A stretch of DNA of 64,000 nt from Escherichia coli O157 typing phage 15, in sequence record KP869113. The stretch is one strand, 5' to 3'. Shown piece by piece: positions 1 through 64,000 of the stretch (positions are counted from its first letter, which is position 1; the number at the start of each line of letters is the position of its first letter). Under the pieces are notes generated by a model. It was not told the DNA's origin. It saw only the letters and a list, made by a program, of their open reading frames with translations, and did not search any database. The translations under genes were made by a program, and so were the position numbers.

Positions 1-34
1 AGACACGCGCTTTAACCATATAAGCTACTTGGAC
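1..34 (-). tRNA. partial tRNA (5' half only; rest lies before window start)
   Basis: D-arm-like ttaaccatataagc followed by ta and acceptor 5' strand, same layout as the Ala/Gln tRNAs in this cluster. Confidence 0.35.
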
Positions 35-41
35 TATAAAT

Positions 42-117
42 TGGGGTGACCTACGGGATTTGAACCCGTATAGACCATGTTCACAGCATGGGTCATTACC
101 ATTTATGATAAGGCCAC
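42..117 (-). tRNA. tRNA-His (anticodon GTG), CCA encoded
   Basis: T-arm acggg/atttgaa/cccgt on plus strand; anticodon stem ccatg/catgg with loop ttcacag (codon CAC); acceptor 7 bp. Confidence 0.65.
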
Positions 118-148
118 ATTTAAGGACTCTCGTAAGAATCCTTAGAAG

Positions 149-224
149 TGGCAGCGGCATAAGGATTTGAACCTTAATAGGACAGCTTCAGAGACTGCTG
201 CATTGCCAGTTATGCTATACCGCT
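149..224 (-). tRNA. tRNA-Gln (anticodon CTG), CCA encoded
   Basis: T-arm taagg/atttgaa/cctta; anticodon loop ttcagag (codon CAG); acceptor agcggta/tgccgct. Confidence 0.6.
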
Positions 225-229
225 AAATT

Positions 230-309
230 TGGTACTCCATATCGGATTCGAACCGATACATAACACAGATTTTAAGTCTGGCCTCTCTGCCAATTGGAGT
301 AATGGAGCA
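230..309 (-). tRNA. tRNA with anticodon TAA (Leu-type anticodon, short variable arm)
   Basis: T-arm atcgg/attcgaa/ccgat; anticodon stem caga/tctg with loop ttttaag (codon TTA); CCA encoded; D-arm short. Confidence 0.5.
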
Positions 310-310
310 T

Positions 311-386
311 TGGCGGGGGATGTTGGAATTGAACCAACTTCTTCGATTTCAAAGACCGAGGTTTTAACCTTGTAAACTAATCCCCT
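311..386 (-). tRNA. tRNA-Gln (anticodon TTG), CCA encoded
   Basis: T-arm gttgg/aattgaa/ccaac; anticodon loop ttcaaag (codon CAA); D-arm gttt/aaac. Confidence 0.55.
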
Positions 387-394
387 TTAAATCT

Positions 395-721
395 TTACTT
401 TCTTAGTGGATGAATAAAGAATGCCAACATAACTCTTTCCCTTGAAAATGCTCTTTCTTCTGGGACAACACTTTTAAGTTTCCACCCAACATAAATTCTC
501 CAGTAAAATTGTTTACCAAAGATTTTGATTGACGGCACAAAAGCGAATAATCCCCAAGCATTACTGTTCCACATTAGGAGATAACCAGTCTGATTATCTT
601 CAGGGTTAGAACTTACGTTGATATTACCTTTCCACTTAGTAACATCTTTTACATCTCTTCCTAATACATGGTAAGAGAAGTTATAAGCTTTGTTTCTCCA
701 GAGCCATCCAACTCTCTGCAT
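395..721 (-). CDS. hypothetical protein (N-terminus uncertain, abuts assembly gap)
   Basis: 108-aa ORF immediately 5' of the tRNA block; Trp/Tyr-rich; the N run starts 9 nt upstream of the listed start. Confidence 0.3.
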   Translation of the reverse strand: MQRVGWLWRNKAYNFSYHVLGRDVKDVTKWKGNINVSSNPEDNQTGYLLMWNSNAWGLFAFVPSIKIFGKQFYWRIYVGWKLKSVVPEERAFSRERVMLAFFIHPLRK

Positions 722-730
722 GTAGACACC

Positions 731-1450
731 NNNNNNNNNNNNNNNNNNNNNNNNNNNNNNNNNNNNNNNNNNNNNNNNNNNNNNNNNNNNNNNNNNNNNN
801 NNNNNNNNNNNNNNNNNNNNNNNNNNNNNNNNNNNNNNNNNNNNNNNNNNNNNNNNNNNNNNNNNNNNNNNNNNNNNNNNNNNNNNNNNNNNNNNNNNNN
901 NNNNNNNNNNNNNNNNNNNNNNNNNNNNNNNNNNNNNNNNNNNNNNNNNNNNNNNNNNNNNNNNNNNNNNNNNNNNNNNNNNNNNNNNNNNNNNNNNNNN
1001 NNNNNNNNNNNNNNNNNNNNNNNNNNNNNNNNNNNNNNNNNNNNNNNNNNNNNNNNNNNNNNNNNNNNNNNNNNNNNNNNNNNNNNNNNNNNNNNNNNNN
1101 NNNNNNNNNNNNNNNNNNNNNNNNNNNNNNNNNNNNNNNNNNNNNNNNNNNNNNNNNNNNNNNNNNNNNNNNNNNNNNNNNNNNNNNNNNNNNNNNNNNN
1201 NNNNNNNNNNNNNNNNNNNNNNNNNNNNNNNNNNNNNNNNNNNNNNNNNNNNNNNNNNNNNNNNNNNNNNNNNNNNNNNNNNNNNNNNNNNNNNNNNNNN
1301 NNNNNNNNNNNNNNNNNNNNNNNNNNNNNNNNNNNNNNNNNNNNNNNNNNNNNNNNNNNNNNNNNNNNNNNNNNNNNNNNNNNNNNNNNNNNNNNNNNNN
1401 NNNNNNNNNNNNNNNNNNNNNNNNNNNNNNNNNNNNNNNNNNNNNNNNNN
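731..1450. other. assembly gap (720 N)
   Basis: run of n; the X-filled ORFs across it are artefacts. Confidence 0.99.
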
Positions 1451-1520
1451 CTCACTAAAGGACTTGAACCTTTTTCTTCATCTTGTAAGGGTGATGTTTT
1501 ACCATATAAACTAAGCGAGT
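1451..1520 (-). tRNA. tRNA-Val (anticodon TAC), 3' end lost in gap
   Basis: T-arm aaagg/acttgaa/ccttt at 1457-1473; anticodon loop ttgtaag (codon GTA); D-arm gttt/aaac; acceptor agcgagt. Confidence 0.5.
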
Positions 1521-1616
1521 ATGAAAGAGGTCTGAAGTTGTGCCGCTAACTCAACTTCGTGGAATTTGTTACGGTCTTCAGTTGACTCAAAGCGGTCTTT
1601 CACTTGACCTCTGAAT

Positions 1617-1692
1617 TGGTGCTCCCACAAGGACTCGAACCCTGATAAGTTGCTTACAAGGCAACCGTAATAACCAATTATACGATAGGAGC
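1617..1692 (-). tRNA. tRNA-Thr (anticodon TGT), CCA encoded
   Basis: T-arm caagg/actcgaa/ccctg; anticodon stem gttgc/gcaac, loop ttacaag (codon ACA). Confidence 0.65.
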
Positions 1693-1699
1693 ATTAATT

Positions 1700-1774
1700 T
1701 GGAGCATCCAGAGGGAATCGAACCCTCAACCTCAGTTTGGAAGACTGTAATTTTCCCGTTTAAACTATGGATGC
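1700..1774 (-). tRNA. tRNA-Gly (anticodon TCC), CCA encoded
   Basis: T-arm gaggg/aatcgaa/ccctc; anticodon loop ttggaag (codon GGA); acceptor gcatcca/tggatgc perfect. Confidence 0.65.
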
Positions 1775-1780
1775 ACTAAT

Positions 1781-1856
1781 TGGTGGAGTCACTGAGAATT
1801 GAACTCAGTTCCCAAGTTTGCAAAACTCGAATTTTAACCATATAAACTATGACCCC
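1781..1856 (-). tRNA. tRNA-Ala (anticodon TGC), CCA encoded
   Basis: T-arm ctgag/aattgaa/ctcag; anticodon loop ttgcaaa (codon GCA). Confidence 0.6.
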
Positions 1857-1862
1857 ATTGTT

Positions 1863-1938
1863 TGGTACAGGTGGAGGGAATTGAACCCATCGTCTTACTG
1901 ATTAAGAGTCAGCCGCATAACCATTTTGCTACACCTGC
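1863..1938 (-). tRNA. tRNA-Lys (anticodon CTT), CCA encoded
   Basis: T-loop aattgaa flanked by ggg/ccc; anticodon stem actga/tcagc, loop ttaagag (codon AAG). Confidence 0.55.
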
Positions 1939-1945
1939 ATTAATT

Positions 1946-2022
1946 TGGTACACCTAGAGAGATTCGAACTCACACTGAGCAGATTCTAAGTCTGCTGCCT
2001 CTACCAGTTGGGCTATAGGTGC
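1946..2022 (-). tRNA. tRNA with anticodon TAG (Leu-type anticodon, short variable arm)
   Basis: T-loop attcgaa; perfect anticodon stem gcaga/tctgc with loop ttctaag (codon CTA); D-arm gcct/gggc; 77 nt including CCA. Confidence 0.55.
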
Positions 2023-2103
2023 ATTAAATCTTTTTAGAGAACTTCTAAGAACCTGAGCAACAAGGTTCCACAACAAGCGACTAATAACCTTAGAAGCCCT
2101 CTA

Positions 2104-2126
2104 AAAAGACCTAAATAGGTCTTTGC
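2104..2126 (-). terminator. rho-independent terminator-like hairpin
   Basis: aaagacc-taaatag-ggtcttt perfect 7-bp stem; on the minus strand the stem is followed by a T run. Confidence 0.4.
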
Positions 2127-2280
2127 ATAGTCTTGTTTAATCCGGTGACTAGAACCTTTGGAGAGCTTGATATTATCTCTTCTCCGTGACACCTACTAGG
2201 TGTTTTATCAGTGTGTACAACAATACACGCGGTATACCAAAGCAACATCCGAATGAAGCTTGGCTTTAAATCTTATTAGG

Positions 2281-2368
2281 CGGTAAGTAAAGGAGTCGAA
2301 CCCTCACCGTATCTCTACAGTGGCAACTGTTTTCAAGACAGTTTGGCTACCATTAGCCGCTACCTACC
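2281..2368 (-). tRNA. tRNA-Ser (anticodon TGA), class II long variable arm, no CCA
   Basis: T-loop agtcgaa; anticodon stem actgt/acagt with loop tttcaag (codon TCA); 88 nt; acceptor ggtaggt/acttacc. Confidence 0.6.
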
Positions 2369-2381
2369 CCTAATAAGACTG

Positions 2382-2786
2382 CTAAATACTTAACAGTCCT
2401 GCATGAACTTTCCTATGACAGTTTGAGCAAAGCACAACACACTTACGAACTTCACGCTTAATAGTTCCCCTAGAGTAAGTCTTAAGATTGCTTGGAGCAA
2501 AATCTTTCTCTTTAGGGTCTAAGTGATGAAAATCTAAAGCTACTGGCTCGGATTCACCACATATTCTGCATTTGCAAAACTTTTTATATCTACTAAGGAA
2601 CTCTCTGTTTCTCTTTTTGTCATATTTTGCTCTAACTTTCCTTTTTGCTTTATAAGTAGGGTCTTCTTTGTATCTCTTTGCTGAGTACTTAGCTTTACAA
2701 TCTTTGCAAGCAGACTGATAGCCATTCCCTCTTTTATGAAAGCAACTTAAAGGCTTCTCTTGAGAACATTTTCTACAAAGTTTCAT
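2382..2786 (-). CDS. HNH homing endonuclease
   Basis: 134-aa ORF; Cys-rich zinc-binding N-terminus and C-terminal DFHHLDP...CVVLCSNCHRKVH HNH motif; sits between tRNA genes. Confidence 0.75.
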   Translation of the reverse strand: MKLCRKCSQEKPLSCFHKRGNGYQSACKDCKAKYSAKRYKEDPTYKAKRKVRAKYDKKRNREFLSRYKKFCKCRICGESEPVALDFHHLDPKEKDFAPSNLKTYSRGTIKREVRKCVVLCSNCHRKVHAGLLSI

Positions 2787-2800
2787 ACAAGCACCTTTTC

Positions 2801-2871
2801 TGGCAGGGGTGTAGAGATTCGAACTCTAATCAAGAATTTTGGAGACTCTATTGCTGCCATAGCTCACCCCT
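2801..2871 (-). tRNA. tRNA-Trp (anticodon CCA), CCA encoded, short D-arm
   Basis: T-arm tagag/attcgaa/ctcta; anticodon loop tttggag (codon TGG); acceptor aggggtg/cacccct perfect. Confidence 0.55.
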
Positions 2872-3019
2872 ATTAAAACTATAATTCGAAGCTTACCGTA
2901 TTATCTCAACACTGTAAAGCCCCTTCTCAGATTATTTACATGTTCTGGAAAACATGAGATACAGACCACCTCCCTACAGGAAGACCCGCTTAGGTCGTCT
3001 AAGTAATCTGCTAACTAAT

Positions 3020-3096
3020 TGGCACACCCTACAGGATTCGAACCTGTAACTAACGATTTAGAAGACCGTTGCTCTATCCAATTGAACTAAGGGTGC
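3020..3096 (-). tRNA. tRNA-Arg (anticodon TCT), CCA encoded
   Basis: T-arm acagg/attcgaa/cctgt; anticodon loop ttagaag (codon AGA). Confidence 0.65.
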
Positions 3097-3361
3097 ATTA
3101 ACATTTTAAAGGGTACTCATTGCATTTAAGCCAAGCCCCATAAGGGATACCCTTTAGAATGTTGCCCACCTTATTAATCATACCGTGGGCTAGTACGCCA
3201 AATTCTTTGATGAGGGATTGGAAGACCTCACTGGTGTTTAGCCTATCAAGCTACTGCCAGAAAAACATTGTCGTTTGCATTTATTTTAAATTTGCAAAAT
3301 AGACGCTACGCAACGAAAACTAAGGTTACTATAAAGTAGTCACATCTCAATGTCAACAACT

Positions 3362-3437
3362 TTATTGAAATTGGTACTGGTAGGTGGAATCGAACCACCG
3401 ATGTTCCCTTATCAGGGGAGTGTTATAACCTTCTTAA
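3362..3437 (-). tRNA. tRNA-Ile (anticodon GAT), CCA encoded
   Basis: T-arm ggtgg/aatcgaa/ccacc; anticodon loop ttatcag (codon ATC). Confidence 0.6.
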
Positions 3438-3438
3438 C

Positions 3439-3515
3439 TATACCAGCTTGGAGGTTCAGATGGGAATCGAACCCACATTCATAGGGCTTATGAGACCCTT
3501 GCATTACCTTATCTG
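3439..3515 (-). tRNA. tRNA-Met (anticodon CAT), CCA encoded
   Basis: T-loop aatcgaa; anticodon stem agggc/accct, loop ttatgag (codon ATG); acceptor ggttcag/ctgaacc perfect. Confidence 0.6.
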
Positions 3516-3603
3516 CGACTGAACCAGAATAAGTACCCTAGTTAGAGAAACTGTTGAGTGGGTGTTTCCAGCCGCGCAGGTGTTTCTTAGTTAAGGGTGA
3601 ATT

Positions 3604-3679
3604 TGGTAGAAGTGGAGGGATTCGAACCCATCGCCTGTCAGATTAAAAGTCTGCCGCATCACCATTCTGCTACACTTCC
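3604..3679 (-). tRNA. tRNA-Lys (anticodon TTT), CCA encoded
   Basis: T-arm almost identical to the Lys-CTT gene; anticodon loop ttaaaag (codon AAA). Confidence 0.55.
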
Positions 3680-3684
3680 ATTAA

Positions 3685-3836
3685 ATTATCTTTGTAGATA
3701 AGCTACCCAGACTTGCTTAAGGTCTGTAGCGATGTGCCTTTTTGGGTTTAAATCTAGAATTTACCCTTTCACCCTTTGTGGTCGCATACTCACAGGTAAG
3801 CTTAATAACTTATCTACAAAGATAATTACCAGACCG
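3685..3836. repeat. perfect 18-bp inverted repeat (attatctttgtagataag / cttatctacaaagataat) enclosing about 116 nt
   Basis: read directly from sequence; arms at 3685-3702 and 3819-3836. Confidence 0.8.
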
Positions 3837-3964
3837 TTGTTTATCATCTTAAGTGCTACCATTACACCAACTCGACATCTGCCGAGTGAAGGAATCGAAC
3901 CTTCGCCTTTTCTTTACCGGAGAAATAGATTGTTTAAGTTTTGCTGTAAACGGTCTTCTGTAAA
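3837..3964 (-). ncRNA. structured RNA, family copy 1 (closing helix agaccgtt/aacggtct) with embedded tRNA-like T-arm
   Basis: conserved 5' box ttaccagacc and 3' box ttgctgtaaacggtcttctg; inside it gaagg/aatcgaa/ccttc T-arm plus gtg-taatggtag-cac D-arm-like hairpin, but no pairable acceptor 5' strand. Confidence 0.45.
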
Positions 3965-3971
3965 TTTGTTG

Positions 3972-4046
3972 AGCCAGACCAAGTTTTAAATTTTTCAAAA
4001 TTAAATTGGCTTGAAATTTTAAATAACTTGCTGTATTTGGTCTTCT
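3972..4046 (-). ncRNA. structured RNA, family copy 2 (closing helix agaccaa/ttggtct)
   Basis: same boxes (gccagaccaag ... ttgctgtatttggtcttctg); compensatory base changes in the helix relative to copy 1. Confidence 0.4.
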
Positions 4047-4106
4047 GCTCCTTTAAAGAATACTCGTAAGAACCCTTTAAGGGAGGGGCTAAATAGCCCT
4101 CTCAAA

Positions 4107-4184
4107 ATTGGCGGTTACGAAGGGATTTGAACCCTCATCATCTCCCGTGACAGGGGAGTATTTTAACCAAATTAAACTACATAA
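4107..4184 (-). tRNA. tRNA-Asp (anticodon GTC), CCA encoded
   Basis: T-loop atttgaa; perfect anticodon stem ctccc/gggag, loop gtgacag (codon GAC). Confidence 0.65.
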
Positions 4185-4189
4185 CCTTT

Positions 4190-4277
4190 ATTGGTGTGCC
4201 GTGTAGGAGTCGAACCTACCGAGTCTCAATGACAAGGGATTTACAGTCCCCACCGCTACCATCTACGGGATAACGAC
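4190..4277 (-). tRNA. tRNA-Tyr (anticodon GTA), class II long variable arm, CCA encoded
   Basis: T-arm gtagg/agtcgaa/cctac; anticodon stem ggga/tccc, loop tttacag (codon TAC); 88 nt. Confidence 0.6.
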
Positions 4278-4346
4278 ACATTTAATTTCTATTCAGGCTA
4301 AGGACTTGTACCTTACAAATCGGTGAGCAATCGCTTCTCTCCTAAA

Positions 4347-4423
4347 TTTGGCGGTTAGTCAGGGATTCGAACCCTGTGCCATTCGCTTAACAGGCGACCG
4401 CACATACCTTATGTGCTTCCTAA
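4347..4423 (-). tRNA. tRNA-Asn (anticodon GTT), CCA encoded
   Basis: T-arm caggg/attcgaa/ccctg; anticodon loop ttaacag (codon AAC). Confidence 0.6.
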
Positions 4424-4433
4424 CCATGTTTAG

Positions 4434-4503
4434 TATTACCAGACCGTATATTTCAATTTTTTCCGCTAAAAATTTAATAAATATTGCTGTAAACGGTCTT
4501 CTG
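4434..4503 (-). ncRNA. structured RNA, family copy 3 (closing helix agaccgt/acggtct, AT-rich loop)
   Basis: ttaccagaccgt ... ttgctgtaaacggtcttctg; no tRNA-like insert. Confidence 0.4.
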
Positions 4504-4509
4504 TAAATT

Positions 4510-4586
4510 TGGAGGCGGGTGCAGGAGTCGAACCTGCCGATACCATGCTAATGAGACATGTGAGACGCCCTTTCTCTATACCCGCA
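4510..4586 (-). tRNA. second CAT-anticodon tRNA (Met, fMet or Ile-lysidine type), CCA encoded
   Basis: T-arm gcagg/agtcgaa/cctgc; anticodon stem catgc/acatg, loop taatgag (codon ATG). Confidence 0.55.
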
Positions 4587-4605
4587 ATTCTTAATGACCA
4601 GACCA

Positions 4606-4672
4606 AATATCTTCTTTGTCCGATTAACTTTCAGATGAGTAGATTAAGTTTGCTGTAATTGGTCTTCTGTCA
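4606..4672 (-). ncRNA. structured RNA, family copy 4 (closing helix agaccaa/ttggtct)
   Basis: gaccagaccaaat ... ttgctgtaattggtcttctg; covaries with copies 1 and 3. Confidence 0.4.
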
Positions 4673-4677
4673 AAACT

Positions 4678-4755
4678 GGCGTTCCAGAAGGGATTTGAAC
4701 CCTCAAATATCCACTTTGAAAGAGTGGTGACTTTACCATTTTGTCTACTGGAACA
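4678..4755 (-). tRNA. tRNA-Glu (anticodon TTC), CCA encoded
   Basis: T-loop atttgaa; perfect anticodon stem ccact/agtgg, loop ttgaaag (codon GAA); acceptor gttccag/ctggaac perfect. Confidence 0.65.
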
Positions 4756-4762
4756 TTAATTT

Positions 4763-4842
4763 GGTCTCCGTTGAAGGATTTGAACCCTCGACCCCTTGCT
4801 CCCAAAGCAAGTGCTGCTAAACCAGACTGAGCTAAACGGAGA
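4763..4842 (-). tRNA. tRNA-Pro (anticodon TGG), CCA encoded
   Basis: T-loop atttgaa; perfect anticodon stem cttgc/gcaag, loop tcccaaa (codon CCA); acceptor ctccgtt/aacggag perfect. Confidence 0.65.
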
Positions 4843-5006
4843 TAAACTTTTCAAACTTTATGTAACCACTTTAACATTATTTTTTAGTGGTTGTCAAGAA
4901 CTTTTTTAAAATATTTTTCAGCATCTTAGAAAAGCTCTCATTTCGTTTCTATGTAGAACATATTAAAGGGTATTAAACACATTGTCAATACCCTTTTTAA
5001 AACTTT

Positions 5007-6422
5007 TTACCAGATATAACGGTCAATCATTACTGCTTTGAGCATTACACTGATTGGGTCAAACTTCTCACCACCAAGCAGAGCTTTTAAAGTGGCTGGA
5101 GAGAACCCTGATACCATTGCTACACCGTTATCCTTAACAGATACTTCGCAAGTACCATTACGGTTTGCTAAGTACCAGAATACCAGTTGTGGCATCTCAT
5201 ATCCAGCTTTTTTGTACTTACTCTGAATTGCTTCAAAGTTTGTACGACCGTTAGCTCCATCAACCTGATTAAACTCCATATCGGAGAAGATGATAAGCTT
5301 ACTTGGCATATCTTTCTGAGTCAAGTTGTTTCTTTTACCTGTTTCAAGAATGCGGTCAAAAGCTGCTTGTAAGTTAGTTGAGCCATATTCAACGTGTCGC
5401 ATCACCTGACGATGACGGTTTCGTAAATCACCACTCAGTTCGATGAAGTGAGGGTTTGTTGAATAAACCATCAACTCATTCTTAAAGCAACCTGTATTGC
5501 GTTCTGCTACATACAAGGCAAGTGATACACCAATATCCAGAGCAGTAATGGAGCCAAAATTCACCCAAGACATTGAACTTGATACATCAGACATACACAA
5601 GATGTTTTCACCTTCTGCCATCCAGTTTGGTAGTGCTTTCCACTGCTCATTAGCAACATCTGCATTACCATACTTGACAGATTTAATCACATCGTATGGG
5701 TAAACAGCACCAGCGTTAATCTTAGTCTCACCTTTTGATAAGGACTCGATGTAAGCTTTGTAACGCTCTCCATCTTTACGGTTAAACAGTTTTTGGTAAC
5801 GTGCAGCAGCAAGTGAAGGAATCTTACTGTAGTCAATCTTACCAAACTCATTAGCAGAGATTTTTTGCTCAACTGTATCAGATAGTGCAGACAACAGTGT
5901 GCGGTACTCTTTCTCACTCAAGTTGGCAAACTTGCAGAAACGTTTTACAAACTGCTTATGACGTGGTTTGACTCGTGGTAACCACTTAGCCGCCAAACCT
6001 GCTGTTGCAGGGTCTAGTAATGCTGCTTCTAAATGTTTGAAGGCATCTGTCTCGAAACGAGTACCTACGAAGATTTTGAAGTCATCAAAACGACCAAGTT
6101 CTGCAATCTTATCCATAATGCGAAGAACCTGCGTAGACTCTAAAACTTTGTCTTCAATCGCTTGAAGTAAAACAGCTCTGAAGGCTTTACGCTCACCCAT
6201 ACCTTCTCGTACATCTCGCATATGCAGTAAAATACGAACTGCAACATCAACATCCTCACGCAAAGCTTTGTAGAACAGGTCTGGTAAGATTTCTACATTG
6301 CTACGGCTTGAACCAGCAGCTTTGTAAAAGTCTACAAGAGCAGACATTGATGAAGTATGGTTTACAGCACCATTTTCAGTTCGACCTGCATGAAGGTGCG
6401 CATGTTTAAATAACTCGCTCAT
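5007..6422 (-). CDS. vWA (MIDAS) domain protein with N-terminal alpha-helical domain; Ro60/TROVE-like or DUF2828-like architecture
   Basis: 471-aa ORF; C-terminal ILCMSDVSSSMSW (DxSxS MIDAS) ... LIIFSDMEF typical of vWA fold; first gene downstream of the tRNA/ncRNA block. Confidence 0.6.
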   Translation of the reverse strand: MSELFKHAHLHAGRTENGAVNHTSSMSALVDFYKAAGSSRSNVEILPDLFYKALREDVDVAVRILLHMRDVREGMGERKAFRAVLLQAIEDKVLESTQVLRIMDKIAELGRFDDFKIFVGTRFETDAFKHLEAALLDPATAGLAAKWLPRVKPRHKQFVKRFCKFANLSEKEYRTLLSALSDTVEQKISANEFGKIDYSKIPSLAAARYQKLFNRKDGERYKAYIESLSKGETKINAGAVYPYDVIKSVKYGNADVANEQWKALPNWMAEGENILCMSDVSSSMSWVNFGSITALDIGVSLALYVAERNTGCFKNELMVYSTNPHFIELSGDLRNRHRQVMRHVEYGSTNLQAAFDRILETGKRNNLTQKDMPSKLIIFSDMEFNQVDGANGRTNFEAIQSKYKKAGYEMPQLVFWYLANRNGTCEVSVKDNGVAMVSGFSPATLKALLGGEKFDPISVMLKAVMIDRYIW

Positions 6423-6503
6423 ATTTTACTCTCTTCTCTCATTTGTTGTTTGATGTGACAGACTTTAGAGCAACTTTATAGAGTCTGTCAACATCTTTTA
6501 AAA

Positions 6504-6875
6504 TTATTTTTTAAGGGTTGCAACAGCAGAGAACGTTGGTTTGTTATCTGTCTGAGACTGACCACCGTTATCAGGAGTCTTCTTAGTGTCTGCTGCAATT
6601 GCTTTCATCTCACCTGCTGAGTGGGTCATGATAGTTTTACCGACTTCAATCATGCTCTTGATGGTTACATCGTCTGTGTTTAACCCGAACTCTGCAAGCT
6701 TAGCAGCGTCCCTTGTAACAATCGCCTCAAACAACTTTGCAGCAAACTCAGCAGAATTATCAATGGTCAGTTGAGCTTTTACAAGTGAGCTTTTGTTACG
6801 AGAGCCTTTTGGTCTTCCAGATGGGTTTCCAGACTGGCCTTTTTTAAACTGGCCTTTGTTTGTTCTGTTTTTCAT
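6504..6875 (-). CDS. hypothetical protein with GNPxGRPKG basic motif
   Basis: 123-aa ORF; N-terminal KGQFKKGQSGNPSGRPKGSRNK motif common in phage proteins. Confidence 0.5.
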   Translation of the reverse strand: MKNRTNKGQFKKGQSGNPSGRPKGSRNKSSLVKAQLTIDNSAEFAAKLFEAIVTRDAAKLAEFGLNTDDVTIKSMIEVGKTIMTHSAGEMKAIAADTKKTPDNGGQSQTDNKPTFSAVATLKK

Positions 6876-7004
6876 TGGTATGCCTCTTATAAGACCTCTT
6901 AAAAGGCTTTTAAGATAAAAGATAGATATCCAGAAAGATATCTGTTTAAATAGCCTTTTTAGAGGAACCTTTTAAGTTATCTTCTAAGTATTTATAAGCC
7001 TACA

Positions 7005-7026
7005 CCTTGTCAAGTACTTTGTCAAC
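7005..7026 (+). promoter_or_regulatory. conserved near-palindromic motif ccTTGTCAAGTACTTTGTCAAc upstream of plus-strand module
   Basis: same motif at 52131-52152 upstream of the DNA polymerase gene and, as cTTGTAAAGTACTTTA, in six intergenic cassettes of the 15-21 kb array. Confidence 0.4.
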
Positions 7027-7124
7027 AACTTTTTTAACTTGCAATAGTTCTTGACTTGTTGTATGGATTACTGTACCATCTTACTTAAAGCTGTAGGTCT
7101 GCCTTGTTCTACAAAGGAGACTTA

Positions 7125-7286
7125 ATGAGAAAATCAAATAAACCGAAGAAAGGTAAGAATACCAATCACTGTAAGGAATCCAAAAGGGTAGAGTTAATCT
7201 ACTATTCATCCTCTGAAATTGGTCTGTACCTGTTCTTTCAAAATTACAGAAGACAAGAGGATTATCTATGTGTAGTTCCCAATTAG
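7125..7286 (+). CDS. hypothetical small protein
   Basis: ORF with AGGAG 7 nt upstream of the internal ATG at 7125; first gene after promoter-like region. Confidence 0.35.
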   Translation: MRKSNKPKKGKNTNHCKESKRVELIYYSSSEIGLYLFFQNYRRQEDYLCVVPN

Positions 7287-7501
7287 AAATCGCAGATATT
7301 ATAGATTTATATCAAACTGCAAAGAGTCATGGCTATATAACCTCAATTGGAAAGAATAGTCACTATGATGCTTTGACTGGAATGTATTTCAGGGCAATGG
7401 CTCAATCTAGTGAACAACACTTAATGGTTTCTTCCAGTGAGTTTACTTCGTTTCTCTATTGCAGCAAAATTATAAATCGCAGGAGAACTGAAAAATGCTA
7501 A
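7268..7501 (+). CDS. hypothetical protein
   Basis: 77-aa ORF in tightly packed same-strand module. Confidence 0.4.
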   Translation: MCSSQLEIADIIDLYQTAKSHGYITSIGKNSHYDALTGMYFRAMAQSSEQHLMVSSSEFTSFLYCSKIINRRRTEKC

Positions 7502-8085
7502 CAGTAAGTTTTAATTACAATAGTGATGGCTCTGTATCAATTAATTCACCATATGCAAATGACCTACTTAAAGAGCTAGTCAATCAGTGTGATAGAGGTC
7601 TTCACTATGTTCAAAATTCTTTTAAACAGAAGACTATTGCTAATAACTTGATGCGTGTAACAGTAACGGCATCGAATCCAAATTATGACTTTGATAGTGA
7701 AAGTCCGTACTCATTAGTTGCGCTTGGAGAGAGCAGCCAATTCAAACTTGTTTGCCACGACTCAGAAACATTCCTTAAGGTCTTTTCCAACCTTATCCAT
7801 AATAATAAGTACAGCTACGTTGATGGTAGTGTAAATTTCTATCCAGCAAACTATACATGTTTGTTGGTTGATAATATGAGAAAAAGTAAGCAAGAGCCTA
7901 CGGAAATTTCATTTGATGTGAACTCTAGTCCAGACGCAGAAACAAGTAAGAACTTTGATATGAGTTACGCATTGTCACTTAGTAAGAAATCCGAGTTCAT
8001 TGATTATGTCAATGGATTTGGTTTTAAGTTTGATGAGAGTATGAATCTTAAAAAACTTAAGAACCTACTTAAGACCAAAGCTTAA
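7495..8085 (+). CDS. hypothetical protein
   Basis: 196-aa ORF, start overlaps previous stop. Confidence 0.55.
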   Translation: MLTVSFNYNSDGSVSINSPYANDLLKELVNQCDRGLHYVQNSFKQKTIANNLMRVTVTASNPNYDFDSESPYSLVALGESSQFKLVCHDSETFLKVFSNLIHNNKYSYVDGSVNFYPANYTCLLVDNMRKSKQEPTEISFDVNSSPDAETSKNFDMSYALSLSKKSEFIDYVNGFGFKFDESMNLKKLKNLLKTKA

Positions 8086-8092
8086 GTGTGAA

Positions 8093-8116
8093 TAGGGGCT
8101 GATGCCCCTTTAACTA
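8093..8116 (+). terminator. terminator-like hairpin
   Basis: aggggc-tgat-gcccct followed by a short T-rich stretch (ttaactattta). Confidence 0.35.
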
Positions 8117-8132
8117 TTTATAAGGATATTTA

Positions 8133-8504
8133 ATGAAAGCTAAGAGTGCAAAAGACTTTTATTGCTTCCTACAATCCTATATCAATTCCGTGCAAAATGG
8201 TGAAAGGTACAACCTTAATGATGTTATCCCAACACCTTTGACATGGAGACTCAGTAAATGGCCTGAAGAAGATATTACACCAACAATCGAACAATGCACC
8301 TACAAACCCGAAATCAATATTCCAGACTCTGAGAATCTATTATATCCAATGTTCCATATTGTTGGTCTTGGAAGATTCCTTATGGATATCCAGTATATAA
8401 TTGGTAAAGGTTATAAGGTTAAAGGTATTGTTGTTGGTGATGTATCTCCGAATCACAAAGGTTATTTTAGGCTAAACGCACATTTAGAGGCTGAAAAGAA
8501 ATGA
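8133..8504 (+). CDS. hypothetical protein, paralog of the N-terminal domain of the next gene
   Basis: shares KRY(D/N), WPE(A/E)DI, YKP(D/E), (F/L)MD(L/I)QY(A/I)I blocks with 8501..9382. Confidence 0.55.
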   Translation: MKAKSAKDFYCFLQSYINSVQNGERYNLNDVIPTPLTWRLSKWPEEDITPTIEQCTYKPEINIPDSENLLYPMFHIVGLGRFLMDIQYIIGKGYKVKGIVVGDVSPNHKGYFRLNAHLEAEKK

Positions 8505-9382
8505 TTAAAGCAAAGACTTACCCAGACTTCAAAGAGTTTGTGAAGGGCTTCATTGCAAACGTAAAGGCTGGTAAGAGGTATGATTTTAGAACATATCAAG
8601 AGGCTATTTTACCACTTACCTATAGCTCGTATTGGCCTGAAGCTGATATTGCAGAAGTTGAGAAGTTTGACTATAAACCAGACTATAAAGTCCCATTTAG
8701 TGATGAGTTGCTTTACAGTGTTGGTGCTCAAATGAGAACTTCTGACTTCTTCATGGACTTACAATATGCAATTATCAATGGTAAAGACGTTGATACAGTT
8801 TATTGTGAATGGCTGGCAAGAGTTAAACCATTCTCAATGTTGAATGCTAAGTTGAAGGACGCTATCAAGCCACCATCAATCACTCAGCAACCAACCAATC
8901 AAACAGTAAATGAAGGTGGTACACTTACCCTAAGCGTTATTGCAACTAATGCCACTGGATATCAATGGAAAAAGGATGGTGAGGATATCACTAGCGCCAC
9001 ATCTGCAACCTACACAAAACAGTCTGTAGAACCTTCTGATGCAGGTTCATACACTTGCGTTGTAACAGGTGCAGGTGGTTCTGTCACTTCTAGCCCTGCA
9101 ACGGTTACTGTTAACGCACTTCCGGTAATCACTCAACAGCCAACCAATCAAGAAATCAATGAAGGTGAGACCTTAACGCTGAATGTTGTGGCAACAGGTG
9201 CGACAGGTTACCAGTGGAAGAAAGGTGAGGAAGACATCCTTGATGCAACTACTGCAACTTACACCAAAGAAGGTGCGACCGCTGCTGATGCAGGAAGCTA
9301 CACCTGTGTAGTTACTGGTGCAGGTGGCTCTGTAACATCCAATGCAGCAACAGTTACAGTTAACCCAGCAGGGGAGGCGTAA
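8501..9382 (+). CDS. protein with two tandem Ig-like domains fused to a paralogous N-terminal domain
   Basis: two ~90-aa repeats ITQQPTNQ(T/E)(V/I)NEG.TLTL.V.ATGYQWKK...YT(K).......DAGSYTCVVTGAGGSVTS...ATVTVN, typical Ig-like beta-sandwich signature. Confidence 0.6.
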   Translation: MIKAKTYPDFKEFVKGFIANVKAGKRYDFRTYQEAILPLTYSSYWPEADIAEVEKFDYKPDYKVPFSDELLYSVGAQMRTSDFFMDLQYAIINGKDVDTVYCEWLARVKPFSMLNAKLKDAIKPPSITQQPTNQTVNEGGTLTLSVIATNATGYQWKKDGEDITSATSATYTKQSVEPSDAGSYTCVVTGAGGSVTSSPATVTVNALPVITQQPTNQEINEGETLTLNVVATGATGYQWKKGEEDILDATTATYTKEGATAADAGSYTCVVTGAGGSVTSNAATVTVNPAGEA

Positions 9383-9846
9383 TGCAACTCTCAAGAAAAG
9401 GTTTAGATGCTATTAAGTTCTTCGAAGGTCTGGAGTTAGAGGCTTACGAAGATTCTGCCGGAATCCCAACAATCGGGTATGGGACAATCCGTATTGACGG
9501 AAAACCTGTTAAGATGGGTATGAAAATTACTGCTGAACAAGCTGAACAGTATCTTCTCGCGGATGTTGAGAAGTTTGTTGCAGCAGTGAACAAAGCTATC
9601 AAGGTTCCAACTACTCAGAATGAGTTCGATGCACTTGTAAGTGAAACATACAACATCGGTATCACAGCTATGCAGGATTCCACATTTATCAAGCGCCACA
9701 ATGCTGGTAATAAGGTAGGTTGTGCAGAAGCTATGCAGTGGTGGAACAAGGTTACAGTCAAAGGTAAGAAGGTCACTTCAAACGGTCTGAAAAACAGACG
9801 TAGAATGGAAGCTGACATTTATCTTGACAGTGTATACCCAAAGTAA
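9382..9846 (+). CDS. endolysin, T4-type lysozyme (glycoside hydrolase family 24)
   Basis: N-terminal FEG.ELEAYEDSAGIPTIGYG catalytic region and overall T4 lysozyme-like sequence. Confidence 0.8.
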   Translation: MQLSRKGLDAIKFFEGLELEAYEDSAGIPTIGYGTIRIDGKPVKMGMKITAEQAEQYLLADVEKFVAAVNKAIKVPTTQNEFDALVSETYNIGITAMQDSTFIKRHNAGNKVGCAEAMQWWNKVTVKGKKVTSNGLKNRRRMEADIYLDSVYPK

Positions 9847-9855
9847 TATCTTCAT

Positions 9856-9882
9856 AGGCTCCTTCGGGAGCCTTTTTTATTT
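9856..9882 (+). terminator. rho-independent terminator
   Basis: aggctcc-ttcg-ggagcct perfect stem followed by tttttta. Confidence 0.7.
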
Positions 9883-9897
9883 TCTAAGGAGAAAGCT

Positions 9898-10296
9898 ATG
9901 AAACTTTGGGCTAGTGACTTTGGAACTTTTAAGTACACTCGTAATGGCTCGCTTGTACGCATTGTCGGGAACAATGTGGTTTCAAGAGGTGACAAGGTAT
10001 ATACACGGTTTACTGTAGAGCTTGTTGAGCTGTCACCTATTGAGTCTGTGAACAATGGCCTGTTCAAGTTTGAGACTTACAATGTCAACGAACATGGACA
10101 ATTCAACCCTCTTGGTGAAAGTGGACTTGATATTATTTCAGAGCACCCATTGACAAAAGAGCAACTCGCAAGTTATTATAAAACTGTTCTGGAAAGGCAG
10201 TTAGCAACACATGAACAAGAAGCTAACTATCATTTACAACATTGCGAAGCTTTAAGAGCAAAAATAGAACAAGCAGAGAGAGGTTTTTATGAATAA
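9898..10296 (+). CDS. hypothetical protein
   Basis: 132-aa ORF. Confidence 0.5.
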   Translation: MKLWASDFGTFKYTRNGSLVRIVGNNVVSRGDKVYTRFTVELVELSPIESVNNGLFKFETYNVNEHGQFNPLGESGLDIISEHPLTKEQLASYYKTVLERQLATHEQEANYHLQHCEALRAKIEQAERGFYE

Positions 10297-10678
10297 AGAG
10301 ATTCAAGTAAAAGTTGACACCTTTGGCCATGATGGTCGAGAAGATGCTGGACTTGCTGACGCAGTGATTTTTGAGTGTAATGGAAATATTAGTCTTCGCT
10401 TTACAGGCTCAGGTAGCACCCTTCGCAGAATGCGAGATGATGCAGATGGTTGCCCTGTATTTGGCTGGTATGACATGGAGTTTCCTCTTTACGCCATCCA
10501 TTATCCAGATGGTGGAGAAGACTGGACAACTCAATCAATCCGCGATGAGCTTAATGGCATTCCAGTTGAGCAAGAAGAGCAAGAGCCTGTTGAACTCACA
10601 TTCACTTTTATCAAAGAAGAGAAAGTTGGTGATTTGTCTGTAACTGAAGCAATTCAAGTCTCACAGGTTATTCGTTAA
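10289..10678 (+). CDS. hypothetical protein
   Basis: 129-aa ORF, ATGA start/stop overlap. Confidence 0.5.
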   Translation: MNKEIQVKVDTFGHDGREDAGLADAVIFECNGNISLRFTGSGSTLRRMRDDADGCPVFGWYDMEFPLYAIHYPDGGEDWTTQSIRDELNGIPVEQEEQEPVELTFTFIKEEKVGDLSVTEAIQVSQVIR

Positions 10679-10971
10679 TGAGTAAAGTACAGGTTGTTTT
10701 CCCTATTTGTGACTTCTCACTAGAGCGTGAACTTGACCTGTACGAAGAAATTACTGACGAAATTATCTGGTCTGTTGTAGAAGAGGCTATCAAGAAGCTG
10801 TATGGTGGCCTCTTAAATCCATCAAGTAAGAAGTTAAGCACTAAGCAAGTAGCTGACCCATATGTTTCATACGATGCCTACAACAAGCCTTTTGAAAATA
10901 CCTGCTTTGACCTTATGGTAGGTAATAACAAAGTCAACTATTTCTTCGTCAGAGAGTTTAACGATGAGTAA
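10678..10971 (+). CDS. hypothetical protein
   Basis: 97-aa ORF. Confidence 0.45.
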   Translation: MSKVQVVFPICDFSLERELDLYEEITDEIIWSVVEEAIKKLYGGLLNPSSKKLSTKQVADPYVSYDAYNKPFENTCFDLMVGNNKVNYFFVREFNDE

Positions 10972-11308
10972 GCTCCATGTCACAGTTTACAAAAACTTCT
11001 CAGATATCAAAGAGTCTTTAACAAATAAGCTTGACTTACAACGTAAAAGACTCTTTTTAATGTATGACATAGACAACTACAACCATCCTAAAGAGTTTAA
11101 CTACAAAGATGGTACAAAGGTTGTTGAGTTTGAAGATTCTGTGACGGTGTATGTCAAGCATGACTTACCAGCAAAGTATATAGGGATGTTAGAGTACTAC
11201 ATATTCAAACATACTGGTATGCGTGGTGAATCTGTTAAGATATCTTCTATAGAAGTTTTTGAGAAACCTAACACACAACTTAAAAAGTATTTAATGAGGA
11301 AACTGTAA
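10964..11308 (+). CDS. hypothetical protein
   Basis: 114-aa ORF. Confidence 0.45.
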   Translation: MSKLHVTVYKNFSDIKESLTNKLDLQRKRLFLMYDIDNYNHPKEFNYKDGTKVVEFEDSVTVYVKHDLPAKYIGMLEYYIFKHTGMRGESVKISSIEVFEKPNTQLKKYLMRKL

Positions 11309-11889
11309 TGTCAGAAGAACATGAGCATATCCAACCAGAAGTTACATTAGTAAAACATTTCGGAAATGTAGAAGGCTGTGTAGCACTTTTTCAGACTAAC
11401 ATCAATTCTCCAGTCAAACTGTGCAAATTGACGATAAACACTAACAACATCAGTGTATGCGTGAATGAAGAAGTACAATACTTCAAATTCAATGATAAAG
11501 AGGTTGATGCTGCACTACTGAAATACAGAGCAAATCTTGAAAAAGATATTGACCATAAAGAGGTTGTGAGTCTCTTTGCAGACCTACATAAGCTTCTTGA
11601 TAAGGTTGAAAAAAGAACATACTACATGAATAATGGCTCTATCATTACCACTATGATTTCACCATGTATCTCTGAGCCAATCTTCACAGATGATGGTGCT
11701 TATTATATTGTAGCTTCGGCAGTGTCTGATTGGTGGTTAAAAAATAACGCCCTGAAAACAGTGATTGATGCTATCAGAGAACACATCCCTACATTTAGTC
11801 CGTGGAAGGGTAAAGGTGATGAATTTATCGCACTGTTGAGTGAAGAGAGTAACAAGCGCAGTGCATTACTGCCTAAAAAATACTCTTGA
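11308..11889 (+). CDS. hypothetical protein
   Basis: 193-aa ORF. Confidence 0.5.
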   Translation: MSEEHEHIQPEVTLVKHFGNVEGCVALFQTNINSPVKLCKLTINTNNISVCVNEEVQYFKFNDKEVDAALLKYRANLEKDIDHKEVVSLFADLHKLLDKVEKRTYYMNNGSIITTMISPCISEPIFTDDGAYYIVASAVSDWWLKNNALKTVIDAIREHIPTFSPWKGKGDEFIALLSEESNKRSALLPKKYS

Positions 11890-11961
11890 CCGAGTATACA
11901 ATATTGATTATGATGGGAGCTATCGAGAGGTAGTTCCCTTTTTAGTTTCTGGAGAATAGAT

Positions 11962-12507
11962 ATGGCTAAAGTGAAAGAACACGATAAAATTATTTTGTAT
12001 GTTAAACAGAATCCTTCAAAGAGTGTTGAGGCTGTTGTAACACACATCTCACACAATGGAACAGTTTATTTTCAACCACTGAAGAACTTAGACTTTGACA
12101 CAACACCAAACCACACATTTAGTACTTCTGCAAGACTGTGTGCTGGAACTGTATACTCGACTGCTGAGATTGAGTCCTTATCTTTCACAGGTGCTTACAA
12201 AAACTTTATAGGGATTGCTTTAAAGGACTCTGAGGAATCTTTTAAATTCTTCATGGAGACCAATAAAGGCTGTTATGCACATGTTATGCCAGTCTATAAG
12301 AAAGTTGACACAGAACTTACAAGCAAGTGCGAAGAGATTAGCAGCGACCTGAAGGAGCGTAAAACAGCTATTCAGAATGCTATTTACATCATTGAGAGGG
12401 ACCACTTAGAAGTTCTTTTCAGAGATATGCTAAAAGCAGGGTTTACCCCAAACGAAATTACAAGAGAAACACAACGCCAGTTCAGAAACGCTATGGTGAA
12501 AGAATGA
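11962..12507 (+). CDS. hypothetical protein
   Basis: 181-aa ORF. Confidence 0.5.
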   Translation: MAKVKEHDKIILYVKQNPSKSVEAVVTHISHNGTVYFQPLKNLDFDTTPNHTFSTSARLCAGTVYSTAEIESLSFTGAYKNFIGIALKDSEESFKFFMETNKGCYAHVMPVYKKVDTELTSKCEEISSDLKERKTAIQNAIYIIERDHLEVLFRDMLKAGFTPNEITRETQRQFRNAMVKE

Positions 12508-12722
12508 AAAAACTAACTACAGTTGAAGATTACTACAAACTGTCCTTGTTAGAACAGTATCGCAGAAGCCAGAATATCAGAAAATGCTATGGTAAACACG
12601 CTGAAGGTGACTTTTACCATTGTTACGATGCAGATTTAAAAGGTGTAACACCTAGAGGAAAAGTTCTGCAAAGATTTGTTGACCTTGAATGGAACAAGAG
12701 ATTGAGAGGGGTTGGAAAATGA
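12504..12722 (+). CDS. hypothetical protein
   Basis: 72-aa ORF. Confidence 0.4.
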   Translation: MKKLTTVEDYYKLSLLEQYRRSQNIRKCYGKHAEGDFYHCYDADLKGVTPRGKVLQRFVDLEWNKRLRGVGK

Positions 12723-13222
12723 TTTACGAAGAAAGATATAAGATAGATTACCAGAAGACTGGTCATCATGTCTCTTTAAGAGTAACCAAACCAAATGGAG
12801 ATACCGGTATCATAGCACATTTTGGTGGTGATTATTGGTATGGTACAGGTTGCTTTGAAGGCTACACTCAAGAATACTTGAAAGCTTTCTACAGAGACTT
12901 TACAAACGACTACAACAGGGTTGTTGACGAAAAGAATAAGTGCATTAAGCATGAATACCATGCCAGAGGTTGTCTGAATATTGTTATGATACTGGCTTTC
13001 TTCTTAGCAATGTTACTGGCAGTATCAGCAATTAGCTGCATAGCTCAAGATTTGACAATTACACAGATTACTGCAAAGCTACATGATATCTGGTACTTGT
13101 ATACTGTTCCTTTAGCTGGTATTATCATCTCACTAATAAGATTCAGAGTTCATAAGAAACGACTTAAGGATTCCGAGGTTAAACTTGAAGAGGTAAGTAA
13201 AGAATGCAACCTACAATTATAG
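12719..13222 (+). CDS. membrane protein (two predicted TM helices)
   Basis: start moved to internal ATG with GAGGGG RBS; hydrophobic stretches LNIVMILAFFLAMLLAVSAISCIA and YLYTVPLAGIIISLI. Confidence 0.45.
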   Translation: MIYEERYKIDYQKTGHHVSLRVTKPNGDTGIIAHFGGDYWYGTGCFEGYTQEYLKAFYRDFTNDYNRVVDEKNKCIKHEYHARGCLNIVMILAFFLAMLLAVSAISCIAQDLTITQITAKLHDIWYLYTVPLAGIIISLIRFRVHKKRLKDSEVKLEEVSKECNLQL

Positions 13223-13298
13223 CTGTATGTGTTCGTTTTGCAATCGCTGAAATGATTAACAAGGCAATCTTAAAAGATGCCTATGGAGAGACTAAGTA

Positions 13299-13523
13299 AT
13301 GATTAAGACGCCTGTACCAATTTTTGGATTTCCTTCTATAGAAGAGTTCAAAGTTTACCTTGACAAAAACTTCTACAACGAGCAACCTGTTACTTTGCTG
13401 AAGAGTGACTTATCAGAGCTTCTTGATATGGTTATCAAGGCAACTTCTGAGAAGGAACCTGAACAGAAAGCTGAGAAGAAGACTAGTAAGAAATCCGATA
13501 AGAAGACTGAAAAGTCTGAGTAG
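13299..13523 (+). CDS. hypothetical protein with Lys/Glu-rich C-terminus
   Basis: 74-aa ORF. Confidence 0.45.
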   Translation: MIKTPVPIFGFPSIEEFKVYLDKNFYNEQPVTLLKSDLSELLDMVIKATSEKEPEQKAEKKTSKKSDKKTEKSE

Positions 13524-13575
13524 TAGCTTGAGGGGTTACTTGATAGCCCCTTTGTAGAACTTAGAAGGTAGCGAA

Positions 13576-13998
13576 ATGAAAGAGCTTATTGGTAAAAGAT
13601 TGACAGTTTACTGCTCTAAAACAAAGAAACCACTTACTTCTGTGAAGGTCTTTGATGTTGACACCACTGGTGTAGAGTACCCAATCCAATGCACAATAAT
13701 TACTCCATTCCATGCAGATGATATGGATTTTAAAGAGTGTGAAGTGATATCTTTTAATGCTGATGGGTATTGGAGAGGTAAGTTAAACAAGCAATCAGAA
13801 GATTTTGATATGCAAATCATTATCAATGAAGGCTATATCGGTGTAAAAGATATCCTCGTAGAAGCCTATGAAGAAGGTATAATTGATATTGTGCATGATG
13901 TTGAAAAAGCTTTAAAGCTTGTTATGCCGCATTTAGAATCTGGAAAGCTGACTTTAGAGATGCTTAATAGGATTATTCGGAGAGCTTATGAAAATTAA
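13576..13998 (+). CDS. hypothetical protein
   Basis: 140-aa ORF. Confidence 0.5.
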   Translation: MKELIGKRLTVYCSKTKKPLTSVKVFDVDTTGVEYPIQCTIITPFHADDMDFKECEVISFNADGYWRGKLNKQSEDFDMQIIINEGYIGVKDILVEAYEEGIIDIVHDVEKALKLVMPHLESGKLTLEMLNRIIRRAYEN

Positions 13999-14452
13999 AG
14001 AAGTAGTGCAAAGAGCAATGCTTGATAATTCTACTAAAGATGAGATGTACACAGAAATTTGTGATAAGTTGAACTGCTCAAGACATGCTGCTAAGGTTCT
14101 TGTACATTGTTTTATTTGGGAATGCTCAGAAGCCTATATGAAACACGTAGCTTTTGAGAGTTCTCATTTACTCGGTGATGTAAAAATAGGTGTAGCACTA
14201 AAAGAGCCTGAGATGAAAACAGTACCTAAGGTCGGTAATGTGTATAAACTAAAAAATTTTATTACAGGCGAGATTGTTGCAGAAGGTGAAGTGCAACAGG
14301 TTTATCATGATGGTAAATATCTGTTTAAGATATTCGAGTATGATAGTCGTTACAGACACTTATGTGGTATTACATTTTTAGTTTCAGAGGATGACCTCAT
14401 CAAGAACAATAGTAATAAATTCGCAGTACCAGAATATCAAGTTTTACGATAA
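13988..14452 (+). CDS. hypothetical protein
   Basis: 154-aa ORF. Confidence 0.5.
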   Translation: MKIKEVVQRAMLDNSTKDEMYTEICDKLNCSRHAAKVLVHCFIWECSEAYMKHVAFESSHLLGDVKIGVALKEPEMKTVPKVGNVYKLKNFITGEIVAEGEVQQVYHDGKYLFKIFEYDSRYRHLCGITFLVSEDDLIKNNSNKFAVPEYQVLR

Positions 14453-14465
14453 TGGTGTGATAGAT

Positions 14466-15014
14466 ATGGAAAAAGATAACTTAAAAGATGTTGAAGGTAA
14501 CTATCTAGTCCTTGACTGGAAGGATGTTCGGGAAGCACTCTCCGAAGAAAATCTTGACTGGTTCGAACAAATTATCTTTGCAGTACGGCATAACCGAGAA
14601 GTTGAAAATGGTAAAGAGCCACTTGAAGGAATCTTTGTAGATAGGTCTTATCCATTCTATGAAGACACTTTGCAGAAAGTTAAGATGTACTTTAGACAGA
14701 AGAACCGTAAAGTGGTCACTATGGTATCTCTTGGTGGACAGAATATGTCTGTGATGGAAGATATTAATCCTAAGAGACCGAGTAAAGGTATCTGTATAAA
14801 AATCACAGGACATGAAGAGTATATCTCAGTGGATGACTTTAGTGCATTCTGTAATGGCTCTTGTGTCTTTAATGGTTTTCACTATGATATCCGAGTGTAC
14901 CCAATCAAGGGAGATGATATCATGATGCAGGTATTCGATAATAACAACGGCTTTACTCATTTTTATCAGACAACCAAGTCATCACTAAAAACAGTTCTGG
15001 AAACACTGATTTAA
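14466..15014 (+). CDS. hypothetical protein
   Basis: ORF 14391..15014 trimmed to internal ATG to avoid 62-nt overlap; start uncertain. Confidence 0.45.
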   Translation: MEKDNLKDVEGNYLVLDWKDVREALSEENLDWFEQIIFAVRHNREVENGKEPLEGIFVDRSYPFYEDTLQKVKMYFRQKNRKVVTMVSLGGQNMSVMEDINPKRPSKGICIKITGHEEYISVDDFSAFCNGSCVFNGFHYDIRVYPIKGDDIMMQVFDNNNGFTHFYQTTKSSLKTVLETLI

Positions 15015-15024
15015 AATATCTTAA

Positions 15025-15052
15025 GAGCCTCCTTAATTGGGGGCTTTTTTTA
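15025..15052 (+). terminator. rho-independent terminator ending the plus-strand module
   Basis: agcctcc-ttaatt-gggggct followed by tttttt. Confidence 0.6.
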
Positions 15053-15307
15053 ATTTTTATAAAAATTTTATCGGTTGTTCCAACCTCTGGGTCACCATCA
15101 TATGTGAATAAAATATCTATCCTTCTTAACAACCTTCTTAATCTTACTCTCTATATATAGTTATATAGTACTATATAGTGTCTTAGTAACTATCTAGTGG
15201 TCTTAATAGCCCCTCTGTATAACCCTTCTAAATAGCCCTCTAAACACTCTTCTAACAAGCCTTCTTAACAACCTATACAATCACCTTAACCATCTCTCTA
15301 TACGCTC

Positions 15308-15532
15308 TTAGAAGCCTCTATACACCTCACCCCAATAATGGTAGTGAGATTCCTCGTTTATGGCTTCTTTTACGGCATCTTTCCAGAAGTCATCAGTAGG
15401 GTTATAATCTGGTATCACCTGCTGAATCAGCATTTTGATAAGGTCAAAGGTATTATCTGTTCCACCGATATCGAATTTTGCATCAAGTTGGTGGCAGCCA
15501 TAAGCATTAACAGTTACGCGGATAGTTGACAT
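15308..15532 (-). CDS. hypothetical small protein
   Basis: 74-aa ORF preceded by family-A cassette with AGGAG RBS. Confidence 0.5.
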   Translation of the reverse strand: MSTIRVTVNAYGCHQLDAKFDIGGTDNTFDLIKMLIQQVIPDYNPTDDFWKDAVKEAINEESHYHYWGEVYRGF

Positions 15533-15600
15533 AATTTAGAATCTCCAGTTTAGGACTTTATTTAGTGGGGAAGGTCATTCCCTCCCCGTTGTTTAGTAAT
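15533..15600 (-). promoter_or_regulatory. upstream cassette family A (hairpin GGGGAAGG-tcatt-CCCTCCCC plus RBS)
   Basis: gaatctccagtttaggactttatttagtggggaaggtcattccctccccgttg; near-identical copies upstream of five other genes in this array. Confidence 0.6.
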
Positions 15601-15857
15601 TTACTGCATATTGGCGTAGGTTGCAAGCCTTTTTTCGTTGTATTTTGTCAGAATTTCACAAGATAGAACATCGTACATTGTAACCGCTTTGCTTTTGTCG
15701 AGGTCAAAAAAGCCAAATGCTTTACCATCTTTGAATCCGACAACTTCGTAAGATTCTTTAATGATTTCACCATTGAACAAATCACTTTCGATACGGTGAA
15801 ACAACGCTACGTCTTCTTTGTCAGTTGCAATCTGCAATAGTGTGGTTAATTCTACGT
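15601..15857 (-). CDS. hypothetical small protein (start corrected to internal Met)
   Basis: the longer ORF 15601..15969 runs through a family-A cassette; ATG at 15857 is preceded by the conserved ctaggagattcaaaa RBS. Confidence 0.5.
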
Positions 15858-15931
15858 GTTCCATTTTTGAATCTCCTAGTTTAAGGACTTTACTTAGTGG
15901 GAAGGTTAATCCCTCCCCGTTGATTGACAAT
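15858..15931 (-). promoter_or_regulatory. upstream cassette family A
   Basis: ttttgaatctcctagtttaaggactttacttagtgggaaggttaatccctccccgttgattg. Confidence 0.6.
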
Positions 15932-16462
15932 TTACAGACTTTTGATTGTCTCGTCAATATCTTTTTCAATATCTTTTAAAGTTTTTTCTAAGTTCTTGAT
16001 ATTGAAGGATAAGCCTTCACCGAGAGTCTTAGAATAACTGCTAGGACGTAAATCATAAAGGCCAATTTGTTCTACATTGGAGAGGTTGACCATTTCACCG
16101 CTTACATCATAAGCTATTGATACGGTGTTTTCAGGGGCTTTATAGAACTTGTTAAGATTCTTGATAGAACGTTCATAAGCCATTTTATAACCATTTAAAA
16201 GGTCTTTAACGTGGTTGCGAACGTTTTTACACTCATCTAAGTAAATACCTAAGAATAGCGGTAACAGTTCTGCTACAGCTTGCATAAAGTGAGATACTAC
16301 AACAGTAGAAACATTACGACGATGTATATAATAAGCCCCGTTTTCTGATTTAGTGATAGTTGCAAAGTGTACACCGTTGCAACGAAATTCGAAGGTATCT
16401 TTAACGGGTTTAGTCATAACGTTAGATGAGCGAATGTAGTTGATAGCTTGAAACTTGTTCAT
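15932..16462 (-). CDS. hypothetical protein
   Basis: 176-aa ORF behind family-A cassette. Confidence 0.55.
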   Translation of the reverse strand: MNKFQAINYIRSSNVMTKPVKDTFEFRCNGVHFATITKSENGAYYIHRRNVSTVVVSHFMQAVAELLPLFLGIYLDECKNVRNHVKDLLNGYKMAYERSIKNLNKFYKAPENTVSIAYDVSGEMVNLSNVEQIGLYDLRPSSYSKTLGEGLSFNIKNLEKTLKDIEKDIDETIKSL

Positions 16463-16530
16463 TTTGAATCTCCTAGTTTAAGGACTTTACTTAGTGGGGA
16501 AGGTCATTCCCTCCCCGTTGATTAGTACTA
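16463..16530 (-). promoter_or_regulatory. upstream cassette family A
   Basis: conserved hairpin plus RBS. Confidence 0.6.
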
Positions 16531-16683
16531 TACTTGTTTTGATTTGCCTTTGCAAGCAATTTTTTAAGTTTATCTATAAAGAATCTATTAAGTGAATCCC
16601 TTTTAGATAACCCCCTCGAACAAAGTTACCAATGTCAATGGGTATTGTCAACACTTTTTTAAAAGTTTTTTGTAAGTTATTGA

Positions 16684-17025
16684 TTAACTTATGAAGATTT
16701 TTTCAGGCTTTACATAGCTGATACGCTGACTTTTTAGCAGGTCATCCCAGATTAAAGCGGCAATATGTGCATAACCGGATTCACGTAAAAGCTTCATTGT
16801 TTTACTTCTCGTTTCAAAACGGCTTGCGTAGTATTCACTGTTCAAGGTCGTTTTATTCCCTTCGTTATCTGTATGGATGATTTGCATCACTTGAAAGGGG
16901 CTTACACCCTCGCCTTTGTTCCACTGTTCAAAGTATTTTAGGCACTGCATAGGTGACATCTTATCACTTACTTGAGTTGACCAAGATGAGCCAGCTTTAT
17001 CGGTAATTACGGTTACATAAGCCAT
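16684..17025 (-). CDS. hypothetical protein
   Basis: 113-aa ORF behind family-B cassette. Confidence 0.5.
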   Translation of the reverse strand: MAYVTVITDKAGSSWSTQVSDKMSPMQCLKYFEQWNKGEGVSPFQVMQIIHTDNEGNKTTLNSEYYASRFETRSKTMKLLRESGYAHIAALIWDDLLKSQRISYVKPEKIFIS

Positions 17026-17110
17026 TTTAGAATCTCCAGTTTAGGATTGAGTGGTAAAGCTCTTTATCTGGGGCTTACTATACAGACTAATAAGCCCCAT
17101 GTAAAGTACT
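17026..17110 (-). promoter_or_regulatory. upstream cassette family B (hairpin GGGGCTTA...TAAGCCCC plus palindromic TTGTAAAGTACTTTA motif)
   Basis: gaatctccagtttaggattgagtggtaaagctctttatctggggcttactatacagactaataagccccatgtaaagtacttta; minus-strand reading gives TTTACA-17nt-TAAAGT (sigma70-like). Confidence 0.55.
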
Positions 17111-17359
17111 TTAAGCGTCTTTATATTCTATCTCTGTGCACTCACCTTTTACTAGCTCAAAGGTCCAAATAATTCGTTTATACTCAATCACTACTACAGT
17201 AACAAGGTCAGTCCTCTTCTCATTGGTTTTAAAGTCTATTGTGTGGGTATACTCATAACTAGTCTTATCCTTAATTTCCCCGTAGCGTCTACACTCTTTA
17301 TAGACTTCATCCATTAAGCCATTGCTAACCATGTTTTTTAGTTGAGTTTTAGTATACAT
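17111..17359 (-). CDS. hypothetical small protein
   Basis: 82-aa ORF. Confidence 0.5.
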   Translation of the reverse strand: MYTKTQLKNMVSNGLMDEVYKECRRYGEIKDKTSYEYTHTIDFKTNEKRTDLVTVVVIEYKRIIWTFELVKGECTEIEYKDA

Positions 17360-17452
17360 TTTTTGGAATCTCCTAGTTTAAGGACTTTACTTAGTGGGGA
17401 AGGTCATTCCCTCCCCGTTGATTGATAATTTACAGACTTTTATCAGGCTTGT
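17360..17452 (-). promoter_or_regulatory. upstream cassette family A
   Basis: conserved hairpin plus RBS. Confidence 0.6.
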
Positions 17453-17686
17453 CTAGTCTTTTTCAATGATAATTTCATATTGACCATCGACACTGTCGAA
17501 ATAGATTCCTTCGTCATCTTCTGTCTTAAAGTAACATTGTATATCATCACTGGCGGGGTAGTCTTGTCTTGCTATCTGGCAAACTTGAATAGCATTTTCT
17601 TTACTTCCTGTAAACTCTTCAAGCCCTTTAAAGTCACATGAATGGCCGTTACAAATGGAAAGGATGAGATAAATGGTTGTAAGCAT
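17453..17686 (-). CDS. hypothetical small secreted or membrane protein
   Basis: 77-aa ORF with hydrophobic N-terminus MLTTIYLILSICNG. Confidence 0.45.
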   Translation of the reverse strand: MLTTIYLILSICNGHSCDFKGLEEFTGSKENAIQVCQIARQDYPASDDIQCYFKTEDDEGIYFDSVDGQYEIIIEKD

Positions 17687-17752
17687 GATTTAAGCCCTCT
17701 AAAAGCCCCTGTAAGGGGTTAATCAGTGTTTATAAGGTGAATGTATAGGTTT

Positions 17753-18295
17753 TTAGAAAAAGACCTTTAAATCACTCTCTACAATGTTTTCTGTCAGTGT
17801 ATCCATGATGTCACAAAAAACCTGAATACTGTCGGATTGTTGGATACTTTTAGCAAGTAGCTCCAATGTTTCATCAAGATAATTTAAATTTGGGTTATCC
17901 AGTGAAGGGAGACAAAAAGGTGAATACATAGCGTTGAACTCTGTTGTATAGACCTTTTTAATCCAATTTACATCAAAGTACTCTGTAAAGCTTGCTATAT
18001 TTGACATGTTATCACAAGAATAATCATCATTTAGCTCATCCTCTGGAATGTCAAGTTCTAAGATAACAATATTTTGAGTTTTCATCTGAAAAGCTGCCGT
18101 GATAGTGGCATTTCCTAGAGCTTGCTGGATACCTTCCGATGCTATCTCTTCCTCATCATCACCATAGAGTTTATTTTCTGGGTACACGTAAAAATTGCCG
18201 TCCATATCCGAACAATTCCATACACCTGATGGTTTATCACCGTTATTAATCAGGTTGATAAAGTTTTCTTGAGTAGTACCGTGAAAGCATTTCAT
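17753..18295 (-). CDS. hypothetical protein
   Basis: 180-aa ORF behind family-B cassette. Confidence 0.5.
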   Translation of the reverse strand: MKCFHGTTQENFINLINNGDKPSGVWNCSDMDGNFYVYPENKLYGDDEEEIASEGIQQALGNATITAAFQMKTQNIVILELDIPEDELNDDYSCDNMSNIASFTEYFDVNWIKKVYTTEFNAMYSPFCLPSLDNPNLNYLDETLELLAKSIQQSDSIQVFCDIMDTLTENIVESDLKVFF

Positions 18296-18388
18296 TTTGA
18301 ATCTCCTAGTTTAAGGATTTAGTGGTAAAGCTCTTTATCTGGGGCTTACTTTATCGAACTATAAGCCCCTTGTAAAGTACTTTATCAG
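18296..18388 (-). promoter_or_regulatory. upstream cassette family B
   Basis: conserved hairpin ggggcttac...ataagcccc plus palindromic motif. Confidence 0.55.
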
Positions 18389-18586
18389 TTAATTTTTGAC
18401 AACTTTTAAAACTGCAAGATAACCTAAGCAATAAGAATCACCGAAGAGAGTTCTACCCATGAAAGAATCATCTTTGATATCCTTTGCAGTGACTGTTTTT
18501 TCTACGCCGTGGGAAAGAACTACATCACCAACTTTAATGTCTTTGATGTGCGTGGTTTCAATGGTTAAACCGTTGATAATAGCCAT
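18389..18586 (-). CDS. hypothetical small protein
   Basis: 65-aa ORF. Confidence 0.45.
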   Translation of the reverse strand: MAIINGLTIETTHIKDIKVGDVVLSHGVEKTVTAKDIKDDSFMGRTLFGDSYCLGYLAVLKVVKN

Positions 18587-18687
18587 TTTGAATCTCCTAG
18601 TTTAAGGACTTTACTTAGTGGGGAAGGTCATTCCCTCCCCGTTGATGTGTAATTTAATCTATCTAAAAATCAGTGTCAATAAAATTT
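18587..18687 (-). promoter_or_regulatory. upstream cassette family A plus conserved gatgtgtaatttaatctatctaaaaatcagtgtcaa box
   Basis: the box recurs at 19500-19540. Confidence 0.55.
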
Positions 18688-19092
18688 TTAGAGTTCTGCA
18701 TAAATTGCGTCGCAGATGTCACGAAAGTCATGATTTGCCAAATTACGTTGTAACCAAGTGGCAAAGAAATCAGCGATTGCAAAATTAGCATCATACTCAA
18801 CAGATAGCCACACTTTCACGGCAAATCTAAACATTTTCAAGTCTAACTCTTTATTCATTACCTTAGATTTGCCTAACATGTCGACCATTTCATATTGTGC
18901 ACCGTCTAGCGTGATACCTGCTGCAACGTCAGCCAATGAGTTTTTTACGTTTTCAACGTCTAAGATAACGCTTTGAATCTTTCCGATAATGTTGTGCAAT
19001 GTTTCATCCGGTGCTGATGATGTAATAACATTGATTCGATTAACGGTTAAACGTGCTTTTAAGATTGACAACTCACGATTATTAATAGCCAT
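18688..19092 (-). CDS. hypothetical protein
   Basis: 134-aa ORF. Confidence 0.5.
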   Translation of the reverse strand: MAINNRELSILKARLTVNRINVITSSAPDETLHNIIGKIQSVILDVENVKNSLADVAAGITLDGAQYEMVDMLGKSKVMNKELDLKMFRFAVKVWLSVEYDANFAIADFFATWLQRNLANHDFRDICDAIYAEL

Positions 19093-19177
19093 TTTAGAAT
19101 CTCCAATTTAGGATTGAGTGGTAAAGCTCTTTATCTGGGGCTTACTGTACAGACTAATAAGCCCCCTGTAAAGTACT
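19093..19177 (-). promoter_or_regulatory. upstream cassette family B
   Basis: conserved hairpin plus palindromic motif. Confidence 0.55.
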
Positions 19178-19450
19178 TTATACTAAATGCAGTTTTTTAC
19201 CTTTTACTATGATGTAACTTGATGTGCTATTGCTACATACATCCTGATAAATTCTGCGCAAACGTCCTTCATAGTATACTTTCCAGCTAGTTGGAATCTT
19301 TTTGCCGTATCCGGTAGCAGTTTTTTGGAGTCCTGCGACTTGCCAATCTAAGATATGTTGCTCAGCCTGTAAATCCTCAAAGTGCATCACACCGTCTACA
19401 TAGTGACGTAGAGTGACATTTAAAGTGCGACCGTTGTTAGTAGTATACAT
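19178..19450 (-). CDS. hypothetical protein
   Basis: 90-aa ORF. Confidence 0.5.
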   Translation of the reverse strand: MYTTNNGRTLNVTLRHYVDGVMHFEDLQAEQHILDWQVAGLQKTATGYGKKIPTSWKVYYEGRLRRIYQDVCSNSTSSYIIVKGKKLHLV

Positions 19451-19539
19451 TTTAGAATCTCCTAGTTTAAGGACTTTATTTAGTGGGGTGTTTATTGCCT
19501 CCCCGTTGATGTGTAATTTAATCTATCTAAAAATCAGTG
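19451..19539 (-). promoter_or_regulatory. upstream cassette family A (variant hairpin ggggtgtttattgcctcccc)
   Basis: variant of the family-A hairpin with the same flanking RBS block. Confidence 0.5.
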
Positions 19540-19872
19540 TCAACAGTTTTGTTTTCGTTTGCTCAACTCTTGAACAATTACAGTATGATAGTCTTTTAAG
19601 TCACTAATATTTAAAGCATTTATCAGAGAATTATAATCATCGACTAATTGAAAATCATCTTTGAAAATGTCGCTGATTTGATAAGTTCTCGCCCTGAATC
19701 TGAAGCTCATTTCTAACCGCTTTAATTGTTCATCGCTCAACCGCTCTAGAAAGCTCATTACAAGGCTATTGCTAACCTGTTGTGTGATTGCCTTATTTGC
19801 TAGATTATAGGCTTTATATGCCTTATAGAGCGCGAAAATGGCAATGATTGCAGTGATACCAGTCATTAACAT
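19540..19872 (-). CDS. hypothetical protein with C-terminal hydrophobic segment
   Basis: 110-aa ORF. Confidence 0.45.
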   Translation of the reverse strand: MLMTGITAIIAIFALYKAYKAYNLANKAITQQVSNSLVMSFLERLSDEQLKRLEMSFRFRARTYQISDIFKDDFQLVDDYNSLINALNISDLKDYHTVIVQELSKRKQNC

Positions 19873-20162
19873 GGTGCTTCCTCTTTACGTGATACTTTGC
19901 CATTTACAGTTATCTCATAAGAATCTAGTAAATCGCTTTTAGATTTGACAGGACTTTTAAGAGTATCATCATAGATATTAACTTGCAATACAGGTTTTTT
20001 ATACTCCCTGCAACTATTCCATAAGCAAATCACTACACGACGACCTTTTATTTTGCCGTGTAACCATTCCATAACATCATGGCTATTTCTTGATGTTTCA
20101 ATGAAATCAATTTTGTTGAGTAATTTGCTTAGATTTTCACGAACTTTATTTGATAATTTCAT
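19866..20162 (-). CDS. hypothetical protein
   Basis: 98-aa ORF. Confidence 0.45.
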   Translation of the reverse strand: MKLSNKVRENLSKLLNKIDFIETSRNSHDVMEWLHGKIKGRRVVICLWNSCREYKKPVLQVNIYDDTLKSPVKSKSDLLDSYEITVNGKVSRKEEAPC

Positions 20163-20250
20163 TTTTGAATCTCCAGTTTAGGATTGAGTGGTAAAGCTCT
20201 TTATCTGGGGCTTAAGATACCAACTTTTAAGCCCCTTGTAAAGTACTTTA
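20163..20250 (-). promoter_or_regulatory. upstream cassette family B
   Basis: conserved hairpin plus palindromic motif. Confidence 0.55.
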
Positions 20251-20541
20251 TCAGTTAATTTTCAGCTTTGCATAACCTCTCATTGTACGAATTGGAGATG
20301 TTAAGGCTACGCGTCTAATATATGCCTTTTTCGTGTATACATTTGTCTTTCCGATAGTGTTTACACATGTAAAAAGATTTATTGGTGAATTTTTTAACTT
20401 CAACTGTTTATCAGCCTTCACACCCCATCTTACAGCAGATTGTTTTCCGTTGTCAACCACTTTCCCGCCTAACTTTTTCGCCATGATGCGAGCGTCATCA
20501 CGAGTTTTTACAGGAATTACAACGTTTTTGATAGTAGCCAT
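20251..20541 (-). CDS. hypothetical protein
   Basis: 96-aa ORF. Confidence 0.5.
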   Translation of the reverse strand: MATIKNVVIPVKTRDDARIMAKKLGGKVVDNGKQSAVRWGVKADKQLKLKNSPINLFTCVNTIGKTNVYTKKAYIRRVALTSPIRTMRGYAKLKIN

Positions 20542-20629
20542 TTTTGAATCTCCAATTTAGGATTTAGTGGTAAAGCTCTTTATCTGGGGCTTACTTTATC
20601 GAACTATAAGCCCCTTGTAAAGTACTTTA
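20542..20629 (-). promoter_or_regulatory. upstream cassette family B
   Basis: conserved hairpin plus palindromic motif. Confidence 0.55.
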
Positions 20630-21010
20630 TCAGTTAATTTTGAAGATTGTTACATAACCATCACTACCGATTATTTGAGACACTCCAGCTTTTTCTACTT
20701 GATAGCCCATATTTTCAAGATGATAAACAGCATCATCGTAACCATATGCGCCACCCTGATAACGTCTCTTATCGCATCTTATCAGGTTTTTACCACGTCC
20801 AGCAAGTGCATGTAAAATGGCTTTTTCACTTGAAAGAGTACCATCTAGCATTGTCGCCGTGTAATGGTTAATTTTATTCCCATTGATATCATACTTAAAA
20901 TTAAACGAGTGAACAACAATAACGTTACCTTTAAAATTCTCATCAAGTGACTTCTCCAGTGCGTTGCGAAAGTTGTCTTTGTTGATGAATTTAGGTGCAC
21001 GATATGCCAT
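20630..21010 (-). CDS. hypothetical protein
   Basis: 126-aa ORF. Confidence 0.5.
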   Translation of the reverse strand: MAYRAPKFINKDNFRNALEKSLDENFKGNVIVVHSFNFKYDINGNKINHYTATMLDGTLSSEKAILHALAGRGKNLIRCDKRRYQGGAYGYDDAVYHLENMGYQVEKAGVSQIIGSDGYVTIFKIN

Positions 21011-21101
21011 TTTTGAATCTCCTAGTTTAAGGGTTGATTTGGTAAAGCTCTTTATCTGGGGCTTAAGATATCAGCTTTTAAGCCCCTTGTAAAGTACTTT
21101 A
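21011..21101 (-). promoter_or_regulatory. upstream cassette family B
   Basis: conserved hairpin plus palindromic motif. Confidence 0.55.
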
Positions 21102-21308
21102 TTAGGCATCGTAGTAATAAACTGCTGTCTGTCTTATGTACTTTCTTGTATTTCTTGTAAGGTAGCAATTAGAGTTTATAGCTGTTTCTACATAGTTGCA
21201 ATAGTCAGCCTCTGATATTCTAGACCATGCGCCACATACTTGCATGTAAAAACGTTTTACCTTTGTGTTAACGTTAGTTGTAACCATCAATTCACGACTA
21301 TAAAGCAT
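21102..21308 (-). CDS. hypothetical small protein
   Basis: 68-aa ORF; first gene of the array. Confidence 0.4.
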   Translation of the reverse strand: MLYSRELMVTTNVNTKVKRFYMQVCGAWSRISEADYCNYVETAINSNCYLTRNTRKYIRQTAVYYYDA

Positions 21309-21814
21309 TTTCGATTCTCCAGTTTAGGAAGTGGGCTTGCTTGCCCGTCTGATGCAAATAGTACGTAAACTTGTTTGGCGTGTCAACGGTTTTTATTAAA
21401 TATTTTTTGTAAGGTTGGGAAATGAACGGGCGCGCACGACTACCACAAAACAGAACACAAATCAAGAATTATTTTTCAACCCGCTACAAATTTTTCTCTT
21501 GACTTTTGGGGAGAGGTGGAGTAAGAGGGGGAGAGGGGTTGGTCTGGCTCTCTATAAAAACCTACCTGCACGATTCTAAAATGATTTTTCTTGCCCGACC
21601 TGAGCGGGGTCTGCACGTTTTGAAAATGAAAAAGCTCTTTGGAGATTACCTGCACAGTTTGAAAATGAATTTTCTCTTTGGAGTTCAAAATTCTCTCTAC
21701 AGATTTCTCTACAGAACTCTACCTGCACAATCCTGAAATGAAAAAGCCCTCCTTACCTGAAAAATTTACCAGATAAAGAAGGCTTAGTCTATTGTGAATA
21801 TTATACAGAGTTTC
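21309..21814. repeat. non-coding region with four iteron-like direct repeats (CTGCACnnTTnTGAAAATGA) and a G-rich tract
   Basis: repeats at about 21566, 21611, 21648 and 21722; gggagaggtggagtaagagggggagagggg at 21511-21540; no credible ORF. Confidence 0.55.
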
Positions 21815-22600
21815 TTAGTTCTTTGCGTCTAAGAAGGTAACTTCTGGTGAAGAGAAGACCGTCTCGATATCCTCATCAGTTCTTGCATAAATATATGTAT
21901 CTGCATCACTGCCAAATGTTACGGCTATCCTGTGATTGCTCTTCGACAGGTGGGTAACTAGAGCGTTACTTAGAGACATCTTCTCAACCGGAGGGTTACT
22001 TTGATGTATCTTACCTTTTCTTCGTCTGAAGAGGGTAACTGTATCATCTTTGAACGTTACTACACCTGCAAAGTATTCTGGTTCACAGTAGTTATTCCAA
22101 CCTGAGCGTAACTTGTGGTACATCTCTCCTTCGTAGACATACAGATAAACATCTACACTCTTCATCACCTGATTAATGATAACTGTGACGGCTTGAGGGT
22201 CAAGTCCACCGATACCTGCACCAATCATAGGTAAACCAACCTTCTTCAACTGATTAACTTCACAGTATCTGTTAAGCTGTTTCAAAGATGACTCTAAAGC
22301 ACTGTATCGGGCATCTTTACCAGTCTTAAGCTGAGTGTAAAGGTTAGCTATACGACCTTGTTTTAAACGTGCTACAGAGAAATTACCCAGTAAATTTTCA
22401 CAGGGTTTGTGTCCTATACCACCTGCATACAGATAAACTTCTGTATCGGTCTCATATGCTTTTGGGTAAAGTTTAGAAATCTTGTCAGCGATACCTGCAC
22501 CCATTAAATTCATACAGTTGCAACCGTGACCGATGATGTCAAACTTACCTTTATCAAATGCGGCAAAGATATCACCATTAATTATTTTTACAATACCCAT
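21815..22600 (-). CDS. macro domain protein (ADP-ribose binding or hydrolase-like)
   Basis: N-terminus IINGDIF...DIIGHGCNCMNLMGAGIA resembles the macro-domain GDIT / N-x-x-N / G-x-G signature. Confidence 0.5.
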   Translation of the reverse strand: MGIVKIINGDIFAAFDKGKFDIIGHGCNCMNLMGAGIADKISKLYPKAYETDTEVYLYAGGIGHKPCENLLGNFSVARLKQGRIANLYTQLKTGKDARYSALESSLKQLNRYCEVNQLKKVGLPMIGAGIGGLDPQAVTVIINQVMKSVDVYLYVYEGEMYHKLRSGWNNYCEPEYFAGVVTFKDDTVTLFRRRKGKIHQSNPPVEKMSLSNALVTHLSKSNHRIAVTFGSDADTYIYARTDEDIETVFSSPEVTFLDAKN

Positions 22601-22801
22601 TTAACATCTCTCCCAAGATTCTTTGTCTTCTGAAGGTTTTACACGTTGTCCTTCGTGGTCTACCCAGATGCACCCACAACCTTCACAGATTACTGGCATT
22701 GCATAACCAGCTTTAAAGTCATCTTCAGTGATAAGACCTTTTAAGTCACCTGTATCACGTCCGAACATTTCGATAGAACAGTCTTTGCAGAAGTCAGCCA
22801 T
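22601..22801 (-). CDS. hypothetical Cys-rich small protein
   Basis: CKDC...CEGCGC motifs; start moved to internal Met with GAGG RBS. Confidence 0.4.
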   Translation of the reverse strand: MADFCKDCSIEMFGRDTGDLKGLITEDDFKAGYAMPVICEGCGCIWVDHEGQRVKPSEDKESWERC

Positions 22802-23021
22802 TGATAATTGCCTCTTGAATGATGATACCTTTACCACAACGGCTTTTAAAATCTTCCAACGGTTGGGAGATGAAGCCACGCAAGCAATCACTAAACACTA
22901 AGTTTTTCCTGTAGGCTATCACATCGTTTGCTGTAAACGGGATGACTTCATTTCTTCCAATGAATACTGCTGACCGGATGAGTTTCCGTGTCTTTTTATC
23001 TCTGGCTAGAATTACTCTCAT
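22794..23021 (-). CDS. hypothetical protein
   Basis: 75-aa ORF. Confidence 0.4.
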   Translation of the reverse strand: MRVILARDKKTRKLIRSAVFIGRNEVIPFTANDVIAYRKNLVFSDCLRGFISQPLEDFKSRCGKGIIIQEAIING

Positions 23022-23361
23022 AGTTTACCTTCTCAGTTAGCTCATATAAATCAACATGCTCAATACTATCAATGTTGATATCAATCTTTTTGAAGCGTTC
23101 TATCACTTCGTTGTCAGTCATCCATATCAGACACCAATGATTCTGAATGGATTCTTCAAGAAGGTCAACACAATCTTTAAAAGTTTTTGTATCACTTCTC
23201 GTTCCAACTACTGCGATTGTTCCATATAGCCACCCACCATTGCCATAAGATACTTGCGCTACGCCAACTTCTTTACCTTTCTCGTAGTAAACGGCTACAA
23301 AGTCTCTTCCATTAATCTGCATTTGTAAGTTCCTCTGTTGGTAATTCACCATTTTCAGCAA
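22996..23361 (-). CDS. hypothetical protein
   Basis: 121-aa ORF. Confidence 0.45.
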   Translation of the reverse strand: MLKMVNYQQRNLQMQINGRDFVAVYYEKGKEVGVAQVSYGNGGWLYGTIAVVGTRSDTKTFKDCVDLLEESIQNHWCLIWMTDNEVIERFKKIDINIDSIEHVDLYELTEKVNYESNSSQR

Positions 23362-23626
23362 AGTATTGAAGGTACGGCAACAACTCTTTTACCTGTTCTT
23401 GATTGAGCTTCATTCTTTGATTACCTATAAAATCTTTACCAACTAATGCTGGGATATCAAGTGTTTTCCAGCCATTATCTAGGTACTGAACAGAGACCTC
23501 TTTAGCACCTAACCAGATACATGGTTCGTATGATGAACTCTCTTGTAAAGTACAAATTTCCCCTTTAGCATCTTTAAATTCTGCATAAGAAAATCCACGA
23601 TTTGTTGGCTGGAATTGCATAATCAT
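23312..23626 (-). CDS. hypothetical protein
   Basis: 104-aa ORF. Confidence 0.45.
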   Translation of the reverse strand: MIMQFQPTNRGFSYAEFKDAKGEICTLQESSSYEPCIWLGAKEVSVQYLDNGWKTLDIPALVGKDFIGNQRMKLNQEQVKELLPYLQYFAENGELPTEELTNAD

Positions 23627-23895
23627 TTCCTCGTTTTAAGAACTGCTAAGATTTCTTTAGAGTCTGGTAGGAACCATGTGTAGTGATTCTCTTTGATTTC
23701 TGGATGAGTGTCAACCTTTATTTTGCACTCTTTACCAACATGCTTAAGCTGTGCTGTGATACCTTGCATAAAGATGTGACACATTACATTATCCATAATC
23801 GTAGGTAAGAAATCAATCCTCATGTAAGTATCTTTCGGTCTCGGTAGAAGTAAGTAACCTTCTGTGTAGAAAGTTTCATCATTACTTTGTGTCAT
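23623..23895 (-). CDS. hypothetical protein
   Basis: 90-aa ORF. Confidence 0.45.
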   Translation of the reverse strand: MTQSNDETFYTEGYLLLPRPKDTYMRIDFLPTIMDNVMCHIFMQGITAQLKHVGKECKIKVDTHPEIKENHYTWFLPDSKEILAVLKTRK

Positions 23896-24161
23896 TACTG
23901 CTTATTCCCTAATAAAATCATATCAATCAAGTTGTTAGCTTTCATAGTACACTGATAGTACCCGTCACGATAAAACTCAAGGGCTTCTGATAAGTCTGCA
24001 CCAGTGTTACCTTTGACAGCATATCTTACATCTTCCTGAGTGTACTTATCACTTTCACTTACTTGGGAGTTTTTGAATGTATTGCTCACTTTGTTCGTTG
24101 AACACCCTGACATAGTTATCAGTAACACAAACATTATAAAACTCTGGCTTAGTCTTTTCAT
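23895..24161 (-). CDS. lipoprotein, candidate o-spanin
   Basis: signal peptide with lipobox-like ITMSGC; overlaps the 3' end of the upstream TM protein gene by about 107 nt. Confidence 0.4.
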   Translation of the reverse strand: MKRLSQSFIMFVLLITMSGCSTNKVSNTFKNSQVSESDKYTQEDVRYAVKGNTGADLSEALEFYRDGYYQCTMKANNLIDMILLGNKQ

Positions 24162-24402
24162 ATGTCAGTACCTCTTTTGTGTGCTTATTCTTAGCAAGCA
24201 CGTCTTTCAAATCATTTTTGTAATTGGTGCTCAGTGTAGCTAATCCTTCCTGATAAGCATCTTTAGCAACACTTATTAGCTTCTGGTTGTTTAGCTCAGT
24301 TTCAGCAACTTGGTAGTCTCTGTAAGAGTATCCTCCCCAGACACCTGCCCCAACTAAGAAAACAATTATGAAAGTAGCTTGACAGAACTCTTTAAATGTC
24401 AT
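24055..24402 (-). CDS. N-terminal TM protein, candidate i-spanin
   Basis: single N-terminal TM helix FIIVFLVGAGVWGGY followed by a charged helical region; overlapped by the lipoprotein gene. Confidence 0.4.
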   Translation of the reverse strand: MTFKEFCQATFIIVFLVGAGVWGGYSYRDYQVAETELNNQKLISVAKDAYQEGLATLSTNYKNDLKDVLAKNKHTKEVLTYEKTKPEFYNVCVTDNYVRVFNEQSEQYIQKLPSK

Positions 24403-24419
24403 TTAACAATCTCCTGAAA

Positions 24420-24447
24420 TGAAAAAGGCTCCCGAAGGAGCCTGTAT
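24420..24447 (-). terminator. rho-independent terminator (minus strand)
   Basis: aggctcc-cgaa-ggagcct stem; A run on the plus strand gives a U tract on the minus transcript. Confidence 0.55.
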
Positions 24448-24454
24448 CTTAACC

Positions 24455-24934
24455 TTAACCGAGGACTTTAGCAAGGATATTTGCAGCCATCGAAGAAGCT
24501 TTTGCAGCAGCAACTACGCCAGCTTTGACAGTGCTATCCTTAATAGCAGATACCGTTGCAGCATCAGTAAAGAGATAAGTGATTGTTTTGGAACCACTTG
24601 TAAAGGAAAGCATAAGGGTAGTTTCCAGATTGAAAGAGCGATACGGAGCACCTTCTTTAACGATACCTTCAGCACCTAACTCTGAAGCCTTACCCATATC
24701 ATAGATAGTCATCAGGTTTTCTTTGTGTGCAGTCGTTGAACCAACACCTTTTACGTGCTTCTTAACGTTCAACAATGCACGATATTCACGAATGCTACCA
24801 TCAGCTTTTACATTAACAGCACGGAAAATTTTACCTTCAAAGTTACCTTGAATCATTTTACGAACTACTTCAGATTTGTTTGCCGTATCGTCCAGTGCTA
24901 CCGTAATGATATTGTTCATAAGTTCTTCTCTCAA
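24455..24934 (-). CDS. hypothetical protein
   Basis: 159-aa ORF. Confidence 0.5.
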   Translation of the reverse strand: MREELMNNIITVALDDTANKSEVVRKMIQGNFEGKIFRAVNVKADGSIREYRALLNVKKHVKGVGSTTAHKENLMTIYDMGKASELGAEGIVKEGAPYRSFNLETTLMLSFTSGSKTITYLFTDAATVSAIKDSTVKAGVVAAAKASSMAANILAKVLG

Positions 24935-25626
24935 TGTTTAACTAACATGGTTTTAATGTGTGGAAGGATTCTGTTTACCTTCTGAACATTCTTCTCTGTA
25001 TCTTCTATAAAGCATACTATATTAAAGTAAGGAAGAATGCAAGACTGAATCATCCTCACTTTCAAACTTTCTGCACTTATAGAGTTAGTTCCAAAACCAC
25101 GCATAAAAAGCAAGTAATCATGCTCTATATTGTGCCTTAAAAACATCTCAGTAGGTATTCTCTGAGATTCACCTCTTGCTGTCAAGAGTCCAACTGCTGC
25201 ATGATTTGCAATTGCATCAATAATGTTGAAAACATATGTTGGTTTTGCTCTTACAGAATCAAGAAGATTAGTGTACTGTGAGAATGACCCATCAGTCAAT
25301 TCCGTTGAGCAATCTTCGTGATTAAAATTTGTAAGAACACCATCAATATCTGCTAAGATGAGGTTACCTTTTTCTACAAGGTCTTTATTGACTATCACTA
25401 AACTATCACGCCTTACACCTATAGTTTGTCCAGTCTCTTTGTCCACAACGTTCACAATGGGTTCTGATGTGTGGAACTCTTCAAGTGAACATACAACCTC
25501 TCTTGCAGTGTCTTCAAAATCTCTGCACTGTTCTGGAGTCCATACACAGGAATCAAGACCTAACTCATGAGGATGCAAGTCATAAGCGTGGCACAGGACT
25601 TCATCAGACTTTCTTAATTTTTTCAT
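24931..25626 (-). CDS. HAD-superfamily phosphatase or nucleotidase-like protein
   Basis: LILADIDGVL (DxDG motif I), GLLTAR (motif II), later FIED acidic motif. Confidence 0.45.
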   Translation of the reverse strand: MKKLRKSDEVLCHAYDLHPHELGLDSCVWTPEQCRDFEDTAREVVCSLEEFHTSEPIVNVVDKETGQTIGVRRDSLVIVNKDLVEKGNLILADIDGVLTNFNHEDCSTELTDGSFSQYTNLLDSVRAKPTYVFNIIDAIANHAAVGLLTARGESQRIPTEMFLRHNIEHDYLLFMRGFGTNSISAESLKVRMIQSCILPYFNIVCFIEDTEKNVQKVNRILPHIKTMLVKH

Positions 25627-26152
25627 GATTTACCTTAGAAATGTTTGTTGCAAATTCACATTGAGCGATAACTTTCATATTGTTATAGACATCTTGAGAG
25701 TATTTCTTAGCTTTAGGGATTCTGTACGAATACCCAGCATTATATGATGCTAAAACTTTTTGTAAAGTCTTCTTTGACTTTGGGTGACCATGCACCTTCG
25801 TCCAAAACTCAAGCTCTTTATGTGTTTCTTTTGCGGCATAGTCAAAATCTTTTAAGAGTTTCTTTTTAGCAACATTAGGACTAATTTTGTTACGCTTTAC
25901 AACAGTCTTCAAGTGATTCTGGAAGATACCATAGTCATGGGTCTTTTTATTTTCTACCTTCAGACCTAACTCTGACTCTTGTAAGGCTATAGCTGCTAGA
26001 GTGATACCCCAACCTTTACCCATGTTATTCTCACCATACTGGTAAGCTTTTAACATGTTCACTTTTTGGCTAATTGATAGCTCTGGGCAGTCAACTGCAT
26101 AAGATAAGTGTGCTGTAAACATTAAGCACAAACCTAGAATCAATTTCTTCAT
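25604..26152 (-). CDS. secreted lytic transglycosylase (SLT domain)
   Basis: N-terminal signal peptide; AIALQESELG (catalytic E-S), YGIFQ, SYNAGYS motifs matching SLT family 1. Confidence 0.6.
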   Translation of the reverse strand: MKKLILGLCLMFTAHLSYAVDCPELSISQKVNMLKAYQYGENNMGKGWGITLAAIALQESELGLKVENKKTHDYGIFQNHLKTVVKRNKISPNVAKKKLLKDFDYAAKETHKELEFWTKVHGHPKSKKTLQKVLASYNAGYSYRIPKAKKYSQDVYNNMKVIAQCEFATNISKVNHEKIKKV

Positions 26153-26215
26153 TGGTTCTCCTGTTTAGTTTATCGTGACAACAATTATACAGCACTCTGC
26201 ACAAAATACAAATAA

Positions 26216-26240
26216 AAAAGGCCGCCGAAGCAGCCTTTTA
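26216..26240 (-). terminator. terminator-like hairpin
   Basis: aaaaaaggccgccgaagcagcctttt; hairpin with A and T runs on either side. Confidence 0.4.
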
Positions 26241-26252
26241 AGAAATTACTTA

Positions 26253-27362
26253 TTAGATTTCACGTTTACGTTGAGAGATGAGTTCACCAGCAGTGCCAAC
26301 GATGACATGCAAAGCTTCAGTCTTACCATCCCATGCTTCCAGCACTTTACGTTGATTATCAACGATTGCTGCAACTTCATAACGAGAGGAACGCATCTTC
26401 ATATCGTTGTAATCAGTTGGAACAGATACAACATCTCGTGGATGTACGCGAACCTTCAGGATTGTATCACCTGAGAAGCAACGAACATAATCCCAAGCAC
26501 CAACATGAAGACCTTGAGAGCAAGTTACGTTACGGTTATTATCAACCATCCAACGTGGCATTTCTACAATGTTACCCAAATCATTAGGCACTTTGTAGGT
26601 GTGAGAGTCAACCAGCTTGCCTTCACGAGTAGAGACTTTCTTCCAACCAATGATGTAGCCTTCTTCATCAATTTCAACATCAAGGTGAGATACAAATCCC
26701 CAAAGTTGTTCTACAGAATCTTTAGATGGGTTTTCCATCAGTTTTTCGAAGAACATTACAAGTCGTTCAAAACCTTTATCGCCAGTTTTCATCATGTGAA
26801 GAATACGGTCAACCAGAGTAGAACGCATCTCAACAGCACCGTAGAATAGCTTGTCACCTTTGATTGTGATAGCACCCTGAGTGAAGTTTTCGATAGACTT
26901 ACGAATGTTCATCAGTTCAAATGCTTTCTTGAACTCACCTTTCACAACATGAACTACAATCTCTTGATAGTTCGGATGAGTAGACTCAACAATTTCAGAT
27001 TCTGAACCATAAGTCATAATTACAGAATCACCAGTAATCATGTACTCAATCTTGTCATCTTTCTGCATAGCTTCGTGCAGTTTATTTACTGGAGCTTTCT
27101 GTACAGTGTCTTTAACGACCTTTTCAACTGGTTTGCCAGCTTTCTTTTTAAAAGTCTTAGCAAATTGTTTCAAAGTCTTCGTAGCTGGTGTAGAAGTTGC
27201 CTTCTTCTTGCCTTTTAAGGTTGCTTCATGACGCTCTACAGCACGACCAACTGAACGGGTTGAAGTATTGAACTTCTGTGCAATAGCTGTTTTAGTCAGC
27301 TTACCTTCTTTAACCAGTTTGTAAATTTCTGCGTCAATCTGTGCTTTAGTTTTAGTAGTCAT
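26253..27362 (-). CDS. hypothetical protein with N-terminal helix-turn-helix
   Basis: 369-aa ORF; KTAIAQKFNTSTRSVGRAVERH HTH-like; conserved C-terminal block GLHVGAWDYV...VRVHPRDVV. Confidence 0.5.
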   Translation of the reverse strand: MTTKTKAQIDAEIYKLVKEGKLTKTAIAQKFNTSTRSVGRAVERHEATLKGKKKATSTPATKTLKQFAKTFKKKAGKPVEKVVKDTVQKAPVNKLHEAMQKDDKIEYMITGDSVIMTYGSESEIVESTHPNYQEIVVHVVKGEFKKAFELMNIRKSIENFTQGAITIKGDKLFYGAVEMRSTLVDRILHMMKTGDKGFERLVMFFEKLMENPSKDSVEQLWGFVSHLDVEIDEEGYIIGWKKVSTREGKLVDSHTYKVPNDLGNIVEMPRWMVDNNRNVTCSQGLHVGAWDYVRCFSGDTILKVRVHPRDVVSVPTDYNDMKMRSSRYEVAAIVDNQRKVLEAWDGKTEALHVIVGTAGELISQRKREI

Positions 27363-27441
27363 CTTATTACTCTCTCTTGTTAGTTAATCAATCAATTTGT
27401 GAGGCTATTCTAAGGGGCTTCAAAGCCCCTTGTCAAACACT

Positions 27442-29808
27442 TTAATCGTAAATTGTTGTACCTTCTGGAACACATTTCACATTAAAGCCTAAAAACTTAC
27501 TCACTTCGATAGGTGATACTTTATTCCAATCTAAGTGTGAAAGCAAGAAGTTTTCTTGTTTTCTTTTTGAAAGATAGTTTGTCAGCTTGATAACCATGCG
27601 GTCACCTGCTTTCTTAATCTTTTTGTACAGTTTTGTGTCATTATCAAGGCATGTCTTCAAATCCTGAAGAACACTGATAGTGTAAGTGTATGCAAACGGT
27701 GCAGCCACATACTGAATCTTACCAAACATTGCCTCAACAGCATCTTCATTCCCTTCTAAGAAGATTGTCTTAATAGTATCCCTTGAATAACAATACCCGC
27801 GAGAAATCTTCCTGTTATTGAACGTAAAGTTTCTGGCAATAATCCAACTGCTTGTAAGGTCGAGGACACCATCCATGTAGATGCGTGTCATATACCTGTT
27901 ATGGTTAATCCAATGAACATCAGTTAAGCTGTCGTTCAAGAGCTTCTCATCTACTTCAATCCAGTCTTCTGGTATCTTTTTCCAATTTGCTTTTCGGAAA
28001 ACATAGACTGTCTTGCCTGTAACATTAGCAACTGACTTAGCTACATCCTCTGGAGATGAGCAAAAACATCTACCATCAACTGTGTCACCTACTGCCTTAA
28101 TATAAAGCTGAGGCTCTTCAATTGTGTCTAAGTCTTCTGACACCTCTTTGTATGAAGCTTTAGTTTCTGCTGGAACAGCTTTCCAGAGTTTTACAACACC
28201 CCTTACAGCTTCTTTACGCTGATAGTGGTGTTCCTTATCAGACATCTTCACAATCTTTAACAAGCTTTTATCAAGTTTGTGTAGATTGATTAAATCATCT
28301 AACTCTTTTTCAGTCGAGAATACAAAGACAATACCATTGTATCTGTGAAACAGATTTGACTCACTGGCGTAGTCTCGACATGCACCACGCAAAATTTGAT
28401 TGCGTCCTACAGTCTTCTCAGTACCGTTTTTATTGCGACGGTCATTAATCACGAACAAAAACTGTTCAATTTGGCTTTTACGCATTGCACCAAAGATATT
28501 GAACATACTTGCCTCTTGAGTGTAGGAAAGTGCTGTTGCACGAATCTTACTCTCTAAAGAGTTGAACTTGACATAAGCAACTGGGTCATAAAGATAATCT
28601 ACTTTAGGGATATTGTTCCCGTTCCTATCAACCTTAATATTGCCTTTACCGTCACGTTCATAAATGACTGAGCCGTCTTCTGCGTAGATAATTCCACGAC
28701 GAATGTTTAACAATTCTTCTTCCAGAGAATCAAGCTTAATGCCTCCCCACTCTAGCTTTGGACACACAGCATTAAACATCTCTCGTGAGTTCAAACGTAG
28801 CTCTGCATAAGCCTGTGCAGCATCCATGAGTGTAGGTTGGCTATTAACTTTCTTGATAACATCCTTTGTAATTGCTTCAGTTATCTTTTTGGTAGCCTCG
28901 ATGATAACATTTTTTGTCGTATCATTCATCTGCAATGCTTCACGAGAAGCTGCTATAGCAACTGAACCAATAGGCATGTAGATGTTTACAAGGTCTACGC
29001 TCCTACGGAAAAACTCTGGCAAGACTTTGAAGAAATCATCACCAAGTAATGCTTCCATGTTCACTGGATAGGCAATATTACCCATCACCACATTAAACTC
29101 TGTCCTGTTACCACTAGAACGCCAGCTTTGCTTATGAATCATGGCATCATAAACACCTTCTTCACGGGCAATGACGTTCATATCTGCTAATACATCGTCG
29201 TACTCAATATTACTTTCTGGTTTTACAGTGAAGTATGAGTACACATTTCCAGCTTCTTCAAAGAACTTTGAGATACGGTGGTCAGCAACTGCCACACGTA
29301 CAGCTAAACCATTAGGTTCTTTTGTTGGGTTAGTGGTCAGCTTAGTTACTTGAGGGATACCATTCTCAAGATAAACAGAGTACTTATTAACAACACCATC
29401 AACATAGCTAGATACTGTGAATGACTGAGCAATTGCAAATGGGGATTTTGAGCCGATACCCATTGCACCAATGTAGTCATTAGAGTCATTCTTCGTAGAA
29501 GCCCCGTAGTTTAGGTACAAACTCATAACTTTATCATGAGTCAATCCAGTTCCAAAATCACGAACTTCAAAGTAAGGCTCAAAACGAGTAGGTAAATGCA
29601 CATGGAACGGGATGTTCTCTTTTCCAGCTTCTTTCTGAGCATCTACTGCGTTACATGACAGTTCACGAATCACTGCCCTTTCTTTAAAGGTATATACACC
29701 AGAACTCAAAAGGCTGAACATCTCAGGTGTCATTGTAATCTGTGCTTGAGACGTCTCTAAAGAAGTTGAACTCTTAATCACTTCTGCGTGGTCATTTACC
29801 ATGCGCAT
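27442..29808 (-). CDS. rIIA-like protein with GHKL-type ATPase domain
   Basis: 788-aa ORF; N-terminal VRDFGTGLTHD ... IGAMGIGSKSPF (GHKL G-boxes). Confidence 0.5.
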   Translation of the reverse strand: MRMVNDHAEVIKSSTSLETSQAQITMTPEMFSLLSSGVYTFKERAVIRELSCNAVDAQKEAGKENIPFHVHLPTRFEPYFEVRDFGTGLTHDKVMSLYLNYGASTKNDSNDYIGAMGIGSKSPFAIAQSFTVSSYVDGVVNKYSVYLENGIPQVTKLTTNPTKEPNGLAVRVAVADHRISKFFEEAGNVYSYFTVKPESNIEYDDVLADMNVIAREEGVYDAMIHKQSWRSSGNRTEFNVVMGNIAYPVNMEALLGDDFFKVLPEFFRRSVDLVNIYMPIGSVAIAASREALQMNDTTKNVIIEATKKITEAITKDVIKKVNSQPTLMDAAQAYAELRLNSREMFNAVCPKLEWGGIKLDSLEEELLNIRRGIIYAEDGSVIYERDGKGNIKVDRNGNNIPKVDYLYDPVAYVKFNSLESKIRATALSYTQEASMFNIFGAMRKSQIEQFLFVINDRRNKNGTEKTVGRNQILRGACRDYASESNLFHRYNGIVFVFSTEKELDDLINLHKLDKSLLKIVKMSDKEHHYQRKEAVRGVVKLWKAVPAETKASYKEVSEDLDTIEEPQLYIKAVGDTVDGRCFCSSPEDVAKSVANVTGKTVYVFRKANWKKIPEDWIEVDEKLLNDSLTDVHWINHNRYMTRIYMDGVLDLTSSWIIARNFTFNNRKISRGYCYSRDTIKTIFLEGNEDAVEAMFGKIQYVAAPFAYTYTISVLQDLKTCLDNDTKLYKKIKKAGDRMVIKLTNYLSKRKQENFLLSHLDWNKVSPIEVSKFLGFNVKCVPEGTTIYD

Positions 29809-29994
29809 AATACTTTCCTCTTAGTTTACTGTTAAATTACTTATTAAACATTTTACCAGAACCACCACACATAGGGCAACAACCTGCTCTTGTATACCCT
29901 TCTCCGTTACAGTAGTCACACTTCTTGTGTTCTGCAAAGTACTTACAAAGAAGATAAACAAGGACTGCTACACTACCAAGTGACAGTAAAATTT

Positions 29995-30342
29995 CTACCC
30001 AATATGCTTGCATGACTCACCCCTCATGTTTTTGTAAAGGATAAAGCTTCTGTCATGGACGATACTTGTAGATACTGCAAAGTTACTTTCAAGCATCTGT
30101 TTGTTTGGATTGTAGAAGCTTTTTTTAAACTCGTCAAGTGCAAATTGGTGATGGTCTGGAAGACCTTTTACACAAACTTTTATTGTGATTGCTGCTGCAA
30201 TCTTGCCAGTCAGTTCTTCTTTAGCTGCTACTAAAATTTTGTTAAGGAACTTTTTACCATCTTCAGGTTTCTTAATGTTCTCCCAACGTTCTTCTAAGAT
30301 AATGTTGATGTTCATCTCTTTGATTTTCATAGTTTTCACCAA
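29995..30342 (-). CDS. hypothetical protein
   Basis: 115-aa ORF. Confidence 0.45.
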   Translation of the reverse strand: MVKTMKIKEMNINIILEERWENIKKPEDGKKFLNKILVAAKEELTGKIAAAITIKVCVKGLPDHHQFALDEFKKSFYNPNKQMLESNFAVSTSIVHDRSFILYKNMRGESCKHIG

Positions 30343-30680
30343 GTCCAGTTAATGAGTATGCCATCGAAACCTTTTGCTAAAGGTACACCCTCATGTTCAT
30401 AAAATTCAGGATTAACTTCGAATCCACGATTTTCAATATACTCTATCATGTATTTCATTACAAAGCTAATCTCTTCGTAGTCATCTGGGTCTCTGCCAAA
30501 GAACTGTTCTATGACAAACATACCTTCTTTTGTAGCAAATTGGCAGTGGTGATTGTAGATACCTTCACAAAACTTTTCAAACTTTTCTTTACCGAGAACT
30601 TTAAGGATGTCTGTATAGGCAACTTGTAAGTATTTCGGTTGTACAGGTTTATTGTTAAACCATATGGAAAGGTTGTCCAT
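30336..30680 (-). CDS. hypothetical protein
   Basis: 114-aa ORF. Confidence 0.45.
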   Translation of the reverse strand: MDNLSIWFNNKPVQPKYLQVAYTDILKVLGKEKFEKFCEGIYNHHCQFATKEGMFVIEQFFGRDPDDYEEISFVMKYMIEYIENRGFEVNPEFYEHEGVPLAKGFDGILINWTW

Positions 30681-30696
30681 AGCATTCTCCAGAAAT

Positions 30697-30724
30697 TAAA
30701 AAGGCTCCCGTAGGAGCCTCTTAT
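30697..30724 (-). terminator. rho-independent terminator (minus strand)
   Basis: aggctcc-cgta-ggagcct stem with A run on plus strand (U tract on minus). Confidence 0.5.
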
Positions 30725-30733
30725 CATATACTT

Positions 30734-32515
30734 TTAAAGCTGCTTGTCAATATTATTTCGAATATCACCAAGAGTTGTGTAACCGTACTGCTCAGAGTCG
30801 CTAAAGACTAAACGTAAAGCACAAGCTGGATGTTCAAGTGCATCTGCAAAGCTCTGGAATCCATAGCCATCTACAGCTTTCAAATTCTCACCATCCCACA
30901 TAGGTGCTACACCACCAAAGGCAGATTTCTTAACACCACTATCTGTTTTAGGGTCTTTTGCAAGCATAATCTCTTTGCCACCAATGCTTGCAAGAGTTGC
31001 TTTGACAGCAAATGCAAAGGTGTCACGAGTCATGTACTGGTAAGTGTAAGAGCCTACACCAAACACCACGTTAGAGCTTGCAAACCCCATTTCATACAGA
31101 CGCTTCAGGATTTCGTTTGCACGTTCCAACGTGATAGAGTCGCCATAGATAAGTCCAATGTGCTCATCCAGTACCTTAAAACCTTTAGAGTTGATAGTTC
31201 CTCCAAAGATGTTATACAAGGTCTTAATAGCTCCATCAATCTCTGCTACAGGGCGTGTTACAACGTTTGCAGAACCAACCATATAAGCGTTCTTCAACAT
31301 CACTGTATCAGCAACTTCAAAGTCTTCTCTGTCAACAACCATTTCGTAGCCTTCTGACAGTAGCCATCCAGCAATACCATAGTTGATGTTTTCAAGCTTC
31401 ATGTTAAGAACAGCATTCAACATTGTGTCACTGACTTCCAGCTTGCTTAGGTGCTCGTAATAAGCCTTCTTAGCACATTCTAAGTGGATTGCTTTATAAC
31501 CTGTGACAATATGTACAGGGTCTCCAGAGTCAGGGCGAATTACCAGTTTGCCATCACGTTCCATAATTTCTTTACGAAGTGCTGGTAAGATTTCTGACAC
31601 AGTTCTCCAGAAGTTATAAGTATCTGAAACAATACTTGCAATACCTGTTGGGTAAGTTTCTGTTAAGAAACGACGGAAGGTTTGTAACTCACCTTTAAAG
31701 CGTCTTTCTTCTTCAATCAACTCATTACCACCTTCCCAAGCAATGTTTGCACACATTACAGAGTGCTCAGTGGCTGGTACAGAGCTACCAATATCAGAGA
31801 TTGGGTAGGACTGTCCATAGATTCGTTTAGCCGTGTATACAGCAGGGAAGCTATCAGTCCCTTTAAAGCTGGTTAAGTGACCTACAGCGTTAAATGCGTC
31901 ATCAGTAAAGCCGGACATACCACGCATAGCAAAATCATGGCACTGATAAGGTAAATGTAAGTCATTGTCACAAGTAAGGTCAGCCCACTTCTTACAGATG
32001 CGTTTGTAATGCAATGCAATAGTTGCAATGGTGCAAGCCTTCCAAATTTCAGCAGAGAAAGCATCTTCCAGATAACCTGCTACCCAATGAAAACCTGAAA
32101 CAGTGTTCTGAAAGACAATCATCGGGACACGCATTGGAACAACTGTGCCTTCTTCTACAGCGTATACTTCAACTGGTAGATAACCTAAGTCGTGAAGTGC
32201 TTCCCAATGCTCTCGACCGATAGCATCTTTACCCAGAACACCATTCATGACTTCTAAGATTTCATCAATGGCTTCTTTTTTATCACGTTCAAAGAAAGTG
32301 GCATTCCAGTGGTCTATCAAGTAATCTTTAACAAAACGTTGAATACCAAAAGCCACTACACCGTCAATTGCTAAAGGGCTGTTAAACCATTTATCACTAC
32401 GTGGTGTCAGGTTGAACATCAAGTATTCTGTTGCACTAGGATACTGGTAAACATGACCAGATTTGTAAGCATCTGCATTTAAACCTGCTGGTACTGCATA
32501 AAGTGATTTAGTCAT
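30734..32515 (-). CDS. nadV: nicotinamide phosphoribosyltransferase (Nampt/NadV)
   Basis: 593-aa ORF; N-terminal DAYKSGHVYQYP matches the Nampt DSYKVTHYKQYP signature; correct length. Confidence 0.8.
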   Translation of the reverse strand: MTKSLYAVPAGLNADAYKSGHVYQYPSATEYLMFNLTPRSDKWFNSPLAIDGVVAFGIQRFVKDYLIDHWNATFFERDKKEAIDEILEVMNGVLGKDAIGREHWEALHDLGYLPVEVYAVEEGTVVPMRVPMIVFQNTVSGFHWVAGYLEDAFSAEIWKACTIATIALHYKRICKKWADLTCDNDLHLPYQCHDFAMRGMSGFTDDAFNAVGHLTSFKGTDSFPAVYTAKRIYGQSYPISDIGSSVPATEHSVMCANIAWEGGNELIEEERRFKGELQTFRRFLTETYPTGIASIVSDTYNFWRTVSEILPALRKEIMERDGKLVIRPDSGDPVHIVTGYKAIHLECAKKAYYEHLSKLEVSDTMLNAVLNMKLENINYGIAGWLLSEGYEMVVDREDFEVADTVMLKNAYMVGSANVVTRPVAEIDGAIKTLYNIFGGTINSKGFKVLDEHIGLIYGDSITLERANEILKRLYEMGFASSNVVFGVGSYTYQYMTRDTFAFAVKATLASIGGKEIMLAKDPKTDSGVKKSAFGGVAPMWDGENLKAVDGYGFQSFADALEHPACALRLVFSDSEQYGYTTLGDIRNNIDKQL

Positions 32516-32560
32516 CTTTTAATCTCTCTCAAAATGGGGCTTTTAAGCCCCTATAAAGTT

Positions 32561-33457
32561 TCAATCAAGGTTTGCTACAGTAACTTGACCATAATGTGTT
32601 AAGCCACGGTCTTTAGCTTCCCCTAAAGAGTTTGTAGTGTAGATATGGTCAATACCATTGTCAAGAAGGTTTTCAACATCTTTAGAGAAGATACCATGTG
32701 TTACATAGAGTTCCACACGTTTTGTACCTGCTTCACGGAGATGCTTAGCTGCTTCTATGAAGGTTCGACCACCATCACAGATATCATCCAGAATCATGAC
32801 GGTTTTATCTGTCAAATCAACATCATCAAGGATTCGCATACCAGTAATTTCACCAGTCTTAAGGTTACGCACCTTAGACATTGTGATATATGGTTTATCC
32901 ACCTCTTTAGCGGTCTCTGCAACCTTCTTAGCAGCACCTGCATCTGGGGCTACTAAGTAATCAACCAGTGGGTCATTTGCATAGTGGACTGCAATCTCCT
33001 TTTGAGGAATACTCTGGAAGCAGTTAAACAGGTTATCTGGTACATAGCTGTGAGGGTCAACTGCACAGACTGCGCCAAATCCCATTGCATTAATCTGTTT
33101 AGCAAAAACCTTTAAAGCTGCTGCGTCACCTTTAAACATGTGACGGTCATATCGTGCATTTGGTAAGTAGTAAAAGATGACAGTCTTTAAAGCATAATCA
33201 TGAGGAATTAAATCATCAATTGCTTCTTTAGCAAGTGCCACAGCAAACAATGTGTCCTTGTCATAACCTTTTACAATCATAATCACATTGTTGATGGATG
33301 ATGCTGCATAAGCAGTAAAATCAACAAACTCTGGCGAAAAGTGTCCACCAATCTCACCAGAAGGGAATTGGACGATGTTAAACTCTTCTTCATGAGTCCC
33401 TTTAGTTGGTGAATGAACTGTAACACGGATAGATGTTTTCATAGTTTTCTCTCTCAA
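32561..33457 (-). CDS. prs: ribose-phosphate pyrophosphokinase (PRPP synthetase)-like
   Basis: 298-aa ORF; PRPP-binding VMILDDICDGGRT motif; adjacent to Nampt, which consumes PRPP. Confidence 0.6.
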   Translation of the reverse strand: MREKTMKTSIRVTVHSPTKGTHEEEFNIVQFPSGEIGGHFSPEFVDFTAYAASSINNVIMIVKGYDKDTLFAVALAKEAIDDLIPHDYALKTVIFYYLPNARYDRHMFKGDAAALKVFAKQINAMGFGAVCAVDPHSYVPDNLFNCFQSIPQKEIAVHYANDPLVDYLVAPDAGAAKKVAETAKEVDKPYITMSKVRNLKTGEITGMRILDDVDLTDKTVMILDDICDGGRTFIEAAKHLREAGTKRVELYVTHGIFSKDVENLLDNGIDHIYTTNSLGEAKDRGLTHYGQVTVANLD

Positions 33458-33732
33458 TCAAAAGTTACGTTTGTTACTGCCATTGCAGATTTGCATTTTG
33501 CAGGGTCTACAACGTGATAAAGTACACTACAGTTACCTGTGCTGTCTGGTACAGGTTTAACCCATTGTTGCTTGACAGTTGGTTCGCCTAAGTCTTTGTA
33601 AGAACCATCTGTAAAGTTGTTTACCATCTCAAGTGCAATTGGCTCTGGAACATGACCACGTATCATGTACATTTCACAACCATTACCTCCTTCACTGACT
33701 AATGGTAAAATCTCCCACTTTTCTTTAGTCAT
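33454..33732 (-). CDS. hypothetical protein
   Basis: 92-aa ORF. Confidence 0.4.
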   Translation of the reverse strand: MTKEKWEILPLVSEGGNGCEMYMIRGHVPEPIALEMVNNFTDGSYKDLGEPTVKQQWVKPVPDSTGNCSVLYHVVDPAKCKSAMAVTNVTFD

Positions 33733-34240
33733 TATAAGTTGCCCTATAAACTGTCTCGAACTTCAACAGGAGAGATATTGCCAAATCTGTATAGTTGTTG
33801 TCAAGCACATCTGGCATATTATTTTTGATATATTTCTCTTGCTCTTCATAGGTCATCTTAGGGATACTTAGGAGGCTATCTCCTTGCTTCTGGTTATCAG
33901 CTTTAGTTTGGATAAACCAGTTTGCACAGTGATGTTCACCACCTTTTGTAACAGGTTTGTGATGACCTAATGTAAATATTTGCTTACCCGTATACCTGCA
34001 AAGATTGTTCAGTGTTGCAATGGTGTTCTTCACAACACACCATTCATACAGGTTATCTATTGTGTAGTGTGGGTAATAACGGACAAGTGCTCTTTCACGT
34101 AAGTTACCACGATTCCAAAGAACCATGTGATTAGAATTTGAAGGGTCATATTTGTGGGAGTCTATAAACTCTTGACGCTCATCAAAGCTGAGTCTTAGAA
34201 CTGACATTGCAACCGAACGTTTCAGGTTTGACAGATACAT
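33725..34240 (-). CDS. HNH endonuclease-like protein
   Basis: LGHHKPVTKGGEHHCANWFIQTKADNQ resembles the HNH core. Confidence 0.45.
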   Translation of the reverse strand: MYLSNLKRSVAMSVLRLSFDERQEFIDSHKYDPSNSNHMVLWNRGNLRERALVRYYPHYTIDNLYEWCVVKNTIATLNNLCRYTGKQIFTLGHHKPVTKGGEHHCANWFIQTKADNQKQGDSLLSIPKMTYEEQEKYIKNNMPDVLDNNYTDLAISLLLKFETVYRATYND

Positions 34241-34291
34241 TTTACCTCCAAAATAAAAAGGGAACCTTTACAGTCCCCTTATAGTATCTGT

Positions 34292-34612
34292 TTACTGAGC
34301 TACTTTCAAGATTCTTGTGAATGGAATTTCACTTTCTTCCATTAACTCTTTAGTTTCTTTGGTAACTTTCACAAAGTTATCTAGGCAGATAATCTTCTTA
34401 TCTTTCTTACTATAGGTTAATTTAACCTTTTCAATATCTTTCTCAGAGCTTTTCTCTTCATTGAAGAGTTTTACAGCCTCTTTGAATGGGAGATATGAGC
34501 CATCATTATCACTAATGAATCCTGTACCACAATAGTAGGAGTTATGTTCTCTAGCCATAAACTGGCACAGTAAGAAAATCTGTAATTTACGAGTGTTATA
34601 AACTTTGCTCAT
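34292..34612 (-). CDS. hypothetical protein
   Basis: 106-aa ORF. Confidence 0.45.
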   Translation of the reverse strand: MSKVYNTRKLQIFLLCQFMAREHNSYYCGTGFISDNDGSYLPFKEAVKLFNEEKSSEKDIEKVKLTYSKKDKKIICLDNFVKVTKETKELMEESEIPFTRILKVAQ

Positions 34613-34614
34613 GA

Positions 34615-34878
34615 TTATTTAGCCTTCTTATTACGTTTACGGTTACGGTTACGAGCTTTCTTAGCTGCGCGTTTAATTGCTGCTGCACCAGTCGGACGAT
34701 GGGCTTGCTTCTTACCACCTTTGCCACGGCCTACATAGATGCTTTTCATAATCTCATTAGCCAGTTTCTCATCCATCTTGAAGTTCTGCATAAGATGAGT
34801 CACATCAACACCAGTGAGCATACCTAATGAAGCTAGTGCTGCTTTCACTTTTGATTTAAAACTATTCCAGAGTCCCAT
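34615..34878 (-). CDS. small highly basic protein
   Basis: C-terminal KRAAKKARNRNRKRNKKAK tail. Confidence 0.45.
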   Translation of the reverse strand: MGLWNSFKSKVKAALASLGMLTGVDVTHLMQNFKMDEKLANEIMKSIYVGRGKGGKKQAHRPTGAAAIKRAAKKARNRNRKRNKKAK

Positions 34879-35002
34879 TTCATATCTCTCTCAATCTTTT
34901 CACAAAATGTTTTAAGTTCTTCTTCAGTGATACCAACGGTTAAGTTTGTTCTGTAGAACATTGTAAAGTGGCTTTTACCGATAACCTACTTTATAACGAG
35001 AT

Positions 35003-35488
35003 TTACTCTGCTCTCCACTGACAATCACCTTGCCATCCGTACTCTTTTCTCCAGAGGTTTTGGTTATCTGAACCACGATACGGTTTAACTGTTGGTTTAG
35101 ATGAATCATACTTACCATCAATCACCACGTCAACATATTTCATCACATCAAGGTGAATTTTTTCATGTAACTGAAAACCTGTCCAGAGCCAGATAGATTT
35201 TTCTGGGTAAACGGTTTTAATACGTTTGCATATGTTGGTAACCTCTTGAATATTTCTATCATCTAGAGGTTCTCCACCAAGTATTGACAGCCCACTGATG
35301 GCATTATCATCCATTAACTTAATGATGCCATAAAGGTTTGCATAAGTGAACTCTTTACCAGCATTAAACTTCCAAGATTCCTTATTAAAGCAACCTTCAC
35401 AGTGATGCTTACAACCAGCTACGAAGAGGCTTACACGAACCCCTTCACCATTAGCTGTGTCAAATGGTCGAATCTCCATGTAATTCAT
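35003..35488 (-). CDS. nrdG: anaerobic ribonucleotide reductase activating protein (radical SAM)
   Basis: 161-aa ORF; CKHHCEGC radical-SAM cysteine cluster; just downstream of nrdD. Confidence 0.7.
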   Translation of the reverse strand: MNYMEIRPFDTANGEGVRVSLFVAGCKHHCEGCFNKESWKFNAGKEFTYANLYGIIKLMDDNAISGLSILGGEPLDDRNIQEVTNICKRIKTVYPEKSIWLWTGFQLHEKIHLDVMKYVDVVIDGKYDSSKPTVKPYRGSDNQNLWRKEYGWQGDCQWRAE

Positions 35489-35497
35489 CTAGTTACC

Positions 35498-35797
35498 TCA
35501 CCAATACATATAAGTGTTCTTAGCGGCTTTCTTTGGAGACTTGCTATCAATATCAAAATCTTCATCTAAGAAGGATGTCTTAGAAAGCTGCCTTATTTGT
35601 GTTCTTGTAAGACGTTTAGTGGCCTTCTTAATCTCTCTACAAGGCTGGCTTGTGAAGTCGTAAGAGCCACCTTTTCTGGACATCATATCAGAATGGAAGT
35701 AGACATCTGAAGCATTTTCTCTGTTACGTACCTCATTTCTCCACTCATAGAGTCCATGAACGTTCTTTAAACCTTTTCTTCGAATTGTTTTACTCAT
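35498..35797 (-). CDS. hypothetical protein
   Basis: 99-aa ORF. Confidence 0.4.
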   Translation of the reverse strand: MSKTIRRKGLKNVHGLYEWRNEVRNRENASDVYFHSDMMSRKGGSYDFTSQPCREIKKATKRLTRTQIRQLSKTSFLDEDFDIDSKSPKKAAKNTYMYW

Positions 35798-36189
35798 TCA
35801 AACACCACCTGACAAGGAACCTGTTTAGTAATAAATTCTTCGCAGTGTTCTTTAATGAAGTTTTGTAATGGCACACAATCTTGTGCACAAGTCATTAGTA
35901 TAATGTACTCTGGATTCATAATGTTTTCAAGAGTGTAGAAGACAACATCGTTAGATAATTCATGACCGTCTTCTTCAGACCAAGTTCCAGAGACTACAGC
36001 TAATTTGTCAAGCAATTCATTAGGTAACGCTACGCCATCTTCTACGGAATCACTTAGAACGTTGTCGCTGATGTACAATGTGAAGGTCGTATGGAATGTT
36101 GAATATCTTACGTGATTCTTTTCGCAAGAGCCACACTCTGAGGCATAATCTTTAATCCACTCTAACTGTTTTTTGTTCAACTTAATCAT
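35794..36189 (-). CDS. hypothetical protein
   Basis: 131-aa ORF. Confidence 0.45.
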   Translation of the reverse strand: MIKLNKKQLEWIKDYASECGSCEKNHVRYSTFHTTFTLYISDNVLSDSVEDGVALPNELLDKLAVVSGTWSEEDGHELSNDVVFYTLENIMNPEYIILMTCAQDCVPLQNFIKEHCEEFITKQVPCQVVFE

Positions 36190-36386
36190 AATTTCACCTT
36201 AGTTGGCAATGCACTGAATGCTATGACTAACCCTAAAAATGGTTTGAAGCATGACCATAAATCCATCTGACCCTGATATGCGAAACTCCATTGTGGGTCT
36301 GAAAAACCCCATACCATAACACTAACCCCAAAGAAGAAGATTAGAATGTGGAGAATGTATATCAACGCTTTTGATATTTTAAACAT
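36186..36386 (-). CDS. small membrane protein
   Basis: 66-aa hydrophobic ORF. Confidence 0.35.
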   Translation of the reverse strand: MFKISKALIYILHILIFFFGVSVMVWGFSDPQWSFAYQGQMDLWSCFKPFLGLVIAFSALPTKVKL

Positions 36387-36540
36387 TTTAACTTGCCTCT
36401 TAATTCACAATAAGAGAGTCCTAAAAAGAACCCTAGTAAGACAGAACCTATGAACAACCCAATAATACTCTCTGCCATATCTAACATCCAATAAAAAAGG
36501 TGATGTAAGCCTATCAAGACTCACACCACCATGTCAAGTT

Positions 36541-38685
36541 TTACATAGAAACTCTGTCACGAATCTCAGCGATTTTTGCATCGTTCATTCGGGATTCACC
36601 TTTAATCTTAGTCCATCCAAGATACCCACACACCCTGTTAATCACAGAGATATCATGTGAGTGACAAACTTCACATTCTTCAACATCAGCCTTTGGCCTG
36701 TTACCACAATGTTCACAGATTGCTAAGTCAAAGTTAAGTCCCTGATAGAAACCTTTCAACATCCCTCTTGTAATACAGCTCTTAAGTGCTGATAAGTTTT
36801 CTGGGTTAGCTACTCTTACATACTGGATTCTACCGCCTCTACAGATATGGAAGAATGGCTCTTCTAAGTCCTGCTTCTCAAATGGTGAGATGTCTGCTGC
36901 AACATTCATATGGAAACTGTTTGTAAAGTATTCCTTATCGGAAACACCTTTGATAACCCCAAACATATCTCTGAACTGTTTTAGCTGAGTCCCACATAGT
37001 GATTCTGCTGGAGTACCATAGACGGCATATAAGAAGCCATCTTCATTTTTAAACTCTTCGGTTTTCATGTTAATGTATGCCAGAACATCATATGCAAAAC
37101 TATAGCTTCCAACTTCATGAAGTCGTTTACCTTCAGCAAGAACAGACAACTCATCAAGCGCAGTAACACCAAAAGAAGCTGTGAAGGACTTCACAATATC
37201 CCAACCAACCTTGTCAGTAGGTTTCTTAGTTCCTTTGTACAGACCACCTTGTGTGAACGCAAGAGGGTTAGAACTTGCTGGCATATTAGCAATCATTTCG
37301 TAGCGTTTCTTGTGGAAGTTGCGAATCATCTCTAGGTACTTATCAAGCTCTTTCCAGAAATCTAAACCATTCTCTTTAGAGTACTGGTAAATCATTGGCA
37401 AGTTCAAAGATACAGCACCAATGTTAGCACGACCAACGTAAAACTCTTCCCCATCCTCATTAAAATATGGAGATAAGAAGGCTCTGCAACCCATCGGTGA
37501 AATTACCTTACCAGAACGCTCAAAAGCCTCTGCTACAGCACCATGACCAGACACACTTAAGAAATCTGGGTACATTGCTTTAGAGCAACACTCAATAGCT
37601 TTACTGTACAGGTGACCTTGACAGATATTCTCATCATGTCTCTTCTGGTCATAAATATAAACCAGTTTAGGGAATACAACAGGTTTTTTACTCTTGCCTT
37701 GTCCATTCATACGAACATCTAGGAGAGTACTTGCAATCATGTATTGTAGTCGATTATCCTCATTAGACATATCTGAGTCAAGTAAACCAAATGTTAAAGT
37801 TGTGAATGCAAAATCACCACGGCTACAAGGTACGGTATTTAGTTTCATCTCAAGTGACTGAAAACCTTGAGTCAGTTCAATTTGTAACTGCTCCATTACA
37901 TAATTGTGGTAATGCTCTTTAGGAATACCATAAGATGATGCTTTCTCAGCATGATAGCGTAGAGACTTCTTAGCATACGGTACAAGTACCTTATCAATCT
38001 CTGCTAAAGTAAAACCACCAAATTGCTGTGCAGTTGCTGAAAGTACTACGTCACCAATAACCTGCAACGCTGACAGTACAGATTTAGGTTCACAGTACTC
38101 AATGCCGGACATTTCAAAGCCACCTTTTAGTACTTTACCAATGTCAAACAGGCAACAGTTAATACCACCAAAAATCAGGTCTCTCAAATCGTGGATATAG
38201 ATAAAGCCTTTCTCAATGGCTTCAAGTTCCTCTGGTGTTAGATGATACTGTTTAAAGATTTCTTTAGTCAGGTAACCACGGATAATTGAACCTTTCGTAG
38301 AAATTAAACTGCTGTCAAAGTTAGCATTTTCACGGTCACCTAAGAAGAGTGTATCTTTAGTCTTCTGGTAGAGTTCGTCCCAATTTTGAGCAACCTCTTT
38401 ACGGTAATTTCTGTATGTTGAGTAAGACTCATAAATCTCGTGATTGACCTCTGCCAAAGCACCTTCAACAATACTGTGAATATCATTTACCGAGATAAGC
38501 AAATTATTCTGCTTAGTGGACTTTACCAAAATCCTCATAAATGCTGACTCAAGAGCTTGGGTAACATCTGGTGGAAGTTCTTTATATCCAACCCTGTTAG
38601 CTGACTTAGCTACTGCTGCTAAAACTTTTTTGATATCGGGTTCTTCAAGTGAGCCGTTCTTTTTAATAATCTGTACTTTGTTCAT
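36541..38685 (-). CDS. nrdD: anaerobic ribonucleoside-triphosphate reductase (class III)
   Basis: 714-aa ORF; C-terminal Cys cluster CEHCG...CEVCH and glycyl-radical motif NRVCGYLGW. Confidence 0.8.
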   Translation of the reverse strand: MNKVQIIKKNGSLEEPDIKKVLAAVAKSANRVGYKELPPDVTQALESAFMRILVKSTKQNNLLISVNDIHSIVEGALAEVNHEIYESYSTYRNYRKEVAQNWDELYQKTKDTLFLGDRENANFDSSLISTKGSIIRGYLTKEIFKQYHLTPEELEAIEKGFIYIHDLRDLIFGGINCCLFDIGKVLKGGFEMSGIEYCEPKSVLSALQVIGDVVLSATAQQFGGFTLAEIDKVLVPYAKKSLRYHAEKASSYGIPKEHYHNYVMEQLQIELTQGFQSLEMKLNTVPCSRGDFAFTTLTFGLLDSDMSNEDNRLQYMIASTLLDVRMNGQGKSKKPVVFPKLVYIYDQKRHDENICQGHLYSKAIECCSKAMYPDFLSVSGHGAVAEAFERSGKVISPMGCRAFLSPYFNEDGEEFYVGRANIGAVSLNLPMIYQYSKENGLDFWKELDKYLEMIRNFHKKRYEMIANMPASSNPLAFTQGGLYKGTKKPTDKVGWDIVKSFTASFGVTALDELSVLAEGKRLHEVGSYSFAYDVLAYINMKTEEFKNEDGFLYAVYGTPAESLCGTQLKQFRDMFGVIKGVSDKEYFTNSFHMNVAADISPFEKQDLEEPFFHICRGGRIQYVRVANPENLSALKSCITRGMLKGFYQGLNFDLAICEHCGNRPKADVEECEVCHSHDISVINRVCGYLGWTKIKGESRMNDAKIAEIRDRVSM

Positions 38686-38703
38686 TATTGCCCCTTTACA
38701 TGC

Positions 38704-38730
38704 TAAAAAGGTCTCCGAAGAGACCCTTTC
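38704..38730 (-). terminator. rho-independent terminator (minus strand)
   Basis: ggtctc-cgaa-gagacc stem; A run on plus strand. Confidence 0.5.
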
Positions 38731-38733
38731 ATT

Positions 38734-38940
38734 TTAAATCTTTTTAGAAAACTTAGAAACGAGTTTTCTAAGTTTTTCAGTGATGCCTAACTGTATCTCT
38801 AATATTTCAAAGATAACCCATAGTAACATGGCCCCAAACAATGAACCTTGTTCAAAATCAGTAAATAGGTTAACAATCAGCATACCAATCACAATAGCTG
38901 GTGCATCAACAACCAAACCTTCCCAAATGCGTTTAAGCAT
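38734..38940 (-). CDS. small membrane protein
   Basis: 68-aa ORF with hydrophobic segments. Confidence 0.35.
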   Translation of the reverse strand: MLKRIWEGLVVDAPAIVIGMLIVNLFTDFEQGSLFGAMLLWVIFEILEIQLGITEKLRKLVSKFSKKI

Positions 38941-39175
38941 TATTCACCTCTGCCATAAAATTCTGTAGCGTCCCAACAGGCTTTAGGTTTTGTCCATCAG
39001 TTTTCATGATGAATGGCATCTGACGAACTGGCATCTGTGCAATATCCATCAGGTCTGACAGTTCATAATCCTGCCCTAACATTCTCACAACATGGTCAAT
39101 ACCACGAGTTTTTGCAAAATTCTTTGCAGTCTCACACTGAGGGCATCCAGTTTTGGAGTAAATCACATAAGTCAT
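38933..39175 (-). CDS. glutaredoxin-like protein (NrdH-type)
   Basis: 80-aa ORF with CPQC redox motif; adjacent to nrdB. Confidence 0.65.
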   Translation of the reverse strand: MTYVIYSKTGCPQCETAKNFAKTRGIDHVVRMLGQDYELSDLMDIAQMPVRQMPFIMKTDGQNLKPVGTLQNFMAEVNNA

Positions 39176-40248
39176 TAAGGAACCTCTAAAAATCCACTAT
39201 TCAAATCATCTACAACAGTATTCAACAGGTACGCACCGTTCTGTTGCTCCTGATTAGCATTCTGCTCTTTATCAATTTCCATCTTCTTAATCATATACTT
39301 CAAAGGTGGTTCTTTAGGAGCTACAAAATCTCTGGGAATACCAAACATATCATACAGTGGGGCAGCATTATAGTAAACCCACTCATGAAGAAGTTTTGTA
39401 TTTAACCCAACTACAGCACGTCCTTCAGAGAAGATATAATACGACCATTTCTCTTCACTTTCAACTACTTCATCTAAGATTACTTTAATCTCTGGAAGAA
39501 TTTGTTGAAAAGCTTTCTGCCACTCATCATCTCTTAAAGTTTCTTTTAAAACTTCAATATCAATTTTAGTGTGAAGGATTTCGTCAAGCATAATTTTCTG
39601 GACAGCTTGAGCAATACCCTGAAATTTATCTTGAGCATCAAGTGCAAAAGTACATGCAAAGGATGCCATAAAAGATATACCTTCAAGTGCAGTCACTGCA
39701 AACAGCCCTTTCAGAATCACTTTATGGAAGTGTAAAGGGTCTTTGTCAAGAAGTGAATCACGGACATAACTCAGGCGATAGTTTATACCTTCATCCAGTA
39801 ATTCTTCAAGAACACGATTCACAGTTTTTAATCGGTCTTGTACAGCAACATTCTGGTTAATCTCATCTAAGATTGTTTCAGGGTTTTTAATACATTGCCT
39901 TACAATCTCTGAGTAAGTAAGAGCATGTAGGTTTTCAATCTCAGACTGCTTCATAATTGCAGTTGCATAGATGTCATCAGAGATGAATGGTGCAAAGGCG
40001 AATGCCAAGCTCTTAGCAACTTGGGTATCTGCTTCCCACTGCCACTTAAGAATCTCAAGCATTACACCTGACATTGATGCTGGCACACTCTCAAAATCAA
40101 GACGTGATTGTTCAAAAGGAAACTCATCTTCTGACCAGTCTTGCGCTTTTTGTTGTTTATATAGCTCAAAGATTTTTGGGTAGTGCTTATTAAGTGAGTC
40201 AAATGTCTTTCTCTCACCACCTAAAAAGATTGGGTGTTGGTTAATCAT
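39175..40248 (-). CDS. nrdB: ribonucleotide reductase class Ia small subunit
   Basis: ferritin-like di-iron protein; start trimmed to MINQHPIF so it abuts the upstream gene. Confidence 0.75.
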   Translation of the reverse strand: MINQHPIFLGGERKTFDSLNKHYPKIFELYKQQKAQDWSEDEFPFEQSRLDFESVPASMSGVMLEILKWQWEADTQVAKSLAFAFAPFISDDIYATAIMKQSEIENLHALTYSEIVRQCIKNPETILDEINQNVAVQDRLKTVNRVLEELLDEGINYRLSYVRDSLLDKDPLHFHKVILKGLFAVTALEGISFMASFACTFALDAQDKFQGIAQAVQKIMLDEILHTKIDIEVLKETLRDDEWQKAFQQILPEIKVILDEVVESEEKWSYYIFSEGRAVVGLNTKLLHEWVYYNAAPLYDMFGIPRDFVAPKEPPLKYMIKKMEIDKEQNANQEQQNGAYLLNTVVDDLNSGFLEVP

Positions 40249-40586
40249 AGTGTGATTTCTCCTTTCTTTATCATTTCTAAGGCTTGTTTTCGGTCTAGAA
40301 CTTCCCAATTTTCTTCATTGAACATTTCATATGGTCTTGCATAGATTTTACCATCTGCTGTAGAGATGTATGACACACCATCAACCCATGAGTCATCATT
40401 TTGTTTTATCATCATATCTGTGCTACTTACATAGTACAACGTTTTCCGAGGTTTGTAGAGCAGATAAATTGGCCACTCATGATTTGCTATTAAGTCCTTC
40501 ATACTCTCTCCAAAGTTATTTTTAGAGGGTCTTTTACGACCCTCATAGTTGTTAAAACTAAACACCGCAGCCCTCGCAATAAGCAT
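40245..40586 (-). CDS. hypothetical protein between nrdA and nrdB
   Basis: 113-aa ORF. Confidence 0.4.
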   Translation of the reverse strand: MLIARAAVFSFNNYEGRKRPSKNNFGESMKDLIANHEWPIYLLYKPRKTLYYVSSTDMMIKQNDDSWVDGVSYISTADGKIYARPYEMFNEENWEVLDRKQALEMIKKGEITL

Positions 40587-42792
40587 CTTGCAGTGCAGAT
40601 TTACCTACACCAATGCGACTGTTAAGGTAGTACATGGTTTTCATACCTACCGAGTTGGCATAAATCATGTACTTCAGAGCTTGAGCCAATGATACCTTCT
40701 TAGACTTTGCATAGTCAACATAGAAGTCTGAAGAGATAGCTTGACCAGTGAACTTTTGAACAATTGCATAACAATCAATCATATCAAAGGTGTCAATATC
40801 CCAAGCAATTTCATAGACATACTTCAACTCTTCATAATCTGGAACAATAAACAGTACGTTACCAGTTGCAGACTTTTTAGTTAAAATAAAGTCACGAATT
40901 GGGTACAAGCCATTTGTCGTATTAGTTGCTAGTGAAGAACTCTCATTAGGCATGTAAGCTTCTAATACAGAGTTTCGGATTCCACCATTCTCTTTGATAC
41001 GTTGTGCTAAGTCATCCCAATCATATCGTAGTTTCGCATCATGCTTTTCATCAATCTTCTTGTTAGCTGTCTTTGGAGGAACCCACCCTTCAGGATACTT
41101 AGTGAACTTCATATACTCAGGTACACCACGTTCTTTAGCAAGTCTCAAAGAAGCTTCGTGTAAGTAGTAAGAGTGCATTTCAGCAAGCTCATGAAGCTTC
41201 GTCTTACCTGCTCTTGAAGAATAGTTCACGTAGTTCTTCGCAAGGTAATGAGCCACATTTGTAAGGCCAATCCCAACAGAACGACGCTTCTGAACATGGT
41301 TACGCATCGACGGATACGGATAATCCATAAGGTCAATAACGGAGTCAACCATTGCAAGAGCATAATAAGCAACGTCAGCGTATTCATCTTCTGAAATTCT
41401 CCCTGCAACCAAACTAGCTAGGAAGCAAAGAGCTACCTCACCATCCTCTTTCACAGCATCGTCTCTGTAAAGGTCTGTCTCTTTCTCAAAACCATACACT
41501 GGCAATACAATTTCCATACAAAGATTTGACATCTTCAATGGTTCTTTAAATGGTGTATGTGTGTTTGCATTGTTAGTGAAGAATGGATACACACGACCTG
41601 TAGCATAACGCTGTTGAATAAACAGCTTAGCAATTTCACGAGCCTTGACTCGTCTGTGTTTAACACCTGAATGTACTGCATGACCAACTGCCATAGCAAA
41701 CTCATCAGCAGATGCTGTGTAGAACATGTCATAGAGTTTTGGTGCATCTTTGTAAGAGAATAGCAACCAATCTGTATCATACTGAACACACTGCCAGAAA
41801 TAATCGTTTGTACCGAATGAGTAGTCCATCTCATTAATACGTTTAGAAGGAACCGTTGTAGGGTGCTTCAAACGCAGTAAATCTTCAATCTGCGGGTCTA
41901 GAGCAGTGTAGAAGTTATTAGCTGAACCACCACGACTCTTCTGTTTGTTTGCCTCTACAGATGAACGTACAAGCTTGTAATAAGGTAGCTTACCCATGTG
42001 CTCAATCGTATTTTGACGGATACCATCACCAATAGTGCGAGTCTCCATCAGCATACCAATACCAGCTTGCTTTGTAGTCATATCATAAGCAACCTTTGCA
42101 GCAATACCAAGTGATTCAGCAGTATCATTTGCCTTAATCAAACAGCATGACGCATAGCCTGATTTAGTTGCTCTTAAACCGTTTAAATAAGGCGTAGGAG
42201 CGTTAATCTTCAGGTCAGATAGGTAAGTGTACAGCTTGATAACATCTTGTAGTCTACGGTGCTTTGGTTGCTTCTCAAAGGCTTTCATAGCCATGCCCAT
42301 AAACATAAATTGTGGTGACTCAAAAAGTCTTCCAGTTTTAATATCACGGATACCATACTTGTCTCTGAACTGTTTCAATACTGCATAGCCGTAAGAGATA
42401 TCTTTTGAGTGTACGATGTAACCTTGCAGATATTCAAGCTCTTCCTGTGAATAATCCATCTTCTCCCAAAGTCCTGCTCTCTCCATATTTTTAACGAAGG
42501 TAATCAGCGTAGGAACCTTAGTAAAGCCTCCAAAGGCTTCTTTGTAGATAATACCCAGAAGTAGCCGTCCAGCCATATCTGAGTACTCTTGAGTTTGTTT
42601 ATCAACACAAACATCAATCATGGCTTGGTGCATCTCTTTTGTGGTGCAACCTTCATAGACACGTTTCATAGCTTCCATAGTGACTTCTGACCAGATAATT
42701 CCACGCTTGTCTGCCCATGATGCCCACTTATTCAGTCTTTCTGGGTCAAAGCTTACTACTGTGCCGTTTGATTTTTTAATTGTCTTAATCAT
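40558..42792 (-). CDS. nrdA: ribonucleotide reductase class Ia large subunit
   Basis: 744-aa ORF; N-terminal ATP-cone-like region, active-site NLCMEI block, C-terminal CEGCGV. Confidence 0.8.
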   Translation of the reverse strand: MIKTIKKSNGTVVSFDPERLNKWASWADKRGIIWSEVTMEAMKRVYEGCTTKEMHQAMIDVCVDKQTQEYSDMAGRLLLGIIYKEAFGGFTKVPTLITFVKNMERAGLWEKMDYSQEELEYLQGYIVHSKDISYGYAVLKQFRDKYGIRDIKTGRLFESPQFMFMGMAMKAFEKQPKHRRLQDVIKLYTYLSDLKINAPTPYLNGLRATKSGYASCCLIKANDTAESLGIAAKVAYDMTTKQAGIGMLMETRTIGDGIRQNTIEHMGKLPYYKLVRSSVEANKQKSRGGSANNFYTALDPQIEDLLRLKHPTTVPSKRINEMDYSFGTNDYFWQCVQYDTDWLLFSYKDAPKLYDMFYTASADEFAMAVGHAVHSGVKHRRVKAREIAKLFIQQRYATGRVYPFFTNNANTHTPFKEPLKMSNLCMEIVLPVYGFEKETDLYRDDAVKEDGEVALCFLASLVAGRISEDEYADVAYYALAMVDSVIDLMDYPYPSMRNHVQKRRSVGIGLTNVAHYLAKNYVNYSSRAGKTKLHELAEMHSYYLHEASLRLAKERGVPEYMKFTKYPEGWVPPKTANKKIDEKHDAKLRYDWDDLAQRIKENGGIRNSVLEAYMPNESSSLATNTTNGLYPIRDFILTKKSATGNVLFIVPDYEELKYVYEIAWDIDTFDMIDCYAIVQKFTGQAISSDFYVDYAKSKKVSLAQALKYMIYANSVGMKTMYYLNSRIGVGKSALQDAYCEGCGV

Positions 42793-42804
42793 TTTTAAAT
42801 CCTA

Positions 42805-42832
42805 CAGATGAAAAGAGCCTCCGAAGAGGCTC
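42805..42832 (-). terminator. rho-independent terminator (minus strand)
   Basis: gagcctc-cgaa-gaggctc stem; A run on plus strand. Confidence 0.5.
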
Positions 42833-42838
42833 CCTAGT

Positions 42839-43174
42839 TTAAATCTTGAAAATTTGCTCATTCTGCCACATATCGTAAAACTTATCACTTACCTTTGTGA
42901 CTGAAGAGGTGTGCATACAATTCAGGAACCATGATGGTGTACTATCATCCATAATTGTTTCAAGTTTTTGTGTGACATTCACATCCATGTCTGCAACAAC
43001 GTAATTGCCTCGCATTTTGCAAACAATTCTTCCAAACAAGATTGCGCTTCTGCCTCTTCGGTCGTCACAGTACATAACTGTGTCACCGTGCTTAACATCT
43101 TGTCCGATACTATCAACACCTAATTTAGCACCTGAGATAATGTCATCATAAGATAGCTTTTTTGCTTTAGACAC
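42839..43174 (-). CDS. hypothetical protein
   Basis: 111-aa ORF. Confidence 0.45.
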   Translation of the reverse strand: MSKAKKLSYDDIISGAKLGVDSIGQDVKHGDTVMYCDDRRGRSAILFGRIVCKMRGNYVVADMDVNVTQKLETIMDDSTPSWFLNCMHTSSVTKVSDKFYDMWQNEQIFKI

Positions 43175-43499
43175 GGTATTTCTCCAAGTTTCTTTTTAGA
43201 TATAACCAACCATAGTCAGTTCTTTCTACACCCATGAATAGTGGAGCCATTACAACTTTACCAAAAGTATTCCTGTGTTGGCAGATTTCAAAAGAATATT
43301 CTTTCTCAATATCAATCCCGTATTTGTACAGGACTGCTTTTAAAACTTGTTCATTGTCCAGAAGTGTATCTGGAGTCTCACCATATTTTTCTAGTAACGG
43401 GTCATTCATAAACACCGTCATAGAAATATTGTAGTTTGAGAAGTGGCTCTTCTGAGCCACACCTTCTTTATTAATGTTCTGTGAATCCATTATAACCAA
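43167..43499 (-). CDS. hypothetical protein
   Basis: 110-aa ORF. Confidence 0.45.
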   Translation of the reverse strand: MVIMDSQNINKEGVAQKSHFSNYNISMTVFMNDPLLEKYGETPDTLLDNEQVLKAVLYKYGIDIEKEYSFEICQHRNTFGKVVMAPLFMGVERTDYGWLYLKRNLEKYRV

Positions 43500-44226
43500 C
43501 CCCTTTTAACCAGCACTTCAGGTTATTAGCATCATAATTCAGTTTCGGGTATGAGGTTACATGGAACTGCTCACCATCATAGTAGACAATATCTGCAATC
43601 CATAGTCCGTTCTCTTTACAGAAATCTTTATCTGCTTTAGAGGTAATTGGATTAACTTCTACAAAACCATCTACACCCAAATCCTTTAAGCTACCTACAA
43701 TACCTTTGCAGATAACGCATGTCTCAGATACTACCACAAAAAGTTCTTGGCTTTCAAGTTCTACAATGTATTCACCAAGCTGTACTTTTGGGAGATTCGA
43801 TTGCTTCATAATCTTCCCATCGGCTACACGAACAATTGCGTACCACTCTTTACCATCAACTACTGACATTCTGACAATACAATCTTGACCAGTACGCTTC
43901 TCAATATCTGCAAGACGTTTTAAAGCTTCTTCATAATCGTCTGTGTATTTCAGGTCATTATTATGGCAAACAGCTTTCATAGCACCGTTATGGTCATGTT
44001 GTGACAGGTAAATCAAACCGTCAAGAACATATTGCAAATCTGCCTGAGCATCCAGTGTCTCAATGGGGTCTTTCTCTTCAATCGCTTTTACAAGCTCTTT
44101 TGCTTCTTCAAGCATACACAGAGATTGAGATTTCAAAGACTCCCAATACTCATTACTGTATGGTTGTTTTTGAGTTTTTCCGCAACGAAGATTCCAGTTT
44201 TTTACTGATTCTCTTGAGTTAAACAT
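43471..44226 (-). CDS. hypothetical protein, possible MazG-like N-terminal domain
   Basis: 251-aa ORF; acidic helical N-terminus EAKELVKAIEEKDPIETLDAQADLQYVL. Confidence 0.4.
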   Translation of the reverse strand: MFNSRESVKNWNLRCGKTQKQPYSNEYWESLKSQSLCMLEEAKELVKAIEEKDPIETLDAQADLQYVLDGLIYLSQHDHNGAMKAVCHNNDLKYTDDYEEALKRLADIEKRTGQDCIVRMSVVDGKEWYAIVRVADGKIMKQSNLPKVQLGEYIVELESQELFVVVSETCVICKGIVGSLKDLGVDGFVEVNPITSKADKDFCKENGLWIADIVYYDGEQFHVTSYPKLNYDANNLKCWLKGVGYNGFTEH

Positions 44227-44465
44227 TTGGACTCCTTAAAATATCTGTTAACCTTTAGCTCTCGTGTTTCAATATATTCCAGATGTTCACGTAGCTCTTG
44301 GCGTTTAAGCATTAGGTGCTGCATTTGAGATTCAACAGCTTCAACTTCTTTAATTATCGACTCTCTAGCATTTGCAAGAATGCGCTCAAGTTCTTCAATC
44401 TTACTGTCAACTTTTGCTACATGACTCACAGCTTTGCTTTTATTAAACATTTTATTCTCTCTCAA
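44202..44465 (-). CDS. hypothetical coiled-coil protein
   Basis: 87-aa ORF. Confidence 0.4.
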   Translation of the reverse strand: MRENKMFNKSKAVSHVAKVDSKIEELERILANARESIIKEVEAVESQMQHLMLKRQELREHLEYIETRELKVNRYFKESKCLTQENQ

Positions 44466-44471
44466 TAGTTA

Positions 44472-44969
44472 TCAAGCACAGTTTGCTTTCATTACCTTAT
44501 GGATTCTTTTTTCAGCATCTTCATAAGTTTCTTTAGTAATAAACTTAATTGCTGCAATATTGGCATTGTAGAAGAGTCTGAGCTTAGAGTCAATCCTTTT
44601 TGTCATTACATCGAATTTATGTTGAAGATTTGCTTCACCATAGACTAGGCCACCTTTTGTGTAGTAGGTCTGAATAATGTAAAAGTCAAAAAATTCTTTT
44701 CCAAAGCTCTCAATATCTTTTTTAATATACTCAGAAGAAGTTTCATAAGTCATCCAATCACTCTCCTTAGTGACTACCTTCTTCCGAGTCTTGCCAGCAA
44801 CTTTTCTTTTAGTCACACTATTAAGCTGTTTCTTTCCGATATAATATTGTCCGGTTTTCTTACAGTGTACTAAATAGACAAAACCAAAATGTTTAGTGGG
44901 GTCAACTTCCCCACATAAAGACACCCAATGACCATAGGTGGGGCAATTGCCAAATCCTTTAATCTTCAT
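44472..44969 (-). CDS. hypothetical protein, possible GIY-YIG-like nuclease
   Basis: FVYLVHCKKTGQYYIGK resembles the GIY...YIG motif. Confidence 0.4.
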   Translation of the reverse strand: MKIKGFGNCPTYGHWVSLCGEVDPTKHFGFVYLVHCKKTGQYYIGKKQLNSVTKRKVAGKTRKKVVTKESDWMTYETSSEYIKKDIESFGKEFFDFYIIQTYYTKGGLVYGEANLQHKFDVMTKRIDSKLRLFYNANIAAIKFITKETYEDAEKRIHKVMKANCA

Positions 44970-45999
44970 TCATACACGGCTCCCAATTATATTTCTTAAA
45001 AGAGAAATTATCTTTTGGATTTCTTTCTTGATAAGCTATCCAGAAATGCTGTTCCATTAGCTCTAACGGTGTCTTTGTAACTGTCTGTCCATCCCATGAT
45101 ACATAGGTGTAAGAGTCTTTTTTAGCATAGAGTTCATAGATAGCATCAAGACACTCTTTGTAGGTCTCTTTACCATCTAAAGCATTCATCACAGCCACTT
45201 TACCAGCACCTTTAAGTCCGAAGTAGTTGTCTGCATTATCTCCAGCAACAGCCTGATAGCACAAGAATTTAAAACCTACACCAACTGTTTTTGCAGCTTT
45301 TGGTTTTGATTTGATAGGACAATCCCAGATATCACCAACATTATTATCAGCAATAAAGATTAGTGGTGATTTTTCATAAGTCATATCAATACAATAAGTT
45401 CCTTCAGCTTGTCGAAGGTCTTTGTCAATACTCATAAGAGCAGCCTTCTTACCCATCTTTTCAGCTTTAGCAATTACGATTGAATCGGCTTCGAAGCCCC
45501 CCTTTAAGAGCTTGAACTCTGGTCTGGATAAAAGGTATTCACGACAAGCGACTAAGTGTGTTGGTGTGACAGCATCTTTACGATTACCTTGATATTGGTG
45601 CTCAAGACCTTTAATGTCTTTATGTTTATGCACACCCTTCTCTGTTAAATAACCTACCCAAGTTCTTTCTTTACCAACAATCTTAAGCCATTCCTGAAGC
45701 ACCTGTTGAGTAGCCATGATAGCTTCTTTTTCACTCTTAGCTTCTTTCCAAGTTTGTCTTTCCCATTCATCTTCCTCAAATGTCAGGCCAAGCTCTTCCA
45801 CAAGGATTCTCTGGTCTGCTAACCATCTTGCAGCATCTTTCGCATTATCAAATGGTTCAGACTCTTCTGCTGTGAGTTTATTAACGTATTTATACTTTGC
45901 TTTCTCAACTACACAAGCACCTTTATAGGCAATACTGTCAGAGTCAATAAAGACATGTGTAACTGAATCGGGAAGCTTTGTTAATGTGTACTTCTCCAT
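44959..45999 (-). CDS. 5'-3' exonuclease / flap endonuclease
   Basis: 346-aa ORF; N-terminal VFIDSDSIAYKG resembles the FEN LxDGxxLAYR motif; acidic clusters. Confidence 0.55.
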   Translation of the reverse strand: MEKYTLTKLPDSVTHVFIDSDSIAYKGACVVEKAKYKYVNKLTAEESEPFDNAKDAARWLADQRILVEELGLTFEEDEWERQTWKEAKSEKEAIMATQQVLQEWLKIVGKERTWVGYLTEKGVHKHKDIKGLEHQYQGNRKDAVTPTHLVACREYLLSRPEFKLLKGGFEADSIVIAKAEKMGKKAALMSIDKDLRQAEGTYCIDMTYEKSPLIFIADNNVGDIWDCPIKSKPKAAKTVGVGFKFLCYQAVAGDNADNYFGLKGAGKVAVMNALDGKETYKECLDAIYELYAKKDSYTYVSWDGQTVTKTPLELMEQHFWIAYQERNPKDNFSFKKYNWEPCMNED

Positions 46000-46017
46000 T
46001 ATGGCTCTCCATATGAA

Positions 46018-46046
46018 AAAGCCCCATACTAAGTACAGGGCTTTAA
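46018..46046 (-). terminator. terminator-like hairpin (minus strand)
   Basis: agcccc...ggggct hairpin with A run on plus strand. Confidence 0.35.
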
Positions 46047-46061
46047 AGTAACTTTTAGAGA

Positions 46062-46919
46062 TTAGTCTTCTGTATCGAAGTCTTCATCTTCTTCGTCATC
46101 TGGGTCTGGCAAATCTTCGTCATCGCCATCATCAGAATCATTCGAAGATTTATGGTCTGTTGCGTCTTCTTCAGTGATTTCACCGTTATCTTCGACACCA
46201 TCAAGACCAAGCATAGCCAGTTCGTCTTCATCCAGTTCAGGTTCACCGTTAGCACCGTTACCACCAGTGTAAGGTACAAGAGTATCAATGATAAACTGTT
46301 CCTGAATAGGTTTTGTCAGAACATTGTTCTCAAAAGTGTAGAAGTGAGTAGAAAGAATCACGCTACCAAAAGAACCGTTACCAACTGCAATATCTGGATG
46401 AATTACATCATAGTTCTTATCATCTTCATGTTTGTCAGATGCTTGAGCTTTGATTTTCTTCATCGGCTGCTTAACAGCTACACGCTTACCATTTACTTCT
46501 TCAATCAGCATTACAGGGAATGACTGTTTAGCTGTCCATACAGCACCATCTTTATAAGCTGCTGCACGACTTACTTTCAAGATGTAGTAAGTGTCTGCTT
46601 CAAATGGTGGTTTGCAACCAAACTTCTCTTCGAAGTCATCTGCATCAACTGCTTCAGTAGTAACTTTATCCCAACCTTCTGGGTTTTTCTTAGACTTAGT
46701 AAACTCTTTAAACAGCTTGTTACCATCTTCTGCCAGAATTGAAACGCTGTAGTTACAGTCTTTGCCTGGGAATTTCTTATCAATAGACTTACCTTTTCCC
46801 GGACGTGGTGAAGTATTCAGGTAATAAAACCATACATCTTTCAGCAGGTAACGCAGAGTTTGACGTTCAGTACCGTTGTACTTCTCTACCGGAGCTTTCA
46901 TTTTAACAACTTTAGACAT
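46062..46919 (-). CDS. putative ssDNA-binding protein with acidic C-terminal tail
   Basis: 285-aa ORF ending DEDLPDPDDEEDEDFDTED, like T7 gp2.5-type SSB tails. Confidence 0.4.
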   Translation of the reverse strand: MSKVVKMKAPVEKYNGTERQTLRYLLKDVWFYYLNTSPRPGKGKSIDKKFPGKDCNYSVSILAEDGNKLFKEFTKSKKNPEGWDKVTTEAVDADDFEEKFGCKPPFEADTYYILKVSRAAAYKDGAVWTAKQSFPVMLIEEVNGKRVAVKQPMKKIKAQASDKHEDDKNYDVIHPDIAVGNGSFGSVILSTHFYTFENNVLTKPIQEQFIIDTLVPYTGGNGANGEPELDEDELAMLGLDGVEDNGEITEEDATDHKSSNDSDDGDDEDLPDPDDEEDEDFDTED

Positions 46920-47137
46920 TATTTAAACCTCTATCTCAATTTATGAAGAGTACCAATTCTAGTTTGTTGATACTCTATTGTCAAACACTAATTACTGGAA
47001 GTTGTGCTTATCTTTAGAAGCTGCTTTACGTGCAGTTTTTCCAGTTCTTACACGTTTTTCTTCATAGTATTTTGCTGGTTTTCCAGCAGTGGCTTTTAAG
47101 GAATCCCCAAAAACTTTTTCAAATGCTTTAGAGTGTT

Positions 47138-47431
47138 TCATGATATTCTCCGATATACTTGATATTCAAACACATTTTCTTTCATTATAAACAGCCAACC
47201 AATATTATGCTGAGGTATAGTAATAGTGACTGTGATAATACTGTGATGGAACTTTTCTTCTACCTCAACACCTCCATCACATTTCATGTAGAGCATTCTA
47301 TAGAACCTATCAACCTTTGTCAAACACTCTTCCTGAAATTTATTTAAACTTTTTTCTTCAAAGAAGGGTGTGAACCCCTCTCTTTTATAACTATCACTCA
47401 GTTTCGAATGGGCAGTCATCTGCATCCTCAC
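47138..47431 (-). CDS. hypothetical protein
   Basis: 97-aa ORF. Confidence 0.35.
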   Translation of the reverse strand: MRMQMTAHSKLSDSYKREGFTPFFEEKSLNKFQEECLTKVDRFYRMLYMKCDGGVEVEEKFHHSIITVTITIPQHNIGWLFIMKENVFEYQVYRRIS

Positions 47432-49385
47432 TTAATACAGGTGGAATCGTTGAGCTTTGACGCTGCTCTTCAGTATAGACTTCACCAGTCTCACGGTCAA
47501 ACACTTCATCCTCATAATGTGGCAAAGAGTCATCGTAATGGTCTTCAGCTTCACCAATACCAAACTGTTGGCGAATATTTTCTGCTGCACCATCAATGTC
47601 AACTCCGCAACCAGATGCTTTGATGAGGCGTCCTGTATCTGGATTGTACCAAGTATGACCAGCAATACCCGTTGACTTACCATGACGACGACATTTAGTT
47701 AGCTTGATTTTTGTCAAGTTTTTCTTAACAGGGTCTGGGTCAACCTTGTTACGCATTAACAGAATGTTGTTCATAGAAATCTGGAAATACGCACCAGAGC
47801 CTTTAATATCCTCTTCAGAGATATCCCCACCTTCAGAGTTAGCCTTCTGACCACCTGCACTCTTACGAACGTGACAGACGTTCACTTGTGCATACTGGTA
47901 GCGTTTGCAACGACGCAATAGCTCAGATAAAACTTCCTCTTCATCCGTATCTGAACGTGACAGAGCCAACGTAATAGGGTCAAGAATAATAATCTTGCAG
48001 TCTAAACTGTTAACCAGATAATCAACAAATTCCAGCAAGTTATCTTGGTCAATTGCCCCTTGATGGTCAACGATGTGGATACGACGACCTTTAGACAGTT
48101 CTGCGTGTGCCTCCTTCAATTCATCCCAATCACGTTCGTCATAAGGAATCTCAGAAATCTGCTTGCTCAGGTGGATTGCACAGAGCATCTCCATCAACTC
48201 TTCATAGGTATCTTCAACCGGAATTACACCAATATTGTAATCAGTATCTTTCCAAGCTGAATAAATCATCTCACGAGTGTAAGCTGACTTACCTACTGAA
48301 GATGGTGCTGCAATAGTTGTAATCTCACCCAAACCATAACCACCGTAAGTCAGTCTGTTCAAATCCCCGAAAGATTCTGGGAAAGGAATCAATGGAATCT
48401 GACCACGATTCTTCATTGCCTCAAAACCATCTGCAAAGTTCTTGATACCAGCAGGACAGTAACGAGGTGCGTTGTAGATACGCTGCTTAAATCCTTCCAG
48501 AACTGTGTCTTTCTCTTTATAGAACTTTGTCCACCATTCGTTAAGGTCTTTTACACCCTCTGGATACTGGAATAAACGAACCTTCTCAATAGGTAAGATA
48601 CCAGCAGCCTCTTTGGTAGCTTTAGCACCTGCTTCATCGTTATCAAAGCACAAGTAAATTTCATCAAATGATGTGATGTACTGATAGTTATCTTTGATAG
48701 ACTTGATGTTTGCACCTGACGGAACAGATACATGACAGTAATTCTTACGACGAGACTTGTCTTTAATCGCAAGAGAGGTCATATAGATTGCTGTCGCACA
48801 TTCCATCTCACCTTCCCAGATGAATAGACGGTTACCACCTTCTGGAGCAATCCATGAACCGAACATTGCCAGTTCACCTTTAATGTCTCCAACACCACCA
48901 GAAAAGTCTTTTAGCTTACCACGTAGGTGCTCTTTTGGATGGTCTTCTGGGTAACGGTGACGAACACGGTAGCCAACATGTTCTAGCTTACCATCTTCAT
49001 TACGTTTGTAAGTTGGATAGAAGTGCGCATCAATTTCACCGTCACTGTCAATGTCAACCTTGATACCTAAGCGTTCAAGGACTTTTGCAGGAATCTTCCT
49101 ATCTTTCAAGTCCATTGCTTCTAGGTTTTCTTTTACATCGTCTAAATCCATTCCACGGAAAGTACGGTTTTTATTGTCTGAACCAGTAGAATAAGTGCTC
49201 ACGATTTGTCCTTTATCAAAATCCCACTCTGGGAAACCTTTGTTACAACTAAAGCAAGTCATTGAATAAGAATCATCGTCATGATGATAGATTGAACCAG
49301 CATCTGATGAACCACAACGTGGACATGCGCAATGACCAACAAACTGACCAGCCTCTTTCAATTTACGACCTTTAGACATTAGCAC
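47394..49385 (-). CDS. DNA primase-helicase (zinc-ribbon primase plus DnaB-like helicase)
   Basis: 663-aa ORF; N-terminal CPRCGSSD...CFSCN zinc ribbon; Walker A APSSVGKSAYT. Confidence 0.75.
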   Translation of the reverse strand: MLMSKGRKLKEAGQFVGHCACPRCGSSDAGSIYHHDDDSYSMTCFSCNKGFPEWDFDKGQIVSTYSTGSDNKNRTFRGMDLDDVKENLEAMDLKDRKIPAKVLERLGIKVDIDSDGEIDAHFYPTYKRNEDGKLEHVGYRVRHRYPEDHPKEHLRGKLKDFSGGVGDIKGELAMFGSWIAPEGGNRLFIWEGEMECATAIYMTSLAIKDKSRRKNYCHVSVPSGANIKSIKDNYQYITSFDEIYLCFDNDEAGAKATKEAAGILPIEKVRLFQYPEGVKDLNEWWTKFYKEKDTVLEGFKQRIYNAPRYCPAGIKNFADGFEAMKNRGQIPLIPFPESFGDLNRLTYGGYGLGEITTIAAPSSVGKSAYTREMIYSAWKDTDYNIGVIPVEDTYEELMEMLCAIHLSKQISEIPYDERDWDELKEAHAELSKGRRIHIVDHQGAIDQDNLLEFVDYLVNSLDCKIIILDPITLALSRSDTDEEEVLSELLRRCKRYQYAQVNVCHVRKSAGGQKANSEGGDISEEDIKGSGAYFQISMNNILLMRNKVDPDPVKKNLTKIKLTKCRRHGKSTGIAGHTWYNPDTGRLIKASGCGVDIDGAAENIRQQFGIGEAEDHYDDSLPHYEDEVFDRETGEVYTEEQRQSSTIPPVLSEDADDCPFETE

Positions 49386-49749
49386 CTCTTCGTTGTAGTT
49401 CTGCCTTCAATCCATTTTCAATCTTGTCCAGTTCATGAATTTCATCTGCAATCTCTTTCCTTCGTGATTCAACTCTCTTAAGACGTTCAATCATTACCTC
49501 ATTGGAAAGAGATGAGAGTTCCACTAAACGGTGGTCAATAACTTTNNNNNNNNNNNNNNNNNNNNNNNNNNNNNNNNNNNNNNNNNNNNNNNNNNNNNNN
49601 NNNNNNNNNNNNNNNNNNNNNNNNNNNNNNNNNNNNNNNNNNNNNTCAACTCTCTTAAGACGTTCAATCATTACCTCATTGGAAAGAGATGAGAGTTCCA
49701 CTAAACGGTGGTCAATAACTTTAAAATTGTCTTTTACTCTCATCTTCAT
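49372..49749 (-). CDS. hypothetical coiled-coil protein (interrupted by artefactual gap)
   Basis: ORF spans N run 49546-49645 whose flanks are identical, so the true protein is shorter than listed. Confidence 0.3.
   Translation of the reverse strand: MKMRVKDNFKVIDHRLVELSSLSNEVMIERLKRVXXXXXXXXXXXXXXXXXXXXXXXXXXXXXXXXXXKVIDHRLVELSSLSNEVMIERLKRVESRRKEIADEIHELDKIENGLKAELQRRGANV
49546..49645. other. assembly gap (100 N) flanked by identical 76-bp sequence
   Basis: 49470-49545 equals 49646-49721. Confidence 0.95.
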
Positions 49750-49757
49750 TATCTCTT

Positions 49758-50501
49758 TTAAACTTTAATGATGGCTCTTAGCTTGTTCTCAAGGTCTGCA
49801 AGAGTACCATTATTATGAATAATGTCACGCTCATATTTTGTAGAAATCCCATTTTCTGAAACATGTGATGAAACCTTGTCCACATTGTCTCTTTTTACTT
49901 CAATAGTTTGGTGTGCAAATCTACTCAGCCATTCAGCTTCAGAGTCAAATCTTAAATCACTGATTAAGACAAAACCATATTGATTTCTAAGTGAGCACAT
50001 TTCATGGAATCTAACCATTCTTTTTTCAAGGTCTTTAGACCAGAACTTGTCGCCCATTACTTTACGGACAACTTCAGTACCCCAAATCTGTTGAATTTGT
50101 CTTGATGAGAATTTATACTTTTTACTAAATCCCAGACGTGTTAATAGGGTAGGTTTAGCAACCTTCTTAAGCTCCATGATTAATCGTCCGGTTAACTCTG
50201 ACATAAGCTTGAAGTCCATATGGTAACGTTCATCTCTGAAGGTGAACTCCATAGCTTCCGTAACTTTAAACATCAGTTCAGGATATGATAAGTCAAATAC
50301 TTGTGGAGTCTCTTTAGTTTCACCATACAGGTCATTCCAAGTCAGGTCAAATATCTTTGATGCAGACAGTTTAAGGTTGTCTGCAAAGGCCATTACAGCA
50401 ACATTGTAGCCGTACTCATCCTCTAAGATGTTCTTCACAATAGAACATGAGGTGTCTTTTCCAGAACGTGCCTTTCCAGTAAATGCGATAATATTACTCA
50501 T
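49758..50501 (-). CDS. deoxynucleoside monophosphate kinase-like protein
   Basis: N-terminal IAFTGKARSGKDT P-loop resembles T4 gp1 dNMP kinase. Confidence 0.55.
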   Translation of the reverse strand: MSNIIAFTGKARSGKDTSCSIVKNILEDEYGYNVAVMAFADNLKLSASKIFDLTWNDLYGETKETPQVFDLSYPELMFKVTEAMEFTFRDERYHMDFKLMSELTGRLIMELKKVAKPTLLTRLGFSKKYKFSSRQIQQIWGTEVVRKVMGDKFWSKDLEKRMVRFHEMCSLRNQYGFVLISDLRFDSEAEWLSRFAHQTIEVKRDNVDKVSSHVSENGISTKYERDIIHNNGTLADLENKLRAIIKV

Positions 50502-50562
50502 TTTATCTCCCTTAATTACTAAAAAGCCCCCAACTAAGGAGGCTTGTAAGATTTATAAAGAC

Positions 50563-51363
50563 TTAGTGCAGTTGCTCAGCAGACTCTTTTTCAGCCATAG
50601 CTGAGATTTGCTTCACAAAATCATCACCGAAGTTAATGCGTAGTTTCTCTTCAATGATTGAAGCACCGATGTTCACCAAAACATCATTGATTGCTTGCAT
50701 ACTAACGCCACCAGTCATCTCTTCAATGAACTCAATACTTACACCCATCATCTGTGAAAGTTGGATTAGTGCAACGATATTCATCATCGTAGAGATAGCT
50801 GGAATCATCAGTGCAACTTTCACCTGAAGAGGTTCTATATCAGCTACAGAGTCATTTTCAACAGCTTCTTCCAAAGACTCTTTAGTTTGCTGGATAATTT
50901 CTTTGATTCGTGGGCTTAACTCTTCTACGCCCCAATCAAGTTTTTCATATCGTGAAAGTTTCTCTTCCATGCGCTTCTCAAGAACTGCCATAACAGCACT
51001 TGTTGATGAGATTAGTGTGTCAATAAGGAAATCAGTATCCTTAGTCAGCAATAGTTCCTTTTCTTCATCTGACATCCTGATATAGTCATTCTTTTGCATT
51101 TCATAAAAAATGAACTCTGCAAGCGCATCAACACCGACTGCAATAGATGCAAGGGCAAGTGTAGTATCTGACAACATCATATTAACCTGCTCTGCAAAAG
51201 CACCGTTATCAGTTTTATCTTCAGGCAAGTTATAGCTTTTTGGCATAAACTGTTCTGTATAGTTATTTCCACGAAGAATCATAGCCATGCTTTCTACAGC
51301 ATTGATTAAAAATGCTTCATCAATACCTTTTTCTTTAAGCATTTGGTCTACAGTAGTATTCAT
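50563..51363 (-). CDS. hypothetical protein
   Basis: 266-aa ORF. Confidence 0.45.
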   Translation of the reverse strand: MNTTVDQMLKEKGIDEAFLINAVESMAMILRGNNYTEQFMPKSYNLPEDKTDNGAFAEQVNMMLSDTTLALASIAVGVDALAEFIFYEMQKNDYIRMSDEEKELLLTKDTDFLIDTLISSTSAVMAVLEKRMEEKLSRYEKLDWGVEELSPRIKEIIQQTKESLEEAVENDSVADIEPLQVKVALMIPAISTMMNIVALIQLSQMMGVSIEFIEEMTGGVSMQAINDVLVNIGASIIEEKLRINFGDDFVKQISAMAEKESAEQLH

Positions 51364-51364
51364 A

Positions 51365-51964
51365 TTATTTCTCTCTCAGTTGGTTAAGTTTCTTTCTAGA
51401 GCATTTTAAGTTTTCAGATGAAGAAAAGTCAAGTGTCTTTTCAGAACGTGGATAGTAATGCCTGTCCCAAGAAGTTTCAACATCGTTAATCAGTGATGCT
51501 AGATTACACAGGTCTGTACCACTTTGCAACCTCTTTTTAAGAGAATCTAGTAAAGCAACTGTATCTTTAGCTTTACGTCTAGCTATAGCAACGTCTTTCA
51601 TATGCTCGAACACAGAGCATTTTAAGTCATCTTCATAGTCTTCTGATAACTCTATTTCATGTTGTATATCAACCATTCTCCTGTGATGGTGAGCATATTC
51701 CCGTTGAGCAGCAATGTCAAGTTCNNNNNNNNNNNNNNNNNNNNNNNNNNNNNNNNNNNNNNNNNNNNNNNNNNNNNNNNNNNNNNNNNNNNNNNNNNNN
51801 NNNNNNNNNNNNNNNNNNNNNNNNAACTCTATTTCATGTTGTATATCAACCATTCTCCTGTGATGGTGAGCATATTCCCGTTGAGCAGCAATGTCAAGTT
51901 CTTCCAACTTCTGCAAAGCTCTAACAAAGTCAGCTATGTCTGGGTGAACAAACATTTTCTGCAT
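51365..51964 (-). CDS. hypothetical protein (interrupted by artefactual gap)
   Basis: ORF spans N run 51725-51824 with duplicated flanks. Confidence 0.3.
   Translation of the reverse strand: MQKMFVHPDIADFVRALQKLEELDIAAQREYAHHHRRMVDIQHEIEXXXXXXXXXXXXXXXXXXXXXXXXXXXXXXXXXXELDIAAQREYAHHHRRMVDIQHEIELSEDYEDDLKCSVFEHMKDVAIARRKAKDTVALLDSLKKRLQSGTDLCNLASLINDVETSWDRHYYPRSEKTLDFSSSENLKCSRKKLNQLREK
51725..51824. other. assembly gap (100 N) flanked by identical 76-bp sequence
   Basis: 51649-51724 equals 51825-51900. Confidence 0.95.
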
Positions 51965-52130
51965 GTAAGCCTCTTTTAAGTAACTATTAAGTTTTAATCT
52001 TTTATCTTAACGTATTCTATACGTTATACTTTAAAGCTTTTTAAAAGCTATTAAATAATCTTTTAAGAGTTTTAAAGTATCTGTATAGTTAAACTGTTAA
52101 GTAACCTTTTAAGTAAAAACCCACTTCGCA

Positions 52131-52152
52131 AAGATTAACACCTTGTCAAGTA
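52131..52152 (+). promoter_or_regulatory. conserved motif ccTTGTCAAGTACATTGTCAAc upstream of DNA polymerase gene
   Basis: same motif as 7005-7026; followed by tataat-like box. Confidence 0.4.
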
Positions 52153-52221
52153 CATTGTCAACTTGCTTTTTATAATTTTTTGCAGTAATGTATGAGGTTA
52201 ATGATTTTAGAGGGAGTAAAA

Positions 52222-54845
52222 ATGGAAAACGTAGATTTTAAAAACTTACATTTAGTTGGTGATACAGAAACTGATGGTTTACTCCTTGAGTTCACTAAAG
52301 TTCACGTAATGGCTTTCGCAGACTACAAATCTGACGACGAAGAACCACCAGTATGGGTCTTTACTGATGAGCCTATTCTCGGTCACAAGTACACTAAGTA
52401 CATCAAGGGTGGATTACGTGAAGGTATTGAGTTTGCGTTGAAGGCAAAACGACTTTGTATCCATAATGGTCTCGGTTATGACTGGTGGGTTTTCAATCAC
52501 ATTGCACCGGATTTATGGAACTTTGATAATCCAAAGTGTAAGCCATGGAGTAATTTCTTTCAGGATTCTCTTATCCAGTCTCGTGTTCAGTGGATGGATA
52601 GACCAACTCCAAAGGGTTATAAAGGCGCTCATGGCTTGGCTGCATGGGGTGCTCGTGTTGGTGTTCGTAAACCAGAGATTGAACATTGGGGTGTGTGGAA
52701 TGCAGAAATCTTCACTCGTGTTGTAGAAGATATCCGTATTAACGCCAAAACTAAACGGGCACTTGATAACGAGTATCTCAAGCTTAAGAAGTGTGGTATA
52801 GACACTTATGAAACTTACATGCGAGCTAAAGAGACATCTTTCTGGATGAGCCAACAAGCTATCAATGGTTGGAAAGCTGATAAGGAGCTTATGGAGTTCC
52901 ATGTAAAGGAGCTTGACAAATTGACTAATGAACTTGCTTCAGAGGTTGAACCACATCTACCTCCAACTATTAAGACCAAAGGTAAAGTCACTGGAGAAGA
53001 GTTTGCAAAAGCTTGGAATGAGTATGTTGAAACATTCGGTCATGCAGATGGACTGAAGAGAATTACCAAGTACCCTAAAACAAAGTATCGTCAACAGGTA
53101 CGTAACGGTGAGATGCAGACATACGAAATCAAGCCATTTGGTAAGCCAACTACAAAGATTTTTAACATTGAAAAGAGAAATTGCTATACACCAACCAACT
53201 CTGTAACTGGTGAAGAGTACAAGGAAGGCTTTGTAGCAATGAAGGATGCTCGTGCAATTTGCAATGAGTTGAACGCAAAGATTGGTAAGAAATGCAAAGA
53301 CTGGAAGCCAGTAAAAACAGTCAAAACTGTGAAGTACTATAATAGCCACGTTGTTAACCACTTTGAGCTTGAGTCGAGTCGCTACACAGGTTTGATTGAT
53401 GCACCATATACACCAATTGAGTTTGAAGTTTCTCGTATGACTCAGGTAGCAGTTGTTAAAGACTACTTGAAATCAGTTGGTTGGATTCCAGATGACTGGA
53501 ACTACAAGAAAGACTCAGATGGTCGCCCTGTCAAAGTTTGTCGTTTCAAAGACAATAAAAAGATGATTACAAAGCATCCTAAGTGGCAGGAAATGGTTGA
53601 GCGGTGTGGTTTGAGCTATGTTGAGCATGAAGGTGTACAGTACATTGAGCATAACTGGTCTGTGAAGAAATACACAGATTTGCTTGAGCCTTGCTTAATC
53701 CGTACTTCACCAAAACTTACTGAATCATCTTATGATACGATTGAAGGTGAGCTTGGACAGAAGATTGCTAAGTACTACACTTTGATGCACAGACGCAGAA
53801 CTATTGAGAACTCAAAGGATGACGAGAAAGGTTGGCTGAACCAGATTCGTCCAGATGGTCGCCTTAGTGCTGGTGCAATGGTATTTGGTACTTCAACTGG
53901 ACGTATGACACAATATGGTATTGTAAACGTACCGTCTGGTGCGGCTGTCTATGGGGAACCAATGAGGGCAGTGTGGATTTGTGAAGAAGGTACTAATGTT
54001 GTCTCTGTAGACATGAACTCAGCCCAGCTAGTTCTCCTTTGTAACTTTATGGGTGACAAAGACTTCACCAAAGCGGTAACGCAAGGTAAAGAAGAGATTG
54101 AGTTTATTCGTCAAGAAGATGGACGCTATTACTGCAAACATTTTGATGAGTACCTAAACCCAGAAATTGATAAGTACCTTCGCTATGACTCTGAGAATGA
54201 CCTGTACGTTGTCTATTCAGGGACTGATGCACATACACTGAACAGTATTTACTTTAGCTTGAATGATGAGCAGGATATCTTGACTTGTCGAGCTACTCAG
54301 GATGAGAATCTTCTTCATGAGATTAGCAAAGGTCGTAAGAAAGCTAAGAATGGTATCTATGCACTACTGTTCGGTGCAGGTGATGAAAAGTTTGCTAAAA
54401 CTATTAAGGCAGCCACTACTCAGGAAGGTGCATTAACTAAACAGACTTACTTTGTGCGTTTGCCAAAGATTAAGAAACTATTAGATAACTTGGAAGCTGA
54501 CTACAAAGCAACTAAGAAGGCACTTGAAGAGGTGTTTGGTAAGACCGCTGCAATCTCTAAAGGGGGCTTCGTAAAGGTTGCTGGAGCTTGGTTGTGGTGT
54601 AAATCTCCACACAAACTGTTGAACTACCTTTTGATGGGTTCAGAGGCTCAGATTCAAAATGAGGCAATCAACCTTGCTTGTCGTCGTATGATTGACGAAG
54701 GTTTGATGAAATTGAATGGTCGTCAACCAGCTATTGGTGCTCGTTTGCTCTGCGCATATCACGATGAAACAAGTTGGGAATGTCCAGAAAGTATGACGGC
54801 AGAAGTGAAAGCAGTTACTGACTGGTATTATGGACAAGCTTCTAA
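52222..54845 (+). CDS. DNA polymerase, family A (3' end cut by scaffold gap; C-terminus at 59745-59897)
   Basis: start at ATG with GGGAG RBS; family-A motif C region YHDETSWECPE; last 76 nt before the gap are identical to 59745-59820. Confidence 0.8.
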
Positions 54846-55817
54846 NNNNNNNNNNNNNNNNNNNNNNNNNNNNNNNNNNNNNNNNNNNNNNNNNNNNNNN
54901 NNNNNNNNNNNNNNNNNNNNNNNNNNNNNNNNNNNNNNNNNNNNNNNNNNNNNNNNNNNNNNNNNNNNNNNNNNNNNNNNNNNNNNNNNNNNNNNNNNNN
55001 NNNNNNNNNNNNNNNNNNNNNNNNNNNNNNNNNNNNNNNNNNNNNNNNNNNNNNNNNNNNNNNNNNNNNNNNNNNNNNNNNNNNNNNNNNNNNNNNNNNN
55101 NNNNNNNNNNNNNNNNNNNNNNNNNNNNNNNNNNNNNNNNNNNNNNNNNNNNNNNNNNNNNNNNNNNNNNNNNNNNNNNNNNNNNNNNNNNNNNNNNNNN
55201 NNNNNNNNNNNNNNNNNNNNNNNNNNNNNNNNNNNNNNNNNNNNNNNNNNNNNNNNNNNNNNNNNNNNNNNNNNNNNNNNNNNNNNNNNNNNNNNNNNNN
55301 NNNNNNNNNNNNNNNNNNNNNNNNNNNNNNNNNNNNNNNNNNNNNNNNNNNNNNNNNNNNNNNNNNNNNNNNNNNNNNNNNNNNNNNNNNNNNNNNNNNN
55401 NNNNNNNNNNNNNNNNNNNNNNNNNNNNNNNNNNNNNNNNNNNNNNNNNNNNNNNNNNNNNNNNNNNNNNNNNNNNNNNNNNNNNNNNNNNNNNNNNNNN
55501 NNNNNNNNNNNNNNNNNNNNNNNNNNNNNNNNNNNNNNNNNNNNNNNNNNNNNNNNNNNNNNNNNNNNNNNNNNNNNNNNNNNNNNNNNNNNNNNNNNNN
55601 NNNNNNNNNNNNNNNNNNNNNNNNNNNNNNNNNNNNNNNNNNNNNNNNNNNNNNNNNNNNNNNNNNNNNNNNNNNNNNNNNNNNNNNNNNNNNNNNNNNN
55701 NNNNNNNNNNNNNNNNNNNNNNNNNNNNNNNNNNNNNNNNNNNNNNNNNNNNNNNNNNNNNNNNNNNNNNNNNNNNNNNNNNNNNNNNNNNNNNNNNNNN
55801 NNNNNNNNNNNNNNNNN
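54846..55817. other. assembly gap (972 N)
   Basis: run of n; left flank duplicated at 59745, right flank duplicated at 60718. Confidence 0.99.
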
Positions 55818-55885
55818 ATCATTCATAAGTTTGATGTTGCTGGTGATGTTCAAGTTATCGACGTAGAGATTGGTGGTAAGAGAAA

Positions 55886-56053
55886 ATGAAACCTAAGCAA
55901 ACAATGACAGATGCAACCTTCACAGTGCGCAGTTTCGAAAGGTTGCACATCAAAGATGCAAAAGATACACCGAAATGCGTTGTACATTTCATTAAAAGGT
56001 TTAGCGACAGGTCTTATATGAAATCTGACACAGGTGAGAGTACAAATGGATAA
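55886..56053 (+). CDS. hypothetical small protein
   Basis: 55-aa ORF starting at the ATGA overlap with the previous gene's stop. Confidence 0.3.
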   Translation: MKPKQTMTDATFTVRSFERLHIKDAKDTPKCVVHFIKRFSDRSYMKSDTGESTNG

Positions 56054-56264
56054 AGATAACAAATATAATAACGCCGTCCTTACAGAAGAGGGTGAGCTTG
56101 AAACATTCATTCTTCGTGTTGATGGTAAGTTATTCCGGTGTCGTTGTGGGTCAAACTGTTTCCATAAACCAGATAAAAATGACTTAGAGCTTTACGCATG
56201 TAATGCTTGTGACACTTGGTATCACTCAGAGGTTAAAAATGACAATTCTGTACAAACAAAATAA
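56046..56264 (+). CDS. small Cys-rich zinc-finger-like protein
   Basis: CRCGSNC...CNACDTWYH cysteine pairs. Confidence 0.4.
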   Translation: MDKDNKYNNAVLTEEGELETFILRVDGKLFRCRCGSNCFHKPDKNDLELYACNACDTWYHSEVKNDNSVQTK

Positions 56265-57339
56265 AGATGGTTCCTTCAACGTCTGGTCATGTGTTGCTGT
56301 AGGTGACAAAGTTATCACAACCTATGGTAAAGAAAATGGCAAGATGATGTTTGAAGAGTACACAGCAGAGCCTAAGAACATCGGTAAAAAGAATGAGCGT
56401 AACGCTGAACAGCAAGCTCTCTTTGAAGTTTCTGCTAAGTATAAGAAACAAGTAGACCGTAAAGGTTACGCTTACACAAAAGAGTCTGCACAGAATACTG
56501 AGAAGGTAGGTGTACAGCTTGCTCATGATGCTGCAAAGGTTAGCCATGCAAAGTATCTGAAGTTCCCTGCTGATGCTCAACCAAAACTTGATGGTGTCCG
56601 TTGTAGAATTTCAAGAGGTGATGATTCAGTTAGTTTCACGGCTTATTCTCGTGAGAATACTGTTTATAAAATACCTACTGAGCTAACACCTGACATTATG
56701 ACTATGTTAAGACTCCATGCAGACGTTGATGAGTTTGACGGGGAGGTTTATGCTCATGGGTGGGACTTAGAAGATATTGTCTCCATGATTAAAAATGAAG
56801 ACAACCCAGACAGACATCTTCTTAAGTTTTACTGGTATGACATCTGTGATAGCACTAAGACGTGGCCTGAACGTAGGGATATTATTGAGACTTCACCATT
56901 GAATGACTTGGGAGATGGCTGTAAAGTTGTCCCTGTTAAGTCTCGTCGTGTAAACTCTTGGGAAGAATTTGATGAAGCTCATGATAAGTGGGTTGAAGTT
57001 AAGTTTGAAGGTGCAATGTACCGTTCAATCTCTGAAGACTCCTTCTATGAGTGTTGTCACCGTTCATACTTCTTGATTAAGCACAAGAAGATGCACACTG
57101 AAGAGTTTAAAGTGACTGGTGTAAAGACTGATAAACGTGGTCATGGTAAGTTCGTTGTAGAGACTCTTCCTAACGTCTTTGTAGATGTCTCATGGAAGAC
57201 TACTCATGAGAAGAAACAGTACCTTGCTGAGCATCCTGATGAGTTTATCGGGAAACCTTTAACGGTTCAGTTCCAGAAGATGACTCGTAAGGGTTCTTTA
57301 CAGTTTCCTGTAGGGCTAGTTATTAGGGATTATGAGTAA
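56236..57339 (+). CDS. ATP-dependent DNA ligase
   Basis: KLDGVRC (KxDG adenylation motif I); start set to MTILYKQ with GAGG RBS. Confidence 0.75.
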   Translation, partial: KMTILYKQNKDGSFNVWSCVAVGDKVITTYGKENGKMMFEEYTAEPKNIGKKNERNAEQQALFEVSAKYKKQVDRKGYAYTKESAQNTEKVGVQLAHDAAKVSHAKYLKFPADAQPKLDGVRCRISRGDDSVSFTAYSRENTVYKIPTELTPDIMTMLRLHADVDEFDGEVYAHGWDLEDIVSMIKNEDNPDRHLLKFYWYDICDSTKTWPERRDIIETSPLNDLGDGCKVVPVKSRRVNSWEEFDEAHDKWVEVKFEGAMYRSISEDSFYECCHRSYFLIKHKKMHTEEFKVTGVKTDKRGHGKFVVETLPNVFVDVSWKTTHEKKQYLAEHPDEFIGKPLTVQFQKMTRKGSLQFPVGLVIRDYE

Positions 57340-57342
57340 ACT

Positions 57343-57489
57343 ATGTTCAGTACAGTCATTCTGTTTATACTGGTTGTCTTTGTATTGTCATACATTGCAA
57401 GTAAGCTTTTGGACACATCTTTTGCAATGGGTGTTTTGTTCACAATATTCTGTTTTGTAACACATATAGCTATCAGGACTTTTATATAA
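57343..57489 (+). CDS. small hydrophobic protein
   Basis: 48-aa ORF MFSTVILFILVVFVLSYIAS..., below ORF-track length cutoff. Confidence 0.3.
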   Translation: MFSTVILFILVVFVLSYIASKLLDTSFAMGVLFTIFCFVTHIAIRTFI

Positions 57490-57518
57490 AAAGTTGTTGA
57501 CATAGAAAATTTGGTGAG

Positions 57519-57595
57519 TATACTGAGCAGCATAAACCAACGGGTACTCACCAGCATCACTTAAGAGTCTTCTAAGAGGGTTTTTAAGTGATGTG
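57519..57595. repeat. composite repeat head (aagagtcttctaagagggtttttaagtgatgtg), duplicated at 60894-60970
   Basis: exact 77-bp duplicate at a contig end. Confidence 0.7.
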
Positions 57596-57801
57596 NNNNN
57601 NNNNNNNNNNNNNNNNNNNNNNNNNNNNNNNNNNNNNNNNNNNNNNNNNNNNNNNNNNNNNNNNNNNNNNNNNNNNNNNNNNNNNNNNNNNNNNNNNNNN
57701 NNNNNNNNNNNNNNNNNNNNNNNNNNNNNNNNNNNNNNNNNNNNNNNNNNNNNNNNNNNNNNNNNNNNNNNNNNNNNNNNNNNNNNNNNNNNNNNNNNNN
57801 N
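57596..57801. other. assembly gap (206 N)
   Basis: run of n; flanks duplicated at 60894 and 62482. Confidence 0.99.
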
Positions 57802-57935
57802 GTCTTTGAAAAGGGTTTTTAAGTGAGGTTTGGCTCAGTATGGTTATGTGTGGTGATGTGTGGTTCTGTAAGGTCATGTTTGGTATGGAAGGATGGCAGT
57901 AGCCTTATAAAAAATCTGCCAAATAAGCTATAAAA
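57802..57935. repeat. composite repeat unit: conserved head plus GGT-periodic tract
   Basis: aagagtctttgaaaagggtttttaagtgaggtttggctcagtatggttatgtgtggtgatgtgtggttctgtaaggtcatgtttggtatggaaggatgg. Confidence 0.6.
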
Positions 57936-57939
57936 TCTG

Positions 57940-57975
57940 TTGACAAGTCAGGTGTTATAGCTTATTTTTATACTC
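57940..57975 (+). promoter_or_regulatory. sigma70-like promoter (TTGACA-17 nt-TATTTT) upstream of secreted protein gene
   Basis: ttgacaagtcaggtgttatagcttatttttatact. Confidence 0.4.
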
Positions 57976-58012
57976 AACGTAATACAAAATTTAATATAAC
58001 TTTGAGGTCATT

Positions 58013-58396
58013 ATGAAAAAGATTTTATTAGCTGCTGCAATGATTATGGCAATGAATTTACCAGTCAATGCAACAGAACTGCCAAATGTGAACTTATCAG
58101 GTGTCCCAGAGGATACTTGTCAGATTGTAAAAGGTGTTGCTCTAGCTAATGGTGAGCTACTAAAACCAATTTCTGAAGAGTCTTTGACAGAGATGACTGA
58201 TAAGGTGACTGACTATCAATATCGCGTTCTTGCAGAGTATTTCCTGCAATCTGCAAATATTAAAGAGAAGCACCATGATGATATTGATGTACAGGCGATG
58301 CTCAACCACCGTATCCAGTTTAAAGAAGATTTGATGCAAAAAGCTATGTATGGTGTTGAGTATTTCTTAGAAAACAGAAGCTGCACAGGTATTTGA
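58013..58396 (+). CDS. secreted hypothetical protein (signal peptide)
   Basis: MKKILLAAAMIMAMNLPVNA signal-peptide-like N-terminus. Confidence 0.5.
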   Translation: MKKILLAAAMIMAMNLPVNATELPNVNLSGVPEDTCQIVKGVALANGELLKPISEESLTEMTDKVTDYQYRVLAEYFLQSANIKEKHHDDIDVQAMLNHRIQFKEDLMQKAMYGVEYFLENRSCTGI

Positions 58397-58397
58397 T

Positions 58398-58610
58398 ATG
58401 GCTCTTAAAAAGTTACATCCCAGAAGCGGTTATGGTAAGATAATTGACGATACAGACGGCTTTACAGTCTTTACAGTCATCTGTCAAGATGATTCACAGA
58501 TTGAAAAGGCTCTTGATGATTATCTTAATGATGAACGTGAAAAGGTCAGAGCTACAAACATAGACTCATTAATTGATACTTCACGTAAACGGAAGAAGAA
58601 AGATGAATGA
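58398..58610 (+). CDS. hypothetical protein
   Basis: 70-aa ORF. Confidence 0.4.
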   Translation: MALKKLHPRSGYGKIIDDTDGFTVFTVICQDDSQIEKALDDYLNDEREKVRATNIDSLIDTSRKRKKKDE

Positions 58611-58902
58611 GGTTTTTGACCCTTATGCTCCACAAGATGATTGGGAGGCTGATAGAGAGGCTGAAATGGAGAGTTATATTTGTCCAATGGATGTAGACGA
58701 AATGAGAGACTTCGTTGCACATCGTTTTAAGAGAGAGATTAAATCCAGAGGTCTTTCTCAAGAACAAGTCGCTAAAATTTGTGGTATCTCTCAAGCTCGT
58801 GTATCCAACATAATCCACCTCACTGGGAATGTCTCTCTTGAGTATATGTTGGAAGTGTGTGAAAAATTTGGTGTTAATTTCAATTTAAGGTTGGCAGATT
58901 AA
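58603..58902 (+). CDS. helix-turn-helix protein
   Basis: GLSQEQVAKICGISQARVSNI HTH-like segment. Confidence 0.45.
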   Translation: MNEVFDPYAPQDDWEADREAEMESYICPMDVDEMRDFVAHRFKREIKSRGLSQEQVAKICGISQARVSNIIHLTGNVSLEYMLEVCEKFGVNFNLRLAD

Positions 58903-58903
58903 T

Positions 58904-59263
58904 ATGAAACGTGAAAACATTATCCACTCTGAAAACTTCGCATTAGGCTTTTATGGTGCACCTACTCACCTTGAAAAGTACTACGGTGTAAAAATTCTTT
59001 CCAATCTCATTATGGCTTACAAAGATGGTAAGATTAAGCACACTGAGAAGAAACGTGTCATGGGCTACATGGCTGTAGGTTCAGCAATCTCGAACATTAA
59101 GCTGGAAACCACTAGCAGTCAGATTGTAAAAGACCACTTCATCAAAGAGCTTTACCATAATCTTGACGGTGTAGATGTTCAGGCTGTTTGGTTGGATGTT
59201 GATGGTCACAACTACACGAGTTTTGTTTTCAAAAACGATGACATTAAGTGCTTGTTCCCATAA
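58904..59263 (+). CDS. hypothetical protein
   Basis: 119-aa ORF. Confidence 0.45.
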   Translation: MKRENIIHSENFALGFYGAPTHLEKYYGVKILSNLIMAYKDGKIKHTEKKRVMGYMAVGSAISNIKLETTSSQIVKDHFIKELYHNLDGVDVQAVWLDVDGHNYTSFVFKNDDIKCLFP

Positions 59264-59276
59264 TAGGTGATTAACT

Positions 59277-59644
59277 ATGATTGATGTCTACTTACAAGAT
59301 GCTCATGCAGATTTCCTTAAAGAAATGCTTAAAAAGTTTATGGCTTCACAGTATGAGAATGAAGCATCTTTTAAAATAGTTACATGTGGCGATGAAGCTG
59401 GTTTTGTTGAGATTGAACATGAAGGTACTGGAAAGATTGTTTGTAAACTACCTGACAGTATGTTCTCTAGTGCATTCTTAACAAAGACTAGCATAAATGT
59501 TAAGCTTGTCCCTCAGATTGAAACATACTCTGGTACAGATTACCCTAAAGGTTTCAAGTCACTGATGAAGTACTTCTTAGATGACTTTGTGAGTAATCTT
59601 CTGAGGGAGGTAAAAGAAAGTCGTACAGTGTTAACTGTAGAGAA
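59277..59644 (+). CDS. hypothetical protein, N-terminal part (continues at 62658-62882)
   Basis: last 76 nt before the gap are identical to 62658-62733. Confidence 0.45.
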
Positions 59645-59744
59645 NNNNNNNNNNNNNNNNNNNNNNNNNNNNNNNNNNNNNNNNNNNNNNNNNNNNNNNN
59701 NNNNNNNNNNNNNNNNNNNNNNNNNNNNNNNNNNNNNNNNNNNN
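59645..59744. other. assembly gap (100 N)
   Basis: run of n. Confidence 0.99.
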
Positions 59745-59897
59745 ACAAGTTGGGAATGTCCAGAAAGTATGACGGCAGAAGTGAAAGCAGTTACTGACTG
59801 GTATTATGGACAAGCTTCTAAGAACTTAGGTCTTAAGAAAGAAACACTTGTAACAGGTACTGGTAAGGTTGGTAAAAGCTGGCTTGAAGTACACTAA
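59745..59897 (+). CDS. DNA polymerase C-terminal fragment (continuation of 52222-54845)
   Basis: first 76 nt identical to 54770-54845; reading frame continues to a stop at 59897. Confidence 0.6.
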   Translation, partial: TSWECPESMTAEVKAVTDWYYGQASKNLGLKKETLVTGTGKVGKSWLEVH

Positions 59898-59958
59898 TTA
59901 GTATTGACAAGGTGCTCATGGAAGAGTACCTTATACTGTATCTTGTATAGGAGGTCTC

Positions 59959-60177
59959 ATGACACTTTCAGACGTTATTCAGCAACTTCACGACAACTGC
60001 TATACTCCAGAGTTGATTCAGGAGATGCTTATTGTGGTGATGCCTAGTAAGTTCGTAAAAGGTTTTAATAGTGAATCTTTAAGGTCTGCACATATCCTTA
60101 TTGTTGACGGTAAGATTGCAAGAGACCGTACAGGTGTTCTTAAGGGTGAACGCATTGATATCTTGGAATTGTTATGA
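59959..60177 (+). CDS. hypothetical protein
   Basis: 72-aa ORF. Confidence 0.4.
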   Translation: MTLSDVIQQLHDNCYTPELIQEMLIVVMPSKFVKGFNSESLRSAHILIVDGKIARDRTGVLKGERIDILELL

Positions 60178-60334
60178 ATAGGTTATATAGTCTCTGGGGA
60201 AGGATGGGTAAAGACTCTGATTGGAACCTACTAAAAACAAACGTAAAAAGTAATGAGATAGCGTACTACAAAATTCATTACTACAAAACTTTCAGAGAGC
60301 TTGAGTATCGTGAACAACAGACAGGAGAAGTATT

Positions 60335-60571
60335 ATGTGGAAATCAGTAATTGTGCTTGGTGTTATTTTTCTAGCTGGCTGCAATCCTTCTTATGAAGAT
60401 AAAAATGCTTCTTATAGCCTCCCACCAGAGATGCAAGATTGCAAAGTCTATAAGTTGCATGGTGATGCCATAAGTAGAGACATTGTTGTTGTCAGATGTC
60501 CAAACTCTCAAACGACAACATCTTATAGTTATGGAAAAAATGGTCAATCACACACTACGGTTATTGAGTGA
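60335..60571 (+). CDS. putative lipoprotein
   Basis: signal peptide with lipobox LAGC. Confidence 0.45.
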   Translation: MWKSVIVLGVIFLAGCNPSYEDKNASYSLPPEMQDCKVYKLHGDAISRDIVVVRCPNSQTTTSYSYGKNGQSHTTVIE

Positions 60572-60581
60572 GGTTTTCACG

Positions 60582-60788
60582 ATGGAAGTCCTAGTAAACT
60601 ATATCTATTGTTATGATGTTGTTCACTCCACTACAACCGTAGCTCAACGTAACCCAATCGTCCCACGAGAAGGTGAATTGGTTCGCATTGAGGGTTGGAC
60701 TTACACTGTGGAAAGTATCATTCATAAGTTTGATGTTGCTGGTGATGTTCAAGTTATCGACGTAGAGATTGGTGGTAAGAGAAAATGA
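60582..60788 (+). CDS. hypothetical protein
   Basis: ORF whose last 76 nt are duplicated at 55818-55893. Confidence 0.35.
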   Translation: MEVLVNYIYCYDVVHSTTTVAQRNPIVPREGELVRIEGWTYTVESIIHKFDVAGDVQVIDVEIGGKRK

Positions 60789-60793
60789 AACCT

Positions 60794-60893
60794 NNNNNNN
60801 NNNNNNNNNNNNNNNNNNNNNNNNNNNNNNNNNNNNNNNNNNNNNNNNNNNNNNNNNNNNNNNNNNNNNNNNNNNNNNNNNNNNNNNNNNNNN
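60794..60893. other. assembly gap (100 N)
   Basis: run of n. Confidence 0.99.
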
Positions 60894-60927
60894 TATACTG
60901 AGCAGCATAAACCAACGGGTACTCACC

Positions 60928-61862
<935 letters not shown>

Positions 61863-61864
61863 TT

Positions 61865-62305
61865 ATGAATACAAAAGCATTAGCAGCAAAGTTCAGTTAC
61901 GGTGACACTGTATCACATTCTGAGATGGACACCTTCTTAGGTATTGTGAAGCCAACTTATCAAGGTGACATTGTTAAGTACGAAGATGAAATGAAGGCTT
62001 ATGCACTTACACGACTAAACCGACTTGAGAAGTTTATTGAGAAGCTTCTTAAAGAAGAGAAGATTTATCTTGTTGCTTCAATGGGTGTTGGTTATCGTGT
62101 GGTTGAGCCTAAGCATCAAGCGACTATTGCAAAACGTAAAATGTCTGGTAAGATTGGTCGTGCTTTAAAGCAAGCCACTCAAGCAATTGAGAATGTGAAC
62201 ACTATGGCACTGAGTCATCAAGAACGTTCACGGCTGATTGAACAGCAAAACCACTTAGCTGCTATGAAAGCTAACATTAACAAGCAACGTAGAAAACCTT
62301 TCTAA
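61865..62305 (+). CDS. hypothetical protein
   Basis: 146-aa ORF. Confidence 0.5.
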   Translation: MNTKALAAKFSYGDTVSHSEMDTFLGIVKPTYQGDIVKYEDEMKAYALTRLNRLEKFIEKLLKEEKIYLVASMGVGYRVVEPKHQATIAKRKMSGKIGRALKQATQAIENVNTMALSHQERSRLIEQQNHLAAMKANINKQRRKPF

Positions 62306-62317
62306 GTTGACTATGTA

Positions 62318-62345
62318 GCCTCTTCGGAGGCTCCTTTTTAAAAGG
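62318..62345 (+). terminator. rho-independent terminator
   Basis: gcctc-ttcg-gaggc stem followed by tcctttttaaaa. Confidence 0.55.
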
Positions 62346-62557
62346 TCTTTAAGAGGGTCTTTTAATAAGGCTCGGCAATGTTCGGCATGGTCTGGTATAG
62401 TCCGGTGCTGTTCGGCGTGGTAAGGTGAGGTATGGGTAGTTAATCGGAGCTACATAAAAATTCGATTACATCACTTAAGAGTCTTTGAAAAGGGTTTTTA
62501 AGTGAGGTTTGGCTCAGTATGGTTATGTGTGGTGATGTGTGGTTCTGTAAGGTCATG
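62338..62557. repeat. composite repeat units (head aaaggtctttaagagggtcttttaa plus GGC/GGT-periodic tract; second head aagagtctttgaaaagggtttttaa)
   Basis: ggctcggcaatgttcggcatggtctggtatagtccggtgctgttcggcgtggtaaggtgaggtatggg; last 76 nt duplicated at 57802-57877. Confidence 0.65.
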
Positions 62558-62657
62558 NNNNNNNNNNNNNNNNNNNNNNNNNNNNNNNNNNNNNNNNNNN
62601 NNNNNNNNNNNNNNNNNNNNNNNNNNNNNNNNNNNNNNNNNNNNNNNNNNNNNNNNN
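62558..62657. other. assembly gap (100 N)
   Basis: run of n. Confidence 0.99.
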
Positions 62658-62882
62658 AAGTACTTCTTAGATGACTTTGTGAGTAATCTTCTGAGGGAGG
62701 TAAAAGAAAGTCGTACAGTGTTAACTGTAGAGAACATGGGAGGAACTATAAAGGTTACTTCTGACTGTTTTGTGATGAGCCTCTTCGACTTCGTTCCTAA
62801 GAACTTTGATGGTATTCTGGATGAAGAAGATGACTGTGTAGACTTTATATTGGTTCTTGAACCAGTTTTTGAGGTTAAATAG
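62658..62882 (+). CDS. C-terminal part of the protein begun at 59277
   Basis: first 76 nt identical to 59569-59644; frame continues to a stop at 62882. Confidence 0.4.
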   Translation, partial: KYFLDDFVSNLLREVKESRTVLTVENMGGTIKVTSDCFVMSLFDFVPKNFDGILDEEDDCVDFILVLEPVFEVK

Positions 62883-63143
62883 ATGAAAATTGAACACTGC
62901 TATGAGTCTGATGGAACACCTATCCGATGTCCACATTGTGGGTGTACAGACTTGCAAGGCGAGGTAAGTGAAATAGTCAACGGTCATATCGCTGAAGAGA
63001 GTACAAGGTGTACAGAGTGTAATGAAATCATTGCTTTCTGGGCTTATGGTTCATACCAACCTACACCACACTTAATATACCATAGCAATAAAGCTGTGAA
63101 GAATGTTATCAACTGGTTCATTAAGAAAGGATTTACAAAATGA
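62883..63143 (+). CDS. small zinc-ribbon protein
   Basis: CPHCGC...CTECN cysteine pairs. Confidence 0.45.
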   Translation: MKIEHCYESDGTPIRCPHCGCTDLQGEVSEIVNGHIAEESTRCTECNEIIAFWAYGSYQPTPHLIYHSNKAVKNVINWFIKKGFTK

Positions 63144-63685
63144 TTAAATTAATCTTTGCAAGTGGTGAACATGGGGAGTTCGGTACTCCAACTGGTATGC
63201 CGTGGCCTCGACATAAACAGGATATGCAAGAGTTTAAGAGACTCACTAAAGGCAACTTGGTAGTCATGGGTAATGAAACTTTTAAGACTCTGGGTAGTAA
63301 ACCATTACCAGAACGTACAAACCTCGTCTTAACGAACTCTGTTCCATATTTGGGTATAGACTTTGACAAAGATGATGTAATGTATGCTAAGGCTAGTAAA
63401 GAATCCTTTGGAGCATTTTTGAAGTATCTTGATAGCTCTATTGATGAAGATGTCTTTGTAATTGGTGGTGCAGGTGTTCTTGTCGATGCTTTGCCGTATG
63501 CTGGTGTAGTTTTCCATACAGTTTTCCATAAAGTTACTGAAGAGGCCACTGTGTATTTACCTTTTGAAAACTTCTTCGATAAACTGTATGATAGCCGTGT
63601 GTTTGCAAAGGTGCAGTCAAGACCCTCAGATGATGGTAAAGCAACCTTTGAGATTTATGTTCCACAAGTAAAAGGACACTTTTGA
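63140..63685 (+). CDS. folA: dihydrofolate reductase
   Basis: N-terminal LIFASGEHGEFGTPTGMPWP...LVVMGNETFKTLG...PLPERTNLVLT matches the DHFR signature. Confidence 0.8.
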   Translation: MIKLIFASGEHGEFGTPTGMPWPRHKQDMQEFKRLTKGNLVVMGNETFKTLGSKPLPERTNLVLTNSVPYLGIDFDKDDVMYAKASKESFGAFLKYLDSSIDEDVFVIGGAGVLVDALPYAGVVFHTVFHKVTEEATVYLPFENFFDKLYDSRVFAKVQSRPSDDGKATFEIYVPQVKGHF

Positions 63686-64000
63686 TATGTCACAAGCAGA
63701 TTCAAGTTATAAAAATATCCTGAACCATGTTTTATCAGTCGGTGAACTGCGTACTACACGAACTGGAGATGTTATCTCTGCATTTGCTCCACCTAAGTTT
63801 CGTTTTGATATGCGAACTGGTTTCCCGCTTTTAACATCTAAACAGGTGTTTACACGGCAAGTTATTGGGGAAGCTCTATGGTTCCTGAACGGTGAGAATA
63901 AACTTGGTGAACTCCGTTATCGCACTTGGGGTGAAAATGATGGGGAACGCTGGACTATCTGGTCAGATGATTTTAAACGCTGGTTAAGTTCTAATTATTC
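63686..64000 (+). CDS. thyA: thymidylate synthase (partial, runs off window end)
   Basis: N-terminal RTTRTGDV...FPLLTSKQVFTRQVIGEALWFLNGE matches the ThyA N-terminus. Confidence 0.8.

What the first reader, a model, noticed from the sequence alone, without database searches (positions are those of the whole stretch)
1..4842. Large tRNA cluster (at least 22 genes) with an anticodon set overlapping known anticodon-nuclease targets
Hand-folding gives His, Gln x2, Val, Thr, Gly, Ala, Lys x2, Ser, Trp, Arg, Ile, Met/CAT x2, Asp, Tyr, Asn, Glu, Pro and two Leu-anticodon tRNAs, almost all with encoded CCA. From established knowledge, host tRNA-Lys, Arg-TCT and the QUN set (His, Asn, Asp, Tyr) are targets of anticodon nucleases, so part of this repertoire may act as counter-defence as well as codon supplementation.
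Basis: partly seen in the sequence, partly recalled or inferred. Interest (0 to 1): 0.5.

Follow-up and report, generated by a model that had tools for sequence, protein, structure and literature searches.

The report
Known phage tRNA cluster hiding Y-like RNAs
This is the well-known tRNA gene cluster of a Felix O1-like coliphage, best explained by codon supply rather than a specific anti-nuclease role; its spacers also hold four unannotated structured RNAs, one a tRNA mimic, that go with the neighbouring Ro60-like protein gene.

Summary
20 of 21 readable 3' ends encode CCA, and a 23rd gene is cut by the window edge. The window is a Felixounavirus whose relatives carry 26 annotated tRNAs for all 20 amino acids, so the cluster is already known and overlap with any nuclease-target list is automatic. 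Codon usage explains much of it (p=0.008). The counter-defence reading has no specific support. Anticodon loops of Lys, Arg-UCU, Asn, Asp, Tyr and Thr equal the host's. Thr and Asn carry the T5-like U39G change at the PARIS cut site, but Lys(UUU) keeps U39-C40 and Lys(CUU) has the exact host motif. Targets differ from the host no more than non-targets and show no extra variation across Ounavirinae. It remains possible by analogy with T5. Unexpectedly, four conserved, covarying stem-bulge RNAs lie in the spacers; one has the YrlA order V-T-acceptor-D. The adjacent DUF2828/DUF7788 gene folds as Ro60. The RNA-protein pair recurs in distant phages: 31 of 75 loci, 23 within 500 nt, P about 2e-16. 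Annotators already call this protein Ro-like in mycobacteriophages, so these are new members of a known kind.

The parts
1..34 (-). 5' part of a 23rd tRNA gene cut by the window edge (tRNA-Phe GAA by synteny)
   Evidence: Reverse complement reads GTCCAAGTAGCTTATATGGTTAAAGCGCGTGTCT. The anticodon stem start CGTGT-CT matches the Ounavirinae Phe-GAA stem-loop CGTGTCTGAAAAACATG. wV8 and TP1 have tRNA-Phe next to His.
42..117 (-). tRNA-His (GTG)
   Evidence: ARAGORN; Rfam 53.3 bits; loop differs from host at positions 32 and 38
149..224 (-). tRNA-Gln (CTG)
230..308 (-). tRNA-Leu (TAA)
311..386 (-). tRNA-Gln (TTG)
395..730 (-). C-terminal part of a DUF7338 ORF; continues into the N mask
   Evidence: Pfam PF24027 1e-31; phrog_2143; homolog of wV8 gp53
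731..1450 (.). N-masked block; relatives carry tRNA-Arg(ACG) and tRNA-Leu(CAA) here
   Evidence: synteny in wV8, Sf13 and TP1
1448..1521 (-). tRNA-Val (TAC); 3' end hidden by the mask
1617..1692 (-). tRNA-Thr (TGT); positions 36-41 are UAAGCA, as in T5
1700..1774 (-). tRNA-Gly (TCC)
1781..1856 (-). tRNA-Ala (TGC)
1863..1938 (-). tRNA-Lys (CTT), an isoacceptor the host lacks; positions 36-41 are UAAUCA
   Evidence: host lacks it per PMC12482277
1946..2022 (-). tRNA-Leu (TAG)
2023..2118 (-). 26-bp leader hairpin directly abutting the 5' end of tRNA-Leu(TAG)
   Evidence: inverted repeat I1; MFE -37.6 kcal/mol, z -6.9
2279..2368 (-). tRNA-Ser (TGA), long variable arm, no encoded CCA
2382..2786 (-). 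HNH homing-endonuclease ORF inside the cluster
   Evidence: phrog_2255 1.5e-45; weak Pfam HNH; wV8 gp50; absent from TP1
2801..2871 (-). tRNA-Trp (CCA), short D-arm; forms a variable cassette with the HNH gene
   Evidence: Rfam 33.2 bits; absent from TP1
3020..3096 (-). tRNA-Arg (TCT)
   Evidence: AGA codon +3.5 log2 versus host
3097..3168 (-). leader hairpin abutting the 5' end of tRNA-Arg(TCT)
   Evidence: inverted repeat I3; z -2.4
3328..3356 (-). sigma-70-like promoter (TTGACA-17-TATAGT, 11/12) for the Arg-Trp-HNH-Ser sub-cluster
   Evidence: consensus match only
3372..3447 (-). tRNA-Ile (GAT)
3449..3525 (-). tRNA with CAT anticodon (elongator Met or Ile2; not resolved)
3604..3679 (-). tRNA-Lys (TTT); loop equals host; positions 36-41 are UAAUCU
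   Evidence: stem-loop invariant in 36 Ounavirinae copies
3680..3828 (-). 149-nt structure closed by a 24-bp stem, abutting the 5' end of tRNA-Lys(TTT)
   Evidence: inverted repeat I2; MFE -48.3 kcal/mol, z -7.2
3821..3968 (-). E1: YrlA-like tRNA-mimic RNA. Terminal bulged helix, CAGCAA box, V hairpin, T-arm, closed acceptor-like hairpin, D-arm.
   Evidence: folds; CM R1 172.5 bits and R2 115.5 bits; covariation; conserved in 245 phage records and unannotated in most rows listed (a hypothetical protein in a few)
3966..4056 (-). E2: short Y-like stem-bulge RNA with the same terminal helix and box
   Evidence: box pattern; fold z -2.7; helix covariation
4050..4108 (-). two small hairpins between tRNA-Asp and E2
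4109..4186 (-). tRNA-Asp (GTC)
4192..4279 (-). tRNA-Tyr (GTA), long variable arm
4349..4425 (-). tRNA-Asn (GTT); positions 36-41 are UAAGCG
4431..4511 (-). E3: short Y-like RNA that exactly fills the CAT-tRNA to Asn spacer
   Evidence: R1 57.8 bits, R2 41.7 bits
4510..4586 (-). atypical tRNA with CAT anticodon: U1.C72 mismatch, U37, 3 nt between acceptor and D stems
   Evidence: ARAGORN; no Rfam hit at E<=5; cloverleaf MFE; same stem-loop in 33 Ounavirinae copies
4590..4677 (-). E4: short Y-like RNA that exactly fills the Glu to CAT-tRNA spacer
   Evidence: R1 35.8 bits, R2 30.3 bits
4677..4754 (-). tRNA-Glu (TTC)
4762..4841 (-). tRNA-Pro (TGG), first gene of the cluster in the direction of transcription
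4868..4988 (-). two sigma-70-like promoters (TTGACA-18-TAAAGT with TG; TTGACA-17-TAATAT) upstream of tRNA-Pro; the upstream one overlaps a 12-bp hairpin that starts just outside this range (4996-4965)
   Evidence: consensus matches only
5007..6422 (-). Ro60-like ring protein gene (DUF2828 + DUF7788; labelled 'RNA-binding protein'), co-oriented and immediately upstream of the cluster
   Evidence: Pfam; phrog_850; AF2 pLDDT 86.6; Foldseek top 10 all full-length Ro60/TROVE, E 2.5e-8 to 3e-6; invariant MIDAS residues D279, S281, S283, T349, D381

Best explanation
The region is the tRNA gene cluster of a Felix O1-like (Felixounavirus) coliphage. In relatives it holds 26 tRNAs for all 20 amino acids; this window carries the Trp gene that TP1 lacks, so its full set may number 27. 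It is a nearly self-sufficient decoding set. In family boxes it consists mostly of U34 tRNAs that read the A-ending codons this 38% GC phage over-uses. The genes lie on one strand behind sigma-70-like promoters, often 1-8 nt apart, and almost all encode their own CCA. They are most likely made as polycistronic precursors and cut out by host RNase P and 3' processing enzymes, then charged by host synthetases. Their main effect is to sustain translation of phage genes whose codon and amino-acid demand (AGA, ACA, UCA, CCA, CUA, UUA; Lys, Asn, Tyr) exceeds what the host pool supplies, and to keep translation going if the host pool falls. Any protection against tRNA-cutting defences would be a by-product of this supply, or would rest on untested determinants. 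Interleaved with the tRNAs, and released by the same processing, are four Y-RNA-like RNAs, one of them a tRNA mimic. These most likely bind the Ro60-like protein encoded just upstream to form an RNP for RNA quality control or turnover. Shown here: the genes, their order, conservation, codon match, RNA structures with covariation, the protein fold, and the RNA-gene linkage. Inferred: transcription units, processing, charging, RNP formation and function.
For: Gene calls. Identity of the phage and conservation of the cluster: 207 records cover at least 80% of the region, with the same order in wV8, TP1 and Mooglevirus (PMC12482277). Complete 20-amino-acid set in relatives. Codon match: (p=0.008; p=0.024 when the five relatives-inferred tRNAs are included). 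Promoter-like sites at 4988, 4897 and 3356 with 10-11 of 12 matches, and no terminator-like site on the transcribed strand between the tRNAs. Y-like RNAs: four copies at syntenic positions in 27 of 31 Ounavirinae loci. Terminal helix 99.8% paired, 5 of 11 pairs compensatory, covariation 0.435 versus 0.150 shuffled. E1 consensus fold with three compensatory pairs in the acceptor-like stem. Ro60 fold of the neighbouring protein. RNA-gene linkage in distant phages: 31 of 75 loci, 23 with the nearest hit within 500 nt versus about 11% expected (P about 2e-16), and all 49 hits on the gene strand. Covariation in that set: 30 of 32 pairs compensatory, 0.788 versus 0.211. Counterparts beside the gene in Mycobacterium, Listeria, Staphylococcus and Campylobacter phages. 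tRNA genes within 1.5 kb of the gene in 21 of 75 distant loci, co-oriented. In Listeria phage CKA15 the homolog lies downstream of the tRNAs and nearby unannotated regions are highly transcribed (PMC12282133).
Against: No expression, processing or charging data exist for this phage. Promoter calls are no more frequent than in shuffled sequence (14 versus 13.4). The codon test uses mechanically called ORFs and about 100 kb of host DNA, and for two-codon boxes it cannot discriminate. For His, Asn, Asp and Tyr the exactly cognate NAC codon is slightly under-used relative to the host (-0.2 to -0.4 log2). The Sf14 study (PMC12482277) favours replacement of a destroyed host pool over codon bias. Binding of the RNAs to the Ro60-like protein is inferred from linkage only. 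The conserved box is CAGCAA, not the GNCGAA motif of YrlA. The protein has no significant sequence match to TROVE. The covariation alignment of distant hits was fitted to the model.
Confidence: 0.72

Rival explanations
1. One reading: part of the repertoire (Lys, Arg-UCU, His, Asn, Asp, Tyr, and Thr for PARIS) is kept because it replaces or outlasts host tRNAs cut by anticodon nucleases (PrrC, PARIS AriB, retron-Eco7 PtuAB, colicin-like toxins), through nuclease-resistant sequence variants or high expression.
For: The mechanism is proven for T5. T5 tRNA-Lys, Thr and Asn neutralise PARIS (PMC11464382, PMC12409363). T5/SP15 tRNA-Tyr overcomes retron-Eco7, and phage tRNA-Lys of several genera overcome PrrC170 while E. 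coli tRNA-Lys hardly does (PMC11555353). Here Thr (UAAGCA) and Asn (UAAGCG) lack U39 of the AriB motif, as their T5 counterparts do. Lys-UUU has A41U at the cleaved phosphodiester. Lys-CUU is an extra isoacceptor with C34. Most BASEL Felixounavirus phages escape the tRNA-cutting retron Eco2 (PMC12916289). Strong sigma-70-like promoters precede the cluster.
Against: Overlap with target lists is automatic for a set covering all 20 amino acids. Loops of Lys, Arg, Asn, Asp, Tyr and Thr equal the host's. Lys-UUU keeps U39-C40, and U39A was the change that abolished cleavage in T5; Lys-CUU carries the exact host motif UAAUCA. Targets are not more diverged from the host than non-targets and are not more variable among Ounavirinae; the Lys, Tyr and His stem-loops are invariant. 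The related Sf14 study rejected nuclease escape (PMC12482277). No T4-like healing pathway is evident: the 'polynucleotide kinase' ORF has no Pfam or PDB match and no RNA ligase is annotated.
Confidence: 0.3
2. Host-independent translation ('all-destructive' infection): the phage degrades the host chromosome, or the host tRNA pool decays, and the complete phage set simply replaces it. Codon matching is then secondary.
For: The full cluster covers all 20 amino acids with one or two tRNAs each. 20 of 21 genes encode CCA, which reduces dependence on host CCA addition. This is the conclusion of the Sf14 analysis: tAI of late genes is highest with the phage pool alone (PMC12482277).
Against: No evidence in this window for host-DNA or tRNA degradation functions. 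The set still depends on host synthetases, modification enzymes and RNase P. The codon-usage signal shows the anticodon choice is matched to demand, not arbitrary.
Confidence: 0.45
3. The four spacer elements are not Ro60 partners. They are processing or stability signals for the tRNA precursors (RNase III or RNase E sites, transcription attenuators), or remnants of a small mobile repeat, and E1 is a decayed or permuted tRNA pseudogene.
For: They sit flush between tRNAs. Other long hairpins without the box also abut tRNA 5' ends. E1 gives a weak partial tRNA hit (22 bits). The model's tRNA-like core also gives partial hits at or next to real E. coli tRNA genes. The 5' motif differs from the YrlA GNCGAA.
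Against: A pseudogene would not keep a closed acceptor hairpin through three unrelated compensated sequences. The same architecture with the CAGCAA box occurs next to the Ro60-like gene in phages that have no tRNA nearby, for example mycobacteriophage GuuelaD. The nearest hit lies within 500 nt of the gene in 23 of 31 loci, P about 2e-16. All hits share the gene's strand. E2 lacks any -35 box, so a promoter role does not explain the repeat.
Confidence: 0.15

Closest known systems
tRNA cluster of Felix O1 / wV8 / typing phage 1 and of Mooglevirus Sf13, Sf14, Sf19 (Ounavirinae)
   Same: Same genes in the same order on one strand, 85-98% DNA identity, the same flanking Ro60-like gene and terminase side. 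The tRNAs are annotated in GenBank records, and Sf14's were analysed computationally (PMC12482277).
   Different: Small cassette differences: the HNH + tRNA-Trp block is present here and in wV8 but absent in TP1, and tRNA-Pro has a different stem-loop variant. No record inspected annotates the four spacer RNAs as RNA genes.
Phage T5 tRNA-rich region and its counter-defence tRNAs (Lys, Thr, Asn versus PARIS; Tyr versus retron-Eco7)
   Same: A large cluster of about 24 tRNAs interspersed with HNH endonucleases and stable non-tRNA RNAs. Thr and Asp anticodon stem-loops are identical or nearly so. Thr and Asn share loss of U39.
   Different: Unrelated phage family. T5 tRNA-Lys has U39A + A41C, whereas here only A41U. 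No experimental evidence exists for this phage. T5's 'tRNA-like stable RNAs' are not matched by the Y-like RNA model (no L008 hit at E<0.01), and no Tequintavirus appears in the rows listed for the Ro60-like protein search (T5 itself was not checked).
Bacterial Rsr (Ro60) with YrlA/YrlB Y RNAs (Salmonella Typhimurium, Mycobacterium smegmatis; PMC4201824)
   Same: The RNA is encoded next to the Ro60-type gene on the same strand. Module order is 5' motif - V - T - acceptor-like stem-loop (sequence not conserved) - D - 3' end. A shorter partner RNA lacks the tRNA-like domain. T and D loops are tRNA-like.
   Different: The protein is not a sequence-detectable TROVE member (DUF2828/DUF7788). The conserved single-stranded box is UUnCAGCAA rather than GNCGAAN0-1G. 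Both strands of the terminal helix are retained, with a conserved AGA/G internal loop in Ounavirinae. There are four copies, embedded between tRNA genes rather than in an rtcBA repair operon.
Phage Ro60 - Y RNA pairs: Thermus phage phiLo phiRo60 with Yrl1/Yrl2 (PMC12135203), mycobacteriophage 'Ro-like RNA binding protein', Listeria phage CKA15_055 (PMC12282133)
   Same: Best structural matches are 9KOP and 9L5Y of phiLo. The mycobacteriophage and Listeria proteins are full-length sequence homologs (29-34% identity, E 1e-60 to 1e-77), and my RNA model finds counterparts beside them. In CKA15 the gene follows the tRNA region on the same strand and nearby unannotated regions are highly transcribed.
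   Different: The phiLo RNAs carry a CGAA motif and were shown to bind the protein and PNPase; nothing has been tested here. For Felix O1-like phages I found no published description of the RNAs.

Membership tests
Phage-encoded tRNA gene cluster (Ounavirinae type) | Cloverleaf tRNA genes recognised by independent predictors | tested here: met
   22 of 22 by ARAGORN. 20 of 22 reach the RF00005 gathering score of 29 bits (19 in the gathering-threshold scan; Trp at 33.2 bits in E-value mode). Tyr is found only against the long-arm tRNA-Sec model (29.6 bits, below its cut-off). One CAT gene is seen only by ARAGORN (and by tRNAscan in relatives).
Phage-encoded tRNA gene cluster (Ounavirinae type) | Synteny and sequence identity with the annotated clusters of Felix O1-like phages | tested here: met
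   207 records cover at least 80% of the region at 85-98% identity. Same order in wV8, TP1, Sf13, Sf19 and HP1.
Phage-encoded tRNA gene cluster (Ounavirinae type) | Expression and aminoacylation during infection | not testable with these tools
   No transcript or charging data available.
Nuclease-evading phage tRNAs (T5 type; anticodon-loop mutation model, PMC10264068) | Anticodon-loop differences from the host isoacceptor in the targeted tRNAs | tested here: not met
   Lys-UUU, Arg-UCU, Asn, Asp, Tyr and Thr loops are identical to E. coli K-12; only His differs (32, 38). Non-targets differ more often: 0.9 versus 0.29 changes. Same result for Sf14.
Nuclease-evading phage tRNAs (T5 type; anticodon-loop mutation model, PMC10264068) | Substitutions at the PARIS AriB site U36AAU39C40|A41 | tested here: inconclusive
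   Thr is UAAGCA and Asn is UAAGCG (U39G, as in T5). Lys-UUU is UAAUCU (only position 41 changed). Lys-CUU is UAAUCA, the host motif. Position 39 differs from the host in 57% of targets and 60% of non-targets.
Nuclease-evading phage tRNAs (T5 type; anticodon-loop mutation model, PMC10264068) | Signs of an arms race: elevated stem-loop variation of target tRNAs among related phages | tested here: not met
   4.1 versus 4.0 variable positions. Lys-UUU, Lys-CUU, Tyr and His are invariant in 25-36 copies.
Nuclease-evading phage tRNAs (T5 type; anticodon-loop mutation model, PMC10264068) | Demonstrated resistance to cleavage, or rescue of infection | not testable with these tools
   Requires cleavage assays and plating on PARIS, PrrC and retron-Eco7 strains.
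Ro60 / TROVE ring proteins | HEAT-repeat ring followed by a vWA domain (overall fold) | tested here: met
   AF2 pLDDT 86.6, pTM 0.86. The ten best PDB matches are all full-length Ro60/Rsr/phiRo60, E 2.5e-8 to 3e-6, TM up to 0.65. Only vWA domains follow.
Ro60 / TROVE ring proteins | MIDAS motif DxSxS...T...D in the vWA domain | tested here: met
   D279, S281, S283, T349 and D381 are invariant in 40 sequences down to 40% identity.
Ro60 / TROVE ring proteins | Sequence membership in Pfam TROVE (PF05731) | tested here: not met
   Pfam gives DUF2828 + DUF7788 only. phmmer against PDB finds nothing. The profile gives Ro60 at E 0.5-0.9, restricted to the vWA part.
Ro60 / TROVE ring proteins | Binding of Y RNA or misfolded RNA | not testable with these tools
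   Needs RIP, EMSA or a structure.
YrlA-type Y RNAs | Encoded adjacent to, and co-oriented with, the Ro60-type gene | tested here: met
   In the window the RNAs lie 330-1186 nt downstream of the gene on the same strand. In distant phages 23 of 31 loci have one within 500 nt, with all 49 hits co-oriented.
YrlA-type Y RNAs | tRNA-like domain in the order V - T - acceptor-like stem-loop - D, with conserved T and D arms and a variable acceptor stem | tested here: met
   RNAalifold on 10 Ounavirinae variants. 17 distant hits with 30 of 32 pairs compensatory. Description of YrlA read.
YrlA-type Y RNAs | 5' motif GNCGAAN0-1G (putative Rsr contact) | tested here: not met
   The conserved box is UUnCAGCAA: CAGCA in 14 of 16 distinct distant sequences, and the same box in the Ounavirinae copies and in the Mycobacterium, Listeria and Staphylococcus phage hits whose alignments were shown.
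YrlA-type Y RNAs | Match to a curated covariance model | tested here: not met
   No Rfam 15 family other than a 22-bit partial tRNA hit covers E1. None covers the distant hits. The authors' own YrlA model was not available.
YrlA-type Y RNAs | tRNA-type modifications, RNase P sensitivity, Ro60 binding | not testable with these tools
   Experimental.

The most novel reading that the evidence does not exclude
The tRNA cluster is one arm of a conserved three-part RNA module: a Ro60-like ring protein (DUF2828/DUF7788), a family of Y-like RNAs with a UUnCAGCAA box including a YrlA-type tRNA mimic, and tRNA genes. This module recurs in hundreds of unrelated virulent phages of Gram-negative, Gram-positive and actinobacterial hosts. 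In Felix O1-like phages the Y-like RNAs are cut out of the tRNA precursors themselves. If the RNP monitors, stabilises or recycles tRNAs (phage tRNAs are markedly less stable than host ones), or recruits host PNPase during tRNA damage, it would link phage tRNA clusters mechanistically to RNA surveillance and possibly to tRNA-targeting immunity. That link has not been described for these phages.
Probability: 0.45. Interest if true: 0.65.

Novelty: new member of a known kind. Interest (0 to 1): 0.4.

Why it matters
The tRNA genes themselves add nothing new. They are annotated in near-identical published genomes, and the idea that phage tRNAs counter tRNA-cutting defences is established for T5. 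The value of the check is twofold. First, it shows that a complete decoding set cannot be read as a list of nuclease targets, and that sequence tests (loops, the PARIS site, a null model, variation among relatives) give no specific signal here. A claim of counter-defence for Felix O1-like phages therefore needs experiments. Second, the supposedly empty spacers of a much-used model and therapeutic phage group contain four conserved structured RNAs tied to a Ro60-like protein. The same pairing extends from mycobacteriophages to Listeria, Staphylococcus, Campylobacter and Vibrio phages. This gives a tractable E. coli/Salmonella system in which to ask what phage Ro60-Y RNA particles do and why they so often sit beside tRNA genes.

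Tried and rejected
1. E1 as a circularly permuted or split tRNA gene. Rejected: there is no anticodon arm, the acceptor stem is closed by a loop, and the terminal helix is shared with three non-tRNA paralogs.

2. The repeated box as a promoter (TTTACA / TTGACA). Rejected: both sides covary as a helix and E2 lacks any -35 box.

3. The Rfam tmRNA_permuted hit at 3246-3430 (29.2 bits, gathering score 47) and the tmRNA hit at 3226-3287 (11.9 bits). Rejected as cross-hits: the first overlaps tRNA-Ile and both score far below cut-off.

4. The Plastid-ycf2 and miRNA Rfam hits are antisense tRNA or noise.

5. A T4-style tRNA healing pathway. The ORF annotated 'polynucleotide kinase' (24931-25626) has no Pfam or PDB sequence match and I see no P-loop, only a HAD-like DxDGxxT motif. 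No RNA ligase is annotated in the parts of the TP1 record examined, about 60 of 88.5 kb.

6. T5's stable tRNA-like RNAs as relatives of E1. No model hit in the T5 locus at E<0.01.

7. An arms-race signature in target tRNAs. None found.

8. Supplementary tables of PMC4201824 (list of phage YrlA) and Supplementary Fig. 14 of PMC11555353 (sources of the tested tRNA-Lys) could not be retrieved. Two Ro60/Y RNA reviews are not held.

9. Sequence-level link of the protein to Ro60. Not significant; only the fold shows it.

10. Exact mapping of the three highly transcribed CKA15 regions onto the A511 hits. Coordinates do not allow it; left open.

Full report
**Observation.** ARAGORN finds 22 tRNA genes in the window, all on the minus strand between 42 and 4841.
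- Rfam's tRNA model finds 19 at gathering score and Trp at 33.2 bits in the more permissive mode.
- Tyr, which like Ser is a long-arm tRNA, scores best against the tRNA-Sec model in the permissive mode; Ser also passes the tRNA model at gathering score.
- The CAT gene at 4510-4586 is missed by Rfam, but it folds as a cloverleaf and is called by tRNAscan-SE in relatives.
- Twenty of the 21 readable 3' ends encode CCA. Ser does not, and the Val 3' end runs into a block of N at 731-1450.
- The first 34 bases of the window are the 5' part of a further tRNA. It is Phe-GAA, judged by synteny and by its anticodon-stem sequence.

**What the sequence is.** The region matches 389 phage records, and 207 of them cover at least 80% of it at 85-98% identity. 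All the best matches are Felix O1-like phages of E. coli, Salmonella and Shigella. From 5400 to 30000 the window is 99.9% identical to Escherichia typing phage 1, TP1. In TP1, wV8 and the Mooglevirus phages Sf13, Sf19 and HP1 the same tRNAs occur in the same order. wV8 and TP1 each carry 26 tRNAs, including Arg-ACG and Leu-CAA where this window is masked, and Phe, Ser-GCT and Cys beyond the window edge. Counted over both relatives, all 20 amino acids are served. The tRNA genes are annotated in those records. The cluster of the related phage Sf14 has been the subject of a dedicated computational study (PMC12482277). The tRNA cluster is therefore already known.

**Codon usage.** I compared 58 long ORFs of the window (13,247 codons) with 50 long ORFs from 100 kb of E. 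coli K-12 (21,193 codons).
- Degenerate codons exactly cognate to the window's tRNAs are over-used by the phage relative to the host: median log2 RSCU ratio 0.67 versus 0.15, Mann-Whitney p=0.008.
- The strongest cases are AGA (+3.5), ACA (+1.85), TCA (+1.7), CCA (+1.7), CTA (+1.5), TTA (+1.4) and GCA (+1.2). AAG, read by the host-absent Lys-CUU, is at +0.66.
- Lys, Asn and Tyr are used 1.5-1.9 times more often than in the host.
- For the two-codon boxes read by G34 tRNAs (His, Asn, Asp, Tyr) the exactly cognate NAC codon is not over-used. There the test cannot discriminate.

Codon and amino-acid demand thus explains much of the repertoire, though not all of it.

**The counter-defence reading.** A set covering 18 amino acids in the window and 20 in relatives overlaps any target list by construction, so the overlap carries no information.

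1. *Anticodon loops.* The 7-nt loops of Lys-UUU, Arg-UCU, Asn, Asp, Tyr and Thr are identical to the host's. Only His differs, at positions 32 and 38.
2. *PARIS site.* The literature gives precise determinants for PARIS. AriB cuts at U36AAU39C40|A41, and T5 tRNA-Lys escapes through U39A and A41C (PMC12409363).
   - Thr (UAAGCA) and Asn (UAAGCG) have lost U39, as their T5 counterparts have.
   - The main target, Lys-UUU, keeps UAAUC with only A41U.
   - Lys-CUU carries the exact host motif UAAUCA.
3. *Null model.* Most of the phage's tRNAs differ from the host in the stem. Position 39 is changed in 57% of presumed targets and 60% of non-targets, stem changes are 5.7 versus 5.0, and loop changes are 0.29 versus 0.9.
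4. *Variation among relatives.* Across about 35 Ounavirinae loci the target tRNAs are not more variable (4.1 versus 4.0 variable stem-loop positions). Lys-UUU, Lys-CUU, Tyr and His are invariant in 25-36 copies.
5. *Repair enzymes.* I found no T4-like tRNA repair set.

On the other side, identical loops do not prove sensitivity. T5 tRNA-Lys has the host loop and AriB does not cleave it (PMC12409363). Phage tRNA-Lys of several genera rescue phages from PrrC170, while E. coli tRNA-Lys under the same promoter hardly does (PMC11555353). AriB also reads determinants outside the stem-loop. Counter-defence therefore remains possible by analogy, but nothing in this sequence argues for it specifically.

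**Layout and likely operation.** Three sigma-70-like promoters with 10-11 of 12 consensus matches lie on the transcribed strand: two upstream of tRNA-Pro (4988, 4897) and one upstream of tRNA-Arg-UCU (3356). These are consensus matches only, and such matches are no more frequent here than in shuffled sequence. Many tRNAs are 1-8 nt apart, which suggests polycistronic precursors processed by host enzymes. An HNH endonuclease ORF (2382-2786) lies next to tRNA-Trp. That cassette is present in wV8 and absent from TP1. Very stable long hairpins directly abut the 5' ends of tRNA-Lys-UUU (3680-3828, z -7.2), tRNA-Leu-UAG (2023-2118, z -6.9) and tRNA-Arg-UCU (3097-3168, z -2.4).

**Structured RNAs in the spacers.** Four copies of a conserved element lie on the tRNA strand: E4 4590-4677, E3 4431-4511, E2 3966-4056 and E1 3821-3968.
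- *Shared features.* Each has a 4-bp outer stem, an invariant AGA/G internal loop, the helix AGACC/GGUCU extended by two covarying pairs, and a single-stranded box UACAGCAA.
- *Position.* E3 and E4 exactly fill the spacers Glu to CAT-tRNA and CAT-tRNA to Asn, so normal tRNA processing would release them.
- *Conservation.* 27 of 31 Ounavirinae loci, from Felixounavirus, Mooglevirus and Suspvirus, hold all four at syntenic positions; at least some of the rest are too short to include all four positions.
- *Covariation of the terminal helix.* Over 40 distinct copies it is 99.8% paired, and 5 of 11 pairs show compensatory double changes. The covariation score is 0.435, against 0.150 in shuffles (0 of 500 reach it) and at most 0.131 in slid registers.
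- *E1.* This copy additionally encloses a small hairpin, a T-arm with loop UUCGAUU, a closed 7-bp acceptor-like hairpin and a D-arm-like hairpin with a GG loop. Among 16 distinct variants the acceptor-like hairpin exists in three unrelated sequences that all pair, while the T and D arms stay constant.
- *Comparison with YrlA.* This is the order V - T - acceptor stem-loop - D described for YrlA-type bacterial Y RNAs (PMC4201824).
- *Annotation.* The element is present in 245 phage records and is unannotated, or overlapped by a hypothetical ORF. No Rfam family covers it.

**The neighbouring gene.** The ORF at 5007-6422 lies immediately upstream of tRNA-Pro and is co-oriented with it. It matches Pfam DUF2828 + DUF7788 and PHROG 850, 'RNA-binding protein'. 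It has no significant sequence match to any solved structure, even as a profile. An AlphaFold model built on 40 homologs is confident (pLDDT 86.6, pTM 0.86). Its ten best PDB matches are all full-length Ro60 proteins: Thermus phage phiLo Ro60, Xenopus and human Ro60, and Deinococcus Rsr, with E from 2.5e-8 to 3e-6 and TM-score up to 0.65. Only isolated vWA domains follow. The MIDAS residues DxSxS...T...D are invariant in the family. By fold, the protein is a Ro60 homolog.

**Linkage of RNA and protein beyond this phage group.** I fetched 75 loci from viral contigs that encode relatives at 38-47% identity.
- *First model.* A covariance model of E1 found 17 full-length matches at E below 0.002, all on the gene's strand. 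They share the architecture and the box UUnCAGCAA, with entirely different helix sequences. 93.2% of cells are paired, 30 of 32 pairs are compensatory, and covariation is 0.788 versus 0.211 in shuffles and at most 0.133 in slid registers. The caveat is that this alignment was fitted to the model.
- *Second-iteration model.* It found full-length matches in 31 of the 75 loci. In 23 of them the nearest match lies within 500 nt of the gene, where about 11% would be expected (binomial P about 2e-16). All 49 matches are co-oriented with the gene.
- *Control.* 100 kb of E. coli DNA gave only two partial hits, at or next to real tRNA genes.
- *tRNA genes nearby.* tRNA genes lie within 1.5 kb of the gene, co-oriented, in 21 of the 75 loci.

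**Novelty of this part.** A tblastn search shows the protein family in 709 cultured phage records. These include 95 Mycobacterium phages, where it is already annotated 'Ro-like RNA binding protein'. They also include Listeria A511/P100-like, Staphylococcus, Campylobacter, Vibrio, Bacillus and Enterococcus phages. At full sensitivity the RNA model finds the following:
- a complete tRNA-like form with the UACAGCAA box 93 nt downstream of the gene in mycobacteriophage GuuelaD (55 bits);
- a short form 13 nt downstream of the gene in a Staphylococcus phage;
- three tandem elements just upstream of A511 gp57;
- one element between tRNA-Met and the gene in a Campylobacter phage.

Y RNAs next to Ro60-type genes were reported bioinformatically for mycobacteriophages in 2014 (PMC4201824), and a phage Ro60-Y RNA complex has been solved (PMC12135203). 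In Listeria phage CKA15 the homolog was linked to Rsr by HHpred. It lies downstream of the tRNA genes on the same strand, and unannotated regions nearby are among the most highly transcribed parts of that genome. The authors speculated that those are Y RNAs (PMC12282133). I found no paper linking DUF2828 to Ro60, and none describing these RNAs in Felix O1-like phages, but the library lacks most subscription journals. The fair description is new members, with a distinct conserved box, of a known kind.

**Verdict.** The finding as written is real but ordinary: a known tRNA cluster. Its make-up is best explained as a codon-matched, nearly self-sufficient decoding set. The anti-nuclease interpretation is an analogy that the sequence neither supports nor excludes. 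The part worth following up is the set of four unannotated Y-like RNAs interleaved with the tRNAs, and their Ro60-like partner.

Noticed in passing
window 5007-6422 (-) with 3821-3968, 3966-4056, 4431-4511, 4590-4677 (-): A Ro60-fold protein gene (DUF2828/DUF7788) directly upstream of the tRNA cluster, and four conserved, covarying stem-bulge RNAs with a UACAGCAA box in the tRNA spacers. One is a YrlA-like tRNA mimic. They are not annotated as RNA genes in any record I inspected. The pair recurs in distant phages.
   Followed up: yes
window 4510-4586 (-): The CAT-anticodon tRNA flanked by E4 and E3 is atypical: U1.C72 mismatch, U at position 37, 3 nt between acceptor and D stems, and no Rfam tRNA hit even at E<=5. 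Its stem-loop is identical in 33 Ounavirinae copies. It lacks the three G-C pairs of a canonical initiator, and its role is unclear.
   Followed up: partly
window 3680-3828, 2023-2118, 3097-3168 (-): Very stable long hairpins (24-26 bp stems; z -7.2, -6.9, -2.4) directly abut the 5' end of the first tRNA of three sub-clusters (Lys-UUU, Leu-UAG, Arg-UCU). They could be RNase III-type processing or stabilising elements. Conservation was not examined.
   Followed up: partly
window 2382-2871 (-): The HNH endonuclease ORF plus tRNA-Trp form a cassette present here and in wV8 but absent from the otherwise 99.9% identical typing phage 1. This suggests homing-endonuclease-linked gain or loss of a tRNA gene.
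   Followed up: partly
window 1863-1938 (-) and 1617-1692, 4109-4186 (-): tRNA-Lys(CUU) is an isoacceptor the host lacks, and it carries the exact host PARIS motif UAAUCA. The Asp anticodon stem-loop is identical to that of the unrelated phage T5 and the Thr one differs at a single position (Thr is 80% identical overall), which hints at a shared phage tRNA pool or convergence.
   Followed up: partly
window 24931-25626 (-): An ORF annotated 'polynucleotide kinase' in the closest RefSeq record has no Pfam or PDB sequence match and, by eye, no P-loop, only a HAD-type DxDGxxT motif. The label looks unsupported, and no RNA ligase is annotated in the parts of that record I examined (about 60 of 88.5 kb).
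   Followed up: partly
L002 10701-10782, L003 6896-6997 (E. coli K-12): The tRNA-like core of the Y-like RNA model gives partial hits at or next to real E. coli tRNA genes. The L002 hit spans the glyT-thrT junction, where T-arm, acceptor strands and the next D-arm follow in the same order. That suggests how such tRNA mimics could arise from a tRNA-tRNA junction.
   Followed up: no
L108 1386-1798; L055 11696-11922; L121 (Listeria phage A511) 189-1910: Distant Ro60-like loci are RNA-gene islands: a two-piece tmRNA (100.7 bits) in L108, a group I intron in L055, and tRNA genes upstream of the A511 homolog.
   Followed up: no
window 731-1450, 49546-49645, 51725-51824, 54846-55817, 57596-57801, 59645-59744, 60794-60893, 62558-62657: Runs of N mask parts of the window. 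They explain the low GC readings at 1-2000 and 54-56 kb. The first hides two tRNA genes, judging from relatives.
   Followed up: partly
L008 (phage T5) 6285-6645, 7809-7980, 8839-9084, 9878-9950: The T5 tRNA region is annotated with several 'stable RNAs' and 'tRNA-like stable RNAs of unknown function' between tRNA genes. They are not matched by the Y-like RNA model, so they form a different family in an analogous position.
   Followed up: partly

Follow-up and report, generated by a model that had tools for sequence, protein, structure and literature searches.

Two leucine tRNA genes of type I shape in the tRNA array of an Escherichia coli O157 typing phage

Bacterial tRNA-Leu is normally class II, and both textbooks and the recent primary literature treat it so. 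In E. coli, the leucine determinants are A73, A15:U48, G18G19, A20a, U8:A14 and the elbow pairs, and C2-G71 acts as an antideterminant against SerRS (PMC9976931). The E. coli LeuRS reads neither the anticodon nor the long arm, which is not an identity element, and E. coli tRNA-Leu variants without the long arm and the anticodon arm are still active (PMC9976931). One natural bacterial type I tRNA-Leu, the tRNA-Leu(CAA) of Streptomyces coelicolor, has been tested for charging; E. coli LeuRS (EcLeuRS) failed to charge it, and is described as charging type II only (Fan et al., 2019; PMC6614811). The S. coelicolor enzyme (ScoLeuRS) charges this tRNA through its leucine-specific domain (LSD), with A73 no identity element there and a 5-nt loop the minimum for good charging, and it does not charge mitochondrial tRNA-Leu(UUR) (PMC6614811). 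A tRNA cluster of Mycobacterium mucogenicum and M. phocaicum that includes a short-loop tRNA-Leu(TAG) was horizontally acquired, and its authors suggested a phage origin (PMC6582537). In full-text literature searches, no paper described type I tRNA-Leu as characteristic of phages, the sole precedent being one sentence on this mycobacterial cluster (PMC6582537).

The window analyzed here, by which we mean the whole 64,000-nt stretch of record KP869113 (E. coli O157 typing phage 15; G+C 38.6%), is that of a Felix O1-like phage, a Felixounavirus, by BLAST: bases 1–730 match Felixounavirus TP1 (KP869100) at 100% identity, and felixounavirus matches number more than 250. The original prediction had implied a T5 affiliation; membership of the T5 family (Demerecviridae) was ruled out by these matches, and the tRNA-Leu of T5 is class II, at 85 nt. 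In the tRNA array (Table 1), 22 genes are visible by ARAGORN and Rfam, all in the same orientation. In KP869100, the stretch collinear with the masked run holds two small ORFs, a tRNA-Arg(acg) and a 78-nt short tRNA-Leu(caa), and the same genes, including a third short tRNA-Leu(caa), are probably hidden in the masked run.

Table 1. Features of the tRNA array and their positions in the window.
Feature	Coordinates	Strand	Details and source
tRNA gene array holding both Leu genes	42..4841	-	ARAGORN, Rfam; array also annotated in KP869100
tRNA-Leu(UAA), type I shape	230..308	-	79 nt, CCA encoded; ARAGORN, Rfam, alignment A1
Masked run of N	731..1450	.	Sequence; KP869100 annotation and ARAGORN
tRNA-Leu(UAG), type I shape	1946..2022	-	77 nt, CCA encoded; ARAGORN, Rfam, alignment A1
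tRNA-Ser(UGA), class II, paired extra arm, internal comparator	2279..2368	-	90 nt; ARAGORN
tRNA-Tyr(GUA), class II, paired extra arm, internal comparator	4192..4279	-	88 nt; ARAGORN

ARAGORN and Rfam/Infernal returned complete folds for two Leu-anticodon tRNAs (UAA, UAG) of class I shape, as had been predicted, and ARAGORN bore out the long arm claimed for the Ser and Tyr genes of the same cluster. The earlier lengths of 77–80 nt and variable regions of 4–8 nt were right as to the short form, the actual values being 79 and 77 nt with loops of 7 and 4–5 nt; the span of 230–309 given for the first gene was one base too long. Against Rfam RF00005, for which the family gathering score is 29 bits, Leu(UAA) scored 47.5 bits (E 6.6e-10) and Leu(UAG) 57.3 bits (E 1.3e-12), both over model positions 1–71 of 71. 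Infernal agreed with ARAGORN on the anticodon positions and short variable regions of both Leu genes, and no hidden long arm or shifted anticodon appeared in the folds of either program, which disposes of the suspicion that the tRNAs had been mis-folded by eye. The variable loop is GUUAUGU in Leu(UAA) (7 nt, ARAGORN) and UCAGU in Leu(UAG) (4–5 nt, the count being 4 when ARAGORN pairs A26-U44), and neither gene shows the class II hallmark, a variable arm of more than 10 nt with a stem.

Both genes have G1.U72, C2-G71, U8, A9 and a 3-bp D stem, which consists of C10-G25, U11-A24 and C12-G23 in Leu(UAA) and likewise contains C12-G23 in Leu(UAG). The D loops are CAAUUGGCAGA in Leu(UAA) and CAACUGGUAGA in Leu(UAG), and the anticodon loops are CUUAAAA and CUUAGAA, respectively, the latter with A37 and not G37. 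In each gene the variable loop ends in U48, the T loop is UUCGAAU, and A73 is present. Leu(UAA) has a C27.U43 mismatch and Leu(UAG) has one U.U mismatch in the T stem; these, and G1.U72 in both genes, we counted against the main explanation given below. G1.U72 is present in E. coli leuZ too.

We found the full E. coli leucine set in both window tRNAs (A73, U8:A14, A15:U48, G18G19, A20a and C2-G71 in alignment A1). A73 is invariant in this alignment and is followed by CCA in both window genes, both D loops (CAAYUGGYAGA) stand in the register of E. coli leuW and leuZ, and the shared T loop supplies the required U54, U55, C56 and A58. The anticodons UAA and UAG fit the leucine rule (NAA/NAG, A35) and, by the established identity rules, are used by no anticodon-reading synthetase. 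No rival identity signal was seen in the window tRNAs, which have no G3.U70 and no long arm for SerRS or TyrRS. In the related Ounavirinae phage Sf14, which has the same three Leu anticodons, the three Leu tRNAs score best as Leu in tRNAscan-SE isotype models (TAG 67.4, CAA 49.1, TAA 60.2; PMC12482277). Because position 37 of Leu(UAG) is A37 and that of the host tRNA is G37 (m1G37), reading-frame maintenance by the phage tRNA may differ from that by its host counterpart.

E. coli O157 typing phage 1 carries both Leu genes without any difference. Of 263 phage records that match the Leu(taa) gene, 215 have it at 99% identity or higher, but for the 730 bp around it only 10 of 254 reach that level. 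This better conservation of the gene than of its flanks indicates purifying selection on Leu(taa).

To look for recoding, we aligned NrdA and NrdB of the window to the E. coli proteins and tallied the residue opposite each Leu codon. TTA stood opposite Leu in 8/17 cases and opposite LIVMF in 13/17, and CTA in 6/11 and 9/11, respectively, with CTT (8/33) and CTG (7/18) opposite Leu for comparison; TTA and CTA aligned with Leu or LIVMF at least as frequently as CTT and CTG did. These alignments gave no sign of recoding in a small sample (17 TTA and 11 CTA codons, which host tRNAs read too), and the tally, as a comparison of aligned proteins, excludes an altered codon meaning; it is no proof of the charging of these two tRNAs. 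A suppressor function was likewise rejected, the anticodons UAA and UAG pairing with the sense codons UUA and CUA and not with stop codons. Across 58 window ORFs, TTA, CTT and CTA account for 24, 27 and 10% of Leu codons, respectively.

Short tRNA-Leu genes also occur in phages of Mycobacterium, Streptomyces, Pseudomonas, Klebsiella, Enterococcus, Lactobacillus, Aeromonas and Prochlorococcus, as well as in a crAss-like phage, and Enterococcus phage Bop has both short and class II tRNA-Leu. We drew pattern samples from IMG/VR and GTDB and took proportions within the first 120 loci listed. The search pattern requires one specific D-loop motif together with UUCGA, so that tRNAs of the E. coli type, with UUCAA, do not match it. 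In the matched samples, the short form makes up 27% of viral vs. 8% of bacterial loci among the matches listed. The bacterial short loci identified are, again among the matches listed, mostly in Actinomycetota, where chromosomes carry short tRNA-Leu as an apparently ordinary single gene. The distribution of gap lengths in the pattern samples is bimodal, with intermediates of 18–21 nt absent among the matches listed.

For 178 unique short viral tRNA-Leu, we observed A73 in 93%, U48 in 99% and U8 in 94%, and a variable loop of 5 nt in 132. All four stems are canonically paired in 89–100% of these, with 4–7 pair types at nearly every position, a pattern that indicates strong compensatory variation in the stems of the family. 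On viral contigs with a short Leu gene, 180 of 199 Leu genes are 80 nt or shorter, and the long form is found in 73 of 74 Ser and 38 of 41 Tyr genes; loss of the long arm is thus Leu-specific in phage arrays. The tRNA core differs as well: among the matches listed of the pattern-selected set, position 9 is A in 37/47 short and G in 182/196 long tRNA-Leu, and the 12-23 pair is C-G in about 38/47 short and G-C in about 181/196 long. The window genes, with A9 and C12-G23, have the short-class core, which they share with 37–39 of 47 short tRNA-Leu among the matches listed. Their identity to short tRNA-Leu of distant phages is 69–82%, above that to leuW and leuZ, for comparators that were picked by BLAST and are biased accordingly. 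Among the pattern-selected matches listed, mean identity is 0.53 for short viral genes among themselves, barely above the 0.51 for short vs. long, although 26 of 36 nearest neighbors are short. A single, recently spread short tRNA-Leu gene was rejected on these means, which describe a diverse class and no tight clade. Taken as sequence evidence, these observations suggest that short tRNA-Leu are a substantial share of phage tRNA-Leu genes and that their core has changed in concert.

We consider it probable, at roughly 85%, that the two genes encode working leucine tRNAs of type I shape, a shape tolerated since bacterial LeuRS ignores the arm, with charging as a prediction. Host enzymes would transcribe and process the phage Leu tRNAs, and the host LeuRS would most likely leucylate both via A73 and the D-loop/T-loop elbow (U8:A14, A15:U48, G18G19, A20a). 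Anticodon UAA would decode UUA and UUG, and anticodon UAG would decode CUA and other CUN codons; the AT-rich phage makes more use of these Leu codons than does its CUG-biased host. Because bacterial SerRS and TyrRS need the long arm of their tRNAs, the arm could be lost in Leu only, and this need fits the class II Ser and Tyr tRNAs in the same arrays. The loss is no simple deletion, as the core has been remodeled: A9 and C12-G23 stand in place of G9 and G12-C23, which gives it class I geometry. The failure of EcLeuRS with S. coelicolor tRNA-Leu(CAA) counts against this explanation, but it may lie in C48 in place of U48. The analysis itself shows the fold, the identity elements, their conservation and covariation, the codon meaning and the breadth among phages; charging by the host LeuRS, the base modifications and the reason for the arm loss are inferred.

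For a bacterial tRNA with a Leu anticodon, a class I shape is unusual, and the second-best isotype scores of Sf14 Leu(TAG) come near its Leu score of 67.4 (Ile2 65.7, Lys 63.4; tRNAscan, PMC12482277), which would be in keeping with tRNAs that are charged with another amino acid or read codons unusually, the "unusual decoders" of the original prediction. We give this almost no credence: all Leu determinants are present in both genes, no rival identity signal was seen in the window tRNAs, TTA and CTA fall opposite Leu or another hydrophobic residue of E. coli NrdA and NrdB as often as other Leu codons do, and the codons complementary to UAA and UAG are the sense codons UUA and CUA, not stops. 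It is also very unlikely that the two genes encode pseudo-tRNAs in decay, or decoys that stay uncharged and have no decoding role. Each window Leu gene does have one stem mismatch, and degenerate members of the array exist, such as a 71-nt tRNA-Trp at 2801–2871 with only 33 bits; however, the Leu genes give full-length Rfam matches well above threshold with CCA and A73 intact, Leu(taa) is near-invariant over more than 200 phage genomes as its flanks diverge, and the short viral family displays strong compensatory variation and contains the same mismatches as minor states (T-stem pair 4 U.U in 12/178, 27-43 C.U in 5/178).

It is also possible to accept leucine and regard the arm loss itself as an adaptation, in which the tRNAs would be poor substrates for host or prophage nucleases or toxins that recognize the class II extra arm, and translation of Leu codons would survive a defense response. 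This extends the functional leucine reading rather than replacing it, and we hold it to be unlikely. Defense effectors directed at the class II extra arm do exist: in tRNA-Tyr, the variable loop is cleaved by PtuAB of Septu and of Retron-Eco7 (PMC13096335; PMC12673091). In addition, a Salmonella prophage terminase fragments tRNA-Leu, although its cut site is in the anticodon region of CAG isoacceptors (PMC11610961). The bimodal gap lengths, the core changes that accompany arm loss and the viral excess (27% vs. 8% in bacteria), all among the matches listed, together point to an alternative state that is maintained, not to a slow decay. Counted against the adaptive view are that, to our knowledge, no nuclease targets the extra arm of tRNA-Leu, that T4 and T5 keep class II tRNA-Leu, that Enterococcus phage Bop has both types, that chromosomes of Actinomycetota carry the short form as a seemingly ordinary single gene, and that nothing in the window bears on defense. 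A defense-resistant prophage tRNA-Leu allele reportedly exists in Salmonella; the HepS/Gifsy-1 paper makes no mention of it, and a bacterial Schlafen paper, checked for type II tRNA cleavage, contains nothing that bears on the tRNA-Leu arm.

Taken alone, the window gives the ordinary practical result that two leucine tRNA genes are correctly annotated. It is a doubtful proposition that the short form (5-nt loop, U48, A9, C12-G23) is a maintained, phage-favored architecture, selected for escape from class II-recognizing host factors and still charged by LeuRS. If true, the factors escaped would be nucleases, toxins and perhaps modification and turnover enzymes, and this would be an architectural counter-defense, different in kind from the mutations of the anticodon loop that are known in phage tRNAs. 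It would then follow that E. coli LeuRS charges a natural type I tRNA-Leu, against the current statement of "type II only." The one studied bacterial exception, that of Streptomyces, is reported to require a special LeuRS, E. coli LeuRS being unable to charge it; a phage type I tRNA-Leu, if it works at all, must use the ordinary E. coli or Salmonella LeuRS. The phage genes, in their dependence on this enzyme, would therefore be a direct test in nature of arm-independent recognition, which so far comes from engineered minimal tRNAs. Annotation is also affected, as isotype models expect a long arm, and the genes bear on the interconversion of class I and class II tRNA cores and on the question of tRNA shape as a target in conflicts between phage and host.

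Compared with their host counterparts of the same anticodons, E. coli leuZ (UAA, 87 nt) and leuW (UAG, 85 nt), the window genes share A73, U8:A14, A15:U48, the D-loop motif AAYYGGYAGA in register, the 3-bp D stem and C2-G71, but the host genes have a 13–15 nt extra arm, G9, G12-C23 and a T loop with UUCAA, and leuW has G37 where phage Leu(UAG) has A37. Identity outside the variable region is 55% to leuZ and 64% to leuW. The S. coelicolor type I tRNA-Leu(CAA) resembles the phage genes in its short (5-nt) variable loop, in having class II tRNAs alongside and in relying on a single LeuRS (PMC6614811); unlike them, it is chromosomal and has the loop ACAGC with C48, whereas U48 is present in 99% of the short phage family. 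Minimal E. coli tRNA-Leu engineered without the extra arm (and the anticodon arm) can be leucylated as long as A73 and the tertiary pairs of the D and T loops are retained (PMC9976931), but these are laboratory constructs, whereas the phage genes are natural, with a normal anticodon arm and a remodeled 9/12-23 core. The animal mitochondrial tRNA-Leu(UUR), also type I, has a short variable loop and A73 and A14 as identity elements (PMC9976931), yet it differs in its dedicated mitochondrial LeuRS, floppy structure and unrelated sequence.

The short-loop tRNA-Leu(TAG) of M. mucogenicum and M. phocaicum is the same kind of gene, in a tRNA array that bears an HNH endonuclease, but its description is confined to that one sentence, with no analysis of identity elements, distribution or charging (PMC6582537). 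T4 and T5 likewise carry their tRNA-Leu in phage arrays, with homing endonucleases, and the Leu(UAG) of T5 has A37 as in the window gene; unlike the window genes, however, the tRNA-Leu of T4 (87 nt) and T5 (85 nt) belong to class II, and the short form was therefore never displayed by the classical coliphage models.

Within positions 42-4841 of the window, ARAGORN called 22 tRNA genes, all on the minus strand. Both Leu-anticodon genes have a 7-bp acceptor stem (in the drawn and the bracket structures), a D arm with a 3-bp stem and an 11-nt loop, a normal 7-nt anticodon loop, a 5-bp T stem, A73 and an encoded CCA, while the variable loop is GUUAUGU (7 nt) in tRNA-Leu(taa) and UCAGU (4-5 nt) in tRNA-Leu(tag). 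Full-length Infernal alignments to Rfam RF00005 (47.5 bits for taa, 57.3 bits for tag) agreed with ARAGORN on the anticodon sites and the short variable regions. This agreement, together with the long arms of the Ser and Tyr genes, therefore confirmed the original prediction that Leu-anticodon tRNAs with short variable regions lie beside long-armed Ser and Tyr genes; for the first gene, placed there at 230-309, the start held and the end moved to 308 (ARAGORN).

Features of the window, with lengths and calls where given
Feature	Position	Strand	Length	Remark
tRNA-Leu(taa)	230-308	minus	79 nt	ARAGORN
N run	731-1450		720 bases	masks part of the array
tRNA-Val	1448-1521			3′ end clipped by the N run
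tRNA-Leu(tag)	1946-2022	minus	77 nt	ARAGORN
tRNA-Ser(tga)	same array		90 nt	paired extra arm (ARAGORN)
tRNA-Tyr	same array		88 nt	paired extra arm (ARAGORN)
HNH-type ORF	2382-2786	minus	134 aa	Cys-rich, motif HHLDP...CSNCHRKVH; between tRNA-Ser and tRNA-Trp
tRNA-Trp(cca)	2801-2871	minus	71 nt only	lowest Rfam score of array, 33 bits
Array spacer	3246-3430	minus		weak Rfam match, sub-threshold
Array spacer	3887-3937	minus		weak Rfam match, sub-threshold
NrdB	39175-40308	minus		
NrdA	40558-42792	minus		

The D arm of tRNA-Trp(cca) is degenerate, with a 6-nt loop, no GG and a mismatched stem. In phage wV8 the HNH-type ORF has a counterpart annotated as HNH endonuclease, and homing endonucleases within tRNA arrays are seen too in T4, T5, Streptomyces phage Elmer, crAss cr111_1 and LpeD. 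The spacer match at 3887-3937 is partial and tRNA-like (22 bits), and that at 3246-3430 is to "permuted tmRNA" (29 bits; gathering score 47); either tRNA remnants or chance may account for them.

The phage is not a T5 relative, as the earlier choice of T5-family tRNA sets for comparison had implied; positions 1-730 were instead 100% identical to KP869100 (E. coli O157 typing phage 1, genus Felixounavirus), and the matches comprised over 250 Felix O1-like phages with Escherichia, Salmonella, Shigella or Citrobacter as hosts. The KP869100 array has 26 tRNAs, with identical copies of both visible Leu genes and a third short tRNA-Leu(caa) of 78 nt. The latter lies with two small ORFs and tRNA-Arg(acg) in KP869100 6395-7367, collinear with the N run, and the gap in the window is approximately 78 nt longer than this collinear stretch. 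Of 263 matching records, 215 had tRNA-Leu(taa) at 99% identity or more; the 730 bp around it reached this level in just 10 of 254, as would be expected if the tRNA is under purifying selection. While tRNA-Leu(taa) matched ~250 enterobacterial phage records, tRNA-Leu(tag) matched only ~85 (Escherichia, Salmonella, Shigella, Citrobacter); judging by these numbers, felixounavirus arrays seem to differ in tRNA content between isolates.

The E. coli leucine identity set includes the discriminator A73, G18G19 and A20a in the D loop, U8:A14 and the elbow pairs G18:U55, G19:C56 and U54:A58, with C2-G71 as an antideterminant against SerRS; the anticodon and the long variable arm are both dispensable, and a truncated tRNA-Leu without the extra arm is still active (PMC9976931). 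Every listed element was found in both window tRNAs. Their D loops, C-AAUUGGCAG-A and C-AACUGGUAG-A, align in the same register as those of E. coli leuZ and leuW, and both share the G1.U72 wobble with leuZ. We looked for a rival identity signal in the two tRNAs and saw none, there being no G3.U70 and no long arm. SerRS and TyrRS use the long arm, and under established identity rules UAA and UAG are not read by any anticodon-reading synthetase. In the related phage Sf14 (Ounavirinae), the three Leu tRNAs, with anticodons TAG, CAA and TAA as in this array and KP869100, have Leu as their top tRNAscan-SE isotype (PMC12482277). The anticodon loop of the window tRNA-Leu(UAG) is CUUAGAA, with A37, whereas that of leuW is UUUAGGU, with G37 (the m1G37 site). 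All three loop differences are also listed for Sf14 (PMC12482277), and A37 also occurs in NAG-anticodon tRNA-Leu of T5 and in Streptomyces, Pseudomonas, Enterococcus and Lactobacillus phage genes.

We aligned the window NrdA and NrdB to their E. coli counterparts and counted which E. coli residue each Leu codon faced. Leu stood opposite 8 of 17 TTA sites (L/I/V/M/F opposite 13), 6 of 11 CTA sites (9), 8 of 33 CTT sites (18) and 7 of 18 CTG sites (14); TTA and CTA hence mean leucine in this phage. With the identity set complete and both codons aligning with Leu, the suggestion that these tRNAs are unusual decoders was not supported. Across 58 ORFs of the window (38.6% G+C), TTA made up 24% of Leu codons, CTT 27% and CTA 10%, against the strong CUG bias of E. 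coli; thus, the anticodons UAA, CAA and UAG cover the Leu codons that the phage over-uses. The best explanation, to which we give a probability of roughly 85%, is that the window encodes two functional type I leucine tRNAs that would be charged by the host LeuRS.

A BLAST search with the 77-nt Leu(tag) gene returned almost gap-free matches to annotated tRNA-Leu in very different phages, and we fetched representatives and called their tRNAs with ARAGORN. Short tRNA-Leu occurred in Mycobacterium Bixzunavirus (cag 76, gag 75, caa 74 nt), Streptomyces phage Elmer (two copies of tag, 76 nt), Klebsiella Certrevirus and a Pseudomonas phage (each caa 77, tag 78 nt), Enterococcus Schiekvirus (tag 76 nt, with a class II taa of 86 nt), cyanophage P-RSM6 (taa 76 nt), a crAss-like phage (tag 78, taa 75 nt), an Aeromonas Demerecviridae phage (taa 77 nt) and Lactobacillus phage LpeD (tag 76, taa 77, caa 74 nt), while tRNA-Ser (84-95 nt) and tRNA-Tyr (86-88 nt) were long in every representative. 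Unlike the window genes, the tRNA-Leu of T4 and T5 are class II (87 and 85 nt), which may be why the short form went unremarked. Enterococcus phage Bop (L006, 2825-3648) has both types side by side: its tRNA-Leu(taa) is class II (86 nt), the neighbouring tRNA-Leu(tag) is type I (76 nt), and a phage-encoded tmRNA with the tag peptide AKNEELLAVA comes next. ARAGORN called 15 tRNAs in LpeD (L010, 460-3827), where the RefSeq record annotates none; they include the three short Leu, a 92-nt tRNA-Ile(tat) and one with a four-base anticodon (tttg).

For a rough census we used the pattern TCGAACN{15,40}YTRAN10TCTRCCRRTT, which fixes the tRNA-Leu D loop, the T loop and a YAR anticodon but does not constrain the variable region, and took the first 120 loci listed for IMG/VR and the first 120 for GTDB species genomes; the proportions hold only inside these motif-defined samples. 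Among the matches listed, gap lengths were cleanly bimodal (15-17 versus 22-30 nt), with short forms at 32/120 viral (27%) and 10/120 bacterial loci (8%), and ARAGORN called tRNA-Leu of 80 nt or less in 60/183 and 12/129 cases, respectively. Bacterial short cases with a source shown were single tRNA-Leu(taa) genes of 75-76 nt in five Actinomycetota (two Nocardioides, Gordonia, Arcanobacterium and Herbiconiux; L234, L244, L245, L253, L280), with ~77% mutual core identity, and one Planctomycetota contig. Since bldA, the UAA isoacceptor of S. coelicolor, is reported to be type II and its CAA isoacceptor type I, actinobacterial lineages appear to differ in which isoacceptor is short. The Planctomycetota MAG (L292, 3550-3912) carries three consecutive short Leu genes (cag 77, taa 75, gag 75 nt) and then a 100-nt tRNA-Tyr call, and looks like a phage-type array within a bacterial contig. 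In 120 viral contigs chosen for short Leu, 180/199 Leu were short, while 73/74 Ser and 38/41 Tyr were long (among the matches listed); arm loss is Leu-specific. Short ARAGORN calls of tRNA-Tyr (72-80 nt) made up 5/24 in the unbiased viral sample, among the matches listed; if real, some phage tRNA-Tyr may also lack the extra arm, but misplaced boundaries or a wrong assignment would explain them equally well.

The 178 unique short viral tRNA-Leu had A73 in 93%, U48 in 99%, U8 in 94% and a 3-bp D stem in 83%, with variable loops of 5 nt in 132, 4 nt in 32 and 7 nt in 4; A73 was also present in 49/55 genes outside the search motif, and hence unconstrained by it. All stem positions were 89-100% canonically paired, nearly everywhere with 4-7 pair types, so that compensatory variation is strong, though ARAGORN folding favours pairing. 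Three core positions outside the arm told short from long tRNA-Leu: position 9 (A in 37/47 short, G in 182/196 long), position 12 (C in 38/47, G in 181/196) and position 23 (G in 39/47, C in 196/196). Both window genes carry A9 and C12-G23. The short form thus has a coordinated class I core and is not simply a class II tRNA with a hole. The short genes form a diverse class and not a single recently spread gene: mean core identity was 0.53 among short viral genes versus 0.51 from short to long, although of 36 nearest neighbours 26 were short.

As to why the arm is absent, permissiveness would be the most economical reading: because bacterial LeuRS ignores the arm and SerRS and TyrRS need theirs, only Leu would be able to convert to the compact class I form, which phage arrays would tolerate or favour. 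The shape might possibly evade host factors that recognise class II tRNAs, since Septu and Retron-Eco7 PtuAB act on the tRNA-Tyr extra arm (PMC13096335, PMC12673091), MenT3 acts on that of tRNA-Ser, and a prophage terminase of Salmonella cleaves tRNA-Leu into fragments, although its cuts fall in the anticodon region (PMC11610961). Evasion, however, sits poorly with the class II tRNA-Leu of T4 and T5, with phages that have both types and with short tRNA-Leu in actinobacterial chromosomes.

A full-text literature search found neither short tRNA-Leu as a general phage trait nor charging data. The genes are already annotated in hundreds of records, and the architecture is known but rarely noticed; its moderate interest rests on how widely phages carry it, on the core positions that change in concert and on whether E. 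coli LeuRS charges such tRNAs. One sentence on a horizontally acquired, HNH-bearing tRNA cluster of Mycobacterium mucogenicum mentions a tRNA-Leu(TAG) with a short variable loop (PMC6582537). Known type I examples are the tRNA-Leu of animal mitochondria and S. coelicolor tRNA-Leu(CAA), the latter of which is charged by ScoLeuRS, given as the only prokaryotic LeuRS that charges both types, and not by E. coli LeuRS (Fan et al., 2019, PMC6614811). The variable loop of the Streptomyces tRNA is ACAGC, with C48, whereas the short phage family has U48, needed by E. coli LeuRS as the partner of A15, and this difference could explain why the E. coli enzyme fails on the Streptomyces tRNA.
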